Part shown: in pieces, positions 1 to 64,000 of the stretch
Position numbering within the stretch: the stretch's first letter is position 1
Layout of the letters: each line of letters starts with the position of its first letter
DNA from: a virus
Lineage: Duplodnaviria; Caudoviricetes
Virus record (IMG/VR): IMGVR_UViG_3300033405_000003
Reading direction: 5' to 3' (one strand)
DNA: 64,000 nucleotides
Notes under the pieces: generated by a model
The model's input: only the letters and a program-made list of their open reading frames with translations
Database searches by the model: none
Told to the model about the DNA's origin: nothing
Program-made: the position numbers and the translations under genes

Positions 1-397
1 TGAGCGGCAACCTCGACACGAACCAGGCCGCGCGCTGCAACCTCCACGACTGGCCCATCCCGTGCTGGGCGTGCCAGGTCGCGTCCAAGACCGGCGCGGC
101 CGGCGCCCCCCTGAGGAGGATGCCTCGGGCATCACCATCGGTCGCCGGGCTGCGCGCGCGAGCGATCCTCGCGGAGGAGATGAGCCACTACCAGCACATC
201 GATGCAGTCGCCCGGCTCATGATGCGCGCGAACGTGGACGAGGTCATCGGCGCGCTCCCCGAGCCCTTCCGGTCGCGGTTCATCGAGCACGGGATCACGC
301 ACTGGATCCCGCGCGGCGAGCGGCTCGTAATCGGGATCCCGCTCCCGGACGAGGCCATCGAGGCGTTCCGCGAGTGGTTCAAGAGGCGAACGTAAAG

Positions 398-649
398 ATG
401 AAGAAGACGTACCAGGCGCACGTCTCGACGCCGGAGGAGGACGCGACGCTCGCCGAGCTGCGCGAGGGGCTGCAGGCGTGGCTCAAGGCGTCCGCCGACA
501 AGGGGATCGAGCACGGCCTCGTGCTCGCGGCGCTCATGCTCTTCTCGGCGAGCGGCGCCGCGGCGACGGACGTCTCGAGGGAGGCCTTCGTCGACCTGAT
601 GGGGAAATACTTCGACGTCTACCGCGAGAATTTTAAGACGCTGTCGTGA
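398..649 (+). CDS. hypothetical protein
   Basis: ATG after upstream stop, high GC3, GTGA overlap with next gene. Confidence 0.6.
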   Translation: MKKTYQAHVSTPEEDATLAELREGLQAWLKASADKGIEHGLVLAALMLFSASGAAATDVSREAFVDLMGKYFDVYRENFKTLS

Positions 650-1728
650 CGGACGAAGCGGACAAGCCCGAGGGCGGGGACAAACCCCAGCCGATCTACG
701 CGCCGGAGGAGCAGATGCTCATCCCCGGCTACAAGAAGTACGTCAGCGTCCGGCCGAAGGACTGGCGCAAGTGGGAGGACGGCCGCGGCAACAAGATCGA
801 CGGGCCCGGCTACAGGGGCGCGCAGTTCACGGGCAAGATCGTGCCGCCGCTCACCGACAGCCACGGCCACCCCTACAAGGAGGACTCGCTCCAGATCGTC
901 CGCGACGCGCGAGGCGTCTTCAAGATCATCGACTGGTCGCTCCCCGTCGACAAGACCGCGCCGGCGGGGACGAGCGACGGCTTCGAGGAGGAACCGCGCA
1001 CGGCCCCGCTCATGGGGCGCCCCGTCTACGAGACGCGTCACTCGCTCGAGCGCGCGAAGCTCGCGATGAGCATCCTCGCCCGGAGAGCCCGCGACAGGAA
1101 GGCGGGCCTGCCCGACGACCCGGCGCAGTGCAAGGACCTCGCGGGCAAGCCCATCTTCGTCGGCAAGCTCGTCCTCGCGCGCCACGCGCGCGGGCGCTTC
1201 GCGGGCCACTACGCCATCATCGACACGACGTGCGACGTCGCGGCGCCCGGGTACCGGTTCGTGCTGAAGAAGGGCGCGACGCTCAAGGACGCCGTGCGCG
1301 CGCTCGCGGACATGGCGAAGAAGCACAAGCCCGCGGCTCAGAAGACGCGGAAAACGTTCGTCGCGGCCGGCGGCCCGATCGCGTTCTCCGTGCCCGACGG
1401 GCTCGGGTTCGGCGGCGGCGGGGGCGACCGCGAGTGCCCGACGCCGGACAGCCTGAGCTGGGACGTCACCGTCGACATCTACGCGCGGACGGGCAAGTGG
1501 TGCACGACGGCGATGCTCATCTGGGCGGGTGCCTACCCCGCCGAACTCGTCGAGCAGTGCGAGAACTACCGTCAGGAGTTCCTCGAAGACCCGTCGAAGT
1601 TCTACGACTACCCTGACGAGACGACGAATGACGATTATCGAGAAATGGTCGAGTCGCACGCGGCGGCGCGCGCGATCCTCGAGCACTTCGAGGGGTCGCG
1701 CGTGGTGGACCTCCCTCCCGAAGACTGA
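646..1728 (+). CDS. hypothetical protein (360 aa)
   Basis: long ORF with phage-like codon bias. Confidence 0.75.
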   Translation: MTDEADKPEGGDKPQPIYAPEEQMLIPGYKKYVSVRPKDWRKWEDGRGNKIDGPGYRGAQFTGKIVPPLTDSHGHPYKEDSLQIVRDARGVFKIIDWSLPVDKTAPAGTSDGFEEEPRTAPLMGRPVYETRHSLERAKLAMSILARRARDRKAGLPDDPAQCKDLAGKPIFVGKLVLARHARGRFAGHYAIIDTTCDVAAPGYRFVLKKGATLKDAVRALADMAKKHKPAAQKTRKTFVAAGGPIAFSVPDGLGFGGGGGDRECPTPDSLSWDVTVDIYARTGKWCTTAMLIWAGAYPAELVEQCENYRQEFLEDPSKFYDYPDETTNDDYREMVESHAAARAILEHFEGSRVVDLPPED

Positions 1729-1755
1729 CCGTCATATTGCCGTCAAAATAGGGGG

Positions 1756-1791
1756 TTGCTAATTCGTAGCATCGTTGCTACGCTGTCTCCC
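1756..1791 (+). promoter_or_regulatory. sigma70-like promoter with overlapping palindromic operator, leaderless start
   Basis: TTGCTA-17-TACGCT-7-ATG(1792); palindrome CGTAGCA-tcgt-TGCTACG at 1765-1782. Confidence 0.65.
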
Positions 1792-1959
1792 ATGGCAAGG
1801 ACGTACATGCTCCGCGTCAAGATGACGGCGGACGAGGAGAAGCGGTTCAGGGCACTCGCGGACGAACGAAGCCTGAGCTTCTCGTCGTACGTGCGCATGA
1901 TCCTGCAAGAGAAATACACCGAGAAGAAGGAACGCCGCGCCCAGGCGCCCAAGCGTTAG
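1792..1959 (+). CDS. ribbon-helix-helix DNA-binding protein
   Basis: TYMLRVKMT..EEKRFRALA...SLSFSSYVRMIL strand-helix-helix pattern. Confidence 0.7.
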   Translation: MARTYMLRVKMTADEEKRFRALADERSLSFSSYVRMILQEKYTEKKERRAQAPKR

Positions 1960-1974
1960 ATCCCCCGAGAAACC

Positions 1975-3636
1975 ATGGCCATGACCAAACCCTCCGTCGA
2001 AGCCAGCCGGCTCGCCACCGTCCAGCGGGCGGCGAAGTACGTCCTGTCGATGGACGCCGCCCTCGCCCAAGGCAAGGGTGACGTTGCGTTCGGATCCATG
2101 GACGTCTTCCCGCCCGACCTCGACCCAGCGCCGAGGGCGAGCCCGGAATACACATGGAGGTGGCAGCTCGCCTGGGTGTGGGCCCGCGCCGGGTTCTTCA
2201 AGGAGACGATGACGGGCGCGGGGATCAACAAGCACCGCGAGTACATCCTCTTGCCGAAGGGGCGCGCGGCGCTCGCGCGCATCGCGGCCGAGCCCGTGCT
2301 CGCGAGCTTCTACGTGTCCTCCAAGAGGACGGCCGCGAGCAAGGACGAGAGGCCCCCGAGCTACTTTCAGCCCCCCGAGCTTGTGCCCCTGATGTACGAG
2401 CCGCCGCCCCCGCCGCTCCGCCTCGTGAAGGAAGACGAGCCAGGCGAGGCGAGCGAGCCGGAAGAGGAAGCCCCCGAGGAGGAAGCCACGAACGAGCCCG
2501 CGCCCGAGGACGGCGGCCTCAAGGACCTCCCCGTCTTCCTCGAGCGCATCACGCTCGTGCTCGAGAGCTTCGGCGAGCGCCTCGCGGGCGTGTCCAAGCT
2601 CGGCGCGCGCATCGACAAGATCGAGGACGAGGTCAAGGGCCAGGGCGAGTACCTGCTCGGGATCCTCCAGTCCCTGCAGAACATCGAGGAGGGGCTCAAG
2701 CCTGCCCCCGCGCCCGCGCCCGCGGAGGCGCCCGCGACGCGCGAGGACCTCGCGAGGGTCGCCGGCGAGATGACGGAGGCCTTCATCCGCGACAATCCTC
2801 AAAATTCGACCATTACCGCGCTCGGAGCGCGCGTCGCCGAGCACGCCGAGGCCCAGGACAAGGTCGCCCGCGAGGTGGCGGGCCTCGCGGCGCTCGTGAA
2901 GGAGAAGATCTCGAAGCCCTACGTCGAGGCCGCGCTCCGCGACGCGATCTCGACCGAGATCGCCGCCGTCTTCCTGAAGGAGCTGCCGAAGAGCGTCGTC
3001 TCGCTTGTGAGAACCGCGGTGTCCGAGGAGATCGGCCACGGCGTCGATCCCGTCGTCCAGGCCATCGTCCTCGCGGAGGGCACGATCAAGGGCAGCCTCA
3101 AGGAGGACCGCGAGGCGCTCGAGGCGCGCCTCGCCGCGCTCCTGCCGAAGAAAACCCTCGAGAAGCTCGAGAAGGCGGTCCTCGGGTCGTGCGCCGAGAT
3201 CCGCGACGAGCTTTCGGAGATCGGCGGCGCGGCAGCAGACCTCTCGGACAACCTCGAGAAGATCAACGCAAACTTCGTTGAAGGCGGCAAGGAGTTCCGG
3301 CGTCAGGGCGACGAGATCGTCGAGGTCACCAAGAGGAACATCGACACGATCCAGTCGACGACCGACGCCGCCCGCGCCGTGCTCGACGCGGCGAACGCGG
3401 TCGCCAAGGAGATGATCTTCATGGCGCGCGCCCGGGCGACGGACGCCGGCATCCCCTTCGAGACCGCGCTCGAGATCGGCAACTCCATCATCCGGAGCAT
3501 CGCCGCCGCGAGCGACAAGCTCGGCTCGAGTGCGGCCACGTCGCTCGGCGGCGGCCTCATCCGGCCCATCCCGAACGACGAACTCCGCCCGGTCATCCTC
3601 CCCCGGGACGAGGACGAGGAAGGGGGAGCGAAGTGA
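1975..3636 (+). CDS. coiled-coil hypothetical protein (553 aa)
   Basis: long ORF, acidic linker, helical C-terminal half. Confidence 0.75.
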   Translation: MAMTKPSVEASRLATVQRAAKYVLSMDAALAQGKGDVAFGSMDVFPPDLDPAPRASPEYTWRWQLAWVWARAGFFKETMTGAGINKHREYILLPKGRAALARIAAEPVLASFYVSSKRTAASKDERPPSYFQPPELVPLMYEPPPPPLRLVKEDEPGEASEPEEEAPEEEATNEPAPEDGGLKDLPVFLERITLVLESFGERLAGVSKLGARIDKIEDEVKGQGEYLLGILQSLQNIEEGLKPAPAPAPAEAPATREDLARVAGEMTEAFIRDNPQNSTITALGARVAEHAEAQDKVAREVAGLAALVKEKISKPYVEAALRDAISTEIAAVFLKELPKSVVSLVRTAVSEEIGHGVDPVVQAIVLAEGTIKGSLKEDREALEARLAALLPKKTLEKLEKAVLGSCAEIRDELSEIGGAAADLSDNLEKINANFVEGGKEFRRQGDEIVEVTKRNIDTIQSTTDAARAVLDAANAVAKEMIFMARARATDAGIPFETALEIGNSIIRSIAAASDKLGSSAATSLGGGLIRPIPNDELRPVILPRDEDEEGGAK

Positions 3637-4586
3637 TGACTTCGACTCTCCCGCCGAGCCCGCCGAGCCCGCCGAGCCCCACCGAGGGGACCCCCGCGAC
3701 GGCCATGGAGAAGCTCGCCTTCGCGGAGCGCGAGGAATACGAGGCCCTCACGCCGGAGGACCGCAAAGCCTTCCACAACATGGCGGACTTCATCCACTAC
3801 AAGTACCCGGACCGCTCGACGCGCGCCGTCGTCATCCGAAGCAAGTTCCGCCTCCAGGGCAACAACTCCGACCGGTTCTGGCAGCGCATCGAGGGCGGCA
3901 TGTCGCTCACGACCGCGTGGAAGCTCCTCCGGTCGTGCGAGAAGATCTGGCTCGCGAACACCATCAAGTCCCGGACCTGGGACGACGTCGTGACGGACGT
4001 CTTCGACTGTTACGACAAGAAGGGCGTGGCCCGCAGCATCAACGGAAGGACGTACCGGTCCTCGAGTCCCAAGGCCCGCGCGGAGCGCATCGCGAAAGGC
4101 GAGGAATCGGCGCGCGGCCGGCGGCTCGGCAGGGGCGAGGGCGCCCTCTCGAGGCACCGCACCGTCGTGCGCGAGGCCATCGCGGCCTGGGTCGCGGCCC
4201 GGATGCCGAAGGGCGACCCGCGCGCCAAGGCGTGGACGAGCGAGTTCATGCGCGAGATCGAAGTCGTGCTCGAGAGCTTCACGCAGCGGTTCTCGACGGC
4301 CAAGCCCCGGCGCGACGATCTTTTCGCCGCGTGCGCCCTGCTCAACATCCCCCGGCCCCGCTGGGGCCAGCCCGCCGACCAGAAACGCGCGTGGAAGAAC
4401 CGCAAGGCGGCGCTCGCGTCCACGCACCCCGACAGGCTCGGCACCAACGACGGCGTCGACGCGTTCCAAGCCATCAACGACGCGTACAACGTCGTCGTCG
4501 CCTACAACGACAGCCTCGCGGCAGCGAGCGCCCCCGCCTCCTCGGACGAGGAGGATCAGCAACCGAACAAGAAAGAGAGCCCCTGA
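3633..4586 (+). CDS. protein with C-terminal J-domain
   Basis: THPDR followed by DAFQAINDAYNVV. Confidence 0.7.
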   Translation: MMTSTLPPSPPSPPSPTEGTPATAMEKLAFAEREEYEALTPEDRKAFHNMADFIHYKYPDRSTRAVVIRSKFRLQGNNSDRFWQRIEGGMSLTTAWKLLRSCEKIWLANTIKSRTWDDVVTDVFDCYDKKGVARSINGRTYRSSSPKARAERIAKGEESARGRRLGRGEGALSRHRTVVREAIAAWVAARMPKGDPRAKAWTSEFMREIEVVLESFTQRFSTAKPRRDDLFAACALLNIPRPRWGQPADQKRAWKNRKAALASTHPDRLGTNDGVDAFQAINDAYNVVVAYNDSLAAASAPASSDEEDQQPNKKESP

Positions 4587-5119
4587 TGTCCCGCCCCCGT
4601 CTCGATGTGATGAACGTTCTTGAGCAGTGGGAGCCCGATCGCAAGAAGGGCCTCGCGGCGAACGCCGCGAACCTGCTCGACTTCGCCGCGCGCAAGAAGC
4701 CCAAGGAGCCGATCTCGTGGTCCTGGGTCACGAAATGCGTCGTCGGCGGCAAGATGCACCACCCCGACAGCAAGATCGTCGTCGACATGAGGGCCCGGTG
4801 CTCGGCCATCCGGCGCTTCCTCGGCCGGGACTACAACCGCGGCCTCGTCTCCGTGCGCGGCCTCGGCGTCCGCGCCACGACCGACTCGGACGACTACGCG
4901 AACACGCAGCTCCGCAAGGACGCGACGACGTACGAGACCGCCCGCCAGCGCCTCGTCACCTCGCGCGCGCGCGTCGACACCAAGACGATGAAGAACAAGG
5001 AGCTGAAGGCGTGGGCCGAGGACGTCTCGAAGGTCCTCACGGCGCACAACGACCGGCTCGCGCGTCTCCTCCTGCCGCCGGGCGAGGAGGGTAAGGAAGA
5101 CGAAGAGGGCAAGCGCTAA
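4586..5119 (+). CDS. hypothetical protein
   Basis: TGATG coupling to upstream gene, codon bias. Confidence 0.7.
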   Translation: MSRPRLDVMNVLEQWEPDRKKGLAANAANLLDFAARKKPKEPISWSWVTKCVVGGKMHHPDSKIVVDMRARCSAIRRFLGRDYNRGLVSVRGLGVRATTDSDDYANTQLRKDATTYETARQRLVTSRARVDTKTMKNKELKAWAEDVSKVLTAHNDRLARLLLPPGEEGKEDEEGKR

Positions 5120-5183
5120 TGCGCGCGCCCAGGTTGTTTTCCTCTAATGATGTGATTACTCAGGACAGCCGAAGGAAGAGATC

Positions 5184-5600
5184 ATGAACGAGACGAACGA
5201 ACCGAGCACCCCGAGCCTTCCCTACGCGAAGGGGTCGGAGACGAGCAAGGCCGCGGCCAAGTCCATGGAGAAGATCGCGCCGAGCGACGAGATGCGCGTC
5301 CACGCGTTCTTCATGAAGCGGGGCGACCTCGGCGCGACCGACAAGGAGATCGAGGAGGCGCTCGCGATGAGCCACGAGAGCGCGAGCGCGAGGCGCAATG
5401 CGCTCATGCTCAAAGGCGTGGTCAAGGACAGCGGCAGCACGCGCCTGACGCCCTCGAAGCGCAAGGCTACGGTCTGGGTCCTCGGCAGCGGCGCCGCCGC
5501 GTCCAGAGCAGCGAATGGAGGAAATGTCGGGGCCAGAGATAAAGCTCGATTGCTACTTCTGCGACGCGATGCGGCTCTTCGAAGAGATCAAAGAGCATGA
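5184..5600 (+). CDS. winged-helix DNA-binding protein (phage type)
   Basis: GATDKEIEEALAMSHESASARRNALMLKGVV...RKATVW. Confidence 0.65.
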   Translation: MNETNEPSTPSLPYAKGSETSKAAAKSMEKIAPSDEMRVHAFFMKRGDLGATDKEIEEALAMSHESASARRNALMLKGVVKDSGSTRLTPSKRKATVWVLGSGAAASRAANGGNVGARDKARLLLLRRDAALRRDQRA

Positions 5601-5798
5601 ACATGGTGCTGGTGAAGTGTGTGAGGAGTGCCTCTCGGGCCTTGCTGTGGACGCGTTTGCTGGCGGGGCAGCAGCCGCGCACGGGAGAATGCCGTCGCCG
5701 CTCCCGCTTTGCGAAATGCACCGCGGCTATTTGGTTCCGAAGCTCACCGCGATCGGTCTAAAGGTTCCAGGGGTCCCGGGGATTGAGGATCATTCCGA

Positions 5799-6245
5799 AT
5801 GACCCGCATGAGCGATGCTCGCAGCCAAAGGCGCTTCGAGGAGAAGATGCAGAAGAAGGCCGAGAAGCGCCGCCCCGTGAGCGTCGCGTTCAGCGTGGGG
5901 TTCCAGCAGTTCGAGGACGGCCACCACCGCGTGGGCCTCTTCTACGGCGAGGGCGAGCCGACGGACGACACCCTCGTCTCCTCGATGCCCATCCGCGGCG
6001 ACCTCACGCGCGAGCGCAAGGAGGACATCGTCTGCAAGTTCATGACGCTCGCCGCGGCCTGCATCACGTCGCCGGACGAACGCGCGACGGTGTTCCACCC
6101 GAGCCAGATGAGGCGCGTCCTGTCGGCCGATGCGGGCGACACTGATGCCGCCCCCGCGAAGCCGAACAAAGTCGTGGAGACCGACCTCTGGGCGGACCTC
6201 CTGGGCAAGCGGAGCGAAGACGAAGACGACGGCAAGGACGAGTAA
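5799..6245 (+). CDS. hypothetical protein
   Basis: ORF with RBS-like GAGG and codon bias. Confidence 0.65.
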   Translation: MTRMSDARSQRRFEEKMQKKAEKRRPVSVAFSVGFQQFEDGHHRVGLFYGEGEPTDDTLVSSMPIRGDLTRERKEDIVCKFMTLAAACITSPDERATVFHPSQMRRVLSADAGDTDAAPAKPNKVVETDLWADLLGKRSEDEDDGKDE

Positions 6246-6255
6246 GGAGAGAGAC

Positions 6256-6492
6256 ATGTCATCAAGGACCATCGGAACGTGCTCGATCTGCGGGGGCCGA
6301 GTGTCGGTGCCCGACCACTGGATGGGAATCCACCCGCCCATCCCGACGTGCGACTCGTGCGGCGCGCACATGAAGCAGCCGCACGGGCCCGTCGTCCCGA
6401 TGGAGAAGCCGGGCGGGACGGAAGGGTTGAAGCTCGGCCGCTGCTCGGGCGACCGCTGGATGATGGGACCGCCCCGGGCGCGGTGGGACTGA
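6256..6492 (+). CDS. small Zn-ribbon protein
   Basis: AAGGAG RBS; CSIC...CDSC. Confidence 0.55.
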   Translation: MSSRTIGTCSICGGRVSVPDHWMGIHPPIPTCDSCGAHMKQPHGPVVPMEKPGGTEGLKLGRCSGDRWMMGPPRARWD

Positions 6493-7686
6493 CCTCGATG
6501 GCGACGAGCAGCCCGAGCCCGAAGGCCGTGGAGGCCGTGGAGAGGATCGTGGACGACCTCACGAACCGGCGCGGCCTTCGCCAGGAGTGGGAGAACATCG
6601 ACGAGGAGATCCAGGCCGAGATCAAGCTGGGCTGGGCCAAGGAGATCGACTCGATCTTCTTCAGGTTGCCATGAAGAACGACGTGAACGACCCGACCGAG
6701 AAGGAGCTGGAGGCCGCGTACGCGGAGCAGTTCCCGCGGTGCCGCATCGGCCCGGCCGAGCGCCTCTTCTTGACGTTCATCCTCGTCGCGAGGTCGCGCG
6801 GGGTCGGCTACGGGTGGATGCGCCAGGCGATCGGCATCGCGTGGAAGCTCGCGGACCCGGTCGGGTACATCGACGACGATCGCATCATCGAGCTGCATCG
6901 CAAGGATCGGCCATGAGCACCTGCGTCTTCTGCCTCAAGCACCGCGGGGACCCGACGCCGTGGGTGGCCGATAACCCCGGCGACGGGTGCACGTACGGAA
7001 TGAAGCACGAGTTCCCCGAGCCGGAGAAACCCAAGCAGCAGGCCCCGAAGCGCGACGCGAGCTTGTGCACCAAGTGTGGCCTGCACGCGAAGAACCCCGC
7101 GTCGCAGAAGAACGGCTGCGAGCACGAGTACCCGGCGAAGGAAGAGTCGTGATGGGCGAGCGCGGCACGCTCTGGGTCCGGTACCTCGGCTCGAGGGTCG
7201 TCCACCGCGCGGACGTGTTCCCCATCCCGACGGACGGGGTGCCGGCACGCGTCGCGAAGCTCAGGGCCCGCGGCGACGTCGCCCAGATCTGGTACGTGCC
7301 GGGGCTCGCGTGGGCCAAGGACGCGCACGAGGAATGGAACATCAGCAAGAAGGACGGAACAACATGATCGACGGCAAAGTGTTCGCCATCAACAGGGCGC
7401 GCGACAGGGCGGCGGCGGAATCGCGCCGCCAAGGGGAAACCTCGAGCCTTTCCTCGGAGATCGCGGTCCTGAGATCCCAGCTCTCCATGGAGGCCGCCGC
7501 GGCGCGCGCGGACAGGGTCGCGCTCAAGACGGAGAACGCCTTGCTCCGCCAGCTCCTCTCCGACGTGCTGGGGTCCATCGAGACCGCTTCCCCCGGCGAC
7601 CTCGCCTCGTGGCGCGAGAGGATGAACGCGATCCCGAACGGGGAGAAAGCGCGGCCCAAGAAGCGCCGGCGCGCGAAAGGCGGCCC

Positions 7687-8133
7687 ATGAAGCTCCCGTA
7701 CGCCGTCGTCTACGTCGACCGCGGGCTCGCGGGGGACGGGCTCGCCCACTACTTGAACCTGCAGTGGAAAGACGGGTGGGACTACGTCGCGCACCTCGCG
7801 GGCACCGGACCGAAGCAAGGCATCCTCATGAAGAAGCGCGACGTGCCGGGTCTCGGCAAGATCTACCTCTCGCTCATGTCGCTCTGGGACGGCAAGAACC
7901 TCACGGAGAGCGAACTTTTCGCGAGCTTCACGCGGATCCTGTCGGACGACCCGTCGGAGCTTGCGAACGTGCGCGCGATGCTCGGGCGCGATACCGAGGT
8001 GAAGGAGCATTTCGAGGAGTGGCTCCGGGGCCTCGTGAAGGATCGGCCCGCGATCCGGATGTCGAGCGGCTCGCCAGTCGCGGTCTCGGACGAGCTTCTC
8101 GAGGTCCTCGCGAAAGAGAAAAAGGGGCGATGA
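7687..8133 (+). CDS. hypothetical protein
   Basis: ATGA-coupled ORF. Confidence 0.6.
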   Translation: MKLPYAVVYVDRGLAGDGLAHYLNLQWKDGWDYVAHLAGTGPKQGILMKKRDVPGLGKIYLSLMSLWDGKNLTESELFASFTRILSDDPSELANVRAMLGRDTEVKEHFEEWLRGLVKDRPAIRMSSGSPVAVSDELLEVLAKEKKGR

Positions 8134-8302
8134 TGGTGCACTACAGCATGAAGAACTCAGCCGGCACCAACTACGTCGTCATCGGGATCATTGGGTTCAT
8201 TGGGCGCCGCGTCGTGAACCCTCCGATCGCCCAAGAGAAGCCGCCGGAACCGCACGGCGTCGAAGCCGGGTACCGCGTCAACGCCCGCGTGGAGAGGCGC
8301 TG

Positions 8303-8638
8303 ATGCACAACCTCAGCATGGCGCAAGCGCTCTCGATCTGGACCGCGTACCACGGCAAGAACGCTTTCGGCGGCGACACCGCCGAGATCTACATCTACAA
8401 GCTCATGCCCTACGAGCCCCTCGTCGCGAGCGTCGTCGGGGTGCTCCACGAGAGCCCCACCGCCAGGGAGGCGTCAGCCTGGGCGTACGACCGGGCGAAC
8501 ACGAGCCTCCACGCGCTCCTCACGCACTTCTCGAAGACGCGCGACGCGCGCGTCGAGGTCGATGGCCACGAACTCGGCGAGTGGCTCAAGGGCGCGCGCT
8601 TCGACCACCGCGTCCGCGTGAGGGTCGTGCCGCGATGA
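8303..8638 (+). CDS. hypothetical protein
   Basis: TGATG-coupled ORF. Confidence 0.65.
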   Translation: MHNLSMAQALSIWTAYHGKNAFGGDTAEIYIYKLMPYEPLVASVVGVLHESPTAREASAWAYDRANTSLHALLTHFSKTRDARVEVDGHELGEWLKGARFDHRVRVRVVPR

Positions 8639-8942
8639 GCGTGTACTTTTACGCCGTCTGCGACGTCTGCCGCCTCGTCTGCCCGTCGACGACGAGCCAC
8701 GGCGGCGAGTGCGCCGCCGGCGAGGGACTCATTCACCCGTTCATCGCCAGCCACGTCTACTGCCGGAGCAGTCTCTCGCCCTCCCGCGCGCGGCTCCCGG
8801 GCGACGGGTTCCCCTCGTCCGTCCGAATCGTCGACGAGAGTTCGTGGGAGCGCGAGCAGGCCGTCACGGAGAAGGACGGCTGGCGCATGGTGCGCGCCCT
8901 CGCGGACACGGAGCAGCGCGAACCCCGGCCCTGGGAGGCGTG

Positions 8943-9665
8943 ATGACGACGAGAGTGAACGAAGAAGACGCGATCGACCAGTTGATCCTCGAGACCGAGG
9001 ACTACCTCGGCCGGGTGCTCGCGCCGGGCAGCGCGACCCTCGATCTCCTCCGGAGGCTAGCCGCTGGCACGCGCATCCTCGTGAACAAGCTCTCCGAGAG
9101 CGAGGCGCTCATCCGGGAGGCGCGCATCGCCTGCCCGCTCTGCCGCGGCAAGGGTTACTGGAGCACCGACGTCTACAAGAACCGGCCGTGCCACTGCAAG
9201 GCGGGCGAGATGTTCGCGTCGCTCACGAAGCCTGCGGTCCGCGTCGGCGTCGCGGTCATCCTCCGGCGCGGCGACCGCGTGCTCATGGGCCTCAGGAAGG
9301 GCAGCCACGGCGCCGGCACGTGGTCCTTCCCCGGCGGCCACCTCGAGCCGGGCGAGACCGTCTTCGAGTGCGCGTCGCGCGAGCTGCGCGAGGAGACCGG
9401 CATCGACGTCGAGCCGAGGCGCTTCCGCAAGTCGACGTATACGAACGACGTCTTTCAGGCCGAGGGCAAGCACTACGTCACCGTCTACGTCGAGGGGTGG
9501 CGGCCCCCGTGGCCCGGCGACCCCGCCCTCGACCCGACCCCCGAGCCGAAGATCCTCGAGCCCGAGAAATGCGCGGAGTGGCGCTGGCAGGGCTCGCCGC
9601 CCTCGCCGCTCTTTCTCCCGATCGAGAACCTCCTCAAGGACGGCTTCCGCGTCTGGCCGCCTTGA
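8943..9665 (+). CDS. Nudix hydrolase (MutT/NUDT15-like) with N-terminal Cys-rich extension
   Basis: Nudix box GGHLEPGETVFECASRELREETG; VGVAVIL; EPEKCAEWRW. Confidence 0.9.
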   Translation: MTTRVNEEDAIDQLILETEDYLGRVLAPGSATLDLLRRLAAGTRILVNKLSESEALIREARIACPLCRGKGYWSTDVYKNRPCHCKAGEMFASLTKPAVRVGVAVILRRGDRVLMGLRKGSHGAGTWSFPGGHLEPGETVFECASRELREETGIDVEPRRFRKSTYTNDVFQAEGKHYVTVYVEGWRPPWPGDPALDPTPEPKILEPEKCAEWRWQGSPPSPLFLPIENLLKDGFRVWPP

Positions 9666-9705
9666 CGCGAGCGTGACGGCAATCTAACGGTACTGAAGGG
9701 AACGC

Positions 9706-10884
9706 ATGAAGGAAGAGTTCTTCGCCCCCGAGAACGAGGTCCCCGGATCGCGGCGCGAGCACCTCTCGCCGTCGGGGCATTACAAGCTCGTCGTGTCGAG
9801 CTTCAGCACGAAGGCCGGGTCCTGGAACTACGCGCAGGGCCTGGTCCTCAGGCGCAGGCCTGACCCCGGCGGCGCCAAGCTGGAGATCAAACTCGTGGTC
9901 GACGAGCCCGTGTGGGACGTCGTCGCCACCGTCCAGCGCAACTACAGCGCGTTCCCGTTCCTCTTCGTCGAGGATCACCCGATGGGCGACTTCCTCGTCT
10001 GCGGCCACGACTACCAGGGGCAGACGGTCGTGTACCTTCGGACGGGCGCGCGCAAGGACGTGCTCTCGCCGGGCACCGAGGACGGGTTCGGCTTTTGCTG
10101 GTCCGAATACCGCTACGACCCGAGGTCCGAGATCCTCGTCGTGTGCGGGTGCCACTGGGCGTGCCCGTACGAGTTCCGCCTCTACGACTTCTCGGACCCG
10201 ATGGCCGGGTGGCCGGAGATCACGATCGAGGGCGACGACGGCTCGCCGCTCGGCGGCATCGGCATGTTCGAGGACGCGAGATGGCCGACGCTCGCGGAGG
10301 ACGGGACGATCCGCTTTTACCAGACCGGGGACGAGGGCGACGACGCGAACGGCAACGACCACGCGGCGCAGCTCCTGCCCGCGCACGCGACGAGCGACGC
10401 GGGCGTGCTCGCGCACACGACGTTCAGGCGGAAGGGGGCGACGCAGCTCGTCCCGCTCGGCGAATGGGTCTCCGACAAGGAGAAGCAGCACCGCGCGGCC
10501 CGCGAGGAGGCCGAGCGCAAGTTCGAGGCGTGGAGGGAGGAGTTCAAGAAGAGCGACCCGCTCTACCTCGTTTGTGAGCGGCTCGCGTCCGATCCCGCGC
10601 TGTCGCCCGAGGAGCACATGAGTCTCGGCTGGGTGTACGACGGATGGTGCCCTGACTACAGGTCCGAGGGCGAAAAGGAGCGGCGGGCGTGCCGGCGCAT
10701 CGTTCAGCGCCCGGGGGACAAGGGGCTCACCATCGTCCTCGAGTGGGCCGTCGACGCCGGGCCCATCAAGCTCGTGGTCTTCCGGGACGGCGACCACGCG
10801 CTCGACCAGTTCTTCGAGCACTCCGCGGCGGGCATGGAGGAGGCATTCGCCCGTGCGAAGGACCTCGTGAGGGGCGCGGCGTGA
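9706..10884 (+). CDS. hypothetical protein (392 aa)
   Basis: long ORF, RBS, codon bias. Confidence 0.75.
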   Translation: MKEEFFAPENEVPGSRREHLSPSGHYKLVVSSFSTKAGSWNYAQGLVLRRRPDPGGAKLEIKLVVDEPVWDVVATVQRNYSAFPFLFVEDHPMGDFLVCGHDYQGQTVVYLRTGARKDVLSPGTEDGFGFCWSEYRYDPRSEILVVCGCHWACPYEFRLYDFSDPMAGWPEITIEGDDGSPLGGIGMFEDARWPTLAEDGTIRFYQTGDEGDDANGNDHAAQLLPAHATSDAGVLAHTTFRRKGATQLVPLGEWVSDKEKQHRAAREEAERKFEAWREEFKKSDPLYLVCERLASDPALSPEEHMSLGWVYDGWCPDYRSEGEKERRACRRIVQRPGDKGLTIVLEWAVDAGPIKLVVFRDGDHALDQFFEHSAAGMEEAFARAKDLVRGAA

Positions 10885-11025
10885 CCTGGTTCTTGGACGC
10901 GAGGGAGCTGGAGCGCGCGATGCCGATCATGGCGTTCGCCCGCGACCCGCGGCGCCAGTACATCGTCTATCCTTTCCTCGGGTTCGCGAGGTGGCCGAGG
11001 GTGTTCTGGTGAGGGAGAAATACGC

Positions 11026-11640
11026 ATGAGCGCGCGAGAACCCAAGAACAAGCTCCAGGAGTGGATAAGCTCCCAGACCGTCTCGGACGAGATGCTCTGG
11101 AAGGGCGCGTTCGGCCACCAGATGTCGTTCATCCGCGACCGGCTCGTGCCGCTCATGGCCGCGGGTCTCGTCTACCAGGCGAGCAAGGAGATCGCCGACG
11201 TCATCTCGACGCACCGGAGCAAATCGATCGTCTTGCCGGTCGTGGAGGTCACGCGCAAGGACCTCGGCCTCCGCTTCACGATGCGCGAGAACTTCTACAA
11301 CTGGAAGCTCTCGGTGCTCTCCGAGAAGCCGATCGAGGCCGACTTCACGGGGCTCTTCCACACGACGCCGCCGATCGACAAGTCCTACACGGGCGACCCG
11401 CTCGCCGGCGTGTACTTCGAGGGGTTCCCGGGGGACCGCATCTTCCGGTACTACTCCGATGACAAGCGTAAGTTCTCGGCGGAGATCTGGGGCGACTATC
11501 CCATGTGGGCCGCGGTGCTGCTCATCATGCGCTCGGTCGGCGCGGTGAAACCGCACGCGTGGACCACGCGCGAGACCCACCAGAAGGAGATGGCGGACGA
11601 GCGGGCCCGCGAGAAGGCGTGGGAGGAGAGCGGCCCATGA
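11026..11640 (+). CDS. hypothetical protein
   Basis: GGGAG RBS, codon bias. Confidence 0.7.
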   Translation: MSAREPKNKLQEWISSQTVSDEMLWKGAFGHQMSFIRDRLVPLMAAGLVYQASKEIADVISTHRSKSIVLPVVEVTRKDLGLRFTMRENFYNWKLSVLSEKPIEADFTGLFHTTPPIDKSYTGDPLAGVYFEGFPGDRIFRYYSDDKRKFSAEIWGDYPMWAAVLLIMRSVGAVKPHAWTTRETHQKEMADERAREKAWEESGP

Positions 11641-11890
11641 ACGCGAAGATGAAGATCTCGGAGGGCACCCTCCGCCTCCAGAGCAGCATCTGCAGGGCCG
11701 CCGACCTGCCCAGGCTCGAGGAGGCCACGGTCACGGACCTCGAAGACTCGGCCGAGTCCCTCATCGAGTTGTGGAGCGACGGGAACGTCATCGGGCACTA
11801 CCTGATGGTCGTCAAGCGGCGCCCGAAGAAGCTCAGGTACCGCGAGCCGCTGCGCCTGCTCGCCGTCATCCGCAAGCACGGGCTAGAGCC

Positions 11891-12289
11891 ATGAGCCGCC
11901 GAGGGTACGAGAACGCGCTGCCCATCGCCGACGACCTCGTGGTGCTCGACCTCCTCTACGACGACCGGTGGGAGTGGAAGATCGAGCGGCGGCTCCACAT
12001 CCCGCACCCGAACCTGCAGCGCAGCGAGGAGCCCTACGTCCGCGTCGCGCGGTCCGAGCACAGCGTCTTGGACTTCCTCGTCGCGCCCGGCGTCGGCGAG
12101 CGCCTCCTCGGGAAGTACCTGGTCGAGGGGAAGAAGCACTGGGGCTACACGGACGACCGCGACCTCTCGATCACGGACGCCGGGCGGGAGATGGTCCGGG
12201 ACGCGTACGAGCGCGCCGGCGTGCGGTACGACGAGCACTTCACGCGGCGCCTTCGCTCGGAGCGCTGGATCGCGGAGACCGCGCCGTGA
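11891..12289 (+). CDS. hypothetical protein
   Basis: ATGA-coupled ORF. Confidence 0.6.
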   Translation: MSRRGYENALPIADDLVVLDLLYDDRWEWKIERRLHIPHPNLQRSEEPYVRVARSEHSVLDFLVAPGVGERLLGKYLVEGKKHWGYTDDRDLSITDAGREMVRDAYERAGVRYDEHFTRRLRSERWIAETAP

Positions 12290-12866
12290 CCACGAAGAAG
12301 TACGACAAGACCTGCGCGCGCCTGGTGCAGGAGGCCATCGGCGTGCCCTACACGGTCGCGCTGAAACTGGTGCTGGAGCACCAGGCCGCCCACCCCGAGG
12401 CCATGCCGAAGGAAGCGAGGGCGCTCGCCATCATGAAGGAGCACGGGAGGCCGTGAACGGGCGGAGGCTCGCGCCGGTGCAGAGTGATGGGTGATGCGCG
12501 CGTTCGCGTGGCTGCTCGGTCCGAAAGCGACCCCGGCGTGCGTCGTGCTCTTCCTCTTGATCGCGCCCGTCGCGGTGTGGCACCACGTGCACCTCGTCAT
12601 CCACATCTGGAAGACCTGGCGCGAAGAAAAGAAAGAGACCCATGACGACAAGCGCGACTGAGACGAACACGAACGGCACGACCCACCCGGCCACCCCCGC
12701 GAGCCCGGTCCCCATCTCCGCGGGCGACGAACACGTGGTGGTCACGCTCGTGGTCCCGAAGAAGAACGGGGGGCTGCCCTCCAGGTGGTGGCCTGTTTTC
12801 ACCCATCCTGGCCTACTTCGGCCACTTTTCCATTCTCCCGTCTTAGCTTCGGCCCGGAGTTGAAAC

Positions 12867-13250
12867 ATGGAACCCACCAAACGCCCCTCCAAGAAACCTG
12901 ACAAAACGCGCCACCTTCACGTGGTCACCGAGGACTCCGAGAAACGACCACCGAAGGTGAAGAAGCACCCGGCCCGCTTCTCTGACCACGATCGCCGGAT
13001 GCTCGCTGTCGCGCTCCGCGCCCTCAAGACGGAGCGCTACGGGACGTGGTGGCGCCTCGCCGAAGCGATGCGAGTTGCCGAAGGAACGCTCCATCAGGTG
13101 ACGACTGGCAAATCAGGCTCGATGGGGATGGCTGTGCGCGCTGCCGCGCTCGCCGGTGTCCCCGTCGAGGTCCTCCTCACCGGGCAGATCCGCTCAGCGA
13201 ACCGCTGTCCGGCTTGCAACCAGGTGCTCATGACGAAAGAGAGCACCTGA
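12867..13250 (+). CDS. XRE-like HTH protein with C-terminal CxxC
   Basis: YGTWWRLAEAMRVAEGTLHQV...LAGVPVEVLL..RCPAC; paralog of 35299-35574. Confidence 0.7.
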   Translation: MEPTKRPSKKPDKTRHLHVVTEDSEKRPPKVKKHPARFSDHDRRMLAVALRALKTERYGTWWRLAEAMRVAEGTLHQVTTGKSGSMGMAVRAAALAGVPVEVLLTGQIRSANRCPACNQVLMTKEST

Positions 13251-13807
13251 TGCCCAAGGGACAGTACCAACGCCATCCACACATCAGGCACCTCTCACGC
13301 GAAGAGCATGTACGTCTCCTGACCACGTTGGAAGCACTCAAAGTTCGATTCTCGACATGGACCGGCCTAGCACGCGCGCTCGGTTCGAACGTCACAACAG
13401 TGAACCAGGTTCGCCACGGTTCGGGATCCGCCGCATACGCCGCGCGGGTGGCGGCGCTTGCCGGTGTTCCGCTTGAGACGATTCTCGACACGTGCGAAGG
13501 CGCTCGGGCCGGAGCTACTAATCTCCATGGCGAGCATCTCACCGTCGCTGAAGACGGTCTCTTCGTTGCATCCCTCAGGAACTTGAAGCGTGTCCATGGC
13601 ACGTACAGGCGCATCGCAGAACTGATCGGAGTGACGCCGCAGCGCCTCGCTAGCGCAATCAACAACCCGAGGCGGTATGGCTCGATGGCTCTCGCGGCGC
13701 GCGTCGCGCGCCTCGCGAACGCGCACGTCGAGCAGGTGCTCACGCCTCAAGTGAGGCCGGCGGGGACCTGTTGGATGTGTGGTCAGATGCTGCCGTCGAA
13801 TGGCTGA
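13250..13807 (+). CDS. tandem XRE-like HTH protein with C-terminal CxxC
   Basis: two copies of the same HTH domain; GTCWMCG. Confidence 0.7.
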   Translation: MPKGQYQRHPHIRHLSREEHVRLLTTLEALKVRFSTWTGLARALGSNVTTVNQVRHGSGSAAYAARVAALAGVPLETILDTCEGARAGATNLHGEHLTVAEDGLFVASLRNLKRVHGTYRRIAELIGVTPQRLASAINNPRRYGSMALAARVARLANAHVEQVLTPQVRPAGTCWMCGQMLPSNG

Positions 13808-14712
13808 AGGCGACGCTGCGCTGCCTGTCGGTCGCTTGTCTACATGGTCGCACTCGCGTGTCGGACTGGTTTCGTTGTGACACGGGGCGACCCGAAGCGT
13901 AGCCTTACACACAAAGCGTCTCGCGAGGTGTCGCGAGGGCTCACATGGAAGGGGAATGTGATGCGTCGCCTCGCCTTGGTTCTGAACTTCAGCGACTGGC
14001 GGTTCGAGCATGGTCGTGTGATCGGCGATGCCATTGTCCGGGGTGGTGGTGACGACCTGCGGCGTGACACCGCTGGCGGGCTCTACGACCGGTGGCGGAG
14101 TCACGGGCTCCGAAACCGGCTTGCTGTACCCGTCAAAGTCATGCGGCGTCGGGGCTTCACCGTTGCCTCGGTCGTCGACAGCGTCTGCTCCGCTTGCGCG
14201 TCGTCGTGTGAGCATCTCCAGGCCAACCCGCTCCGCTAGCTCCCGACGACGAGCATGAAGACCCCGAAGCTCGGCATCACGATCCGGTGCGATACCTGGG
14301 TCGCTGGCCAATTCGGTGTAGATTGCCCGCAGGCGGTCGTCGGCCTGCTCGAGCGATGCGAGCAAGTCGTCAAGCGATGTTTCGGCAGGAGACGTCATGT
14401 TCGCGCTGCGCGTGATCGTCGTCGAGGTCGCAAGGTTAGCGCCACGTACGCGATCGTGTCGTGGTCCGCGAGCACGGCAGGGCGACCGAGGGCGAGCCAG
14501 TGGCTACAACGTCCTCCGCCGGCAACAACCATGCGTTCGCGTGGCGCTTGGCCGGTTCCCGATGCAAAAGTCGACCTGCGAGCGGGATGCGGGAGAGCAG
14601 TGCAGCGCGAGCCATCCTACACTTTCCATCGCTCCCGTTTCGTGATGAAATTTGCTGATGCGCTCCCAGTGTAGGCCTCGCGCTCTTTGGGCGATGGAGC
14701 GAGTATCCGCTC

Positions 14713-15438
14713 GTGACGCCAAAGTCTCGCACGACGCCTGCCGACGAGATCGGCAACGTGAAGACCTCGCCGAGTTTACCCCCTCAACCGGCGAGTCCAG
14801 TTCGCCGAACGCCGCAACGACTGACGCCGATCGAGGTCTTCAAGCTCTGTATTCGCCGGGCAGAAAATCTCGTGAAGATTCACAAAACCGCGGTGGGCAA
14901 ACGAAAAGGGAAGCCGGAGGAGCATTTGGCGGACGCCTATCGGGCGGCGATCACATTGGCGATCTCGGCGCTCGACGCCTATGTGCGGACGCTTGTCCTG
15001 AGCAAAGTGCGAGAACTGCTGGACTCGTCGAAGCCAATTCCGGGAGCGCTGGTCGACCGATTACGAAACCTGATGCCTCACGAGCAACTCTTGGAGGCCG
15101 CGCGGCAGCACGATTTTCTCGAGCGCGTAGACAAGGGGCTTCAGGCGGAGTTCGACACCGAAAGCTTCCAGGGACGCCGAAAAATAGAGGCGGCGTTGAG
15201 TCTCATCGGCCACAAGGACATCATGGAAAAGGTGGCCCAAGCTGCCCGACAGAACGCGGTAGTGTTGACGCGGGAGTTGGAGCACTTCACGCAGCGACGA
15301 CATTCGATCGCTCATCGAGGCGATTACGATCTCACGTGCCATCCGCCGATGGAAAACTCGATCACAAAACAGGACGCGCAGAAGTGCATCAAGTTAGTCG
15401 TGCTGATTGCCGAGCACGTCGAGAAGGTCGTGCAATGA
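14713..15438 (+). CDS. HEPN-domain protein (RiboL-PSP-HEPN-like)
   Basis: RAAITLAISALDAYV helix and RHSIAH (Rx4H) motif. Confidence 0.75.
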   Translation: MTPKSRTTPADEIGNVKTSPSLPPQPASPVRRTPQRLTPIEVFKLCIRRAENLVKIHKTAVGKRKGKPEEHLADAYRAAITLAISALDAYVRTLVLSKVRELLDSSKPIPGALVDRLRNLMPHEQLLEAARQHDFLERVDKGLQAEFDTESFQGRRKIEAALSLIGHKDIMEKVAQAARQNAVVLTRELEHFTQRRHSIAHRGDYDLTCHPPMENSITKQDAQKCIKLVVLIAEHVEKVVQ

Positions 15439-15713
15439 ATCAGCTTCTTCTCATCGCGTTCGACCTTAGACATCCGGCGATGAACACAGAGGCGGTGATC
15501 GCTCGGATCAGAGCATTCGGGCAGTGGGCGCGTGTCAATTCAACGACCTACTTGGTCTATGCGCCCAATGCCCCGGCACAGATCCGTGCGTACATGATGC
15601 CCGTCCTCAACATCGGTGACCGGCTGTTCGTAACGGAGCTGGGTTTCACGTCTGCTTGGGGTGGATACCCAGAAGTGTTCGACAACTGGATGCAAGCGCA
15701 CTCAGAGCCATGA
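15435..15713 (+). CDS. Cas2/VapD-like small ferredoxin-fold protein
   Basis: LLIAFDL N-terminus, WARVNSTTYLV, GDRLFV; ATGA-coupled to HEPN gene. Confidence 0.6.
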   Translation: MNQLLLIAFDLRHPAMNTEAVIARIRAFGQWARVNSTTYLVYAPNAPAQIRAYMMPVLNIGDRLFVTELGFTSAWGGYPEVFDNWMQAHSEP

Positions 15714-15806
15714 TTCATGGTTGGGACCTCCTCGCGTTCATGCGCCGCGCCGTGATGGTGACGTGTAGGCTGTCCCATTGGTGAGGTGTCACTCAGCTCG
15801 GTAACG

Positions 15807-16874
15807 CTACTTGGGCGCGCGGATCACGTTGCCAGGAGACACGTCCGTCCAATAGACGCTAGTCGAATCGACTGCGATGCCCGTTGGTCCCGCCCCACCC
15901 CCGATGCGGGTCGCGCTACCGCCCCCGATCGGAACCTTCATCACGGTTCCGCTCTGCGGAGTTGTCCAGTAAACGTTGGTCGAGTCGACCGCCGTGAAAA
16001 GTGGCTCAACTTGCCCAGACGCTAGCGTCGCCGTACCGCCGCCTCCGATCGGCACCTTCATCACGCTGAGGCCGCACAGGTCCGTCCAGTAGACGCTCGT
16101 CGCGTCGACCGCGACGTACTGCGGATCGCACGGCCCCGATGCGAGCGCCGTCGGGCTCCCGCCCCCCGTCGGTACCTTCATGACCGCGAGGCCGTTGGCC
16201 CAGTAGACGGTCGTCGCGTCGACCGCAATGCCCAGCGGGCCGCCAGGCCCGGACGCGAGCACCGTCGTGCTTCCGCCCTGAACCGGCACCTTCATCACGC
16301 TGCCGCCCTGTTGGGTTGTCCAGTAGACGCTCGTCGAATCGACGGCGATTCCTCGAGGGCCGTTCTGCCCGGACGCGAGGATCACGGTACTGCCGCCCCC
16401 AATCGCAACCTTCATCACCATGCCGTCGCCGACGGTCGTCCAATAGACGTTCGTCATGTCGACGGCGATCGCGTACGGGTCGTTCTGCCCGGACGCGAGC
16501 ATCACCGCGCTACCGCCGCCGATGGGGACCTTCATCACGCTGCCGCTGCCGGGGGTCGTTGAATCGCCCTGGTTCGTCCAGTAGACGCTCGTCGAGTCGA
16601 CCGCGATGGCGCAGGGAGCGCTCTGCCCTGTCGCGAGACACAACATCCCTGGCTCAAGGCACTCGCCACCGCACAAAGTGTAACTCGCCGGGCATCCGAC
16701 ATACCCATCTCCCAGCCAATCGGCCGCATCGTTACCCGCATCGTTAGGGGTCGCATCCGTGGGGGTGCAACTCGCGCTAGAGGCGAGAGTGATTCCGCCT
16801 AGTGCGATCGCGATAGACCAACTAGACACGCGATTGGCATTCAAGTCTCGTGACGGTGGGTGAGTCAAGGCCAC
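15807..16874 (-). CDS. beta-propeller repeat lipoprotein (DUF5050-like)
   Basis: seven IAVDxTxVYWT-like motifs in ~40-aa repeats; signal peptide with Cys. Confidence 0.85.
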   Translation of the reverse strand: MALTHPPSRDLNANRVSSWSIAIALGGITLASSASCTPTDATPNDAGNDAADWLGDGYVGCPASYTLCGGECLEPGMLCLATGQSAPCAIAVDSTSVYWTNQGDSTTPGSGSVMKVPIGGGSAVMLASGQNDPYAIAVDMTNVYWTTVGDGMVMKVAIGGGSTVILASGQNGPRGIAVDSTSVYWTTQQGGSVMKVPVQGGSTTVLASGPGGPLGIAVDATTVYWANGLAVMKVPTGGGSPTALASGPCDPQYVAVDATSVYWTDLCGLSVMKVPIGGGGTATLASGQVEPLFTAVDSTNVYWTTPQSGTVMKVPIGGGSATRIGGGAGPTGIAVDSTSVYWTDVSPGNVIRAPK

Positions 16875-17035
16875 CCCCCGAGCGTGTACCGCTCGATCGC
16901 CACGTCCAGCTTCACACCGGCCGCGTTGTCACTCCTTGCGGACGTTGCCGCAGGTACTGCGGACGCGCTGGTCGGCGACGATGTTGCCGAGGGCATCGTG
17001 CGCGGTGCCACGCCCAACGCTGTGGTCGTCGTCGA

Positions 17036-17362
17036 TCACTGGAACGCGATGTACAGCGCCTGCATGCGCTGCTGCCCGTCGAGGACGTACTCTTTCCACC
17101 CGGTCGCCGCCACGGGCCACGGGTCCTCGTAGAACGTGGTGCCGTCCTGGAAGTTGACGATAAAGCGACGACAATCGATGACCTGCCGCGTCCGCCAGAT
17201 CAGCGCCGTGCCGACGGGAAAGCCCTGGTACAGCGAATCGAACAGCCTCTCGACCTGCGACAGTTCCCAGACTAGCGGGCGCTGGACGTTCGGTAGGAGT
17301 AGTTCGTTGTCGCGGATCCGTTGGGCGACCTTCCAAGCGCTTTGCCCTTCGAACCTCGACAT
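17036..17362 (-). pseudogene. truncated DUF262 (GmrSD N-terminal) gene
   Basis: LPNVQRPLVW, LFDSLYQGFPVG, VLDGQQR, then early stop at 108 aa. Confidence 0.7.
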
Positions 17363-17432
17363 AGACGTCGATGGTCCCCGACGGGGGAACGGGAGTCAAC
17401 GGTGCGCGTTCATGCAGCCGCGACGACGATGT

Positions 17433-18569
17433 TCACTGTGTCTCGCCGTCGCGTCGAAGTGAGTCCTGCGCCTGTTCCGCAGGAGATCGTTCCATGCGTT
17501 CCATCATGAGCAGGGTGCGCTGCAACGTGAACGCCGACGACCCGTTCGGCCATCGTACGTTTTCACGCATGTGCCCGTATCGAGCCATTCCGCCAGAGAC
17601 GAAATCCAGCAGCAGTGTGCCCAGCCACCAATCCGATTCTCGGGCTGCATCCAGGCGCTGCGCGGCCTGCACAACTTCAGCTGGTCGGGAATCGGAGGCC
17701 CCTGCACCACTGGGGCGCACGTATACCAGAAAGAATGGGCGGCCATGGCGCTCAGCGAACACGGCCTTTTCGCGCAAATGCTTGCGCATCACGGCTTCTA
17801 CGCTGGCTTGGCGACCGCCGCCGACCCAGCCGCTCATGATGATGTCGCCCGCTGCCTGGATCGTTGTGGTCACGCTGGCGCCGCTGAGGGCTTGCAGGTC
17901 GTACGTGAATGTGTGCGGCAGCGTTGCCGGCTGTTGAAGTGCGACGCGCTGGGCCCCGAGCATCCTACGCATCTCGGGCCCGAGCACCTCGCACGTTGGC
18001 GTGAATCCATGGCAGTGCACACCCACGTCAACATCGCCGAGGTTGTGGCGTCGCGCCCAACGGTCGGCCTCGGGCTGAAAGCGAATCTTGAGCAGACCAA
18101 TCCCGCTCCCCGCAGCGCTCTTCACGTCGAAGGCAATGAGTTCGCCTCGTCCACAGATGTCGCGGATAACACCGTCGAAGGGCGGGGAGCCGCCGTACTG
18201 CGCGTCCAGCGGCCAACCGGTCTCTTGGAGAACGCCGTCAGCTTCGAACGTCTGATACGCCAAAAGCTCAAGCCAAGCTGCGTCCCAATGGTGCCAACCG
18301 TCGACGAATAGCTTGCCTCGCTGCTCATCAAGATCAGCGGGGTTGCGGGTAGAGAGTGCCACAAGTGCCACCTCAACCTCGCCGAGCTGATAGCGCCCGA
18401 CCTCGCCATCGTACAGTTCGACAATCGGCAAGCCTGCGAGAACGGGCTGCGGACGGAGGGCGGCAAATATGGAGTCGAGGGCGGCGTACGCCTGAAGGTC
18501 GACTGGTCGCACGATGACCAAGCGTACCTCCACGTGGTTGCGATCGCTCGTCCCGTCGCCCTTGGTCAT
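17433..18569 (-). CDS. hypothetical protein, possible PD-(D/E)xK nuclease fold
   Basis: PFDGVI...IAFDVKS; lower-GC island. Confidence 0.5.
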   Translation of the reverse strand: MTKGDGTSDRNHVEVRLVIVRPVDLQAYAALDSIFAALRPQPVLAGLPIVELYDGEVGRYQLGEVEVALVALSTRNPADLDEQRGKLFVDGWHHWDAAWLELLAYQTFEADGVLQETGWPLDAQYGGSPPFDGVIRDICGRGELIAFDVKSAAGSGIGLLKIRFQPEADRWARRHNLGDVDVGVHCHGFTPTCEVLGPEMRRMLGAQRVALQQPATLPHTFTYDLQALSGASVTTTIQAAGDIIMSGWVGGGRQASVEAVMRKHLREKAVFAERHGRPFFLVYVRPSGAGASDSRPAEVVQAAQRLDAARESDWWLGTLLLDFVSGGMARYGHMRENVRWPNGSSAFTLQRTLLMMERMERSPAEQAQDSLRRDGETQ

Positions 18570-18680
18570 GCTGGTCGTGATGGTCAGCGCGATCAGGCGG
18601 TTCTTGGGGTGGAACGACCGCGAGAGTGAAAGGGCTTGCCTCGCCCGTGAGATTGGCGTGACGATGGTCGGGAGGGTCTG

Positions 18681-19199
18681 ATGATGGAACGGATGGGACA
18701 GCTTCTCGCAACGATGACGCTCGCGCTTGTAACAGGGTGCGCAACTACGCCATCGTCAACACAGCCCACCACCCACCTGCTTGACCAGCAAAGTCTGACG
18801 GTTCCAGCCGGCCAAGCCTTGGCGGTGGGCCCGTACACGGTGCCTGATGGCGCGACGATCACGTACCAGATCACCGACACGCCCACGGGCATCGGCTCCG
18901 ATACGATGACCGTGGGCATCGCGACCGAGGCGACCGCGCAGGCCACGAACCCGACCCTCTTCGACGCGCAATCGAACGTGTCGTCGGTGACGGGGACCAC
19001 CCCCGCCCTCTCGGCAGGAGGCTACGATCTCTACGTCGCGCGAGGTGCCAGTCGAAGACCACGCGCGGGTGCTCGGGGCTCTCACCGCTGCGCCGCAGGC
19101 TGCAACTCGACGCGCGACCCCTCAGACGAGCCCGTCTACAGAAAGCAGCACGCGGACGGTTGCCCGACCCGCGATCGATTCGGGCAGGTGTTAGGCTGA
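18681..19199 (+). pseudogene. lipoprotein gene with probable C-terminal breakpoint
   Basis: lipobox LVTGC; sequence turns non-protein-like after GGYDLYV at the island edge. Confidence 0.4.
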
Positions 19200-19574
19200 G
19201 CCGGATGAAGCGCTGGGTCATCGAGTTCAGGTCTGGGACGTTCTTCCAGGACATCGAGGCTGCGCACGGCGGGCGCGTGCAGAGCGCGCAACGATGGGAC
19301 ACGAAGGAAGAAGCGGAGAAATTCATGGACGACAACCCCTGGATCAGCTTCAACGGCGGCATGGCGATGGAGCGCGAGTTCCCCGGCGACGAGCTGCCGC
19401 TCGCGTGGGTGGCGCCGTGATCACCCTCCACGTCTGGCGCACGGACGGCGCCCCGATGCAGACGTACGATTACCTCATGCTGCTCGGTTACGGAGTCATC
19501 CTCCTGCAGGCCGTGGTCGTCCTCTTGTGCTTCTACATGAAGCTGACCAGCATGCTCCGCACGGGGAGCGAGTA

Positions 19575-19985
19575 ATGGGCGCACACATCAACAAGGACGG
19601 CCGCTTCCAGAGCGACCGCTACCCATCGACGCCAGCCGACAAGGTTCCTCTCAGCGTGAACGACAAGACGGCGCAGGATCTCCTCTGGCAATACGCGGAG
19701 CGCCGCCGCAAGGTCGACGCGGAGTTCTCGGCCGACCTCGAGTCACGTCTCGAGACCGTCGGGTTCGCGCCGCCAGCGCTCCGCATCGACGAAGAGCTGG
19801 CCGCGCTACGCAAGCTCGTGCTCGAGATCACCGAGCACTACGACCCGATGTTCGGGACCATCAACACGTACCACCTCGACGACCGGGAGTGGATGAAGAA
19901 GGCCGCGGAGGTCCTCGGCGAGGACGCCGTCTTCCCCTGGAAGAGAGCCGACCGCGAAGCCGACCGCAAAAGCAGCCAGCGATGA
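19575..19985 (+). CDS. hypothetical protein
   Basis: TAATG coupling, codon bias. Confidence 0.6.
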   Translation: MGAHINKDGRFQSDRYPSTPADKVPLSVNDKTAQDLLWQYAERRRKVDAEFSADLESRLETVGFAPPALRIDEELAALRKLVLEITEHYDPMFGTINTYHLDDREWMKKAAEVLGEDAVFPWKRADREADRKSSQR

Positions 19986-20965
19986 CGACGATCATCCTCG
20001 CGTTCTTGGCCGGCTTCGGCTGGACGTCCGCCGTGGTCTCCTACATCGCGGCGCGGCGCAGGCTCGGCGCCTACAGCAAGAAGCTCGTGGACGAGATGAT
20101 GGGGCCCGCGCTCGAGAAGGCGCGTGCCGACATCGGGACCATCGCGAGCGACCACGCCATCAAGCTCGCGGAGTCATACGCCCACCACGCCGGCGAGATG
20201 GCGCGCCTGCTCCAGCCGGGGACCCGCGGCCACGACGACTGGACGGGCCGGGCGGCCGGCGCGCGCGAGGTCGCGGCGGCGATCCGCAAGACGCGGGACA
20301 ACCTCTTCGGGCCGTGGCAAGAAACGAAGCCATGACGAAGACGAAGATCGTCGGGATGGAGGAGGCCCTCGCAAGCATCCCGGCCGAGGAGCGCAACGGT
20401 CTGAGGCAGGGGATTCTCGACGCGTTCGAAGAGGCCGCCAAGACCGGCAAGCTCCCGGGCAAACCCATCGAGAGGCTCCCGGACGGCACGCGCGCGTGCC
20501 CCGCGTGCGGCGCGGTCCTGAAGCGCCCGCACACGTTCCGGTTCCCGGAGCACGCCGGCGGCGACTTCGCCGGGCAGCTCGTCACGTGCTTCGAGTGCCG
20601 GCCCTGCAACGCGCACTACATGGTGAGGGCCATGCAATGATCCTCGCCTGCAACCCCAAGTACATACCGAAGCTCACCGAGGCCGAGAAGGCGAAGCTCG
20701 CGGCCGTGAAGGCCGCACTCCGGCCCGGCTGCGTGCTCGAGTTCACCACGAGCGACTACCACGAGGACCTCGAGACGCCGCCCGGGTTCCACGAGGTCGG
20801 CGACAGGCTCACGCTCGTGCGCCTCGCGGAGAGGAAGATTCCCGTCGTGGACAGCAAGACTCGCGAGAAGGTCCGCGAGATCGACGTCTGGGTCTGCAAG
20901 AGCAGCCGCTGGGACGAAAAGGAGTGCGACGAGAACTACCTCGCCTGGATGACGAAAGTGGTCCC

Positions 20966-21574
20966 GTGAAGAAGCTCGCCCTCTTTCTCGCGCTCCTCGC
21001 GTGCAGGGACGCCCCGCCCCCGGAGGCCGGCGACGCCGCGGCATCCTCGGCGAGCGCGCCCAGCGCGTCCACCGGCATCGCGGTGAACGCGGCCCCCATC
21101 GTCGTGTCGCCGGGCAGCGAATGGAGCGTGCATTTCTCCCCGAACGGCGGGTGCGAGAACGCCGTCGCGACGTTCATCGCGAGCGCCAAGTCGAGCGTGC
21201 ACCTCATGGCGTACGGCTTCACGTCGGAGGCGATCGCGAACGCCCTCATCAAGAAGAAGATCGAGCTGGGCGACGCGGGCTCCGTCGAGGTCGTCCTCGA
21301 CAAGAGTGACAAGACCGCCAAGGGCTCGATGGCCTTCTTGCTCCGGAGCGGCAACGTCAAGGTCTGGATCGACAGCAAGCACCAGATTATGCACGACAAG
21401 ACGGTCGTCGTGGACGGCGCGTGGATCGAGACGGGGTCGTTCAACTTCACGAACGCGGCGGAGCACTCCAATGCCGAGAATTGTCTCATCGAGCACGACC
21501 CCGAGAAGGCGAAAGCGTACGGGGAGAACTGGTCCCTCCATCGAGACCACTCCGACCGACTTCCCTACGACTGA
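20966..21574 (+). CDS. phospholipase D / Nuc-like endonuclease (single HKD), lipoprotein signal
   Basis: FSPNGG, MAYGFTS, HDKTVVVD, TGSFNFTNAAEHSNAEN. Confidence 0.9.
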   Translation: MKKLALFLALLACRDAPPPEAGDAAASSASAPSASTGIAVNAAPIVVSPGSEWSVHFSPNGGCENAVATFIASAKSSVHLMAYGFTSEAIANALIKKKIELGDAGSVEVVLDKSDKTAKGSMAFLLRSGNVKVWIDSKHQIMHDKTVVVDGAWIETGSFNFTNAAEHSNAENCLIEHDPEKAKAYGENWSLHRDHSDRLPYD

Positions 21575-21687
21575 CGACATGGAGCCGTGGACGTCGCCCG
21601 CGCTCGATCGACCCGACGATGGCGGGGACGAAGGTGACGAGACCGAGCTTGTACCGTTTCGTTGGGATCCCGACGGTTCGTGAAACT

Positions 21688-21722
21688 TTGACTCAGGTAG
21701 GATATTATCCTACATTGTAGTC
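21688..21722 (+). promoter_or_regulatory. promoter with palindromic operator, leaderless start
   Basis: TTGACT-17-TACATT-6-ATG(21723); GTAGGATA-t-TATCCTAC at 21697-21713. Confidence 0.7.
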
Positions 21723-21950
21723 ATGAGTAGATACGGTAGGTTGTGGCAGCAGGCGAGCGATATTCGAGACGAACTGAAGAAGCTCGTGTCCCACGCAACA
21801 ACGAGCAGCCTCGCAGACGCCGAGCGCACGTGCAGGGACTCAATCATCACTGCGAAGGACGCCGGCGACGAAGAGCGCGCGAGGCGCATCGAGAGTCTGC
21901 TCTCGTCGTGGGCCGATCTCGAGCGCCGGATGGCGACGTGCGACGACTGA
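21723..21950 (+). CDS. small helical hypothetical protein
   Basis: ATG at predicted transcription start. Confidence 0.55.
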   Translation: MSRYGRLWQQASDIRDELKKLVSHATTSSLADAERTCRDSIITAKDAGDEERARRIESLLSSWADLERRMATCDD

Positions 21951-22181
21951 TGTGATTGTTCGCAGCAGTGGTTAAATACGCGCGATGGTTGGTTGGTCGA
22001 GAAGGAGCAGGGAGTCCGACGAGCGGAGGGCCCGCTGGTGGGCGTCGCTCTCGGACGAGGAGCGCGAGATGGAGAACTTCCTCTCGGCGGTGAACGAGCC
22101 GCGCGACATGTTCCTCATCTTCAAGACCTTCGTGCTCGTGTGGGCAGTTTTCACGGCGATGATCGTCTTGTCGAAGTGGTG

Positions 22182-22823
22182 ATGCGCATCGTGGCGATCT
22201 CGGACACGCACGGCTTCCACAGGTTCGTGGACGTCCCGAACGGTGACGTGCTCGTCCACGCCGGCGACATTACGATGAACGGCGAGATGGAGATCGTGGA
22301 GGACTTCGCCCAGTGGCTCGCGGCGCTCCCGCACGCCCACAAGATCGTCGTGCCTGGCAACCACGACAAGTGCTTCGACATCAGCCAGACGAAGTACGAC
22401 GGAAGATCGATCGCGCTCTTCGACCGGCCGGGGATGCACCTGCTCATGGACGCGGCGCGGGTGCTCGACGTCGGCGAAGAGAGCATCAAGGTTTACGGCG
22501 CGCCGTGGGTCCCGAACCTGCCGGGCTGGGCGTTCTGGGACAGGAACTACGACAAGTTCGAGCACGCGCCGCGCGACGTCGACCTCCTCGTCACGCACGG
22601 GCCGCCGCTCGGCATCCGCGACGACAACATCATGGACACGCACTTCGGCTCGCGGCACATCGCGCGGTACTTGAACCGCTGCCCGATGGTCCGCGCGCAC
22701 GTCTTCGGGCACGTCCACCAGGGCCACAGCATGGGCAAGCGCGGCGAGATCCTCTTCGCGAACGCGTGCACGTGCGACCGGAACTACGACCCGGTGAACC
22801 CGCCGCTCGTCTTCGACCTCTGA
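22182..22823 (+). CDS. calcineurin-like metallophosphoesterase (MPPED-like)
   Basis: ISDTH, HAGD, PGNHD, THGPP, FGHVH. Confidence 0.92.
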   Translation: MRIVAISDTHGFHRFVDVPNGDVLVHAGDITMNGEMEIVEDFAQWLAALPHAHKIVVPGNHDKCFDISQTKYDGRSIALFDRPGMHLLMDAARVLDVGEESIKVYGAPWVPNLPGWAFWDRNYDKFEHAPRDVDLLVTHGPPLGIRDDNIMDTHFGSRHIARYLNRCPMVRAHVFGHVHQGHSMGKRGEILFANACTCDRNYDPVNPPLVFDL

Positions 22824-24191
22824 GATCAGCGCATTTTGCCAGGTGGTCGGACCTGCGCTCTACTCTTCTCATGGGCCCGCAAGGAATCCAGACGCCCCAG
22901 AAAAGTGACGCCGTTCAGTCGATGGCCGTCTTCGCGGCCTTGGGTGCGGGAGCGTTCGGCGCGCTCGGCGCCCTCGCCGGCAGGCCGAAGGTCGGATCAT
23001 GGGCGCTCGCGGGCGCTGCCGCCGGAGCTGCGGCGTCGCTCCTCGCACAGACCGCGGGCAAATCGGAACGCGGCGGAGGGTTCGTTGGCGCGCCGACATG
23101 GTGGTCGATGGCCTCGATCCCGCCCACGTCGCCACCGATCCCCTGGAGCTTCTGGAACCCGTGGCCCATGTGGGCATACCCGTGGCCGCGCCGGCGCTGG
23201 GGACGCGGGCGGTGGCGAAGGAGGTGGTAGTGATGGACGGGTTCATGAGGTTCCTGTCGAGGAACAAAGAGACGATCGCCGTCATCGGCGGCCTCGCGGT
23301 CGCCGCGTGGTGGGTCAAGAAGCACCAGGGTGCGCGCGCCGGCACGGCCGAATGGATCCCGACGTTCCCCGGGGCGCCGAGGGCGCCGAAGCCGCTCACC
23401 GGTTACGATTTCGCGGCGTACTCCCCGATCCAGTTCCGTTGAGGTAAGATCCGATCATGCAGTTCAGTGGCCCGCTCTACTCCCGCCGCGTGCCCGCCCC
23501 GAGCGGCGTCCCCGTCGTCGTCGGCAACCGCGTCGTCTCGAACGCCCCGAGGCGACGCAAGCGCGTCGCCCCCCAGCAGGGGCTCGAGGCGCAGAGGCCG
23601 CACGTCGAGGCTCCTCCTCCCGCGCCCATCCCCACGCCGAAGAACGCGATCGGGGCACCGAAGCCGAAGCCCCCGGCGACGCTCTCCGAGCTGCTCGACG
23701 GCGTCCTCGCGGGAGAGCCGCACCAGACCACCGCGGGCACGGTTGTCCGGAAATAACCGCGCGCTCGTCGATGCCGGGATGACGATGGCGATGCAAGTGC
23801 CGAAGCCCGTGACCCTCATGGCCGTCCCGAAAAGCGATCGGGAGAAGATCCGCCTCCTCATGAGCACGCTCCGCGAGATCGGCGCGAGCGCCCGCTGCGT
23901 TGAGACGCGCATGCTCGCGAGCCGCGTGCTCCGCATGTGCGGCGAGAGGTGAGGCGATGAGCGAGGGGCCCGTCGCCGACGCCGCGGACTGGGTCCGCGA
24001 CCACGCGGCCTCCGGCTGGCGCTCGCGGGCGTGGCTCGACAAGGGCGAGGTCGTCGCCTACGACGACGGGCGCTGGTACGTGAGCCTGAGCGGCCAGGCG
24101 TCGGCGTCCGCCGAGGGCGTCGAGCGCGACGCGGGGCGCGCGAAGCGGCTGGCGCTCCTCGTGTACGAGGCGCTCACGACCTGAGGGCACG

Positions 24192-25064
24192 ATGATCCCG
24201 ATCCCCGTCTTCTACACCCACAAGATGGTCGCGGAGTCGGGCTGCGAGTCGCCGAGCGCGCTCAAGCCCGCCGCGGTCGTCGAGTCCTGGAAGCTCGAGT
24301 TCCCCGTCGAGATCATCCCGCCGTTGCCGGCGACGCTCGAGGAGCTTTGCCTCGCGCACGACCCGGAGTTCGTGAAGAACGTCCTGCTCGGCAAACGCGC
24401 GAACGGGTTCGGCAACAAGTCTCCGGCGGTCGCGGCGTCGCTCCTCTACACGACGGGCTCGATGCTCTCGGCCGCGCGCCACGCGCTCGCGTCGGGCGGC
24501 GCTGCCGCGGCGCCGTGCTCGGGGTTCCACCACGCGGGCTACGCGAGCGCCGAGGGGTTCTGCACGTTCAACGGGCTCATGGTTGCCGCGCTCGCGCTGA
24601 AGAAAGCGGGCAAGGTCGAGCGCGTCGGCATCCTCGACCTCGACTACCACTACGGCAACGGCACCGACAACATCATCCGCAAGCTCGGCTGCGAGAAGTG
24701 GATTTGGCACTTCACCGGCGGCGCCCGCTACACGAGCCCCTCGCAGGTGCCGGAGTTCTTCAGGGACAAGCTGCCGGAGGTCCTCGCGGCGATGACGACG
24801 TGCGACCTCGTCCTCTACCAGGCGGGCGCCGACGCGCACATCGACGACCCGTACGGCGGCTGGCTCACGACCATGCAGCTCCTCGAGCGGGACGCGATCA
24901 TCTTCAGCGCGCTCCGCGACGCCGACGTGCCCGTCGCCTGGAACCTCGCGGGCGGCTACCAGGTGGAGAAGGACGGGAGCATCCCGAAGGTGCTCGAGAT
25001 CCACGACAACACCATGCGCGAGTGCGTAAGCGCGTTCAGCGCGCCCAAGGACGCATCGAAGTGA
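24192..25064 (+). CDS. histone deacetylase family protein
   Basis: GFHHA, GFCTFN, LDLDYHYGNGT, QAGADAHIDDP, AGGY. Confidence 0.93.
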   Translation: MIPIPVFYTHKMVAESGCESPSALKPAAVVESWKLEFPVEIIPPLPATLEELCLAHDPEFVKNVLLGKRANGFGNKSPAVAASLLYTTGSMLSAARHALASGGAAAAPCSGFHHAGYASAEGFCTFNGLMVAALALKKAGKVERVGILDLDYHYGNGTDNIIRKLGCEKWIWHFTGGARYTSPSQVPEFFRDKLPEVLAAMTTCDLVLYQAGADAHIDDPYGGWLTTMQLLERDAIIFSALRDADVPVAWNLAGGYQVEKDGSIPKVLEIHDNTMRECVSAFSAPKDASK

Positions 25065-25436
25065 ACGCGATCGTCTTCGTGATCCTCGCGCTCGGGGCGA
25101 TCGTCGCCGTCGTCTTCGCGGGCTCGGCGCTCCTCTGGTGGCTCGACCGCTCGAGGCCTCCCGAATGACGCGGCGCCTGTGCGAGGCGTGCAGGGATGGC
25201 TCGCGCCCGATCAAGAACAAGGCGCGCTACTGCGCGGCATGCTCGCAGATGCCGTTGCCGTTCTACACACGCTCGGGCGCGCCGAGACCGCCGACGCGGA
25301 GCGAGCTGATCTCGGCCGAAGAAGAAAAATGGCGGACCTGGTCAGGAAGCGGTAAAGTCTCCGTCTGAGACCCCATGATCACGTCCACGAAAGCTCGTCC
25401 TCTCCATACGTGACCTCGAAAGAGGGATCTCCGTAT

Positions 25437-25512
25437 GGTGGATGTAGCCAAGTGGTTAAGGCGCTGCGTTGTGGCCGCAGTATTCGCGAGTTCGATCCTC
25501 GTCATCCACCCC
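25437..25512 (+). tRNA. tRNA-His(GTG)
   Basis: cloverleaf, G-1, ctgcg-tt-GTG-gc-cgcag. Confidence 0.9.
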
Positions 25513-25571
25513 GTCGAAAAAAGTTCTTGCACGTTCCCCGAAACCATGTCCTAGTGACTGAAGACACTCCG

Positions 25572-25760
25572 ATGCACACCTCGATGCCGAAATCGCCCAT
25601 GCAGACCCGGAGGCCGCTGAGCCAATCAGCAGTGCTTTCAGGGTCGTGGTGCATTTTGTGCCCAGTGACAGCGCCCGGAGTCGATAGCCTTGCACGCGTT
25701 TATCCGGCCTCCCCCAGCGAACCGAAGTTCGCGACGCGCAATCAGGAGGCCGGTACCTAG
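25572..25760 (+). CDS. putative 62-aa attenuator leader peptide
   Basis: 40 distinct codons, all 20 aa; stop abuts antiterminator strand. Confidence 0.6.
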   Translation: MHTSMPKSPMQTRRPLSQSAVLSGSWCILCPVTAPGVDSLARVYPASPSEPKFATRNQEAGT

Positions 25761-25832
25761 AGGCGGTTCTTTCACTCGCGCAACAGCGCAGGAAGGGCCG
25801 CCTCGGAGACGAGAGCGGCCCTTCGGCATTTC
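25760..25832 (+). terminator. mutually exclusive antiterminator/terminator hairpins
   Basis: 25760-25773 pairs with 25791-25804; alternatively 25792-25801 pairs with 25815-25824; weak U tract. Confidence 0.65.
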
Positions 25833-25971
25833 AGGGTCCGAAAAATTCGAAGGAGTGCAGATCGCGCACTAGCGATCTGCCCAAGCGGCGACTGCCGATC
25901 ACAGGAGACGTGTGTCCGATGAACGCCATGGCTCGAGAACGATATCAAAGCTCCGAACTCCCATATCGCAT

Positions 25972-26057
25972 GGGGCGTGTTCTGAGCGGTAGTAGCTCTA
26001 GCCGGCTGTAACCCGGTGGCCTTTTGGCAAGTGGTGCAACTCCATCACGCCTCACCA
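25972..26057 (+). tRNA. tRNA-Tyr(GTA), atypical
   Basis: ccgg-ct-GTA-ac-ccgg, V arm, 3' ACCA; T loop TGCAACT. Confidence 0.8.
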
Positions 26058-26121
26058 AGACAAGGACGAAGACGATGAAAACGAAGACCGCGCCCGTGAA
26101 GGCGGGCCCAAAAGAAAGCGA

Positions 26122-26193
26122 GGGACGTTAGCACCAAGGTGGTGCAGCCGCCTTTTAAGCGGCAAGGGCTCGGTCCGATTCCGAGGCGTCCCA
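26122..26193 (+). tRNA. tRNA-Lys(TTT)
   Basis: gccgc-ct-TTT-aa-gcggc. Confidence 0.85.
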
Positions 26194-26212
26194 CTCAGCC
26201 ACGAGGCTGAAC

Positions 26213-26286
26213 GGGTCTGTAGCTCGAGTGGTCGAGCAACCGCCTCTTAAGCGGAAGGTGAGGGATCGTTCCCCTCCAGGCCCACC
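26213..26286 (+). tRNA. tRNA-Lys(CTT)
   Basis: ccgc-ct-CTT-aa-gcgg. Confidence 0.85.
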
Positions 26287-26314
26287 CCGGAAGGTTTTTC
26301 TCAGATTCAGATAT

Positions 26315-26387
26315 TCGGGTCTCGTCTAACGGTAAGACAGCGGTCTCTGGAACCGCGAATGAGGGTTCAACTCCTTCGACCCGAACC
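26315..26387 (+). tRNA. tRNA-Gln(CTG)
   Basis: gcggt-ct-CTG-ga-accgc. Confidence 0.9.
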
Positions 26388-26516
26388 GGCGCTCACTCGA
26401 GCGCTTGGCCCTTGAAAATTTGGAAGGACGTGACGCGCGCAGCCGGCTCTCGGGTGCGCGGGCGGTCTCTCCTGTTCGTCAAGAAACACGGGGAGGGCCA
26501 TGTGGCCCTCCCATAT

Positions 26517-26598
26517 TCCTGGGTGTTCCGAATGGTAAGGTGCCCGGCTGTTAACCGGTGGTCGAAAGACGCTGTAGGTTCGATTCCTACCCCAGGAG
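26517..26598 (+). tRNA. tRNA-Asn(GTT) with long variable arm
   Basis: ccgg-ct-GTT-aa-ccgg; V arm gtc-gaaa-gac; G73. Confidence 0.8.
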
Positions 26599-26607
26599 CT
26601 TGTGTTT

Positions 26608-26679
26608 GCCGACGTGACGAGGCGTCACCGCTCCCTTGTAGCGAGCGAGGCTAGGGTTCGAGATCCCTTCGTCGGCTCC
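26608..26679 (+). tRNA. tRNA-Thr(TGT), degenerate
   Basis: gccgacg/cgtcggc, short D arm, ct-TGT-ag loop with C.C mismatch. Confidence 0.65.
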
Positions 26680-26681
26680 GT

Positions 26682-26756
26682 GCTGGTGTAGCTCCAAGGT
26701 GGAGCACCTGTTTCGTAATCAGGAGGGCTGCGGTCCGATTCCGCTCACCAGCTCCA
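26682..26756 (+). tRNA. tRNA-Thr(CGT)
   Basis: tt-CGT-aa loop, 3' TCCA. Confidence 0.85.
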
Positions 26757-26757
26757 C

Positions 26758-26829
26758 GCGCCCTTCGTCTAGTGGTCTGGATCCTCGACTTTCAATCGAG
26801 AGGTGAGGGATCGTTCCCCTCAGGGCGCA
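26758..26829 (+). tRNA. tRNA-Glu(TTC)
   Basis: ctcga-ct-TTC-aa-tcgag. Confidence 0.85.
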
Positions 26830-26856
26830 CAAATACATATCTACTCAAATACTCAT

Positions 26857-26930
26857 GTCCCTATCGTCTAGATGGCCAAGGACGGTACCCTCTCAAGGTA
26901 CAAACCGGGGTTCGAATCCCCGTGGGGACG
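26857..26930 (+). tRNA. tRNA-Glu(CTC)
   Basis: gtacc-ct-CTC-aa-ggtac, canonical T loop. Confidence 0.9.
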
Positions 26931-26935
26931 CAAAC

Positions 26936-27011
26936 GGGCAGAGAGCTAGTCTAGTGATAGCGCCGGTCTGAAGAGCCGGATAACTCGGTGCGATCCCGAG
27001 TCTGCCCACCA
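26936..27011 (+). tRNA. tRNA-Phe(GAA)
   Basis: ccggt-ct-GAA-ga-gccgg, 3' ACCA. Confidence 0.85.
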
Positions 27012-27012
27012 T

Positions 27013-27084
27013 CAGGGTGTCGCACAATGGTAGTGCCCGAGCTTTGGGTGCTCGTACTTGCCAGTTCGAGTCTGGCCACCCTGA
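27013..27084 (+). tRNA. tRNA-Pro(TGG)
   Basis: cgagc-tt-TGG-gt-gctcg. Confidence 0.88.
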
Positions 27085-27103
27085 CTAGTGACTAGTGAGA
27101 TAT

Positions 27104-27187
27104 GCCACCGTGGCGGAATAGCAGACGCGCTAGCTTGAGGTGCTAGTGTCCTCGTGACGTGAGAGTGCAAGTCTCTCCGGTGGTACC
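27104..27187 (+). tRNA. tRNA-Leu(GAG)
   Basis: ctagc-tt-GAG-gt-gctag, long V arm. Confidence 0.9.
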
Positions 27188-27191
27188 GTTC

Positions 27192-27268
27192 GCAGAGCTA
27201 GGCTAACCGGTAAAGCTAGTGCGTCCTAAAAACGCGCGACTCGGGGTTCGAATCCCCGGCTCTGCACC
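27192..27268 (+). tRNA. tRNA-Leu(TAA), short V loop
   Basis: tgcgt-cc-TAA-aa-acgcg (C33). Confidence 0.8.
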
Positions 27269-27271
27269 CGA

Positions 27272-27348
27272 GTGGACGTAAGTCTAATTGGTAAAGCTAC
27301 CATACTCAAAATATGGTGTTTGTGAGTCCGAGTCTCACCGTCCACACC
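27272..27348 (+). tRNA. tRNA-Leu(CAA), short V loop
   Basis: ccata-ct-CAA-aa-tatgg. Confidence 0.85.
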
Positions 27349-27362
27349 GTCAATAACGCACT

Positions 27363-27435
27363 GTCCTTGTGGCTCAATGGATAAAGCAGCGCTTTCCTAA
27401 AGCGAAGATTGCCCGTTCGAATCGGGCCAAGGACG
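27363..27435 (+). tRNA. tRNA-Arg(CCT)
   Basis: cgct-tt-CCT-aa-agcg, A20. Confidence 0.88.
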
Positions 27436-27458
27436 CGGAGTAGAGAAAGGGAGATCCC

Positions 27459-27653
27459 ATGAAGTTCGCGCACCCGGGCGGGCTCGACGTGGCCTACGTC
27501 GTGGTCGCTCGAGGAGAAGTCCACGCCACCGCCGACACGCTCGACGCGGCTCAGAAGATCGTGGACATGAAGAGGTCCGGCCGCGACGGGAGGAAAGGCG
27601 GCAACCCGACCGCTGGAGCGAAGCTCGAGTGGTCGATCGAGAAGGTTGAATGA
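27459..27653 (+). CDS. small hypothetical protein inside tRNA array
   Basis: AAAGGGAG RBS, high GC3. Confidence 0.6.
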   Translation: MKFAHPGGLDVAYVVVARGEVHATADTLDAAQKIVDMKRSGRDGRKGGNPTAGAKLEWSIEKVE

Positions 27654-27658
27654 TTCAA

Positions 27659-27733
27659 GGCTCGTGATGCGATAAGTATCGCAGCTCCTCTGTCTAAGGA
27701 GTGAAACGGGGGCGGTACCCGTACGAGCCGCCA
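27659..27733 (+). tRNA. tRNA-Asp(GTC), degenerate T loop
   Basis: ctcct-ct-GTC-ta-aggag, 3' GCCA. Confidence 0.75.
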
Positions 27734-27734
27734 T

Positions 27735-27805
27735 AGGAGTCAGGTCACGGTGACCGGCGAGCCTCCAAAACTCGCGTCGAGTGGGTTCGACCCCCACGGC
27801 TCCTG
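27735..27805 (+). tRNA. tRNA-Trp(CCA)
   Basis: ct-CCA-aa loop, short D arm. Confidence 0.8.
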
Positions 27806-27811
27806 CTGATG

Positions 27812-27906
27812 ACCTGTCGGGTCGCTATCGTTTGGTTACCCTGCCTTGTACGCAGGGCGCCCTTCCCGGGCGCCTAACCTCCAAGCGGTGTCCTTCATCC
27901 GACGGT
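27812..27906 (+). ncRNA. Y-RNA-like RNA
   Basis: TGTCGGGTCG...GGTTACC...CTTCATCCGAC, same motif as the four RNAs after Ro60. Confidence 0.75.
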
Positions 27907-27928
27907 TCACATCATGACAGGAGGGATC

Positions 27929-28048
27929 ATGTTCACCACGGCGCGCGACGAGGACGGCACCTTCTACTTGTTCTGGCGCGGCGCGCTGATCTACAAGCGC
28001 TGGCCGAGCGGCGCGTCTCGCGTCTTCTACTCACGCACTCAACTTTGA
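27929..28048 (+). CDS. 39-aa peptide MFTTARDEDGTFYLFWRGALIYKRWPSGASRVFYSRTQL
   Basis: AGGAGG RBS directly after Y-RNA-like gene. Confidence 0.6.
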   Translation: MFTTARDEDGTFYLFWRGALIYKRWPSGASRVFYSRTQL

Positions 28049-28055
28049 TGTCCAC

Positions 28056-28127
28056 GGGCTGATAGCTCAATTGGGAGAGCGCCGGCTTCGCATGTCGGAG
28101 ATCCGGGTTCGAAACCCGGTCGGTCCA
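28056..28127 (+). tRNA. tRNA-Ala(CGC)
   Basis: tt-CGC-at loop, G3.U70. Confidence 0.9.
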
Positions 28128-28142
28128 CTGTCTGAAATTCGA

Positions 28143-28213
28143 GGGGCTGTCGTCTAATGGGAGGACGCCGCGCTGGCAGCGCGGCAATAAGAGTTCAATT
28201 CTCTTCAGCTCCA
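28143..28213 (+). tRNA. tRNA-Ala(GGC)
   Basis: ccgcg-ct-GGC-ag-cgcgg, G3.U70. Confidence 0.9.
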
Positions 28214-28227
28214 CTGCTCACGTATCT

Positions 28228-28303
28228 GGGTCCTTAGCTCCAACTGGGAGAGCGCCTGTTTTGCAAGCAGGAGGTTGTCGGTTCGATCCCGACAGGATCC
28301 ACC
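28228..28303 (+). tRNA. tRNA-Ala(TGC)
   Basis: tt-TGC-aa loop, G3.U70. Confidence 0.9.
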
Positions 28304-28462
28304 GGGTGATCGTCACTCGTAGGACGCATACACGCATAATAACAGGTTCGATTCCTGTATTCCCCGCCCTTATGGGGAATATGCCAATGGTCGGCAGTTA
28401 GCCCTCGAAGCTAATCAAACCAACCCGAAAGGGTTGTGCACCCCAAACTCGACGACCACCCG
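28303..28462 (+). ncRNA. circularly permuted tRNA-Arg(TCG)-like RNA inside a closing stem
   Basis: order T arm, acceptor 3' strand+GCC, linker, acceptor 5' strand, D arm, anticodon arm; outer stem cgggtgatcgtc/gacgaccacccg. Confidence 0.7.
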
Positions 28463-28466
28463 ATTC

Positions 28467-28538
28467 GCTGGCGTAGCTCCAAGGCGGAGCGCCTCATTGG
28501 TATTGAGGAGGGCTGGAGTTCGATTCTCCTCGTCAGCT
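28467..28538 (+). tRNA. tRNA-Thr(GGT)
   Basis: cctca-tt-GGT-at-tgagg. Confidence 0.88.
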
Positions 28539-28540
28539 CT

Positions 28541-28641
28541 GGCGCAGCCGCTCCCAGGAGCTAGGCGGACCTGACCGTGCACGGGCGGGCGAGCTGAAAA
28601 GCACTCTGCGGAGGGTGGGTGAGAGGCCCACGGCGCCGCCA
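28541..28641 (+). ncRNA. unassigned structured tRNA-like RNA ending GCCA
   Basis: ggcgc/gcgcc-G-CCA, T-like arm gtggg-tgagagg-cccac, four internal hairpins. Confidence 0.5.
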
Positions 28642-28645
28642 ACGC

Positions 28646-28719
28646 GCGGGTGAAAGACTGCAGTGGTCGCCAGGCCTTCCAAGCCTTGGAGCGTCGGTGC
28701 GAATCCGACCATCCGCTCC
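28646..28719 (+). tRNA. tRNA-Gly(TCC)
   Basis: aggc-ct-TCC-aa-gcct, U73. Confidence 0.8.
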
Positions 28720-28731
28720 GACGAAGAATTC

Positions 28732-28802
28732 GCGGGTGTAGCTCGAGGGTCGAGCAACGCGTTCCCAACGCGAAGGTGGGGTTTCGATTACCCTCACCCG
28801 CT
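28732..28802 (+). tRNA. tRNA-Gly(CCC)
   Basis: cgcg-tt-CCC-aa-cgcg. Confidence 0.85.
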
Positions 28803-28816
28803 CAAATATCAAATAT

Positions 28817-28891
28817 GCGGATAAGGCCGACTAGTGAGGCACTTCGTTGCCAACGAAGTTCAGACGGGTGCGATCCCCGTTATCCGCTCCA
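28817..28891 (+). tRNA. tRNA-Gly(GCC)
   Basis: cttcg-tt-GCC-aa-cgaag, 3' TCCA. Confidence 0.85.
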
Positions 28892-28892
28892 T

Positions 28893-28964
28893 GAGCCCGT
28901 TCGCTAGCGCGGCAGCCGGTCTGCAAAACCGACTTCGAGGGTGCAATCCCCTCCGGGCTCTCCA
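28893..28964 (+). tRNA. tRNA-Cys(GCA)
   Basis: cggt-ct-GCA-aa-accg, 3' TCCA. Confidence 0.8.
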
Positions 28965-28965
28965 T

Positions 28966-29036
28966 GCTCCCGTTCTGATGGATCAGACAGCGGTTTTCTA
29001 GTCCGCATGCTGCGTGTTCGAATCACGCCGGGAGCA
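28966..29036 (+). tRNA. tRNA-Arg(TCT)
   Basis: gcggt-tt-TCT-ag-tccgc, canonical T loop. Confidence 0.75.
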
Positions 29037-29163
29037 CGAAGTGGGAGTGGCGATGTCACGCGTACGGTCCACACCGGATTGAAACCCTGGTCTTCGTGGT
29101 GACTCACCGAGCGCGCGGCAGGACCAGGGATCGCTAGTCACGGCCCCAGCTCCTTCTTCATTT

Positions 29164-29238
29164 CTCCTCGTGGCCCAATGGACAAGGCACCGGTCTACGG
29201 AACCGTGAGATGCAGGTTCGACCCCTGCCGAGGAGGCC
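29164..29238 (+). tRNA. tRNA-Arg(ACG)
   Basis: cggt-ct-ACG-ga-accg. Confidence 0.9.
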
Positions 29239-29317
29239 GTGGGCCGTGGGGGTAACCAATCCTCCGATCGTGAGAAACGACCCCCTGCACGTCGGGCGGC
29301 GAAGAGGACGTGCACCT

Positions 29318-29390
29318 CCCCTCGTCCATGCGGATCATGGCACGACCCTCCGATGGTCGTTGGCTGCGTTCGAGTCGCAGCGAGGGGGCC
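29318..29390 (+). tRNA. tRNA-Arg(CCG)
   Basis: cgacc-ct-CCG-at-ggtcg. Confidence 0.8.
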
Positions 29391-29459
29391 GCGGCAACTT
29401 GGAGTGCGTCGGCTCTCATAAGGCTGAACGCGACGGTTCGATCCCGTCTGCCGCGACCA
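29390..29459 (+). tRNA. tRNA-Met(CAT), truncated D arm
   Basis: ct-CAT-aa loop, 3' ACCA, D arm reduced to act-tgg-agt. Confidence 0.75.
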
Positions 29460-29479
29460 CGTCAGACCACGTCGACCGC

Positions 29480-29557
29480 GCCAACGTAGCCCAACTTGGT
29501 AGGAGGCACCTGACTCAGGATCAGGGCAGTGTGGGTTCGAATCCCTCCGTTGGTACC
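29480..29557 (+). tRNA. tRNA-Leu(CAG), short V loop
   Basis: cctga-ct-CAG-ga-tcagg. Confidence 0.85.
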
Positions 29558-29582
29558 GATTCTTTCTTTTTGATAATTGTGA

Positions 29583-29653
29583 TGGGGTATGCCGAAGCGG
29601 CAATCGAGCCTTTGAAGCTCGAAACGGCGGAGCGTTACCGTCTACCCCAACCA
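29583..29653 (+). tRNA. tRNA-Gln(TTG), degenerate
   Basis: cgagc-ct-TTG-aa-gctcg, short D arm, T loop AGCGTTA. Confidence 0.75.
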
Positions 29654-29681
29654 GCGCGGACGTGGTACATGTCTGCACCAT

Positions 29682-29757
29682 CAGAGTGTCGTACAATCTG
29701 GTAGTACACGTGCTTCGGGTGCACGTTATCCCGGTTCAAATCCGGGCACTCTGACCA
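29682..29757 (+). tRNA. tRNA-Pro(CGG)
   Basis: cgtgc-tt-CGG-gt-gcacg, 3' ACCA. Confidence 0.9.
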
Positions 29758-29760
29758 CTC

Positions 29761-29834
29761 GGGTCCATCGTCCAACACGTAGGATGTCTCCCCCACACGG
29801 AGAAGATGACCGTGCGAATCGGTCTGGACCTACC
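29761..29834 (+). tRNA. tRNA-Val(CAC)
   Basis: tctcc-cc-CAC-ac-ggaga. Confidence 0.8.
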
Positions 29835-29839
29835 GCCAC

Positions 29840-29915
29840 GGGAGGTGAGTGAGCTAGTGAACACGCTACCTCGACAAGGTAGTCTCGATGGGTGCGATCC
29901 CCATACCTCCTACCA
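29840..29915 (+). tRNA. tRNA-Val(GAC)
   Basis: ctacc-tc-GAC-aa-ggtag, 3' ACCA. Confidence 0.8.
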
Positions 29916-29917
29916 GC

Positions 29918-29991
29918 GGACACGTCTCTGGGAGTTACCAGAAGCGCGTCTTATAAGCGCGTAAAGAGCGGCGCACCTCCGCACGTGTCCA
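29918..29991 (+). tRNA. tRNA-Ile(TAT), degenerate T arm
   Basis: cgcgt-ct-TAT-aa-gcgcg; ggacacg/cgtgtcc. Confidence 0.7.
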
Positions 29992-30042
29992 CGGATCTTG
30001 GTCTGTTATCTTCACTTCACACGTCACTGCGAACTACAACTC

Positions 30043-30118
30043 GGGCGCATCGTCCAACGGTTTAGGACGGCTCTCTGATAAGGAGCAAATCAAAGTTCAA
30101 CTCTTTGTGCGCCTACCA
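30043..30118 (+). tRNA. tRNA-Ile(GAT)
   Basis: gctct-ct-GAT-aa-ggagc, 3' ACCA. Confidence 0.9.
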
Positions 30119-30137
30119 GCCCCGAAACGGATTTGCC

Positions 30138-30671
30138 ATGTCCCCCACGACCACCCTCATCCTCAACCACTACATGCTCCCGCACAGGGTCAGCACCTGG
30201 CAGGAGGCCATCACGGAGCTTTTCACCGACAAGGTCGAGATCCTCCGATGGTACGACGACGTCGTTGTCTACCACAACGCCGAGCGCGGCATCACGATGA
30301 AGATGCCGGCCGTCGCGCGCCTGCTCAAGCCAGTCGCGACGCACAAGAAGGGCGTGAAGTTCTCGAGGGTCAACGTCATGGCCCGTGACAACTTCGTCTG
30401 CCAGTACTGCGGCAACAAGTTCGCGATGTCCGAACTCAACTACGACCACGTCCTGCCCCGCGTGCAGGGCGGCAAAACGGTCTGGGAGAACATCGTCACG
30501 AGCTGCTACGACTGCAACGACAAGAAGGGCGCCCGCACCCCCGAGCAGGCGAAGATGAAGCTCATTCGCAAGCCCTTCAAGCCCAAGACCCTCCCCCTCG
30601 CGCAGCCCGTCCTCGCGATGAGGGACATCCCTCTCGAGTGGGAACCCTGGACGGGTAGCGTCGCGGTGTAA
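30138..30671 (+). CDS. HNH endonuclease
   Basis: FSRVNVMARDNFVCQYCG, DHVLPR, WENIVTSCYDCNDKKG. Confidence 0.92.
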   Translation: MSPTTTLILNHYMLPHRVSTWQEAITELFTDKVEILRWYDDVVVYHNAERGITMKMPAVARLLKPVATHKKGVKFSRVNVMARDNFVCQYCGNKFAMSELNYDHVLPRVQGGKTVWENIVTSCYDCNDKKGARTPEQAKMKLIRKPFKPKTLPLAQPVLAMRDIPLEWEPWTGSVAV

Positions 30672-30708
30672 AAACCGCGACGCGCGCCGCGCAGAACACG
30701 CGGCGTCT

Positions 30709-30782
30709 CGGAGTGTGGCTCAGTCTGGTAGAGCGCTCGGCTGGGGGCCGAGAGATCACAGGTTCAAATCCTGTCACTCCGA
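30709..30782 (+). tRNA. tRNA-Pro(GGG)
   Basis: ctcgg-ct-GGG-gg-ccgag, canonical. Confidence 0.92.
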
Positions 30783-30797
30783 CTGTAATCTCGGAAC

Positions 30798-31004
30798 ATG
30801 AAGAACGACGACGCGAACGAGTTCATGATCCCGAAGGAGGAGTGGGACGCGGTCTGCGCCGAGATCAAGTCGAAGAACCCAGACTTCGACGAGAACGATC
30901 TCCAGTGCAAGATGATCGCAGCGCAGGCGTGGTGCGTGAGGGAGATCAAAAAGCTCAGGACCCACAAGCACGCGCCGCCCCTCGAGCTGATGCGATTCAG
31001 GTGA
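30798..31004 (+). CDS. small hypothetical protein
   Basis: ORF with codon bias between tRNAs. Confidence 0.6.
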   Translation: MKNDDANEFMIPKEEWDAVCAEIKSKNPDFDENDLQCKMIAAQAWCVREIKKLRTHKHAPPLELMRFR

Positions 31005-31014
31005 TTTGAGAATT

Positions 31015-31104
31015 GGAGAGTGAACCCGGCAGGGCCGGGGCTCGGTTGGAAGCCGATGCGGCGGCTGTATAAGCCGCTGGATTTCGAATATTCCGCTCTC
31101 CGCC
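31015..31104 (+). tRNA. tRNA-Ser(GGA), 8/4 fold
   Basis: 8-bp acceptor, 4-bp T stem, 6-bp D stem, long V arm, G73. Confidence 0.85.
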
Positions 31105-31127
31105 CAGGACGAACAGGACGACACCAC

Positions 31128-31215
31128 GGAAGGGAAACCAGCGAGGAGCTGGGCCTGATTCGAAATCAGTGCGACGTGGCAACACGTTGGGAATCGTGCT
31201 CTCTCCCTTCCGCCA
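31128..31215 (+). tRNA. tRNA-Ser(CGA), 8/4 fold
   Basis: ggaaggga/tcccttcc, 3' GCCA. Confidence 0.85.
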
Positions 31216-31216
31216 C

Positions 31217-31306
31217 GGAAGACGAACCGGTCGGGCGACCGGGCCCGCTTTGAACACGGTGCGAGCGCCCCGCGCGCTTGTGACTCGAGATCACCGTCTT
31301 CCGCCA
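31217..31306 (+). tRNA. tRNA-Ser(TGA), 8/4 fold
   Basis: ggaagacg/cgtcttcc, gtga/tcac, 3' GCCA. Confidence 0.8.
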
Positions 31307-31307
31307 C

Positions 31308-31395
31308 GGAAATCGAACCCGCAGGGTGCGGGGCTGGTTTGCTAAACCATGCGGCGTCGAAAGGCGCTGAGAATCGTGCTCTCCGATTTCCGCCA
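31308..31395 (+). tRNA. tRNA-Ser(GCT), 8/4 fold
   Basis: ggaaatcg/cgatttcc, gaga/tctc, 3' GCCA. Confidence 0.85.
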
Positions 31396-31469
31396 CGGGC
31401 TGTCAGTTTGACGGCAGCCCTCGCGTCGGGTACCACCGCCGCGTCATTCCTCGGAAAGGAACATTTGCC

Positions 31470-33161
31470 ATGACACGCTACTCGACCCACGTCTCGAACC
31501 TCTCCACCCCGCAGCGCGAGAAGGCCCGCCCCGACCAGGTGGAGAACAACGCCGGGGGCTTCGTCTTCCAGCTCGACTGCTGGCAGCGCCTCGACAGGTT
31601 CCTCGTTCTCGGAACCGAGGGCGGCACGTACTACGCTGGCGAGAAGGAGCACACGATCCAGGCCTCGAAGGCCGTGGAGGAGTGCATCAGGGCCGACGGG
31701 CCGCGCACGGTCGCGCGCATCGTCGAGATCTCGGACGGGGGCCGCGCGCCGAAGAACGACCCCGCCATCTTCGCGCTCGCGATGTGCGCCGGGGCCGACG
31801 GCCCCGCGACGCGCCAGGCCGCGCTCGCCGCGCTGCCGAAGGTGTGCCGCATCGGCACGCACCTCTTCCACTTCGCCGCAGACGTCGAGTACTTCCGGCG
31901 CTGGGGCCGGTCGCTGAGGACCGCCGTCGCCAAGTGGTACAACGACAAGACCGCGAGCGACCTCGCGTACGACTGCATCAAGTACCAGCAGAGGGACGGC
32001 TGGGCGCACCGGGACGTCCTGCGCCTCGCGCACCCGACGCCCAAGACCCCCGAGCACGCGGCGATCATGCGCTACGTGACCGTCGGTATGGCCGGCATGT
32101 CGGAGAAGCGCGAGAAGCACGCGCGCGACAAGGCGCACGACAAGGACAAGCTCCCGGCGATCATCGCCGCGTTCGAGGAGATCCACTCGGCCGGCGTCAC
32201 GCCCGGCCGCGCGGCGCGCCTCATCTCGGAGTTCAGGCTCCCCCACGAGTGCGTCCCGAACGAGATGAAGAACGAGAAGATCGTGTGGGAGGCGCTCCTC
32301 GAGCACATCGGCCCGACTGCGCTCATCAGGAACCTCGGCAAGCTCTCGAGCCTCGGAATGACGAAGCCGATGGGCGAGCATACGAAGCTCATCGCCGAGA
32401 AGCTCGCCGACAAGGCCGCGCTCAAGAAGGGACGCGTTCATCCGATGACCGTCCTCTACGCGATGAAGACCTACGCGGGAGGGCACGGCCTGAAGGGCTC
32501 GCTCTCGTGGACGCCGGAGCGCGCCGTCGTGGACGCGCTCGACGACGCCTTCTACGCGAGCTTCGACGTGATCGAGCCGACGGGCAAGGCGACGTTCCTC
32601 GCGCTCGACGTGTCGGGCTCGATGGGCACGCCCATAGGCGGCACCTCGCTCACGTGCCGCGAGGCCAGCGCAGCGATGGCGATGGTCACCGCGCGCGCCG
32701 AGAAGAACTGGGCGTGCGTCGGGTTCACGTCCGGCGGGCGCGGCTACGGCGGGATGCACGGCGGCGACCCGTCCGGCGTCACCGAGCTGAAGGTCAGCCC
32801 GCGCCAGAGGCTCGACGACGTCGTCAAGGCGATCTCGGGCCTGCCGTTCGGAGGGACGGACTGCGCCCTGCCGATGCTCCACGCGACCAAGCACAACCTC
32901 GCCGTCGACGTCTTCCACGTCTACACGGACAACGAGACGTGGGCCGGGGCAGTCCACCCGTTCCAGGCGCTCGAGCAGTACCGGCAGAAGTCGGGTCGGG
33001 ACGCCAAGATCTGTGTCGTCGGGATGACGGCGACCGAGTACACCATCGCCCAGCCCGGTTCGGAATGGATGAAGGACGTCGGCAAGAACCCGAGGTCGCT
33101 CAACGTGATCGGGTTCGACACGACGGCGCCGAGCATCATGGCGGAGTTCGCGCGGGGGTGA
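31470..33161 (+). CDS. rsr: Ro60 / TROVE-domain RNA-binding protein with vWA domain
   Basis: NNAGGFVF, RFLVLGTEGGTYY, KYQQRDGWAHRDVLRLAHP, LDVSGSM, GGTDCALPM, TDNETW. Confidence 0.96.
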   Translation: MTRYSTHVSNLSTPQREKARPDQVENNAGGFVFQLDCWQRLDRFLVLGTEGGTYYAGEKEHTIQASKAVEECIRADGPRTVARIVEISDGGRAPKNDPAIFALAMCAGADGPATRQAALAALPKVCRIGTHLFHFAADVEYFRRWGRSLRTAVAKWYNDKTASDLAYDCIKYQQRDGWAHRDVLRLAHPTPKTPEHAAIMRYVTVGMAGMSEKREKHARDKAHDKDKLPAIIAAFEEIHSAGVTPGRAARLISEFRLPHECVPNEMKNEKIVWEALLEHIGPTALIRNLGKLSSLGMTKPMGEHTKLIAEKLADKAALKKGRVHPMTVLYAMKTYAGGHGLKGSLSWTPERAVVDALDDAFYASFDVIEPTGKATFLALDVSGSMGTPIGGTSLTCREASAAMAMVTARAEKNWACVGFTSGGRGYGGMHGGDPSGVTELKVSPRQRLDDVVKAISGLPFGGTDCALPMLHATKHNLAVDVFHVYTDNETWAGAVHPFQALEQYRQKSGRDAKICVVGMTATEYTIAQPGSEWMKDVGKNPRSLNVIGFDTTAPSIMAEFARG

Positions 33162-33173
33162 TATAGGAAGATC

Positions 33174-33238
33174 GTTCGGGTCGTAGCGGTTGCGTTACCT
33201 GGCAAATGTAACCCGCAGCCGCGATTCTTCATCCGAAC
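33174..33238 (+). ncRNA. minimal Y-RNA-like RNA
   Basis: GTTCGGGTCG...GTTACC...CTTCATCCGAAC directly after Ro60. Confidence 0.75.
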
Positions 33239-33249
33239 ATAGATTGTTG

Positions 33250-33380
33250 GTTCTGGGTCGCAGTCATTCGCTAATCAAACAGCACGTCGCGGGTTCGAGT
33301 CCCGCCTCGGCCGAAAGGCTCGAGTAGCTCAGTTGGCAGAGCAGCCGTCAAAACGCGAGAGACGATTCTTCATCCAGAAC
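33250..33380 (+). ncRNA. YrlA-type Y RNA (tRNA mimic)
   Basis: Ro stem plus T arm, loop-closed acceptor, D arm. Confidence 0.85.
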
Positions 33381-33420
33381 AGTTTTTCCAAAAAGGGAGA
33401 AAAGAAAGAGCAAGAGTTCA

Positions 33421-33553
33421 CTGTCGGGTCGTTGAAATTCGGTTACCGCCTAACATGCGGGTAACGCTGGTTCGAATCCAGCCGGCACCCTAAAAAGCGC
33501 TGTCGTCTAGTGGTCAGGACACCTAACCCCGAGCTTCGCCCTTCATCCGACAG
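33421..33553 (+). ncRNA. YrlA-type Y RNA (tRNA mimic)
   Basis: Ro stem; ccgc-ctAACat-gcgg, T arm, closed acceptor, D arm. Confidence 0.85.
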
Positions 33554-33574
33554 GATTTTTCAGAAAGAAAAACG

Positions 33575-33710
33575 CCGCTGGGTCGGCCGTGTTCGATTAC
33601 CCATTAGGAGGCGGAGGATGCCTGGTTTGAATCCGGGTCAGACCGACAATCGGTCTGTAGCTCAGGGATAGAGCGCCGAAAATCTTCGAGCGCACCTCTT
33701 CATCCAGCGG
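33575..33710 (+). ncRNA. YrlA-type Y RNA (tRNA mimic)
   Basis: Ro stem; T arm, cagaccga/tcggtctg, D arm tagctcagggatagagc. Confidence 0.85.
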
Positions 33711-34079
33711 AGCGGCTTTGCCTAATGAATCGGATCCCGACCCAAATAGCTGGGCATCAGCACGAATCGTTGGGCAACGTCGTCGCCGATCAGTGCAGAA
33801 CGATCGCGCCGATGAAGGCCGCGAGGGCCGCCGCAGGATGCTTCTTGTTGGCCTTCGTCGCCGGGATCTTCACTTTCACGAGCGGGAAGGTCAGCTCGAG
33901 ATTCTCGCGCGTAGGCCAGGCAGAGCCTGCCAGGAACATGTTGTTCATTGCTAACTCCGGTGAATGACGTGGACGTGAGCGCGCTAACGCTCACTGGCCT
34001 GGCAGACTCTGCCTGACCTGCCTTCAGACTAACACGTGGACGTGAGGCCGCCCACCCGTTCAGTCTCGCCGTGAACTGG

Positions 34080-34316
34080 TCACTCTCGGCGTTTAGGCGT
34101 TTCGATAAGGTCGCCGAGCGGCACATCAAGCGCATTCGCGAGCTTGACGAGCGTGTGAACCGTCGGACTTCGTGTGCCTCTTTCGAGCTGCGAGATCCAC
34201 TGCGGTGTCGCCCGGATCTTCTGCGCCAGATCGCCCTGCGATAATTGCTTCGCGACGCGTAGCTCGGCGATCCTCTTTCCGAGCTGTTTGACGACGCGAT
34301 CGGGGTCGTAGCGCAC
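34080..34316 (-). CDS. XRE-family transcriptional regulator
   Basis: LSQGDLAQKIRATPQWISQLERGTRSPTVHTLVKLANALDV. Confidence 0.88.
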   Translation of the reverse strand: MRYDPDRVVKQLGKRIAELRVAKQLSQGDLAQKIRATPQWISQLERGTRSPTVHTLVKLANALDVPLGDLIETPKRRE

Positions 34317-34390
34317 GAACGTACGCTTTCAGGCGAAGCCCAGCGCAGGTAGAAAGCAGTTGCTTCACAAAGCAGTTGCTTTGCATGCGC

Positions 34391-34665
34391 ATGGAACGAC
34401 GATGGCCACCATGAGGAAGCTCATTCAGGCAGTATGCTTCGGGTTACTCGTCGTCGCCGCGGCAGCATGTTCGTCGCCCAATCCGAACACGTGCGCCCAG
34501 GTTGGTGATTCCTGTAACGGCGGCAACGACTGCTGCAGCGGCAGTTGCGGCGGCGGAACATGCCAGTGCACCAATTCTGGCTCGTGTGACTCTGATGGCG
34601 ACTGCTGTGGGAGCGGCACCTGTAGCAACAACGGCAACACTTCGTCGCTTGGGAGTTGCCACTGA
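34391..34665 (+). CDS. Cys-rich lipoprotein
   Basis: lipobox AAAC; CxxxxDCCSGxC repeats; start uncertain. Confidence 0.7.
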
Positions 34666-35228
34666 TGATGCGCACGTCGGTGGTGGGCCTTCTCGTCGTC
34701 GCATCCGCGGCCTTTGGCTGCAACTCCTCCAGCGGCGGAGCCGACGCCGGTGCCACCCTAGGCAACAATGCGAACGTCCCGTCCGCGTGCCAGATGTGTC
34801 TGAGCCAAGCGTCGGGCAACGACTGCGCGACGCAGGCTAAGAACTGCGAGGGCGACTCCGTTTGCACCTCGCTCAACAAGTGCGTCGACCAATGCGCCAA
34901 CTTCACGAACTGTCCCTCCAACTGCGAGAGCAGCGCGTCGTCGAACGCAACGAGCGAATGGGTGAGTTGGTGGACGTGCGCCTGTTCGGACTGCGCGGTC
35001 CAGTGCGGGACGACGTTCTGCCCGACCGCTGCGAACAACGACGCGGGCAACGACGCAGGTTCGTGTCTCGCCGACAACATCGCGTGCACGACCAGCAACC
35101 AGTGTTGCTCCGCAGTATGCGCGGGCGACAACTTCTGCGGGTGCACCCAAGCGGGAAGCCCATCGCAGGAATCCGATTGCTCAGACTGTTGCAGCGGCAA
35201 CTGCGACGGGCAGGGCAACTGCTTGTAG
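34665..35228 (+). CDS. Cys-rich lipoprotein (myxobacterial type)
   Basis: lipobox AFGC, DAG linkers, many Cys. Confidence 0.75.
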   Translation: MMRTSVVGLLVVASAAFGCNSSSGGADAGATLGNNANVPSACQMCLSQASGNDCATQAKNCEGDSVCTSLNKCVDQCANFTNCPSNCESSASSNATSEWVSWWTCACSDCAVQCGTTFCPTAANNDAGNDAGSCLADNIACTTSNQCCSAVCAGDNFCGCTQAGSPSQESDCSDCCSGNCDGQGNCL

Positions 35229-35298
35229 GATCGCTGATGGGCAGCCAAAGCAAGCCGCAGGGACAGGATGATAACCTCGAGAGACCAGACGTGACCCA

Positions 35299-35574
35299 TC
35301 ACGTTTGCTCCGTGTGATGCCCGCAGTGCGGACAGGTACCGGGCGTGGGGAAGCGACCGGCGAGGACGTCGTCCACGCCAACCGACGCGAAACGCGCGAT
35401 GCGGACGGCCAGGCTCGCGCTGGCCACCTTGCGCGAGCATGCGATCTGTCCGAGCGTCGTCGCCTTGAAGTGCAAAGCCTTTGCAACTGGCTCCCACCCG
35501 CCGCAACGCGCCCGCAGGTAGCGGAGCGCGGTGCGGACGTTGGTCTGCTCGGCAGGCGTGAGGTCGGCGCTCAT
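35299..35574 (-). CDS. XRE-like HTH protein with CPHC, coupled to transposase
   Basis: ATGA overlap with transposase stop; similar to 12867/13250. Confidence 0.75.
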   Translation of the reverse strand: MSADLTPAEQTNVRTALRYLRARCGGWEPVAKALHFKATTLGQIACSRKVASASLAVRIARFASVGVDDVLAGRFPTPGTCPHCGHHTEQT

Positions 35575-36815
35575 TGTGACGCTCCGTTCGCGACAGGCGG
35601 GAGCCAGAACTTCGGCTCGATGTTGAACTCGTAGATCGAATGGACGAGCGTGGAGAGGTTGAAGCAGAGGCACTTCAGGAGCACCTCGTTCACCTGCGCT
35701 ACGGGCAGCTTGCTCCGAAGCGCGGCACCGAACTTCTTCTTCATCGCGCCGAACGTGCTCTCGACGTTGGAGCGCTTGTGGTAGTGCGCGAGGAAGTCTT
35801 CCTTGTTGAGGGAGTAGTAGTGAAACATCCGCTCCCACGCCGGGCTGCCCATGCTCTTCGAGTTGAGCTTGAACGGCACGAACGGCGTCGCGCCGACGCC
35901 CTCGACGATGGCGAGGTTCGCGTGGCTCAGGTAACCCTTGTCCGCGCTGATCTCCTTCATGTCGTAGCCGTGCGCAGCGGTGCGCTCGACGAGCGTCTTG
36001 AACATCGGTGAGTCGTGCACGGTGCTGTCGGTGACCGCGACGGACGTGATGATGTTGGTGACGGTGCCGATCATGGCATGGCACTTCACCCACTTCTGGA
36101 CGCGGCGATCTTCGCCGTGCTTGTAGTCGAACCATCGCACGTACGTCGGCGTTGCGAAGCCAGTCGCGTCGGCCGCGAAGTCGTGCTCGATGGCCTTGAG
36201 CGGCGTCGCGGCAAGCTCGACGAGGCTCGTCAGCACGGGCGTCAGCTCGGGCTTCTGGCAGTAGTTGAAGATCGAGTTGTAGTGCGGCTGCCGCGTCATG
36301 AGGCCTGCGGCCTTGCACGCCTTGATGTCCGTGGTCGCGCGTCGCCCGCTGACGGTCGTGTAGACCTTGGTCGCCATGCCGTACACCGCGTCCGCGAGCG
36401 GGATGGGCTTGGGACCGCGTCCGGGGTGTGGAGGCGTCACGATCGTGTCGCAGAGCGAGCGGAGGAGGACCTGGGAGACCTCCTTCTCGGTGCACTGCGC
36501 CGCGTTGTACGCGCGCCAGTCTTGGGAGTACGAGATGCGTTCTACGGTTTCGGTCACGACAGTCGTCCCGTCGGGCATCTGCACTTCGTGGCGGAAGTAC
36601 CGGAGTGCCCAGAGGTGCTTGCAGAGATCGCGATGCGTCTCGTAGTCCGGGCACGTACACTCGCTCTTGACCGCGTCGACGACGTAGCCGCTTCCCGAGT
36701 TTGTGGCCGACGGCACGAGAAACATGTCGCCAGAGATTTGCCGGAACAGCTTGGCGCGCCCCTTCGCGAGAGCGAGCCCCCGTTCCTGCCGAGGACTGAT
36801 GACTGCCGTATCCAT
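35571..36815 (-). mobile_element. DDE transposase (IS4/IS5/ISH3-like) with N-terminal SWIM Zn finger
   Basis: CTCPD...CKH; ADATG, ADKGY, YHKRSNVES; element ends not found. Confidence 0.88.
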
Positions 36816-36822
36816 ACCTAGA

Positions 36823-36882
36823 GTGTAGCCACGTTAGGGCTACAGTCCAGCCCTTGACGGGCGGGACCTAACGTGGCTACAC
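36823..36882. promoter_or_regulatory. 16-bp perfect inverted repeat carrying divergent -10 boxes
   Basis: GTGTAGCCACGTTAGG ... CCTAACGTGGCTACAC. Confidence 0.8.
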
Positions 36883-36888
36883 GTAGTT

Positions 36889-37071
36889 ATGGCGAGCAGA
36901 AAGAAGCGAAAGGACGTCATCAAGGACATCAGCATCCACATCAGGGTCACGGAGGACCAAAAGGCGGCGCTGGCCGAGGCGGCGGAATCGCTGGGTATCG
37001 GATTGTCGGCCTGGCTACTCTCCACCGCCATCCGCGAGGCACAGCGGTTAAAGAGCAAGCAGTCCGGCTAG
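36889..37071 (+). CDS. RHH protein (DUF1778-like)
   Basis: IHIRVTEDQKAALAEAAESLGIGLSAWLL. Confidence 0.75.
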   Translation: MASRKKRKDVIKDISIHIRVTEDQKAALAEAAESLGIGLSAWLLSTAIREAQRLKSKQSG

Positions 37072-37739
37072 GCGGCGGCGAGGGCTTCCGCGACCCACCA
37101 CCATCGCAGACGGATGATGAGCGGGCACACGAAGGCCTCGAACGGGCGGAACGGGTCCATGTGGACTCCTTTCGGCAAAAGAACAAAACTCAGCCCTTGC
37201 GCCGCGACATCCGACGATGGATACTCCCATCGTCCTCCTCGTCGAGGCGCACAACCTTCCCGTGCGAACTAGAGAGCCGTGTCGCGCCGCTAGCGCTTCA
37301 CGGCTCGTCACATTTCGGAGGGTGCTCGCGCGACCTCTCCGAAACGGCGACGGTTACTCGGTAGTCATTGGGTCCATCCTCTCGATCCGAACACATGCAC
37401 CCACAGCTCTGCTTTCGGGTGCGATCCGAACCACGAGAAGAGGTCACCTATTACCCCTGCGCGCAGTCACACGTGACGAGCATGGACCTACATTTTGTCC
37501 GACGAGGGCGCAAAGACTTTCTGTGAAATGATGGGCAGCGTACCGAACTGCTACTCAATCATTGGGCGCGCGGTCATCGTTGGGCAAAGCCCAGCGGATC
37601 TTTCCTCAAGAATACAGGTTCGGGCCGGAAGCGCGTGGGTTATCTACCTAAGATGAAGACCCCCACGCGCGCCCACTTCGTCCGGACTTTTTATTTTCGT
37701 GCCGTTGATTTGACGGCAGCTCGTGCATAGGATGGTACG

Positions 37740-38513
37740 ATGCAGGGCGTCGCCATGGCCGATCTAGGTGCGCCCGCCGACCTTTACCGCGAGATCAAGA
37801 CCGGGGGCCGGTGGGCGCGTCGCTCGGTCGCCGTCGGCGACCGCGTTGGCCAATCGATCGTCGTTCGAGACATCGGTCTGGTCGGCAAGTGCCGGCGCTT
37901 CGAGATCACGTGCCAGTTCTGCGGGGTCATTCAGATCCGCAGCGCGGGGCAGATCAACGCGGCGCTCCGCTACGAGCGTTCGATCACGTGCCCCCGGTGC
38001 CTGAGCGAAGGGCGTCTGGCCAAATGCCTCGACATCCAGGACAAGCGCCTCGAGCGCGTGCTCGGCGGTGGCCCGGTGTACACGCTCTACGAAGAGGACG
38101 CCATCTGCGACGGCGTCTTGAGCGACCTCGAAGCGGAGTTCGGACCGTTGACCCACGACGACATGCCGATCTCGGAGATGACCATCGCTGCTGGATGGCC
38201 GTACAGCGCGAACGTCCCCGCGAAGGACGCCGTCGCCGAGTACATCGGGGAGACCGAAGCCGAACGCGCCTGGCGCCACGAGATGAACAGCATCCTCTTC
38301 GCCAAGCGCGACCTCGAGTACCGCGCGGCCCTCCGCCGCGCGTACGAGCGCGACCAGGATAAGTTCACGGAGCGCGCTCACGAAGCAGCGAAGGCGCTCG
38401 AGTCGTTCGTTCTGGCGGGCGGGCAACTGAGCGTCACCCAGCCTCGCGATCCGTGCCCATGCAGCAGCGGGCTCGCGTTCGCCGACTGCCACGGTTCCGA
38501 CGACCAGTCTTAG
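37740..38513 (+). CDS. protein with C-terminal SEC-C motif
   Basis: PRDPCPCSSGLAFADCHG. Confidence 0.7.
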   Translation: MQGVAMADLGAPADLYREIKTGGRWARRSVAVGDRVGQSIVVRDIGLVGKCRRFEITCQFCGVIQIRSAGQINAALRYERSITCPRCLSEGRLAKCLDIQDKRLERVLGGGPVYTLYEEDAICDGVLSDLEAEFGPLTHDDMPISEMTIAAGWPYSANVPAKDAVAEYIGETEAERAWRHEMNSILFAKRDLEYRAALRRAYERDQDKFTERAHEAAKALESFVLAGGQLSVTQPRDPCPCSSGLAFADCHGSDDQS

Positions 38514-39263
38514 GCGTCAGCGCAGGCCGTGGCCCAAAGGCACGCGTCCCTTGCCGCCGCAGACCGAGCAACGCGGCGGCGGCACCGGGAAGTGCACGTC
38601 GCTGTCGTCGTCGTCGCCCGCGAACCTCGGGCCCGTGTCTTCGGTGCCGGATCCGCGGCACGCCTCGCAGAGCTTCGTCGCGCCGCGATCTTCGGTCATG
38701 GCAAGATACGTAGGGCCCGAGCGCCGGAAGGTGAAGACCTGCGCGCGATGCGGTAAGCTCCGAGCGATGGCGGACAAGAAGACGTGCAGCCAGTGCGGGC
38801 AGCAGCACGGCGAGTGCTTCATCTGCGAGTCGGTCTGCTTCGCCGATGGGTCCGTGGAGCGCGCACTCTTCGTCGGGTTCTGCGCGTCGCTCGGCGTGCA
38901 GCTCACGTCGGGCACCGGTCCCCATGCAGTCGTGCAGCTCATGCTCGGCAAACTCTGCAAGGAGCACCGAGAACTTTGGAACAAGGTCTCGAACCGGACG
39001 GTCTCGCGCATGCAGGCGGGTCGCTCGTGAATGGAGATCGCTCGGGCGAGGTCCCTTTCGCCGGCGTCGCCTGCGAGCACTGCAACAAACCCGGCGCCTC
39101 GCGCGAGGAAGAGGCTACCCACAACACCGGCGAGTGCCGGTGCGAGGGCTCGAGGAAGCTCTGCTGGCGCGCGTGGCTCGGCACCCGCTGCGACTGGCCC
39201 GAGGACGGTAACCCCTTCTACGTGATGAAGCCCGGCGAAATCACGTTCCACTGGGAGGACTGA

Positions 39264-49424: not shown

Positions 49425-50191
49425 CAGCTCGCCGTCAAGCTGCGCTTGAGCGCCTCGAAGAGGTCCGTGATGATGGCCTTGGGCGCCTCCTCGGCGAACG
49501 AGACCTCGAGCCCCGCGATCTTCTGGTCGACGGCCGCGCGGACGCGGTCCTGGTACTCGTCGCGGTACCTCTCCGCCTTGAACTCGGGCGAGCTGAGCTG
49601 CGCGATGAGCTTGAGCGCCATCTCCATCTCTAGGTCCTTGAACGCGGCCTTGGCGGGCGCGATCTCGTCGTAGCTCCGCACCTCGCCCGCGTAGTAGATG
49701 TACTGGAGGACGAGGCCGTTCTTGTACGGCCGGATGAAGACGACCTGCTGCCGGCCGCGGGTCCAGTAGCGGCCGACGGCGACCCGGCCGGCGCCCTCCA
49801 TGGCCTGCGCGAGGAGCTGGAACGCCTTGTCGCCGCCCTTGTCCGGCCCGATGTAGAAGCTCTTCTCGACGTGGATGGGGTCCACGGTCTCCTCGGGGAC
49901 GAACTCGGTGATCTCGAGCGAGTCGATCTTCGCGGACTCGAGCTTCTTCAGCTCCTCCTCCGTGAACTGGACGTACTGGTCCTTGGCGAACTCGAAGCCC
50001 TTGACCATGTCGGTGCGCTCGACGACGACGTTATCGACGGGGCAGAGATATTGCTGCTTCATCCGGCCGCCGCACTTCTTGTGGAGCAGGTTGAAGGAGA
50101 GGTTCTGCGAGGAGGCCGCCGTGTAGACCTTGAAGGGGATCGAGACGAGGCCGAAAGAGATGGTACCGGAACCGATTGCGCGGGCTGTCAT
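49424..50191 (-). CDS. ku: Ku DNA end-binding protein (core only)
   Basis: RAIGSGTISFGLVSIP, MVKGFE, ITEFVP, YRDEYQ, DLFEALKRSL. Confidence 0.95.
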   Translation of the reverse strand: MTARAIGSGTISFGLVSIPFKVYTAASSQNLSFNLLHKKCGGRMKQQYLCPVDNVVVERTDMVKGFEFAKDQYVQFTEEELKKLESAKIDSLEITEFVPEETVDPIHVEKSFYIGPDKGGDKAFQLLAQAMEGAGRVAVGRYWTRGRQQVVFIRPYKNGLVLQYIYYAGEVRSYDEIAPAKAAFKDLEMEMALKLIAQLSSPEFKAERYRDEYQDRVRAAVDQKIAGLEVSFAEEAPKAIITDLFEALKRSLTAS

Positions 50192-50215
50192 GGGGAGCAA
50201 GGTAACGATCCTGGG

Positions 50216-50270
50216 CTGGGAGTCAAGTGACGTTGTCTGGGAGTCAAGTGACATTGTTTGGGAGTTATCT
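50216..50270. repeat. 21-bp direct repeats (2 full + 1 partial) over divergent promoters
   Basis: CTGGGAGTCAAGTGACRTTGT x2, then TTGGGAGTTA. Confidence 0.85.
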
Positions 50271-50311
50271 AACCCTTGCGTTTCCGCAGCGGCATCGCTA
50301 CCTTGGCGGCC

Positions 50312-50500
50312 ATGAGGAAAGCCGACGAAGGCATCAGCACGGTCCAACTGTCCATCCGCGTCCCGAAGGACTGGCCGGCGCGCGCCGAGAGGATCGCGGA
50401 GAAGCTCTCCGTGCCCGGCATCACGTGCACGCGGATGGACGCGCTGCGCGCCGCACTCGAGATCGGGTTCAAGAGCCTCGAGAAGAGGAAGAAGAGGTAG
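50312..50500 (+). CDS. RHH-like regulator divergent from ku
   Basis: VQLSIRVPKDW...TRMDALRAALEIG; TTGCGT-17-TACCTT-7-ATG. Confidence 0.65.
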   Translation: MRKADEGISTVQLSIRVPKDWPARAERIAEKLSVPGITCTRMDALRAALEIGFKSLEKRKKR

Positions 50501-51143
50501 CGACATGGGGAGCCATTCGACGATCGAAGAGAGAGACGGGCAGGTCGTTCTTTTCCACCGCGTTTACGCCCACGAAGGATTCGAGGAGAGCGCGCGCGCC
50601 ATTTTCCGGGTCATCCAAGTCGCGTTGAAAGCCCAGCCAGGCAAGAAGCGGATCTTCTTCTTGCTCATCGATGGGCACCGGAACGCGGCGGGCGGTTTCG
50701 ACGCGGAGATGCTCGAGCTTCAGGGCGAATTTATGTTCAAGCACGTGATGCCGTTCCTCACGGAGATCCATATCCCGCTCGGCGCCTACCGGAACAGCAA
50801 GCCGCAGCGGGACGACGCCCCAGAGGGGGTGACCTTCGCGAGCGAAGCCGAAAAATTCTGATGCCGAAGTGCCCGAAGTGCCACGGGACGGGACGCATCA
50901 AGGCCGAGCCCCTCACATATGCCGAGCGAGTGTTGCGCGTCCGGTACCCCTCGTGCGGCGCCCGCGCCCGCCAACTATGCCGCGGCTCGCAGAAACCGCG
51001 CGTCAAGACCCCGCACGTCGACCGCGTGGACGAGGCGAAGCGCCAGGGATGGGTGTCGCGGTGAGCGACCCTTGACGGGCGGTTCGATCGATTTAGCTTG
51101 CAGGCGGTCCTCGAGCACTGTAGTCCCTTAGTCCTCTAGCACC

Positions 51144-51338
51144 ATGAGTAAACGGAAGAAGACGACGAACGGGGCCAGCCGGCGGCGACGCCCCGAGGGC
51201 GGCAAGAGGCTCGCGGTCCACCTCCCGCACGACACCGTGAGGCGCCTGCGCCTCCAGTGCGTCGAGGAGGACTGCTCCGTCTCCGACGCCGTCACGCGGG
51301 CGGTCGAGGGCTGGCTCGGCGAAAGGATCGGCAAATGA
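51144..51338 (+). CDS. RHH-like regulator heading the OmpA/ABC operon
   Basis: LAVHLPHDTVRRLRL.C.EEDCSVSDAVTRAV. Confidence 0.65.
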   Translation: MSKRKKTTNGASRRRRPEGGKRLAVHLPHDTVRRLRLQCVEEDCSVSDAVTRAVEGWLGERIGK

Positions 51339-51997
51339 CGGACGCAGCGAAGAGGACGTCGGTGTTCGGGTTCCTGAAGAACATCGTCGCCGAGGAAGTC
51401 CCCGACAAGCCCGCGCGGAACACCCCGCTCCCGGCCGAGATGCACCGCGCGCAGCAAGAGGCGCACGACGTCCTCCGCCAGGCCGGGGCCGCCCAGCCCG
51501 ACGCGCAGGCCCTCGCCAAGCTCGAGACCAGGCTCCAGGCCGCGTGTCCCGCGCCGTACGCCGCGTTCATGGAGCAGTACGAGCTTCTCAAGGAGGACAT
51601 CTCCGACGAGCGCACGCGTTTCAAGGTCGCCCTCAAGACCACGCACACGACGCCCGCCGACGTGACGGGCGCGCTCGACCAGCTCCTCTCGGTGATGCAG
51701 AAGGCGAAGGACGAGTTCCAGCACTCGTTCAACGAGGCCCGGGACAAGAAGATCGGCGCGGCCCAGGAAGCCATCACCGCGAGCGAGCAGCTTATCGCGT
51801 CGAGCGAGGAGCAGATCAAGGCTATCCAGGAGAAGATCGCATCGCTCAAGACGAAGCGCGAGACCGACATCCAGAACATGCAGGACGAGGCCCACCGGCT
51901 CGACGCCGTGCTCGGTGGGTTCAACGCCGCCCACGCGCAGGTTGTCTCGCGACTCGAAGACCAGAAGCGCCGCATCGACGCGATGCCGAAAGCATGA
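51335..51997 (+). CDS. coiled-coil protein
   Basis: heptad-rich C-terminal half, ATGA coupling. Confidence 0.7.
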   Translation: MTDAAKRTSVFGFLKNIVAEEVPDKPARNTPLPAEMHRAQQEAHDVLRQAGAAQPDAQALAKLETRLQAACPAPYAAFMEQYELLKEDISDERTRFKVALKTTHTTPADVTGALDQLLSVMQKAKDEFQHSFNEARDKKIGAAQEAITASEQLIASSEEQIKAIQEKIASLKTKRETDIQNMQDEAHRLDAVLGGFNAAHAQVVSRLEDQKRRIDAMPKA

Positions 51998-53043
51998 CCA
52001 TGACCGAATCGAACAAGATGTCGGATCTCCTCAAGTCCCGCGAGGCGTGGGGCCGGAACCTCGTGACCCTCCTCCTCGTCGGCGCGATTGCCGCGACCGG
52101 GATCTACTACTGGGGCCTCATCGTCCCGTTCCTGCTCGAGATGGCGACGAACACCCTCAAGCTCGCGGGCGCATGCGCAGCGCTCGGCGCCATGCTCTGG
52201 GTGGTGCTCGACCCGAAGATGCGCACGCTCGCGCTCTACGGGTACCGGTCGCTCACGCGCTGGCTCACGCGGCAGTTCATCGACATCGACCCGATCGGGA
52301 TCCTCAACACGTACGTCGCGCGCCTCAAGGAGCGCCTCTCGGAGATGGAGGAGGCCATCGGGAGCCTCCAGGGGCAGCGCGACCAGCTCGCGTCCTTCAT
52401 CTCGAAGAACGAGGAGGAGCGCGTCCACGAGCTTCAGCGCGCCGCGCAGGCCAAGAAGATCATGGAGCAGGGCGGCGACAACGCCGCCGACATGCGCGGC
52501 CAGATGCAGCTCTCGGGCAGGCAGGCCGGTCGTCTCGAGGCCTCGAACAAGACGCTCTCGGCGCTCCTCGTCCGGATGGACAACCTCCTCAAGGCGCTCA
52601 AGAAGATGCGCGACACCTCGTCGATGCTCATGCAGGACATCCAGGCGGACGTGAAGCTCCGGACCGAGGAGTACAAGATGGTCACGAAGGGCTTCTCCGC
52701 TTTCCAGCGCGCGCAGAAGATGATGGCGTCGGGCGGGGCCGAGAAGGAACTCTACGACCAGACGCTCGACAAGCTCGCCGAGGACTACTCCGAGAAGATG
52801 GGACAGATCGAGTACTTCATGGAGGTCTCGAAGAGCATGATCAACGGCGCCGACCTCGATAACCTCGCGTACGAGGACAGCGCGCTCGCCCAGCTCGAGA
52901 AGTGGGAGAAGGAGGGCAAGAACCCGAACGTGCGCGTCTCGACCGACGCAACGTCGACGGTGAAGAACGTGCGCGTCGGCGAGGAGGAGGTCTCGCCCGA
53001 CAGCTTCTCGGAACTGTTCGAGAACAAGGACGCGAAGCGATGA
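51994..53043 (+). CDS. two-TM membrane protein with long coiled coil (PspA-like architecture)
   Basis: two hydrophobic helices, DPIGIL, long coiled coil. Confidence 0.7.
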   Translation: MTMTESNKMSDLLKSREAWGRNLVTLLLVGAIAATGIYYWGLIVPFLLEMATNTLKLAGACAALGAMLWVVLDPKMRTLALYGYRSLTRWLTRQFIDIDPIGILNTYVARLKERLSEMEEAIGSLQGQRDQLASFISKNEEERVHELQRAAQAKKIMEQGGDNAADMRGQMQLSGRQAGRLEASNKTLSALLVRMDNLLKALKKMRDTSSMLMQDIQADVKLRTEEYKMVTKGFSAFQRAQKMMASGGAEKELYDQTLDKLAEDYSEKMGQIEYFMEVSKSMINGADLDNLAYEDSALAQLEKWEKEGKNPNVRVSTDATSTVKNVRVGEEEVSPDSFSELFENKDAKR

Positions 53044-53306
53044 GGTCCCCCAAGACCAAGAAATTATGCAACGCCAAGATTCCGGCCATGACTGTCCGGT
53101 GTTGCTTGGCGAAGCATCACGGAGGGCTCCACGTCGTCCCCACCTGGGATCGGCTGCAGGTTCGATGCGGCGATCCGAAATGCGACTGCCAAGAGGCTGT
53201 CCCAAGGCCTCGCCAAGGCATGAGCTGCGGCGGAATCTCCACCGTCTGAATCCGTTGCTCGGATCGCGCCCAGGAAACGCGGCCGGGAAAAAGAAAGAGA
53301 AGGAAC

Positions 53307-55088
53307 ATGGCGATCAGAATCAAGCGTGGGCCCGTCGTCCTCATCGCGATCCTCGGTGCAGTGGGACTCTTCTTCGGCATCCGGGCCGTCGTCGGCAAGA
53401 TGCCCGGACATGAGGCCGAGGTCCCGAAGACGGCGGAGCTGCCGACGCTGAAAGAGAACACCGTGCAGAGCGCGTCGGTCCCGAAGACGCCGCTCCCGGG
53501 CACCGTCGCTACTGGCAAGGGTACGGACGTGCGCGCGATGGTGTGGGCGTGGAACGCGCAGATGGGCCTGCTCTACGCGAACGGCGGCGCCGACACGACG
53601 CAGGGCTCGCTCATGGCTGCACGCAACGTGAACCTCCACTTCACCCGCGAGGACGACACCAGCAAGATGGCCGCTCAGCTCATGGCCCTCGCGAAGAACG
53701 TCGCCAAGAACATCGAGGGGACGGACGGCGTGCACTTCATCACGCTCATGGGCGACGGCACTCCGAGCTGGTTCGCTGGGCTCAACGCGGACCTGAAGAA
53801 GATCTGCGCCGACTGCACCGCCGAGACCGTCGGCGTCCTCGGCTACTCGCGCGGCGAGGACAAGTTCATGGGCCCCGCCGAGTGGAAGGACAGCCCGAAG
53901 AAGGCCCAGGGCGCGCTCATCGCCGGCGTGATCCGCGACGGCGACTGGAACGTCGCCATGAAATGGGCCGGCGACAACGGCATCCTCAATAACCCCGACG
54001 AGACGACGTACGACCCCGACGCGCTCAACTGGGTGAACGTCGACAACTTTCTCGAGGCCCCGAAGAAGTACATCCTCGGCGTCTGCGAGGACCGTCCCGT
54101 CGTGCACCAGGGGCGCCGCACGGGCCAGACCAAGAACGTGTGCGTGAACGCCGTCGTCACGTGGACGCCCGGCGACGTCAACGTCGCGCAGCAGAAGGGC
54201 GGCCTCCAGTCGATCGTCTCGACCAAGGAGTACCGGAGCCAGATGCCGTGCGCGCTCATCGGCATCAAGAAGTGGGATCGGCTCCACCGCGACGTCGTCG
54301 AGGGCATCCTCCAGGCGTCCTTCGACGCGGCCGACCAGGTCCGCGCGTACCCCGACGCGCTCGCGCGCGCCGGCGAGATCAGCGCCGCCGTCTACAAGGA
54401 ATCCGACGGCCCGTATTGGGTTCGCTACTTCAAGGGCGAGACCGAGAAAGACAAGCAGGGGCTCATGGTGCCGCTCGGCGGCTCGTCGGTCTCGGACCTC
54501 GCCGACAACGCGCAGGTCTTCGGCCTCGCGCCCGGGTCCGTGAACCTCTTCGCCGCCACGTACACGACCTTCGGCGACATCGCCGTCCAGCAGTACCCGA
54601 AGATCGTGGGGAGCTACCCGCCCGTCTCGGACGTGCTCGACACGTCCTACGTCGAGGACCTCCTGAAGAAGGCTCCCGTCGCGACCACGTCCGCGGACGT
54701 CGCCACGTTCAAGAGCGGCGCTGCCATCACGAGCGTCGTCTCGAAGAAGAGCTGGAGCATCACGTTCCAGACCGGCAGCGCCGCGTTCTCCCCCGACGCG
54801 CAGAAGACCCTCGACGCGCTCGAGAAGGACCTCGTCATCACCGACCTCGTCATCGAGATCGACGGCCACACCGACAACACGGGCGACGCGTCCGGCAACA
54901 AGGCGCTCTCGCAGAGCCGCGCGAACGCGGTCAAGGACTGGCTCATGAAGCAGTCGACGACGAACTTCCCCGCCGACCGCTTCACCGTCAAGGCGTTCGG
55001 GCAGGACAAGCCCGTCGCGACGAACGACACGGAAGCCGGGCGCAGCAAGAACCGCCGCGTCGACGTCATCATGGGCACGGCGGAGTGA
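53307..55088 (+). CDS. solute-binding (NMT1/SsuA-like) + OmpA-like C-terminal domain protein
   Basis: N-terminal anchor; GYSRGED; [24 protein letters not shown]. Confidence 0.85.
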
Positions 55089-55091
55089 TAC

Positions 55092-55697
55092 ATGGGCTAC
55101 ACGACAAATTTCTCAGGCGAGTTCAAGATCGACAAGCCGCTCAAGCCGGAGCACACACAGTATCTCCGAGCGTTCGGAGAGACGCGGCGAATGGAGCGCT
55201 TGACCCAAGAAGACATGGACGCAGGTCGCCTTGAGAAGATCAAGCGGAACGCTTACCGAGCGGGAGCCGGAGATGGGTGGAGCCCATGCAACAGCATGCC
55301 GGACCCGGCACGCGTTGCCACTGGTCTTCCCATCGGGCCGAGCGGGGCGTACTTCGTCGGCGGCGCCGGCTTCGGTGGTCAGAGCAAAGACGATTCGATC
55401 ATCAACTACAACGAACCGCCCGAGGGACAGCCGGGGCTCTGGTGCCAATGGGTACCGAATGAGGAGGGCACTGCGATCGAGTGGGATGGTGGTGAGAAGT
55501 TCTACAACTACGTCGAATGGCTCCAGTACCTGATCCATCACTTCTTGGCGAAATGGGGTTACGTGCTCAACGGCGAAGTCGAGTGGGTCGGAGAAGACCG
55601 AAGCGACACCGGCAAGATCGTCGTCGAGAACAACGAGGTCACGACGAAACGAGGTCGCGTTGTCTACGATGACGACGACGAGGACGACGGAGGCTGA
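55092..55697 (+). CDS. phage-type hypothetical protein
   Basis: MGYTTNFSG...WCQW...WDGGEKFYNYVEWL. Confidence 0.75.
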   Translation: MGYTTNFSGEFKIDKPLKPEHTQYLRAFGETRRMERLTQEDMDAGRLEKIKRNAYRAGAGDGWSPCNSMPDPARVATGLPIGPSGAYFVGGAGFGGQSKDDSIINYNEPPEGQPGLWCQWVPNEEGTAIEWDGGEKFYNYVEWLQYLIHHFLAKWGYVLNGEVEWVGEDRSDTGKIVVENNEVTTKRGRVVYDDDDEDDGG

Positions 55698-55848
55698 AAT
55701 GGGAATGACCCTTGGCGCCGAGAGCGTAGCGCTCCCTCAATAGAGCTAAGAGCTATTGCGTCAAGCATCGTAACGACTATCGACTTGCTAGGTGCGGATA
55801 GGTAACCGCCACACAAGAATCATCACAAGAGAAAGGAATTATAAAATC

Positions 55849-56688
55849 ATGCGTTCATCAAACAAGTCCATCAATCTGAAGCTGCCCTCCATCGAGGCAC
55901 ATAGTGCCTGCTACGCGCTCATCGGTACCGGTCCGATGCTGGTCCACGCATTCGGCCAGAAATCGTTCACCGAGATGCTCGAAAAGATGGTCGGCTGTCG
56001 CCAGGACGGTACGCCTCTCGACTCTGAACGCGAACCCAAGGATCTCGAGCGCGAGTTCGTGGACGCCCACGCATTCAACGAGCGGGGCGAGGAGGTGATC
56101 CCTTGTCGATGGATCAAGGCCGGTATGCTCACGGCCGTCGCCGCGAGTCGAAAGCAACTCAACGCTTCGGCGATGCGGCGCGCGGTTCGCGTGACGGGCT
56201 TCACCTCTCCCATCCTCGACCCAAAGGGTCGCAAGGCCGCCACAGCCGAACTTCAGCACGACGTCGTCCGCGTCGGCTCTTGGTCGAACCGCACTCCCGA
56301 CGTCCGCGCACGGCCGCGCTACGATGAGTGGATGATCGAAATCGTCGTCAAGGTGATCGTCGATCAGGTTCCCATGGAACACGTGGCCTGGGCGCTCTCC
56401 GCCATGGGCGAGCTGGTCGGTCTCGGCGACTGGCGAACGGAAAAGAACGGTGAGTACGGCTTTTTCAAGATCAAGGGCCTTCACGTAAACGAAACCGATC
56501 GCATCATGAAGGCTTGCTCTTCACCCGAGCGTAGGCTCGTCATCCCGCCCGCACTCATGACGGCAATGAAGACCAAGGGCATTACCCAAGCTCAGGTGCA
56601 CGAAGAGATGGAGCGCATCAAGGGTGGTGGCAAGAACAAAAGCAAGAGCCGCTCGAACGGTGCTCAGTCCCACGGCGAAGTGTCATGA
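55849..56688 (+). CDS. stand-alone RAMP/Cas7-like RNA-binding protein
   Basis: AAAGGA RBS; LIGTGPMLVH, IPCRWIKAGM, VRARPRYDEW, Gly-rich loop VGLGDWRTEKNGEYGFF. Confidence 0.75.
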   Translation: MRSSNKSINLKLPSIEAHSACYALIGTGPMLVHAFGQKSFTEMLEKMVGCRQDGTPLDSEREPKDLEREFVDAHAFNERGEEVIPCRWIKAGMLTAVAASRKQLNASAMRRAVRVTGFTSPILDPKGRKAATAELQHDVVRVGSWSNRTPDVRARPRYDEWMIEIVVKVIVDQVPMEHVAWALSAMGELVGLGDWRTEKNGEYGFFKIKGLHVNETDRIMKACSSPERRLVIPPALMTAMKTKGITQAQVHEEMERIKGGGKNKSKSRSNGAQSHGEVS

Positions 56689-57275
56689 CGTCGACAAAGA
56701 AAGGGGCTCGCGTCAACAAAGTGCGGGCCCCTAGGATCACTGCGAGGGGCAAATACACGGTCGAAGAGATCCGTGAGGCCTGGATCATCTTCACCGAGAT
56801 GACTGGCGGCGGAGATTGGCGAAACTCGCTCACACCCGAGTTTGTGCTCGAACAGGTGCTCGCCGACAAGTCACACCCGTTGAGGCGTTACCTCGAACGT
56901 GACGTCGAGAAGGCTGCTCATCAACATTGGATCAGCCAAATCGGCCATCTGATGAATGAGGTCCGCATCTCAGTCATCGTCACTCAAGAACCTGGCAAGG
57001 TCATCCGCGTGCAGACGCGTTCGCTCGTGCACATGCCGAGGACCGCGACTCGCGACGCGGGGCGCCGCCCTCTCCGGCAGATTCGCAAAACGAAAGAGGA
57101 TCGTGACGCTCTGGCAAGGATTCGCGCGCAGTATCTACGATCCTGGGTCGGAGCGACCGAGGCACAGCTCGCCGCCATCGATGCCAACCAGTCAGCGCTT
57201 GTGGCGTTGCTTTCAGATGTGAAGCGAGCGCTCAGGCGCTTCGACGACTCTCTCAACATCGATGCTGCTGAATAA
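56685..57275 (+). CDS. helical partner protein of the RAMP-like gene
   Basis: ATGA-coupled; LTPEFVLEQVLADKSHPLRRYLERDVEKAA. Confidence 0.75.
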   Translation: MTSTKKGARVNKVRAPRITARGKYTVEEIREAWIIFTEMTGGGDWRNSLTPEFVLEQVLADKSHPLRRYLERDVEKAAHQHWISQIGHLMNEVRISVIVTQEPGKVIRVQTRSLVHMPRTATRDAGRRPLRQIRKTKEDRDALARIRAQYLRSWVGATEAQLAAIDANQSALVALLSDVKRALRRFDDSLNIDAAE

Positions 57276-57284
57276 CGTAAGAAT

Positions 57285-58030
57285 GGACTGTAATAGGGGA
57301 AAGGAAGGGACAGGACTGGACGGTATAGGAGTGGAACGGCCGGTAACGGAGCCGACAGGAGAGTAATGGATCGACAGGAGAGTAATGGATCGGCCGGTAA
57401 ATGGAACTGATTGGAAGCGAGCGGAACGGACGTGGCGGGATCGGTGTGGAGCGGATCGGCCGGTAATGGATTGGACGGGACATGAACGTATTGGAGTCGA
57501 AGTGACAGGACTGGCCGGAAAAACGGAATGTATCGTAGGGGAACCGAACGGAACAGAATCGAACGGACCGGCCGGAAATGGAATCGATGGGAATGGAGTG
57601 ACGAGGAAAGGATCGTAAGGGATAGGACAGGACCGGAACGAGAATTGGTCGGAAAATGGATAGGAGCGAGCGGAGGCGTGAGGGAACGAAGCGGCCGGTC
57701 AAAAGGGAGCGGATGGAGAGGAATGGAGAGGAAAGTACAGGAACGGTTGATAATGGAACGAAGACGACCGGACTGGCCGGAAAAGCGGAATGTATCTGGA
57801 GAGGATAGGATAGGAAAGAAGGGAACAGGATCGGCCGGATAGCGGAATCGAGAGGACAGGCCAGTACAGGGAACGGACCCGATAGGAGGCGAGTCGACTG
57901 GAGTGGAAACGGAAGGGCCGGAAGAGGAATGAAATGAATGGACTGGAGCGGCCGGAGAACAGGAACGGAATCGATCGGATAGGAAGCGATCGTATCGGAC
58001 GGGAGTGGAAAGGCCGGACAGTGGAAAGAA
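57285..58030 (+). repeat. GGA-NN pentamer array in ~12 units delimited by GGCCGG (putative guide-RNA array)
   Basis: 5-nt periodicity; GGCCGG at 57338, 57392, 57458, 57513, 57570, 57693, 57775, 57833, 57916, 57950, 58012 and GGTCGG at 57647. Confidence 0.9.
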
Positions 58031-58219
58031 GCGAGATCACTTCTCTACGAAGGATGGAAACCTGAGCATGAGCAAAACGGCAAGAATCGAATACGACGAC
58101 GACGTGCTCAACATCATCGTCGCTGTCAACGAGATCCTGAAGGATCGCAAGCTAGAGGTCATCTTCGATGGAGAAGAGCACGATGGGTTCGAGATCATCT
58201 TGTTAAAGGACCTTTCCTA

Positions 58220-58999
58220 ATGGCCTTCCGCGACGCCTGGATCCCCAACGGTCGCGTCTCGAAGCGCGTGCACTTCATTCTCGGTGCTGGCACCGTTGCG
58301 CTCTTCTTCATCGCGTGGGGCCTGCGACCGACGTTCATGCCCGGACCTATGGACGTTCTTCGCGCGTACCCGCGGCTCGCGGACCAGGGACTCGCTCAGC
58401 AGCTCTTCGTGAGCCTCACGACAAATTTCCAGGCCATCGGTCTTTCGTGTCTGCTCACGATTCCGCTCGCGTACCTCACGGTGCTCCCAGCCGCGAGGCC
58501 CTTCGTGCGCACGCTCTCGAAGATGCGTTTTTTGGGACTCACGGGCCTCACGGTCGCCTTCACGCTCGCCTTTGGCGGCGGCCACGCGCTCAAGGTCGCG
58601 CTCCTCGTGTTCGGCATGGGCGTCTTTCTCGTGACGAGCCTCTACGACGTCGTCGAGGCCATCCCGAAGGAAGAGTTCGACCACGCGCGCACGCTCCGCA
58701 TGTCGCCGTGGGGCGCCGTCGTCGAGATCGTCGTGCTCGGCCATCTCGACGCGGTGCTCGACGCCGTCAGGCAGAACGCGGCGATGGGCTGGGTGATGCT
58801 CACGCTCGTCGAGGGTCTCGTCCGCTTCGAGGGCGGCCTCGGCTCGATGATGCTCGCCGAGGACAAACACGTCGCGCTCGATGCCGTCTTCGCGATCCAG
58901 CTCCTTGTCCTCGTCGTCGGCGTGCTCCAGGATCTCGCGCTCTCGTGGCTTCGGCGCATCCTCTGCCCGTATGCGAGCCTCACGCTGGAGCGACAATGA
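58220..58999 (+). CDS. ABC transporter permease (SsuC/TauC-like)
   Basis: multiple TM helices; IPKEEFDHARTLRMS EAA-like loop. Confidence 0.85.
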   Translation: MAFRDAWIPNGRVSKRVHFILGAGTVALFFIAWGLRPTFMPGPMDVLRAYPRLADQGLAQQLFVSLTTNFQAIGLSCLLTIPLAYLTVLPAARPFVRTLSKMRFLGLTGLTVAFTLAFGGGHALKVALLVFGMGVFLVTSLYDVVEAIPKEEFDHARTLRMSPWGAVVEIVVLGHLDAVLDAVRQNAAMGWVMLTLVEGLVRFEGGLGSMMLAEDKHVALDAVFAIQLLVLVVGVLQDLALSWLRRILCPYASLTLERQ

Positions 59000-59651
59000 C
59001 GGAACCGTCGAAAAAGACACACGGCGCTGACGCACTCGACTCGATGCTCCCGACTGAACTACTCACAATCGCCGGGTGGCTGGAGGCTCGCGTGAAAGAG
59101 ATGAGACCCGACCGCTCTTCCATCCAAGAAGAATACGGCTGCGATCTCGTCATGCTTCTCGACAATCTCGCCAAATCCATCCTCCTTGACCGGGCAGAGA
59201 AGAAGGCGAAGTCCAGATGAATCCCAAGCAGCTCAACGACGCCATCGACCAGTACTTCACACTCGAGAAAGCCATCAAAGAGGCTCTCGGGTGGGTCGAC
59301 AGTTGGAAAGTGATCCCGCTCGAGGATGAGCGCGATTCCTACTGGATGGTTGCCGGTGGTGACAAGCTCACTGGCAGGGGCTCCTCGATTGTTCGTTCGC
59401 CGAAACCCATCACGTCGGCCATGGCCGAGGAAGGTAAGGAGATCTACAGCGGCCACGTCTACACCCAGCGCGACCACGACTGCTGGATCCTGAGAGCCGG
59501 GAACGACGTGCTCGTCCCAGTCGACACGCAGACCGACGGCAACATTTTCCTCTACCTGCTCGACGCCGCGAAGGAGATTCACGACGTGGATGCCGAACAG
59601 AATTATCTCGAGTGCTGGGGTTGAGAATCACGAAAGAGAAGGAGAGAGAAC

Positions 59652-64000: not shown

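What the first reader, a model, noticed from the sequence alone, without database searches (positions are those of the whole stretch)
25572..25832. Codon-sampler leader peptide and attenuator upstream of the tRNA array: a pan-tRNA starvation sensor
Seen: a 62-codon ORF uses 40 different codons and all 20 amino acids, with several isoacceptor classes per family (Thr acc/aca/acg, Ser tcg/tca/tcc/agc, Pro ccg/ccc/cca, Ala gca/gcg/gcc, Gly ggg/gga/ggt, Lys, Gln and Glu both codons), unlike the G/C-ending bias of neighbouring genes. Its TAG overlaps GAGGCGGTTCTTTC (25760-25773), which can pair over 14 bp with 25791-25804, the 5' arm of a strong hairpin (25792-25824). Established: this is the geometry of ribosome-mediated attenuators. 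Inference: complete translation masks the antiterminator and keeps the array off, whereas stalling at any depleted or cleaved tRNA turns on the 41 downstream tRNA genes. The U tract is weak.
Basis: partly seen in the sequence, partly recalled or inferred. Interest (0 to 1): 0.85.

Follow-up and report, generated by a model that had tools for sequence, protein, structure and literature searches.

The report
All-amino-acid leader switch before phage tRNAs
A large soil or peat phage and at least 28 relatives begin their 30-40-gene tRNA array with a small translated gene that nearly always holds all 20 amino acids and ends on a stop/go RNA switch. The phage probably makes its own tRNAs whenever ribosomes decode any codon slowly, a control I could not find published for tRNA genes.

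Summary
There are no expression data.

- **The window alone proves little.** The 62-codon ORF (25572-25760) looks like chance: stop-free random sequence of this composition gives 37.6 +/- 2.5 distinct codons.
- **The ORF is translated.** I recovered 29 distinct homologs, always at the head of the same tRNA array. The ORF stays in frame in all of them, at 49-77 codons. It is the only frame of six that is open in all 19 DNA homologs.
- **Coverage is kept.** 28 of 29 peptides hold all 20 amino acids; one lacks only His. When a single-copy residue is lost at its usual site, it reappears elsewhere. In the window the ORF touches all 32 anticodon species of the array. Real-gene windows of the same length reach 30 at most.
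- **The switch is real.** The terminator hairpin (25792-25824) and the rival pairing of 25760-25773 with its 5' arm both show compensatory changes. The nascent transcript folds the antiterminator first in 19 of 19.

The best model is a trp-type ribosome-mediated attenuator that senses the overall tRNA supply.

Weak points are the poor U tract, an unlocated promoter, and tRNA-His lying upstream of the switch. This scan has noted analogous leaders in other phages. I found no publication describing one.

The parts
25438..25512 (+). tRNA-His(GUG). It lies upstream of the switch in the window's clade, so by position it is outside the switch's control. It is absent upstream in the divergent clade (L101, L133, L169, L219).
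   Evidence: ARAGORN and Rfam tRNA at 61.6 bits.
25518..25560 (+). Conserved block: an A-tract, TTGCAC, then CATGTCCTAGTGA. It is a candidate promoter or processing signal for the leader. This is not established.
   Evidence: The block is conserved in alignment A2. The sigma-70 scan found no match here. This part is inference only.
25572..25760 (+). Leader ORF: 62 codons plus TAG, 40 distinct codons, all 20 amino acids, rich in codons that are rare in this phage.
   Evidence: - Codon and amino-acid counts.
- Frame kept in 19 of 19 DNA homologs, with 11 length classes that are all multiples of 3; it is the only frame stop-free in all of them.
- 28 of 29 distinct peptides hold all 20 amino acids.
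- Rare-codon use.
- It samples 32 of 32 array anticodons.
25604..25645 (+). Predicted hairpin inside the ORF (GACCC...GGGTC). Its tip is deleted in relatives by 9 or 12 nt, which keeps the frame.
   Evidence: MFE fold and alignment A2. It was not recovered by RNAalifold, so support is weak.
25704..25753 (+). Hairpin in the last third of the ORF: CCGGCCTCC (25704-25712) pairs with GGAGGCCGG (25745-25753), enclosing GCGAAC/GTTCGC (25717-25732). It may be an RNA-polymerase pause hairpin like the trp 1:2 structure. That role is inferred.
   Evidence: RNAalifold pairs 304-312 with 393-401, kept in 17-19 of 19 sequences but almost invariant, so there is little covariation.
25760..25773 (+). Antiterminator 5' strand (seg1). 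It begins at the last base of the stop codon.
   Evidence: - Duplex with the hairpin's 5' arm is -20.6 to -28.2 kcal/mol in 19 of 19 homologs, against -7 to -12 for shuffles. Cognate pairs beat non-cognate pairs (p = 1.3e-4).
- 81.7% of cells are paired, against 40-60% when the partner is slid. 19 cells carry compensatory changes, reached by 0 of 500 shuffles.
25778..25789 (+). Small spacer hairpin (GCGC-AACA-GCGC) between the two strands of the antiterminator.
   Evidence: RNAalifold pair 429/442 changes GC to UA in 5 sequences.
25792..25824 (+). Terminator-like hairpin: 14 bp, GNRA-type loop, bulged A at 25814. Its 5' arm (25791-25804) is shared with the antiterminator.
   Evidence: - Folds.
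- 86.8% of cells are paired, against 26-59% when slid. 7 pairs carry double changes, reached by 0 of 500 shuffles.
- It is the MFE state of the full transcript in 16 of 19 homologs.
25825..25840 (+). Conserved tail GGC-R-TTTC-W-GG with only 3-4 U. This is the presumed termination zone.
   Evidence: Alignment A2. The terminator scan did not call it.
25972..26057 (+). tRNA-Tyr(GUA)-like gene, the first gene after the switch. tRNA-Lys(UUU) at 26122 and the rest of the array follow.
   Evidence: Neither ARAGORN nor Rfam calls it in the window. Its homologs at the same place are called tRNA-Tyr in L088, L139, L128, L118, L105, L106, L152, L169, L133 and L219.

Best explanation
This is a ribosome-mediated (leader-peptide) transcription attenuator at the head of a phage tRNA array. 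Its leader is built to test the whole decoding apparatus rather than one amino acid.

**Proposed mechanism**
1. RNA polymerase transcribes the leader while a ribosome translates the 62-codon ORF.
2. If the ribosome keeps pace and reaches the last codons or the TAG, its footprint covers 25760-25773.
3. The 5' arm (25791-25804) then pairs with 25810-25824. The terminator hairpin forms and transcription stops near 25830, so the array stays off.
4. If the ribosome is held up earlier, 25760-25773 stays free. The cause could be a scarce, uncharged or cleaved tRNA for any of about 40 codons, or a general failure of translation.
5. The free segment pairs with the 5' arm as soon as that arm is made. 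The terminator cannot form, and polymerase reads on into tRNA-Tyr, Lys, Lys, Gln, Asn and the rest.
6. The tRNAs made would relieve the stall, so the circuit would be a negative-feedback gauge of tRNA supply.

**Shown by conservation and covariation:** the ORF is under selection to stay open and to keep every amino acid. Two mutually exclusive helices are both under selection. The antiterminator abuts the stop codon.

**Inferred:** that the hairpin terminates transcription, the direction of the response, and that tRNA supply is the natural signal.
For: **1. The ORF is translated.**
- 19 distinct DNA homologs have 11 different ORF lengths (156-231 nt), all multiples of 3.
- The non-coding stretch from the stop codon to the tail varies with no such bias (mod 3 = 7/6/5).
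- This is the only one of six frames free of stops in all 19.
- The homologs were found without reference to the frame: through Ro60 synteny and a 17-mer scan plus nhmmer.

**2. Coverage of all 20 amino acids is kept.**
- All 20 are present in 19 of 19 homologs.
- They are also present in 9 of 10 further distinct peptides from a profile search that did not require the 17-mer. The exception lacks only His.
- Independent draws from the family's own composition give all 20 in only 0.9-3% of peptides of 52-62 residues.
- Column shuffles keep all 19 complete in 0 of 5000 trials globally, and in 4 of 5000 when shuffled within clades.
- For W, D, H, Y and N, 15 of 16 sequences that lost the residue at its usual column carry it elsewhere. 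Only 12 of 129 sequences that kept it there have a second copy. One example is L143, where SWC became SFC while TRRP became TWRP.

**3. Codon choice is unusual.**
- There are 36-47 distinct codons, against 29-33 expected if the same peptides used the phage's codon usage (p <= 0.001 each).
- GAT, TAT and GAA occur exactly once in 19 of 19 homologs, although the phage's genes use GAC 92%, TAC 96% and GAG 87% of the time.
- The window ORF touches 32 of 32 anticodon species of the array by wobble rules. Across 947 62-codon windows of real genes the mean is 23.6 and the maximum 30.
- In other complete arrays the leader touches 28-33 of 30-34 species.

**4. The switch.** Both helices show compensatory changes and beat the slid and shuffled controls. 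The transcript cut at the end of the 5' arm folds the antiterminator (13-16 pairs) in 19 of 19. The full transcript favours the terminator in 16 of 19.

**5. Context.** The order is constant: (tRNA-His), ORF, switch, tRNA-Tyr, Lys, Lys, Gln, Asn and onward. In the divergent clade the module directly follows a protein gene at the start of the array.
Against: - There are no expression data.
- The tail after the hairpin has only 3-4 U, and they lie 4-5 nt from the stem. The consensus terminator scan did not call it.
- The hairpin keeps a GNRA-type loop and a bulged A, which a plain terminator does not need.
- No promoter could be located, and the host is unknown.
- The ribosome-binding site is weak (GAAGA). 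The start codon may be sequestered in a helix.
- Conserved peptide blocks coincide with conserved RNA blocks. Selection on the peptide and on the RNA therefore cannot be separated.
- Gene callers did not call the ORF on the window's own phage.
- 14 of the 19 DNA homologs were found through an exact 17-mer at the ORF's end, so the invariance of that end is by construction.
- Gln-CUG, Glu-CUC and Gly-GCC are often sampled only in the last five codons. A stall there would mask rather than free the antiterminator.
- The shuffle tests do not fully correct for relatedness among the sequences.
Confidence: 0.6

Rival explanations
1. The switch is a real ribosome-dependent attenuator, but it does not gauge tRNA supply. 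It reports general transcription-translation coupling or ribosome availability. Alternatively, a nascent-peptide arrest occurs at the conserved C-terminus (NQEAGT-stop) in response to a specific ligand or factor, as with TnaC or the antibiotic-responsive leaders. The all-20 composition would then be secondary.
For: The peptide has conserved motifs (SWC, YPAS, the PKFA type, NQEAGT) ending exactly at the stop codon. Length-variable N-terminal and internal segments fit a spacer in the exit tunnel. Long leaders of about 54 residues that sense general translation stress are known; BmrB-bmrCD (PMC4191407) appeared in the search.
Against: - It does not explain why all 20 amino acids are retained through relocations.
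- It does not explain why rare codons of nearly every isoacceptor occur about once each.
- The invariance of the C-terminal codons is partly an artefact of how the homologs were found. Variants ending AGP and ADT exist.
Confidence: 0.15
2. It is an ordinary small phage protein gene of 49-77 residues with its own terminator, or a dual-function RNA whose peptide acts in trans, as peTrpL does. The tRNA array would be transcribed independently.
For: The frame and several residues are conserved. A hairpin follows the stop codon. Some gene callers predict the ORF as a hypothetical protein.
Against: - A plain gene does not need a conserved, covarying alternative pairing between the stop-codon region and the terminator's 5' arm.
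- GC3 is 0.65-0.79 against 0.90 in genes.
- Synonymous sites in several blocks are nearly invariant.
- There is no Pfam or PHROG match.
- Its position is fixed at the head of the array in every lineage.
Confidence: 0.1
3. The two alternative structures control something other than termination. They might control processing or stability of the tRNA precursor (an RNase III or RNase E site), Rho access, or binding of a protein such as a Nus factor. The polarity could then be opposite, with translation needed for array expression.
For: The U tract is poor. The hairpin has a conserved GNRA-type loop and a bulged A, and the tail is conserved. Long untranslated tRNA arrays are potential Rho targets; that point is general knowledge, not tested here.
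Against: - The geometry is that of classical attenuators: the antiterminator abuts the stop codon, a GC-rich 14-bp hairpin follows, and the antiterminator folds first in the nascent RNA.
- A boxA-like resemblance in 25766-25775 is not conserved across homologs, whereas the pairing is.
- There is no Rfam match.
Confidence: 0.1
4. It is a structured non-coding RNA or spacer, and the ORF is incidental. High-GC DNA has many open frames.
For: In the window alone the ORF is unremarkable. About 12% of frames of this length are open at this composition (my estimate). Its codon diversity equals that of random sequence. An earlier first-stage note on a homolog read the region as non-coding.
Against: There are 11 length classes, all multiples of 3. 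It is the only frame open in all 19 homologs. The ATG and the stop are conserved. Non-coding flanks vary without any multiple-of-3 bias.
Confidence: 0.03

Closest known systems
Leader-peptide transcription attenuators of amino-acid operons (trpL, hisL, leuL, pheL, thrL, and the multivalent ilv leaders)
   Same: A short translated ORF is followed by a terminator hairpin whose 5' arm can instead pair with an upstream segment. That segment lies where a ribosome at the stop codon masks it. A ribosome stalled at hungry codons favours read-through. The product of the controlled genes relieves the stall. Using rare codons to raise sensitivity has a precedent in the leu leader (from memory).
   Different: - The controlled genes are tRNA genes of a phage, not biosynthetic enzymes.
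- The leader is 49-77 codons long rather than 14-32.
- It has no run of one amino acid. It holds roughly one copy of each rare residue and about 40 different codons.
- I found no conserved '1:2' pairing that would enforce termination without translation, so an untranslated leader should read through.
- The U tract is weak.
Ribosome-mediated attenuators that sense general translation stress (bmrB-bmrCD of Bacillus subtilis, PMC4191407; leaders of the vmlR, msrD and erm classes)
   Same: A longer leader ORF (BmrB has 54 residues) is used. Slowing the ribosome anywhere or at specific sites prevents terminator formation and switches on genes that restore translation capacity.
   Different: Those systems respond to antibiotics and control transporters, ABC-F factors or methylases. 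None is reported to keep all 20 amino acids or to control tRNA genes.
T-box riboswitches
   Same: The functional aim is the same: sense the state of tRNA and switch a terminator/antiterminator pair to restore decoding capacity.
   Different: A T-box binds one uncharged tRNA directly, without a ribosome, and controls synthetase or amino-acid genes. There is no T-box match here, and the sensor here is a translated ORF.
Analogous leaders noted earlier in this scan on other phages (e1-5391745, e1-5403646, e1-5365171 and others)
   Same: They describe small translated leaders, some holding all 20 amino acids, wired to a terminator/antiterminator ahead of phage tRNA arrays.
   Different: They are in different genomes, mostly lake-water or Bacteroidota-type phages. 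No sequence likeness to this family turned up (one search found only this genome and one unexamined homolog). They are AI notes, not publications, and I did not test them.

Membership tests
Leader-peptide (ribosome-mediated) transcription attenuator | A short ORF upstream of the regulated genes that is actually translated | tested here: met
   The frame is kept through 11 length classes in 19 homologs, and it is the only stop-free frame. Translation itself was not measured.
Leader-peptide (ribosome-mediated) transcription attenuator | An intrinsic terminator (GC-rich hairpin plus U tract) between the leader and the regulated genes | tested here: inconclusive
   The hairpin is strong and covaries. 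The U tract has only 3-4 U, set 4-5 nt from the stem, and the scan did not call it.
Leader-peptide (ribosome-mediated) transcription attenuator | An antiterminator that excludes the terminator and is placed so that a ribosome at the end of the ORF masks it | tested here: met
   25760-25773 pairs with 25791-25804. The pairing starts at the stop codon, is conserved and covarying in 19 of 19 homologs, and forms first in the nascent RNA.
Leader-peptide (ribosome-mediated) transcription attenuator | Regulatory codons that match the product of the controlled genes | tested here: met
   The leader samples 32 of 32 anticodon species of the array in the window, and 28-33 of 30-34 in relatives. All 20 amino acids are present in 28 of 29 peptides. 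The form is new: no codon run, about one of each.
Leader-peptide (ribosome-mediated) transcription attenuator | Read-through rises when the cognate charged tRNA is scarce | not testable with these tools
   This needs reporter, Term-seq or in-vitro coupled assays.
T-box riboswitch | Stem I specifier loop and the conserved T-box antiterminator sequence (Rfam RF00230) | tested here: not met
   No Rfam match in 25300-26200 other than the tRNAs, even at E <= 10.
Y RNA / YrlA (ligand of the Ro60 encoded at 31470-33161) | 5' and 3' ends paired in a long stem holding the Ro60-binding helix, and a match to the Rfam Y-RNA models | tested here: not met
   No Rfam match. A conserved ORF fills the RNA. I saw only a weak possible 5'/3' pairing.
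Processive antitermination sites (lambda nut boxA/boxB, rrn boxA, HK022 put) | A conserved boxA-type sequence or the put two-hairpin fold | tested here: not met
   A boxA-like string at about 25766-25775 is not conserved among homologs. What is conserved there is complementarity to the hairpin arm.

The most novel reading that the evidence does not exclude
The element is a self-regulating gauge of the whole tRNA pool. One leader, holding about one rare codon for nearly every tRNA species the phage encodes, turns on the 30-40-gene array whenever any single tRNA becomes limiting. The cause could be host codon mismatch, starvation or anticodon-nuclease defence. The leader turns the array off again once the phage tRNAs have restored decoding. 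With the second, Tyr-codon-bearing small ORF that runs into tRNA-Tyr (25919-26011), the array would carry both a global and a gene-specific ribosome-based sensor.
Probability: 0.45. Interest if true: 0.9.

Novelty: new variant of a known kind. Interest (0 to 1): 0.8.

Why it matters
How phages time and dose their tRNA genes is an open question. These genes are usually treated as constitutive cargo.

A leader that tests every amino acid and nearly every isoacceptor would show that phages measure the host's decoding capacity and respond to it. It would extend leader-peptide attenuation from single amino acids to the whole tRNA pool, and from protein genes to RNA genes. It would also suggest a direct answer by the phage to tRNA-cleaving host defences.

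The family has at least 29 natural variants with built-in compensatory changes. That makes the idea directly testable with reporters. The element could also serve as a compact sensor of translation stress.

Tried and rejected
- **Initial view: chance ORF in a spacer.** Random-sequence controls, low GC3 and the absence of a gene call supported it. I rejected it after the comparative analysis.
- **HDAC-like neighbour (24192-25064) as an anchor for relatives.** It returned 80 viral loci, but almost none has a tRNA array next to it and none has the leader.
- **Ro60 as a single-sequence query in viral contigs.** Nothing was found. It worked through the protein database plus contig look-up.
- **Exact search for the hairpin in viral contigs.** Nothing was found. 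The 16-mer GGGTCGTGGTGCATTT gave only chance hits.
- **17-mer scan of genome contigs.** All 41 hits were chance; none matched the nhmmer profile. I found no copy in a bacterial genome.
- **Rfam at a permissive threshold.** There was no family hit other than tRNA.
- **Y-RNA idea, prompted by the Ro60 gene.** Rejected; see the membership test.
- **boxA/nut-like idea.** Rejected because the string is not conserved.
- **Promoter search.** No sigma-70 match. The conserved block 25518-25560 fits no -10 hexamer.
- **Terminator calibration on the rest of the window.** It was uninformative. Most hits lie antisense to genes, and a second call failed on a size limit.
- **Further copies of the module in the window.** None was found.
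- **Literature.** Four searches found no description of a leader-peptide attenuator before tRNA genes.

Full report
**What is there.** The window is part of a large, high-GC (about 65%), virus-like contig. No genome is held for it. Its genes match phage families, and it encodes a Ro60 homolog, an HNH nuclease and a metallophosphoesterase. ARAGORN finds 31 co-oriented tRNA genes between 25438 and 30783.

The finding lies between tRNA-His (25438-25512) and a tRNA-Tyr-like gene (25972-26057). ARAGORN misses that Tyr gene here but calls it in relatives. The ORF has 62 codons, 40 distinct codons and all 20 amino acids, with GC3 of 0.71 against 0.90 in genes. The 14-bp pairing of 25760-25773 with 25791-25804 and the hairpin 25792-25824 are all exactly as described.

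**The single sequence is not enough.** Stop-free random sequence of the local composition shows 37.6 +/- 2.5 distinct codons. It reaches 40 or more in 22% of trials and has all 20 amino acids in 3%. The window's own phage was assembled in several samples, and no gene caller called this ORF. My first reading was therefore a chance ORF in a structured spacer.

**Homologs.** The neighbouring HDAC-like gene did not lead to related arrays. The Ro60 protein did. Contigs encoding Ro60 at 77-81% identity (L084, L086, L088, L089) carry the same array, with a homologous spacer of 76-80% DNA identity.

A 17-mer at the end of the ORF was then scanned in the viral and metagenome collections and filtered with nhmmer. 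This raised the set to 25 loci and 19 distinct sequences. A profile search of the peptide alignment added 10 further distinct peptides, several of which lack the exact 17-mer.

Every locus with enough flank shows the same order: (tRNA-His), ORF, hairpin, tRNA-Tyr, Lys, Lys, Gln, Asn and so on. In a divergent clade (L101, L133, L169, L219) there is no tRNA-His upstream. In L101 and L219 the flank shows that the module follows a protein-coding gene, at the very start of the array. None of the 41 hits in bacterial and archaeal genomes was a true homolog.

**The ORF is translated.**
- The 19 DNA homologs have 11 different ORF lengths (156-231 nt), all multiples of three.
- The distance from the stop codon to the conserved tail varies with residues 7/6/5 modulo 3.
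- This frame alone, of six, has no stop in any homolog.
- Insertions of up to 20 codons and deletions of 3-4 codons inside predicted hairpin tips keep the frame.

This rules out an incidental ORF.

**Every amino acid is kept.**
- All 19 peptides (52-77 residues) contain all 20 amino acids.
- So do 9 of the 10 additional peptides. The exception (L218) has lost only its single His codon.
- Invariant alignment columns supply only 9 of the 20 residue types.
- Random peptides drawn from the family's own composition are complete in 0.9-3% of cases at 52-62 residues.
- Shuffling alignment columns leaves all 19 complete in 0 of 5000 trials, or 4 of 5000 when shuffled only within three clades.
- D, H, W and Y occur exactly once in each of the 19.
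- For W, D, H, Y and N, 15 of 16 sequences that lost the residue at its usual column have it elsewhere. A second copy exists in only 12 of 129 sequences that kept it.

Examples of relocation are W in L143, a K/N swap in L088 and L152, D in P0135, and H, Y and I in the divergent clade. These tests do not fully remove shared ancestry, since the divergent clade counts as one event. The pattern nonetheless recurs in separate lineages and held up in the 10 peptides added afterwards by the profile search.

**Codons.**
- The leaders use 36-47 distinct codons. The same peptides written in the phage's own usage would use 29-33 (p <= 0.001 each).
- Codons that are rare in the phage's genes recur about once per leader. 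GAT, TAT and GAA are each present once in 19 of 19. AAT, ATT, AAA and CAA are present in 17 of 19, and ACA and AGG in 18 of 19.
- By standard wobble rules the window's ORF touches all 32 anticodon species detected in its array. Among 947 62-codon windows of real genes the mean is 23.6 and the maximum 30.
- Relatives with complete arrays reach 28-33 of 30-34.

Part of this could follow from RNA-structure constraints or from relaxed codon selection. The retention of TAT when Tyr moved argues for more than that.

**The switch.**
- The hairpin is present in all homologs, with a GNRA-type loop and a bulged A.
- On a plain MAFFT alignment it has 86.8% of cells paired, against 26-59% when the partner is slid. 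Seven pairs carry double changes, reached by 0 of 500 shuffles.
- The rival helix (25760-25773 with the 5' arm) has 81.7% paired, against 40-60% when slid. Six pairs and 19 cells carry double changes, reached by 0 of 500 shuffles.
- Without relying on an alignment, its duplex energy is -20.6 to -28.2 kcal/mol in every homolog. That is about as strong as the terminator arms (-22.6 to -31.9).
- Each segment pairs better with its own arm than with the arms of other homologs (-24.9 against -20.5; p = 1.3e-4).
- In L164 and L143 the same position changes in all three strands.
- A transcript ending at the 5' arm folds the antiterminator in 19 of 19. The complete leader prefers the terminator in 16 of 19.

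The antiterminator strand starts at the last base of the stop codon, or within a few bases of it, in all homologs. A terminating ribosome would therefore cover it. This is the trp-leader geometry.

**Mechanism.** Efficient translation to the stop codon masks 25760-25773, the terminator forms, and the array stays off. A ribosome delayed at any earlier codon, or no ribosome at all, leaves the segment free. The antiterminator then forms first and polymerase reads into the tRNA genes, whose products remove the delay.

The conserved hairpin 25704-25753 just before the stop may pause the polymerase until the ribosome arrives, as the trp 1:2 hairpin does. That point is inferred.

**Weak points.**
- There are no RNA data.
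- The U tract is weak and was not called by the scan.
- The promoter is not located and the host is unknown.
- The ribosome-binding site is weak.
- The start codon may be paired.
- Peptide and RNA conservation overlap.
- Codons in the last five positions could not signal by this route.
- tRNA-His lies outside the switch.

**Comparison and novelty.** The architecture meets the structural criteria of leader-peptide attenuators except for a convincing U tract. It is neither a T-box, nor a Y RNA, nor a nut or put site.

New here are the target (a phage tRNA array) and the leader design (about one of everything instead of a run of one residue). Four literature searches found nothing like it.

Within this scan, analogous leaders have been noted and followed up on other, unrelated phages, including all-20 leaders. 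One homolog of this family was earlier read as non-coding. Those notes are not independent evidence, and I did not test them.

Noticed in passing
window 25919-26011 (+): A second conserved small ORF carries the motif R-E-[RS]-Y-[QRC]-[SR]-S and a single TAT codon. An AGGAG precedes it, and it runs into the tRNA-Tyr-like gene. In all 19 homologs the ATG-to-TAT distance is a multiple of 3 although it varies from 3 to 11 codons. The 3' ends differ. It may be a Tyr-specific ribosome sensor acting on the tRNA-Tyr precursor; that is speculation.
   Followed up: partly
window 25972-26057 (+): A tRNA-Tyr(GUA)-like gene with an unusual T arm. Neither ARAGORN nor Rfam calls it in the window, but ARAGORN calls its homologs at the same place tRNA-Tyr in ten related loci.
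   Followed up: partly
window 25856-25884 (+): A 9-bp hairpin (GCAGATCGC ... GCGATCTGC) lies between the terminator tail and the second small ORF. It is conserved in the window's clade. Its function is unknown.
   Followed up: no
L218:1501-1704 (homolog P0136): This is the only homolog that lacks an amino acid, and the one it lacks is His. His is the one amino acid whose tRNA gene lies upstream of, and so outside, the switch. In most homologs His is codon 2. In the clade without an upstream tRNA-His it sits at codons 7-9.
   Followed up: partly
window 31470-33161 (+): A Ro60 homolog (TROVE plus vWA domains; PHROG 850) lies just after the tRNA array. It has thousands of relatives in metagenomes, and those at 77-81% identity mostly sit beside the same array. 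One relative (L085) has Ro60 next to an RtcB ligase and a class-I tRNA synthetase, with no array within 10 kb.
   Followed up: partly
window 30105-30671 (+): An HNH endonuclease gene sits inside the tRNA array, at the same place in the relatives.
   Followed up: no
window 40221-40772 (-): A gene with IF3_N and IF3_C domains (a translation initiation factor 3 homolog) lies on the phage, according to the Pfam marks on the identical contig L081.
   Followed up: no
window 44872-44947 (+): ARAGORN reports a tRNA with a four-base anticodon call (atct). Rfam scores it as a tRNA at 50 bits. It sits beside tRNA-Met and a second tRNA-Tyr, away from the main array.
   Followed up: no
window 24192-25064 (+): A histone-deacetylase-family gene is widespread in viral contigs (80 loci at 34-67% identity). 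It is not linked to tRNA arrays elsewhere.
   Followed up: partly
window 35571-36815 (-): A DDE transposase (with a weak SWIM match) and small regulator genes lie downstream of Ro60. They are present in the window's phage, but the equivalent place in L084 has other genes.
   Followed up: no

Follow-up and report, generated by a model that had tools for sequence, protein, structure and literature searches.

At positions 55849–58030 of the 64-kb window (by which we mean the whole stretch of 64,000 nucleotides analysed here), we detected a minimal locus of two translationally coupled genes followed by a non-coding array of ~750 nt, the arrangement already described in a first-pass annotation of this DNA. 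The first gene, vipr (55849–56688, plus strand), encodes a 279-aa minimal Cas7-like RAMP protein, and the second, vap (56685–57275, plus strand), a 196-aa accessory protein; the two overlap in an ATGA at 56685. The upstream intergenic region (55698–55848, plus strand) carries a ribosome-binding site and presumably holds the promoter of the cassette. Because no sigma-70-like site was found upstream of vipr, the promoter placed there is presumptive; a scan for promoters and terminators gave nothing above shuffled sequences, and the pentamer repeat of the array is absent from this region.

The locus contains vipr and one accessory gene without cas genes or a CRISPR array: no CRISPR-like tandem repeats were found in the 64-kb window and no cas family was matched among the neighbour genes tested, as the first-pass annotation had also noted. 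That annotation also took the cassette for an insertion within an ABC operon, which did not hold: the genes resembling ABC components (a permease-like one with a weak match, 58220–58999, and an ATPase, 60030–60896) are all downstream, an OmpA/MotB-like protein and one unknown protein lie upstream, and the module sits in other gene neighbourhoods in relatives. The carrier is a large virus-like element of ~218 kb, the same element recurring in many samples, and it looks viral on the basis of this recurrence, its 35 tRNA genes, and its mostly orphan ORFs. No capsid, terminase, or other hallmark virion gene was identified in the window. The vipr clade was not found in 185,579 representative cellular genomes. 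The element itself is absent from IMG/VR, which contains only a relative at 38% identity.

The VIPR systems (short for Viral Interference Programmable Repeat) are CRISPR-related systems for RNA-guided DNA silencing in viruses, published in 2026 (bioRxiv 10.64898/2026.04.26.720920) and argued to predate CRISPR. By homology of sequence and of predicted fold, the product of the first gene is a Vipr protein. Its sole sequence match in the PDB was the Vipr of Escherichia phage SUSP1 (36pp_D), with an E-value of 0.0045 for the single sequence that fell to 2.2e-16 for a profile of 53 sequences. The AF2 model (pLDDT 73) had 75 Foldseek matches in the PDB at E ≤ 1e-3, the top-listed of which were all Cas7/Csm3-type RAMPs, and the best viral-model matches to the protein include a "Cas system-associated RAMP" protein. 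The predicted architecture is built on an RRM core, to which belong a thumb loop (~141–150) and a G-loop (G187–G204, with GLGDWR at 191–196), and has a C-terminal extension at ~210–279 that is common to the closest relatives only. The RAMP hallmarks that had been picked out by eye proved to be conserved columns of a family of 3059 representatives: G26, P29, and H33 in strand 1, P85 to K90 in helix 1, and the G-loop with its GDWR. The residues listed as contacts of the first two guanines (G1 and G2) in the cryo-EM study of SUSP1 Vipr (bioRxiv 10.64898/2026.04.26.720927) are kept (R138 as R155, D177 as D194, W178 as W195, R179 as R196, and H17 as H33), and R155 and R196 are invariant across the family.

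The accessory gene is conserved beside vipr in the clade, adjoining it at 31–69% identity, and in one relative (L249) it is positioned after the array instead. Helices make up most of its product, whose N-terminus is basic. The protein has no Pfam match, and neither motifs nor families of nucleases or helicases could be recognised in it; it does match phrog_15946, a family of unknown function. Foldseek against the PDB returned nothing at E ≤ 1e-3, a wide VIA-align search returned generic helical hairpins only (Z ≤ 7.1), and prediction of a complex between Vipr and the vap product scored 0.00, which gave no verdict.

Directly after the two genes, base autocorrelation at lag 5 across 57285–58030 reached 0.479, compared with 0.307 ± 0.016 in 2000 shuffles (z 10.7), and was also high at lags 10, 15, and 20; this period-5 region is unique within the 64 kb. 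A 3-nt signal was absent, which argues that the array is not coding. A logo anchored on GGA, and so free of fitting bias, gave G 0.57, G 0.67, and A 0.82 in the preceding unit, a register fit gave G 0.81, G 0.77, and A 0.87 with the variants GTA, CGA, TGA, and GAA, and both variable positions were near-uniform. This matches the first-pass description of a near-constant triplet, mostly GGA with the same variants, alternating with a variable dinucleotide. The same annotation had the array cut into units by GGCCGG and an A-rich spacer. Exact GGCCGG occurs there 11 times, a density of 14.7 per kb compared with 0.71 per kb elsewhere in the window, and nine of these copies are directly followed by an A-rich linker (TAA, AAA, ATA, or AAG) and the other two by TCAAAAG and ACAGT. 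Together with degenerate boundaries at 57647 (GGTCGG), 57745 (GGTTGA), and 57859 (GGCCAG), these delimit ~14 guides of ~5–13 pentamers each.

We interpret this plus-strand tract (57285–58017) as a putative vrRNA array in which an A-rich linker, ~5–13 (G/x)(G/T)A-NN units, and a closing GGCCG-G make up each guide. The guide units measure 34–83 nt and run head to tail, with only GGCCGG and a linker of 3–8 nt between repeat runs. Guide 1 (57298–57343) has eight clean pentamers and a GGCCGG end, guide 2 (57344–57397) contains an exact internal duplication of 19–20 nt, and guides 3 (57398–57463), 4 (57464–57518), and 5 (57519–57575) have 11, 9–10, and 9 pentamers, respectively. Guides 6 and 7 (57576–57698) are split by the degenerate GGTCGG with AAAA, guides 8 and 9 (57699–57780) by GGTTGA with TAAT, and guides 11 and 12 (57839–57921) by GGCCAG; guide 10 (57781–57838) shares its start, GGAAT GTATC, with guide 5. 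Guide 13 (57922–57955) is short, with ~5 pentamers, and guide 14 (57956–58017), with 10–11, is the last unit closed by GGCCGG. Some units are themselves degenerate (TGGCG, GGTGT, and units of 4 and 6 nt). No ribozyme or other Rfam family was found in 55–59 kb, so a hammerhead is not present. The naked array RNA folds better than shuffles (z −3.4), mainly through pairing between self-complementary CGGCCG boundary motifs, and we do not read this as a sign of functional structure.

Downstream pentamer arrays, which the first-pass annotation had proposed to look for in homologues, are present in relatives of the window protein. Six loci at 38–89% identity (L001, L002, L004, L008, L249, and L250) all have GGA-type arrays, GGC-type boundaries, and the same vap, and their dinucleotide content differs while the constant triplet and the boundaries are kept. 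With a profile built solely from relatives of this Vipr, a Vipr-like ORF was located next to the array in 77 of the 120 IMG/VR loci that had been fetched by the canonical (GGYNN)x7 pattern; with two exceptions, gene and repeats share a strand. The array is likewise co-oriented with vipr in the window, an orientation common to almost all of 95 Vipr loci that we examined. Fetching with a (GGANN)x6 pattern in IMG/VR added at least nine further contigs in which a Vipr-like ORF adjoins a GGA-NN match, and in eight of the nine a period-5 array also neighbours the gene. These GGA arrays span several Vipr lineages, and GGA runs close with a GGC unit in the window clade and in four other loci (L063, L070, L098, where it holds for 20 of 20, and L114).

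The locus shares with VIPR, as described in the available text of the discovery paper (bioRxiv 10.64898/2026.04.26.720920), a minimal Cas7-like Vipr that has both G-loop and thumb, an operon of two genes, one of them accessory, a co-oriented array of intergenic 5-nt units of three constant and two hypervariable bases, and a lack of cas genes and CRISPR repeats; its carrier also looks like a viral or mobile element. Its guides, taken in this comparison as 8–13 units, stand against 9–16 in that text, and its head-to-tail guides resemble the "staggered" vrRNA arrays of the fig. S18 legend there. It differs in its GGA rather than GGY triplet, in guides closed by GGCCGG and an A-rich linker, and in a vap of no recognised family. 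The closest solved relative is the type II system of SUSP1 (PDB 36pp; bioRxiv 10.64898/2026.04.26.720927), whose homologous protein holds G1 and G2 by the residues kept here (R155, D194, W195, R196, and H33). SUSP1 Vipr is 202 aa long, against 279 aa here with the C-terminal extension, and the type II vrRNAs are ~100 nt with a pseudoknot 3' tail, whereas the guides of the window are short and tail-less. Class 1 CRISPR-Cas backbones (Cas7/Csm3 on crRNA) are similar in their RAMP fold, in one protomer per fixed RNA step, and in a thumb that periodically breaks the guide–target duplex; their step is 6 nt with one flipped base, however, against 5 nt with three in VIPR, and the locus lacks a repeat-spacer array, Cas6, Cas5, the large subunit, and adaptation genes.

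The published VIPR rule is GGY/NN, and a solved structure explains the requirement for a pyrimidine at the third base (bioRxiv 10.64898/2026.04.26.720927). The array of the window departs from this canonical YNNGG form: its third base is A in 0.82–0.87 of units, with C confined to the closing one. The available text of the discovery paper allows "a related consensus" for some VIPR types, so the missing GGY excludes the canonical form and not the VIPR family. Arrays found beside Vipr-like folds with the Evo-PIN language model (bioRxiv 10.64898/2026.10.21.760802) are also of period 5 with a fixed non-GGY triplet, and therefore the triplet can vary between clades; its triplets are GAC, CAC, WGT, and TGH, and GGA is not named in the text available. 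More broadly, the available texts of the VIPR papers, figures aside, name GGY, NNNGG, YNNNG, NNNNG, GAC, CAC, WGT, and TGH, and no natural GGA. In SUSP1, changing GGY to GGA abolishes silencing, and the third-base pocket excludes purines (bioRxiv 10.64898/2026.04.26.720927), so recognition of GGA here would need a different pocket. The residues around base 3 do differ between the two proteins (E71/M72 to R87/W88, C173 to V190, and V175 to L192). Leucine at position 192 or its equivalent occurs in 12 of 13 GGA-type loci and 24 of 75 GGY-type loci, but no clean residue signature for a GGA pocket emerged. We rejected R87/W88 of helix 1 as such a signature because the pair is absent from other GGA lineages, leaving only Leu 192 enriched.

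When the guides of the whole clade were compared locally with the window and with related loci, a single match rose above background. A guide of the sister element L001 matches a gene in the window at 17 of 18 positions with the 1-nt skip of the published rule in the wobble register, and a site at 35348–35373 (minus strand) is listed on the same evidence. None of 60 shuffled guide sets reached 17 of 18, but matches at 16 of 18 arise whatever the skip value, and the family-wise chance of this single match is roughly 0.02–0.1; we treat it as a lead only. It lies inside a coding sequence. Exact 1-nt-skip patterns of three native guides, with 22 fixed bases at 57403, 24 at 57580, and 20 at 57962, gave 0, 0, and 2 matches, respectively, when scanned against IMG/VR. 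Exact native-guide patterns gave 0 and 0 matches in JGI metagenomes and 0 in GTDB genomes. The two IMG/VR matches are one virus of 31% GC in which the skipped base lies off the wobble position, and they were judged to be chance. Since the scans were exact only, targets with an 80–95% match in the variable dinucleotides would be missed.

We suggest, with a probability of about 0.85, that the locus is a VIPR system made up of vipr, a clade-specific vap, and a co-oriented vrRNA array of ~14 guides, a GGA variant that silences genes of competing elements. The first-pass annotation had likewise likened the locus to VIPR-type systems, its GGA being the variant, and had pictured a stand-alone RAMP polymerising on the pentamer RNA, gripping the constant triplet, and displaying the dinucleotide. 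The homology to SUSP1 Vipr in sequence and fold and the period-5 GGA array support the VIPR reading; the novelty that the annotation implied for the system was mistaken, because systems of this kind have been in print since 2026. Homology to the solved SUSP1 system suggests that each 5-nt unit of the transcribed array would be bound by one Vipr protomer in a filament, with the constant triplet flipped out and held by the thumb and G-loop (R155, D194-W195-R196). The variable dinucleotides of successive units would then be displayed together and pair with double-stranded DNA, one base being skipped between dinucleotides, and this pairing would silence genes in competing mobile elements. The closing GGC unit (GGCCG-G) and the A-rich linker may set where the filament stops and where the RNA is cut.

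The output of such a system could also be something other than transcriptional DNA silencing, with vap perhaps making it a target-destroying or RNA-targeting system. Such an output is proposed for the nuclease-bearing types III–V. VIPR accessory genes vary by type and may be nucleases or helicases, according to the available text of the discovery paper (bioRxiv 10.64898/2026.04.26.720920); a vap without family or fold match leaves room for such a role. We consider it unlikely, however, as the small helical product with basic segments and no nuclease or helicase motif is closer to the "predicted DNA-binding" vaps, and the lone target lead lies within a coding sequence in the wobble register, a placement like that of the type II system, which silences. 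That the array is instead a remnant, decaying or without function, or acts as a decoy soaking up a competitor's Vipr, might be read from its many units that deviate from GGA, its degenerate boundaries and internal duplications, and the lack of native-guide targets in the exact scans of three guides. Against this, vipr and vap are intact, coupled, and directly upstream of the array, the module is kept in relatives at 38–89% identity with changing dinucleotides on a constant frame, and internal degeneracy is common in working vrRNAs in the available text of the discovery paper (bioRxiv 10.64898/2026.04.26.720920), so that we regard this reading as very improbable. We find it hardly credible that the period-5 tract acts at the DNA level, as iterons, bent DNA, or a scaffold for protein binding, or that it is a cryptic repeat of coding sequence, in either case with no relation to the neighbouring genes: mechanical ORFs do overlap it on both strands and gene callers set ORFs on such tracts in relatives, but its period is 5 without a 3-nt signal and such pentamer tracts accompany same-strand Vipr genes in more than 80 loci from unrelated viruses.

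With the locus taken as a VIPR system, its kind is already known, and the GGA triplet with GGC-closed guides is what differs from the published text. More tentatively, GGA-type VIPRs may form a distinct and recurrent dialect of the code, orthogonal to GGY, in which the base-3 pocket accepts purines and a single GGC unit serves as a stop signal for each filament, setting guide length and cutting without ribozymes or structured tails. The guides here might then be aimed at sister elements of the ~218-kb lineage, as the match of the L001 guide to this window suggests. That a widespread natural class, drawn from several Vipr lineages, uses GGA shows that even the constant part of this code can evolve, and the class is a natural resource for learning how the third base is recognised. 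Orthogonal pairs of guide and protein for multiplexed targeting of DNA are a further prospect, and the GGC closing unit provides a simple, testable rule for punctuating tail-less arrays of many guides.

Two coupled genes were confirmed at the locus, followed by the ORF-poor tract that the first-pass annotation had described: gene 1 (vipr, 55849-56688, plus strand, 279 aa) overlaps gene 2 (vap, 56685-57275, plus strand, 196 aa) through an ATGA at 56685, and a stretch of about 750 nt lacking any credible ORF begins 9 nt 3' of vap. The lag-5 base autocorrelation of 57285-58030, suggested earlier as a check of the repeat, was 0.479 against 0.307 ± 0.016 in 2000 shuffles (z 10.7); values were also high at lags 10, 15 and 20, a 3-nt signal was absent, and a sliding scan of the whole 64 kb revealed this array as the sole period-5 tract of such strength. 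With every GGA taken as an anchor and no register fitted, the unit 5' of each GGA showed G 0.57, G 0.67 and A 0.82, with the remaining two unit positions near-uniform, and a dynamic-programming register of 140 pentamers (G 0.81, G 0.77, A 0.87) reproduced the near-constant triplet noted by eye, mostly GGA with the variants GTA, CGA, TGA and GAA. GGCCGG occurs 11 times in the array (14.7 per kb vs 0.71 per kb elsewhere), and nine of the 11 copies have an A-rich linker (TAA, AAA, ATA or AAG) directly 3'. The proposed cutting of the array into units by GGCCGG and an A-rich spacer therefore stands, with the unit number revised from about 12 to about 14, each of about 5-13 pentamers; degenerate copies of the motif at 57647, 57745 and 57859 divide three long units.

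Pfam held no match for either protein. Among all PDB sequences, the sole match to the gene 1 product was 36pp_D, the "SUSP1 Vipr protein" of an Escherichia phage with a type II VIPR system (E 0.0045), in an alignment that takes in the G-loop and the base of the thumb. Searching 1.84 billion representatives with a profile yielded a large family, 3059 proteins at E<=1e-3, and a 53-sequence family profile matched SUSP1 Vipr in the PDB at E 2.2e-16, with nothing else below 0.5. The RAMP/Cas7-like fold predicted in the first pass was recovered with an AlphaFold2 model (pLDDT 73), for which Foldseek returned 75 PDB matches at E<=1e-3, the top-listed all being Cas7-type RAMPs (Csm3, Cmr, and type VII and type IV backbones); the best matches in a viral model library were uncharacterised virus proteins and one "Cas system-associated RAMP" protein. 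The SUSP1 residues holding the two guanines, H17, R138, D177, W178 and R179 (10.64898/2026.04.26.720927), are all conserved in alignments as H33, R155, D194, W195 and R196, of which R155 and R196 are invariant across the family. As an independent test, 120 IMG/VR loci were fetched by the DNA pattern (GGYNN)x7 and searched with a profile built from gene 1 relatives only, which found a Vipr-like ORF adjoining the array in 77 of the 120, with the repeats on that gene's strand in all but two; gene 1 is thus a Vipr protein. PADLOC matched this protein (55849-56688) weakly to NsnC (E 2.6e-4, residues 104-183), a candidate defence-system component possibly related to Vipr/RAMP proteins.

Publications of 2026 describe VIPR systems (10.64898/2026.04.26.720920) and their structures (10.64898/2026.04.26.720927): each system combines Vipr, a minimal RAMP, with an accessory gene and with vrRNAs built from 9-16 YNNGG units. 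One Vipr protomer sits on each unit with the GGY bases flipped out and held, the NN dinucleotides pair with DNA with one base skipped between them, and transcription is silenced on binding. In nature the targets are satellites, prophages and other VIPR systems; seven types are recognised, and among the array forms are "staggered" head-to-tail arrangements, arrays with ribozymes between the guides, and lone guides (10.64898/2026.04.26.720920, 10.64898/2026.04.26.720927). The locus resembles these systems in its protein, array, strand and minimal layout, but its constant triplet is GGA rather than GGY, and its guides are not separated by long tails. The SUSP1 pocket for the third base "sterically excludes purines" (10.64898/2026.04.26.720927), and GGY>GGA was among the substitutions used for abolishing silencing (10.64898/2026.04.26.720920). 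Non-GGY repeats named in the VIPR literature are NNNGG, YNNNG, NNNNG, GAC, CAC, WGT and TGH; a natural GGA repeat is not named in the text of the papers, and figure logos may show one. The SUSP1 Vipr homology, the Cas7-type fold and the period-5 GGA array support the earlier proposal of a VIPR-type system with GGA as a variant, and we conclude that the locus is a genuine VIPR system.

Arrays of the GGA type are not rare. Nine further IMG/VR contigs retrieved with a (GGANN)x6 pattern have a GGA-NN match beside a Vipr-like ORF, and in eight of them a period-5 array also adjoins the gene; together with the relative L249, where an array follows vipr, these eight answer the earlier call to look for downstream pentamer arrays in homologues. 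In a quick maximum-likelihood tree of a pattern-chosen sample with an arbitrary root, the GGA label would have changed two (forced by well-supported branches) to six times among GGY lineages. Comparing residues of 13 GGA-type and 75 GGY-type loci, we found no single pocket signature splitting the two classes. R87/W88 in helix 1 are confined to the clade of the window, and at the G-loop position corresponding to SUSP1 V175 Leu is found in 12/13 GGA-type vs 24/75 GGY-type loci, counts that are not phylogenetically independent; Ile or Val predominate there in the GGY-type loci.

The GGA run closes with a GGC unit in the window's clade and in four further GGA-type loci, L063, L070, L098 (20/20) and L114; in the window the closing unit reads GGCCG-G, and an A-rich linker of 3-8 nt comes next. 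We suggest that the filament would stop at the wrong third base and that the transcript would be cleaved in the exposed linker. The self-complementarity of the boundary core, CGGCCG, accounts for the better folding of the naked array relative to shuffles (z -3.4), from which we draw no functional conclusion. In the IMG/VR contig L098 (about 10400-10460, minus strand) an 11-nt unit, CCGACAACAAA, recurs about seven times in tandem directly 3' of the GGA array, which is 1.3 kb long. Besides its main array, L249 (Vipr about 60% identical) has period-5 tracts scattered over 12 kb, at 2191-2600, 3151-3440, 3851-4410, 7231-7430, 10671-11000 and 11271-11850, some under called ORFs, which are possibly dispersed guide arrays. 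Public gene calls place minus-strand ORFs of 305-358 aa over the arrays of two other relatives (L002 1675-2751 and L250 3717-4634), almost certainly spurious database proteins.

Gene 2 is part of the module and fits the definition of vap, since it is kept beside vipr in the clade (31-69% identity) and, in the L249 sub-clade, is placed after the array in the order vipr, terminator hairpin, array, vap. Its product is mostly helical (pLDDT 74), and fold and family searches gave no significant match. Systems of the VIPR kind have been published before; this locus stands apart as a variant by its GGA constant, by tail-less guides punctuated with GGC/GGCCGG, and by a vap without family match.

Many samples contain contigs, the longest of 218.8 kb, that bear the identical cassette. 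The clade was not found in 185,579 representative cellular genomes, and IMG/VR has only a relative at 38% identity. The window encodes 35 tRNA genes, 31 of them in a plus-strand block covering most amino acids (25438-30783) and a second small group at 43643-45195, where the call at 44872-44947 has a four-base anticodon loop, "atct". Just downstream of the block lies a Ro60/TROVE + vWA gene (31470-33161, plus strand, Pfam E 3e-54 and 3e-37), near which there may be a Y-RNA-like partner. We also detected a Ku homologue (49424-50506, minus strand, E 2e-43), a histone-deacetylase-family protein (24192-25064, plus strand, E 3e-31), an OmpA/MotB-like protein and many ORFs without family. An imperfect tandem repeat (16039-16546; about 3-4 copies of 114-120 nt, 72-74% match) lies inside or beside a minus-strand ORF. 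The carrier is best read as a large virus-like or extrachromosomal element. The claim that the cassette splits an ABC operon was not supported: every ABC-like gene lies downstream of it, and in relatives the module has other neighbours.

Scanning three native guides as exact 1-nt-skip patterns gave no credible target in IMG/VR, JGI metagenomes or GTDB genomes. Two IMG/VR matches to a native guide, both in one 31%-GC virus, were rejected because the skipped base lies off the wobble position. A guide of the sister element L001 (Vipr about 89% identical to that of the window) matched the window itself: the full nine units of L001:8070-8114, running from the linker to GGCCG, gave 17/18 NN at 35348-35373 (minus strand) with skip 1. 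The site lies in a 91-aa ORF (in 35299-36815, minus strand) that has a C-terminal CPHC zinc-ribbon-like end and is ATGA-coupled to a SWIM + DDE_Tnp_1 transposase gene (35571-36815, minus strand), and the skipped bases fall at codon position 3. This score was not attained by any of 60 shuffled guide sets, and 17/18 was unique to the L001 guide among 280 sliding nine-unit windows; 16/18 was seen at every skip value, and the family-wise chance of the match is estimated at 0.02-0.1. As a lead rather than a demonstration, the match would fit conflict between elements and the published skip rule. The locus is of value for what it shows of natural diversity in the VIPR code rather than as a new system.

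Follow-up and report, generated by a model that had tools for sequence, protein, structure and literature searches.

A probable VIPR guide-RNA array with purine-type repeats in a large tRNA-rich phage, and a candidate target class for one of its guides

VIPR (Viral Interference Programmable Repeat) is an RNA-guided DNA-silencing system of phages which was first described in 2026 (10.64898/2026.04.26.720920, 10.64898/2026.04.26.720927, 10.64898/2026.10.15.759431). It consists of a phage minimal RAMP protein, Vipr, made up of an RRM core, a G-loop and a thumb, a vap gene (accessory genes vap1-6 have been published) and vrRNAs that have 9-16 GGY-NN units and a 3' tail (10.64898/2026.04.26.720920). 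The constant triplet is GGY or, in some VIPR types, "a related consensus" (10.64898/2026.04.26.720920). The NN dinucleotides pair with double-stranded DNA and each unit skips one target base; this 1-nt skip rule was shown experimentally, and the skipped base is overwhelmingly the wobble position of a codon. Targets are rival phages, satellites and prophages, mostly the latter two, and guides at promoter-proximal sites repress effectively (10.64898/2026.04.26.720920). The same preprint also mentions seven published types, tail-less or "staggered" arrays and the consensuses NNNGG, YNNNG and NNNNG (10.64898/2026.04.26.720920).

The structure solved by cryo-EM has one Vipr protomer per repeat, with the GGY buried and the R-loop growing from the 3' end (10.64898/2026.04.26.720927; PDB 36pp). 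The third-base pocket of the Vipr protein of Escherichia phage SUSP1 is reported to exclude purines (10.64898/2026.04.26.720927). Codon-periodic targeting stops mutational escape, as was found for the VIPR of SUSP1 acting on the F5 satellite, in which the target is the excision recombinase, known and tested (10.64898/2026.10.15.759431).

We have analysed a 64-kb stretch of viral DNA, called the window below, which carries a block of 5-nt repeats downstream of two overlapping genes. We are confident that this block encodes the guide RNAs (vrRNAs) of a VIPR system in a large tRNA-rich phage of ~219 kb. The window has 28 tRNA genes, in two clusters on the + strand (25438-30782 and 44872-45193), and the contig recorded for the Vipr protein is 218,816 bp long; both features indicate a jumbo phage well supplied with tRNAs. 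The VIPR cassette and a few small genes interrupt an ABC-transporter-like module consisting of a substrate-binding/OmpA fusion, a permease and an ATPase (53307-55088, 58220-58999 and 60030-60896), and this interruption suggests that the cassette was inserted as a mobile unit. The family of the OmpA-fusion protein is made up mostly of viral clusters in the protein atlas. The coordinates of the features are collected in Table 1.

Table 1. Features of the VIPR locus, and sites and genes that bear on its guides (window coordinates unless a locus is named)
Feature	Position	Strand	Remarks
vipr gene	55849..56688	+	Cas7-like RAMP protein, 279 aa (P0005)
Longer ORF of vipr	from GTG 55792	+	P0001
Candidate vap (vipr-accessory) gene	56685..57275	+	196 aa (P0002); start overlaps vipr stop
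Putative vrRNA guide array	57298..58016	+	~142 pentamers, (G/C)GA or GTA + NN, ~12-14 units
GGCCGG punctuation	57338, 57392, 57458, 57513, 57570, 57693	+	exact copies, first 6 of 11
GGCCGG punctuation	57775, 57833, 57916, 57950, 58012	+	exact copies, last 5 of 11
Degenerate GGCCGG copies	GGTCGG 57647; GGCCAG 57859	+	in the array
Tandem duplication	57353..57390	+	exact, period 19, 2.1 copies, 100% identity
Guide with candidate target class	57957..58011	+	11 NN antisense to codons [FL]-T-R-[DE]-[DE]-L-Y-[DE]-[IM]-V-W
Probable target of a relative's guide (L006 6643-6687)	35348..35373	-	in small gene 35299-35574 (-)
TREELYEMVW-family genes	L013 5642-6781; L009 4560-5741; L014 1482-2639		start TREELYEMVW...SDVGLAK.C...IP.P.RGYW

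The first gene of the cassette codes for a Cas7-like protein which, judged from its sequence profile and its modelled fold, is a homologue of Vipr. A profile of 96 homologues matches PDB 36pp_D, "SUSP1 Vipr protein", with E 1.3e-17, and the single sequence does so with E 0.0045. The AF2 model has a pLDDT of 90.9, and its best Foldseek matches are Csm3/Cas7 chains, e.g. 6ifn_E with E ~1e-6, the chain which the authors of the VIPR preprint used as query (10.64898/2026.04.26.720920). The family comprises 2227 clusters at E<=1e-3, and the protein matches phrog_4652 (function not annotated, E 4e-13); no Pfam family was found for it or for its 196-aa partner. Its C-terminal region is ~70 aa longer than that of SUSP1 Vipr. 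The residues making the G contacts in SUSP1, H17, R138, D177, W178 and R179, are here H33, R155, D194, W195 and R196, of which R155 and R196 are invariant across the 96 homologues. The homology by profile and the G contacts are thus common to this protein and the type II VIPR of SUSP1 and of a Pseudomonas fulva prophage. The third-base pocket, E71, M72, C173 and V175 in SUSP1, is here R87, W88, V190 and L192, a replacement which is compatible with A as the third constant base. A code of a single residue, W88 for A at the third base, was considered and rejected: W88 accompanies A both in this clade and in a distant relative (L021), but another (L023) combines W88 with GGT-NN. W88 and L192 together fit 6 of 6 cases; six are too few.

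The second gene is our candidate for vap. It is kept beside vipr or the array in about four to five relatives, including L003, L004, L006 and L020, and its product matches phrog_15946 (function not annotated, E 4e-5). Searches of Pfam, NCBIfam and PADLOC gave no family, and tblastn found nothing similar in phages. The AF2 model is weak (pLDDT 62) and largely helical, with no recognisable DNA-binding or nuclease domain, and the protein differs from the partner in SUSP1/P. fulva VIPR in that neither a WH nor an HTH domain is detectable.

The array starts 23 nt past the stop of this gene. A register-aware parse gave 142 pentamers in an unbroken row from 57298 to 58016, with an exact 2-nt spacer in 131 of the 142 units and all 16 dinucleotides in use. 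The constant triplets are GGA (70), CGA (16), GTA (14), GGC (10, the punctuation described below) and GAA (9). The self-identity of the array is 0.47 at lag 5 and 0.38-0.42 at lags 10-30, compared with 0.19-0.33 at lags which are not multiples of 5, and GGA occurs 87 times in 793 nt at the array, where the window as a whole averages 4 per 200 nt. The + strand is 72% purine between the upstream gene stop (57275) and a small ORF (58068). This periodicity is far beyond chance. The first-pass annotation had seen the periodic block, which is real, and had bounded it at 57398-58011; the block reaches further 5' than that. No second period-5 block of such kind was found on either strand of the 64-kb window, an ORF check of the block gave no reading frame across the whole array, the Rfam search of the window returned tRNAs and no family for the array, and blastn found nothing like the array in phage genomes. 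Since no promoter-like site was found in the interval between vipr and the array, the array is probably co-transcribed with vipr.

The copies of GGCCGG, each with (A/T)AAA-like bases after it, split the array into ~12-14 guides of ~8-13 pentamers each. When 51 copies from this phage and three relatives were compared, the GGA register held strictly 5' of GGCCGG and more loosely 3' of it, and we therefore take GGCCGG to be the 3' end of each guide. This is the place at which the published vrRNAs carry their tail (10.64898/2026.04.26.720920). Each repeat tract is followed by GGCCGG and an A-rich spacer only, with no structured 3' tail or pseudoknot visible; by RNA folding the palindromic GGCCGG copies can pair with one another (z -3.1) and there is otherwise little local pairing. 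The 19-nt tandem duplication disrupts the 5-nt register once. Duplicated guides were also found inside the arrays of the relatives L003 and L006, and the arrays seem to grow through internal duplication.

The linkage of vipr and array recurs in nine other loci. The close relatives from metagenomes, L003, L004, L006 and L020 (53-87% identity), have the same cassette with GGA-NN units and GGCCGG. Distant Vipr homologues with 24% identity are found in the Gordonia phages UmaThurman and ODay, in which GGC/GGT-NN arrays (L001 4611-4950 and L002 4664-4880) come immediately after these homologues, gp39 and gp19. In UmaThurman the annotation gives the array as a gene for a hypothetical protein, gp40; it is probably a mis-annotated vrRNA array. 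GGY-NN arrays occur in two more distant family members, L022 and L023. The GGT-NN array of L023 (260-470) lies upstream of the Vipr homologue P0122 and ends in a strong hairpin (ATAGGGGGATATATAACCTATCCCCCTAT); it is thus tailed, unlike the array of the window. In L021 a CGA-NN array (3672-4215) with the mark CGCAGTA(A/T)(A/T) follows a distant Vipr homologue (P0043, 223 aa). The constant triplet thus varies among relatives which have the linked gene, i.e., the linkage of gene and array is conserved while the triplet changes. P0043 has N at the place of H17 of SUSP1, the first-base contact, and the first constant base of its array is C; this one case hints at a possible protein-RNA recognition code. 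The 29.7-kb contig L020 holds GGA-NN arrays at 7231-7431, 8370-9830 and 10490-11890, a vap homologue downstream of an array (9986-10468) and a terminator-like hairpin after vipr. It also has another period-5 array, of CGY-NN with an A/T-rich tail (AACGTTCTAATTTTCAAAAC-like), at 2211-2601, 3161-3441 and 3861-4401, possibly a second VIPR type in one phage. No Vipr-related loci were found in the viral contigs.

With the VIPR of SUSP1 and P. fulva the locus has in common a phage-borne two-gene operon, an array whose 5-nt units have two variable positions each, guides of about 9-13 such units and one skipped target base at the wobble position. It differs in that the third constant base is A and not a pyrimidine, that the guides are ~50-60 nt and not ~100 nt long, and that they are separated by GGCCGG and a few A, with no structured 3' tail (pseudoknot) of the SUSP1-clade kind visible. 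Another difference is that the array is a single 0.7-kb block 3' of both genes. The constant triplet GGA/CGA/GTA is unlike GGY, but as a "related consensus" is allowed in some types this makes the locus a variant and does not exclude it. The "staggered" or alternative-consensus VIPR resemble the locus in that their guides adjoin, each one's end being the mark for the next to begin, and in that their constant part is other than GGY. With the Class 1 CRISPR backbone (Csm3/Cmr4/Cas7) the common features are the fold, one protomer per RNA segment and a thumb which flips bases periodically. The period is however different, 5 nt with three buried guide bases and one skipped target base in VIPR, 6 nt with one flipped base on each strand in Class 1 CRISPR, and the locus is without CRISPR repeats, spacers, other cas genes or acquisition genes. 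CRISPR-Cas was rejected as an identity for the locus: neither TRF nor the repeat parse gave CRISPR-type direct repeats, and the neighbours are the ABC-transporter module and phage genes of unknown function.

The defining features of VIPR which can be assessed in silico were found at the locus, and it is on these that we place it in VIPR. The kind of system is already known and the locus reveals no new kind. The first-pass annotation had proposed, from the letters of the array, that each unit specifies a gapped NNx target, that the ignored base is the third of a codon and that the targets may be rival mobile elements and host genes. This is the published 1-nt skip rule of VIPR, and since the locus is VIPR by protein homology and fold, the core of that proposal is supported.

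By analogy with SUSP1 and P. fulva, the vipr-vap-array operon would be transcribed and the array cut into guides of ~50-60 nt at or near GGCCGG, a processing site which we infer from the same analogy. One Vipr protomer would then bind each pentamer, and the resulting helical filament would bury the constant triplet and present the two variable bases. The NN dinucleotides would pair with double-stranded DNA with every third target base flipped out, and transcription of the target would be blocked. Because the skipped base is the codon wobble, such a guide would read a peptide motif and not one DNA sequence, and synonymous changes would give no escape.

The guide at 57957-58011 is the one for which a target class can be proposed. 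Its NN are CA AC AT TC TA AG TC TC CG GT AA, the reverse complement of which, TTnACnCGnGAnGAnCTnTAnGAnATnGTnTG, decodes to [FL]TR[DE][DE]L[Y*][DE][IM]V[CW*]. It was searched as the 10-NN version, with 20 specified bases gapped at skip 1, a pattern expected by chance to give ~1 match in the 596-Gb genome collection. The number of exact matches was 13, six in genomes and seven in metagenomes, with one contig in both. The first-pass annotation had read this unit as the N-terminal motif TREELYExVW of mobile-element proteins; the dinucleotides were reproduced, and 12 of the 13 matches are in-frame N-termini of homologous ORFs of one family, the skipped bases being third codon positions. All of these ORFs are hit in one frame, their skipped bases vary synonymously, and their starts read (L/V/F)TREELY(E/D)(M/I)VW...SDVGLAK.C....IP.P.RGYW. 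The comparison with other gap sizes and with shuffled NN, which the first-pass annotation had named as the way to check its reading, also came out in its favour: against the matched loci the guide scores 22 of 22 at skip 1, 15 of 22 at skips 0, 2 and 3, and the shuffle maximum is 18. With up to 3 mismatches allowed, 401 genomes of one phylum gave 8 matches, most of which decode to FTR.E(L/F)Y(E/D)(L/I)VW, and the reversed-pattern control gave 1.

The site falls near the promoter, at roughly codons 5-15. The TREELYEMVW family consists of proteins of ~380 aa for which no model exists in Pfam, NCBIfam or PADLOC. The neighbours of these genes are ResIII, AbiEii, Replic_Relax, an E1-like ThiF protein and a DUF3631/DUF3854 protein, so that the surroundings are variable and of mobile or defence type. 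The genomes with exact matches span several unrelated phyla, and they show what the guide recognises, not the home of the natural target. The other guides have no match in the loci carrying TREELYEMVW genes. We do not take a weak tblastn match of the family in the window itself (37812-37952, E 0.023) for a homologue. As in the attack of SUSP1 on F5, the periodicity of the guide would be the codon periodicity of the target gene, leaving no synonymous escape; the target here is a putative one, an uncharacterised family, where that of SUSP1 is a tested excision recombinase.

The remaining guides are less informative. A target class was found for one of ~12 guides, the 57957 unit being the only one with which the genome and metagenome collections were scanned. 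The guide at 57403-57457 (NN AC TT AG GC AC CG CG TC GT GC TC) gives in antisense [DE]AT[DE]RRVAL[KN]V, and the segment 57870-57915 (NN AC CC TA GG GT CT GT AA AA) gives [FL][FL]T[RS]TP[Y*]GV. The dinucleotides and the antisense decoding which the first-pass annotation had reported for three units, these two and that at 57957-58011, were reproduced, and the 1-nt register slip which it had assumed in the segment 57870-57915 proved needless. Its likening of the first of these to the VALK of Hanks kinases and of the second to the STPxG of terminases gained no support, each pattern having 0 exact matches in the viral contigs. The exact gapped patterns of units 57957 (in the 11-NN and the 10-NN version), 57403, 57575, 57715, 57463 and 57870 all gave 0 matches in these contigs. 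The core of the segment 57870-57915, ACnCCnTAnGGnGT, equals its own reverse complement, so that TPYGV is decoded in both directions; by our estimate, chance alone would place a palindrome of this sort in about one in ten arrays of this size.

The guides of the window were also compared with the 64-kb window of the ~219-kb phage; the best match was 16 of 22, which is at shuffle level, and no self-target was found in these 64 kb. When 71 guides of five phages were compared with 205 kb of phage DNA there was one clear match and the rest were at shuffle level. A guide of L006 (6643-6687), the closest relative, matches the window at 35348-35373 when read at skip 1: 17 of its 18 NN bases agree, and skips 0, 2 and 3 give 13, 14 and 14. 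Read in this way, with the wobble positions skipped, the site falls in frame at the end of a gene for 91 aa (...VDDVLAGRFPTPG...). This gene has a C-terminal CxxC (CPHCG motif), has no family assignment and lies inside the end of a spurious 453-aa ORF. A score of 17 was reached by 2 of 3000 shuffles of the NN order, and when corrected for about 60 guides the match is suggestive, not decisive. The 1-nt skip rule thus describes two informative guides, this one and that at 57957-58011.

Two explanations of the array would do without guides altogether. GGA is the core of CsrA sites, and the 87 GGA triplets in 793 nt on one strand could make the array a sponge RNA which titrates a host regulator of the CsrA/RsmA type, as CsrB and RsmZ do, with the NN being uninformative. 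However, the 5-nt register is strict, the purine-rich array has little local pairing and does not present GGA in hairpin loops, and there is no CsrB or Rsm match in Rfam. The same linkage of gene and array is moreover found with GGY-NN and CGA-NN in other phages, the Gordonia phages included, and one NN string exactly encodes a conserved peptide motif, which a sponge does not need. We give this explanation hardly any chance. TRAP binds 11 triplets with 2-nt spacers, and a period of 5, blocks of ~11 units and GG every 5 nt would also suit a periodic RNA or single-strand element such as the site of a TRAP-like ring protein or a string of two-tier G-quadruplexes. The adjacent protein is however a homologue of Vipr/Cas7 and not a TRAP-like beta-sandwich, the array of L021 is CGA-NN without GG, and the target matches at skip 1 would be left unexplained. 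An element of this kind is very improbable, if marginally less so than the sponge.

A more serious objection accepts the VIPR array and takes the TREELYEMVW match for a coincidence or a relic, the real targets being rival phages only. The published targets of VIPR are mostly satellites and prophages, the genomes with exact matches are from unrelated phyla with no one plausible host among them, and six guide patterns of the window had 0 exact matches in viral contigs. A random 20-base pattern would however give ~1 match, and in unrelated places, whereas 12 of 13 matches fall here on the same codons of homologous genes; the reversed-pattern control of 1 against 8 points the same way, as does the company of the family, AbiEii, ResIII, Replic_Relax, E1-like and DUF3631/DUF3854 genes of mobile or defence type. 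We consider coincidence rather unlikely.

What is new here is a natural target class for a guide of the GGA type, the starts of TREELYEMVW-family genes, proposed from sequence matches. Put together, the observations lead us to a more specific reading, which we offer tentatively and consider less likely than not: a giant phage has a purine-type (GGA) variant of VIPR with tail-less guides delimited by GGCCGG, and at least one guide is directed against a peptide-level motif at the start of a widespread, uncharacterised family of bacterial genes in defence or mobile islands rather than against one rival phage.

The natural targets of VIPR have so far come from only a few enterobacterial and Pseudomonas systems. 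The locus would extend the range of VIPR to an uncultivated phage of ~219 kb, with an array in which A replaces the pyrimidine and no tail can be seen, and the relatives indicate that VIPR arrays get annotated as protein genes, as with gp40 of UmaThurman. If the specific reading is true, the GGA clade would show how the constant-base pocket of Vipr can be re-specified, and VIPR would act here as a broad-spectrum silencer of a gene carried by the host or by an element, possibly one for defence. The guide at 57957-58011 would be a case in which a peptide motif is recognised across synonymous variants, and the opening codons of these conserved genes, its concrete target class, may be an entry point to the function of the TREELYEMVW family.
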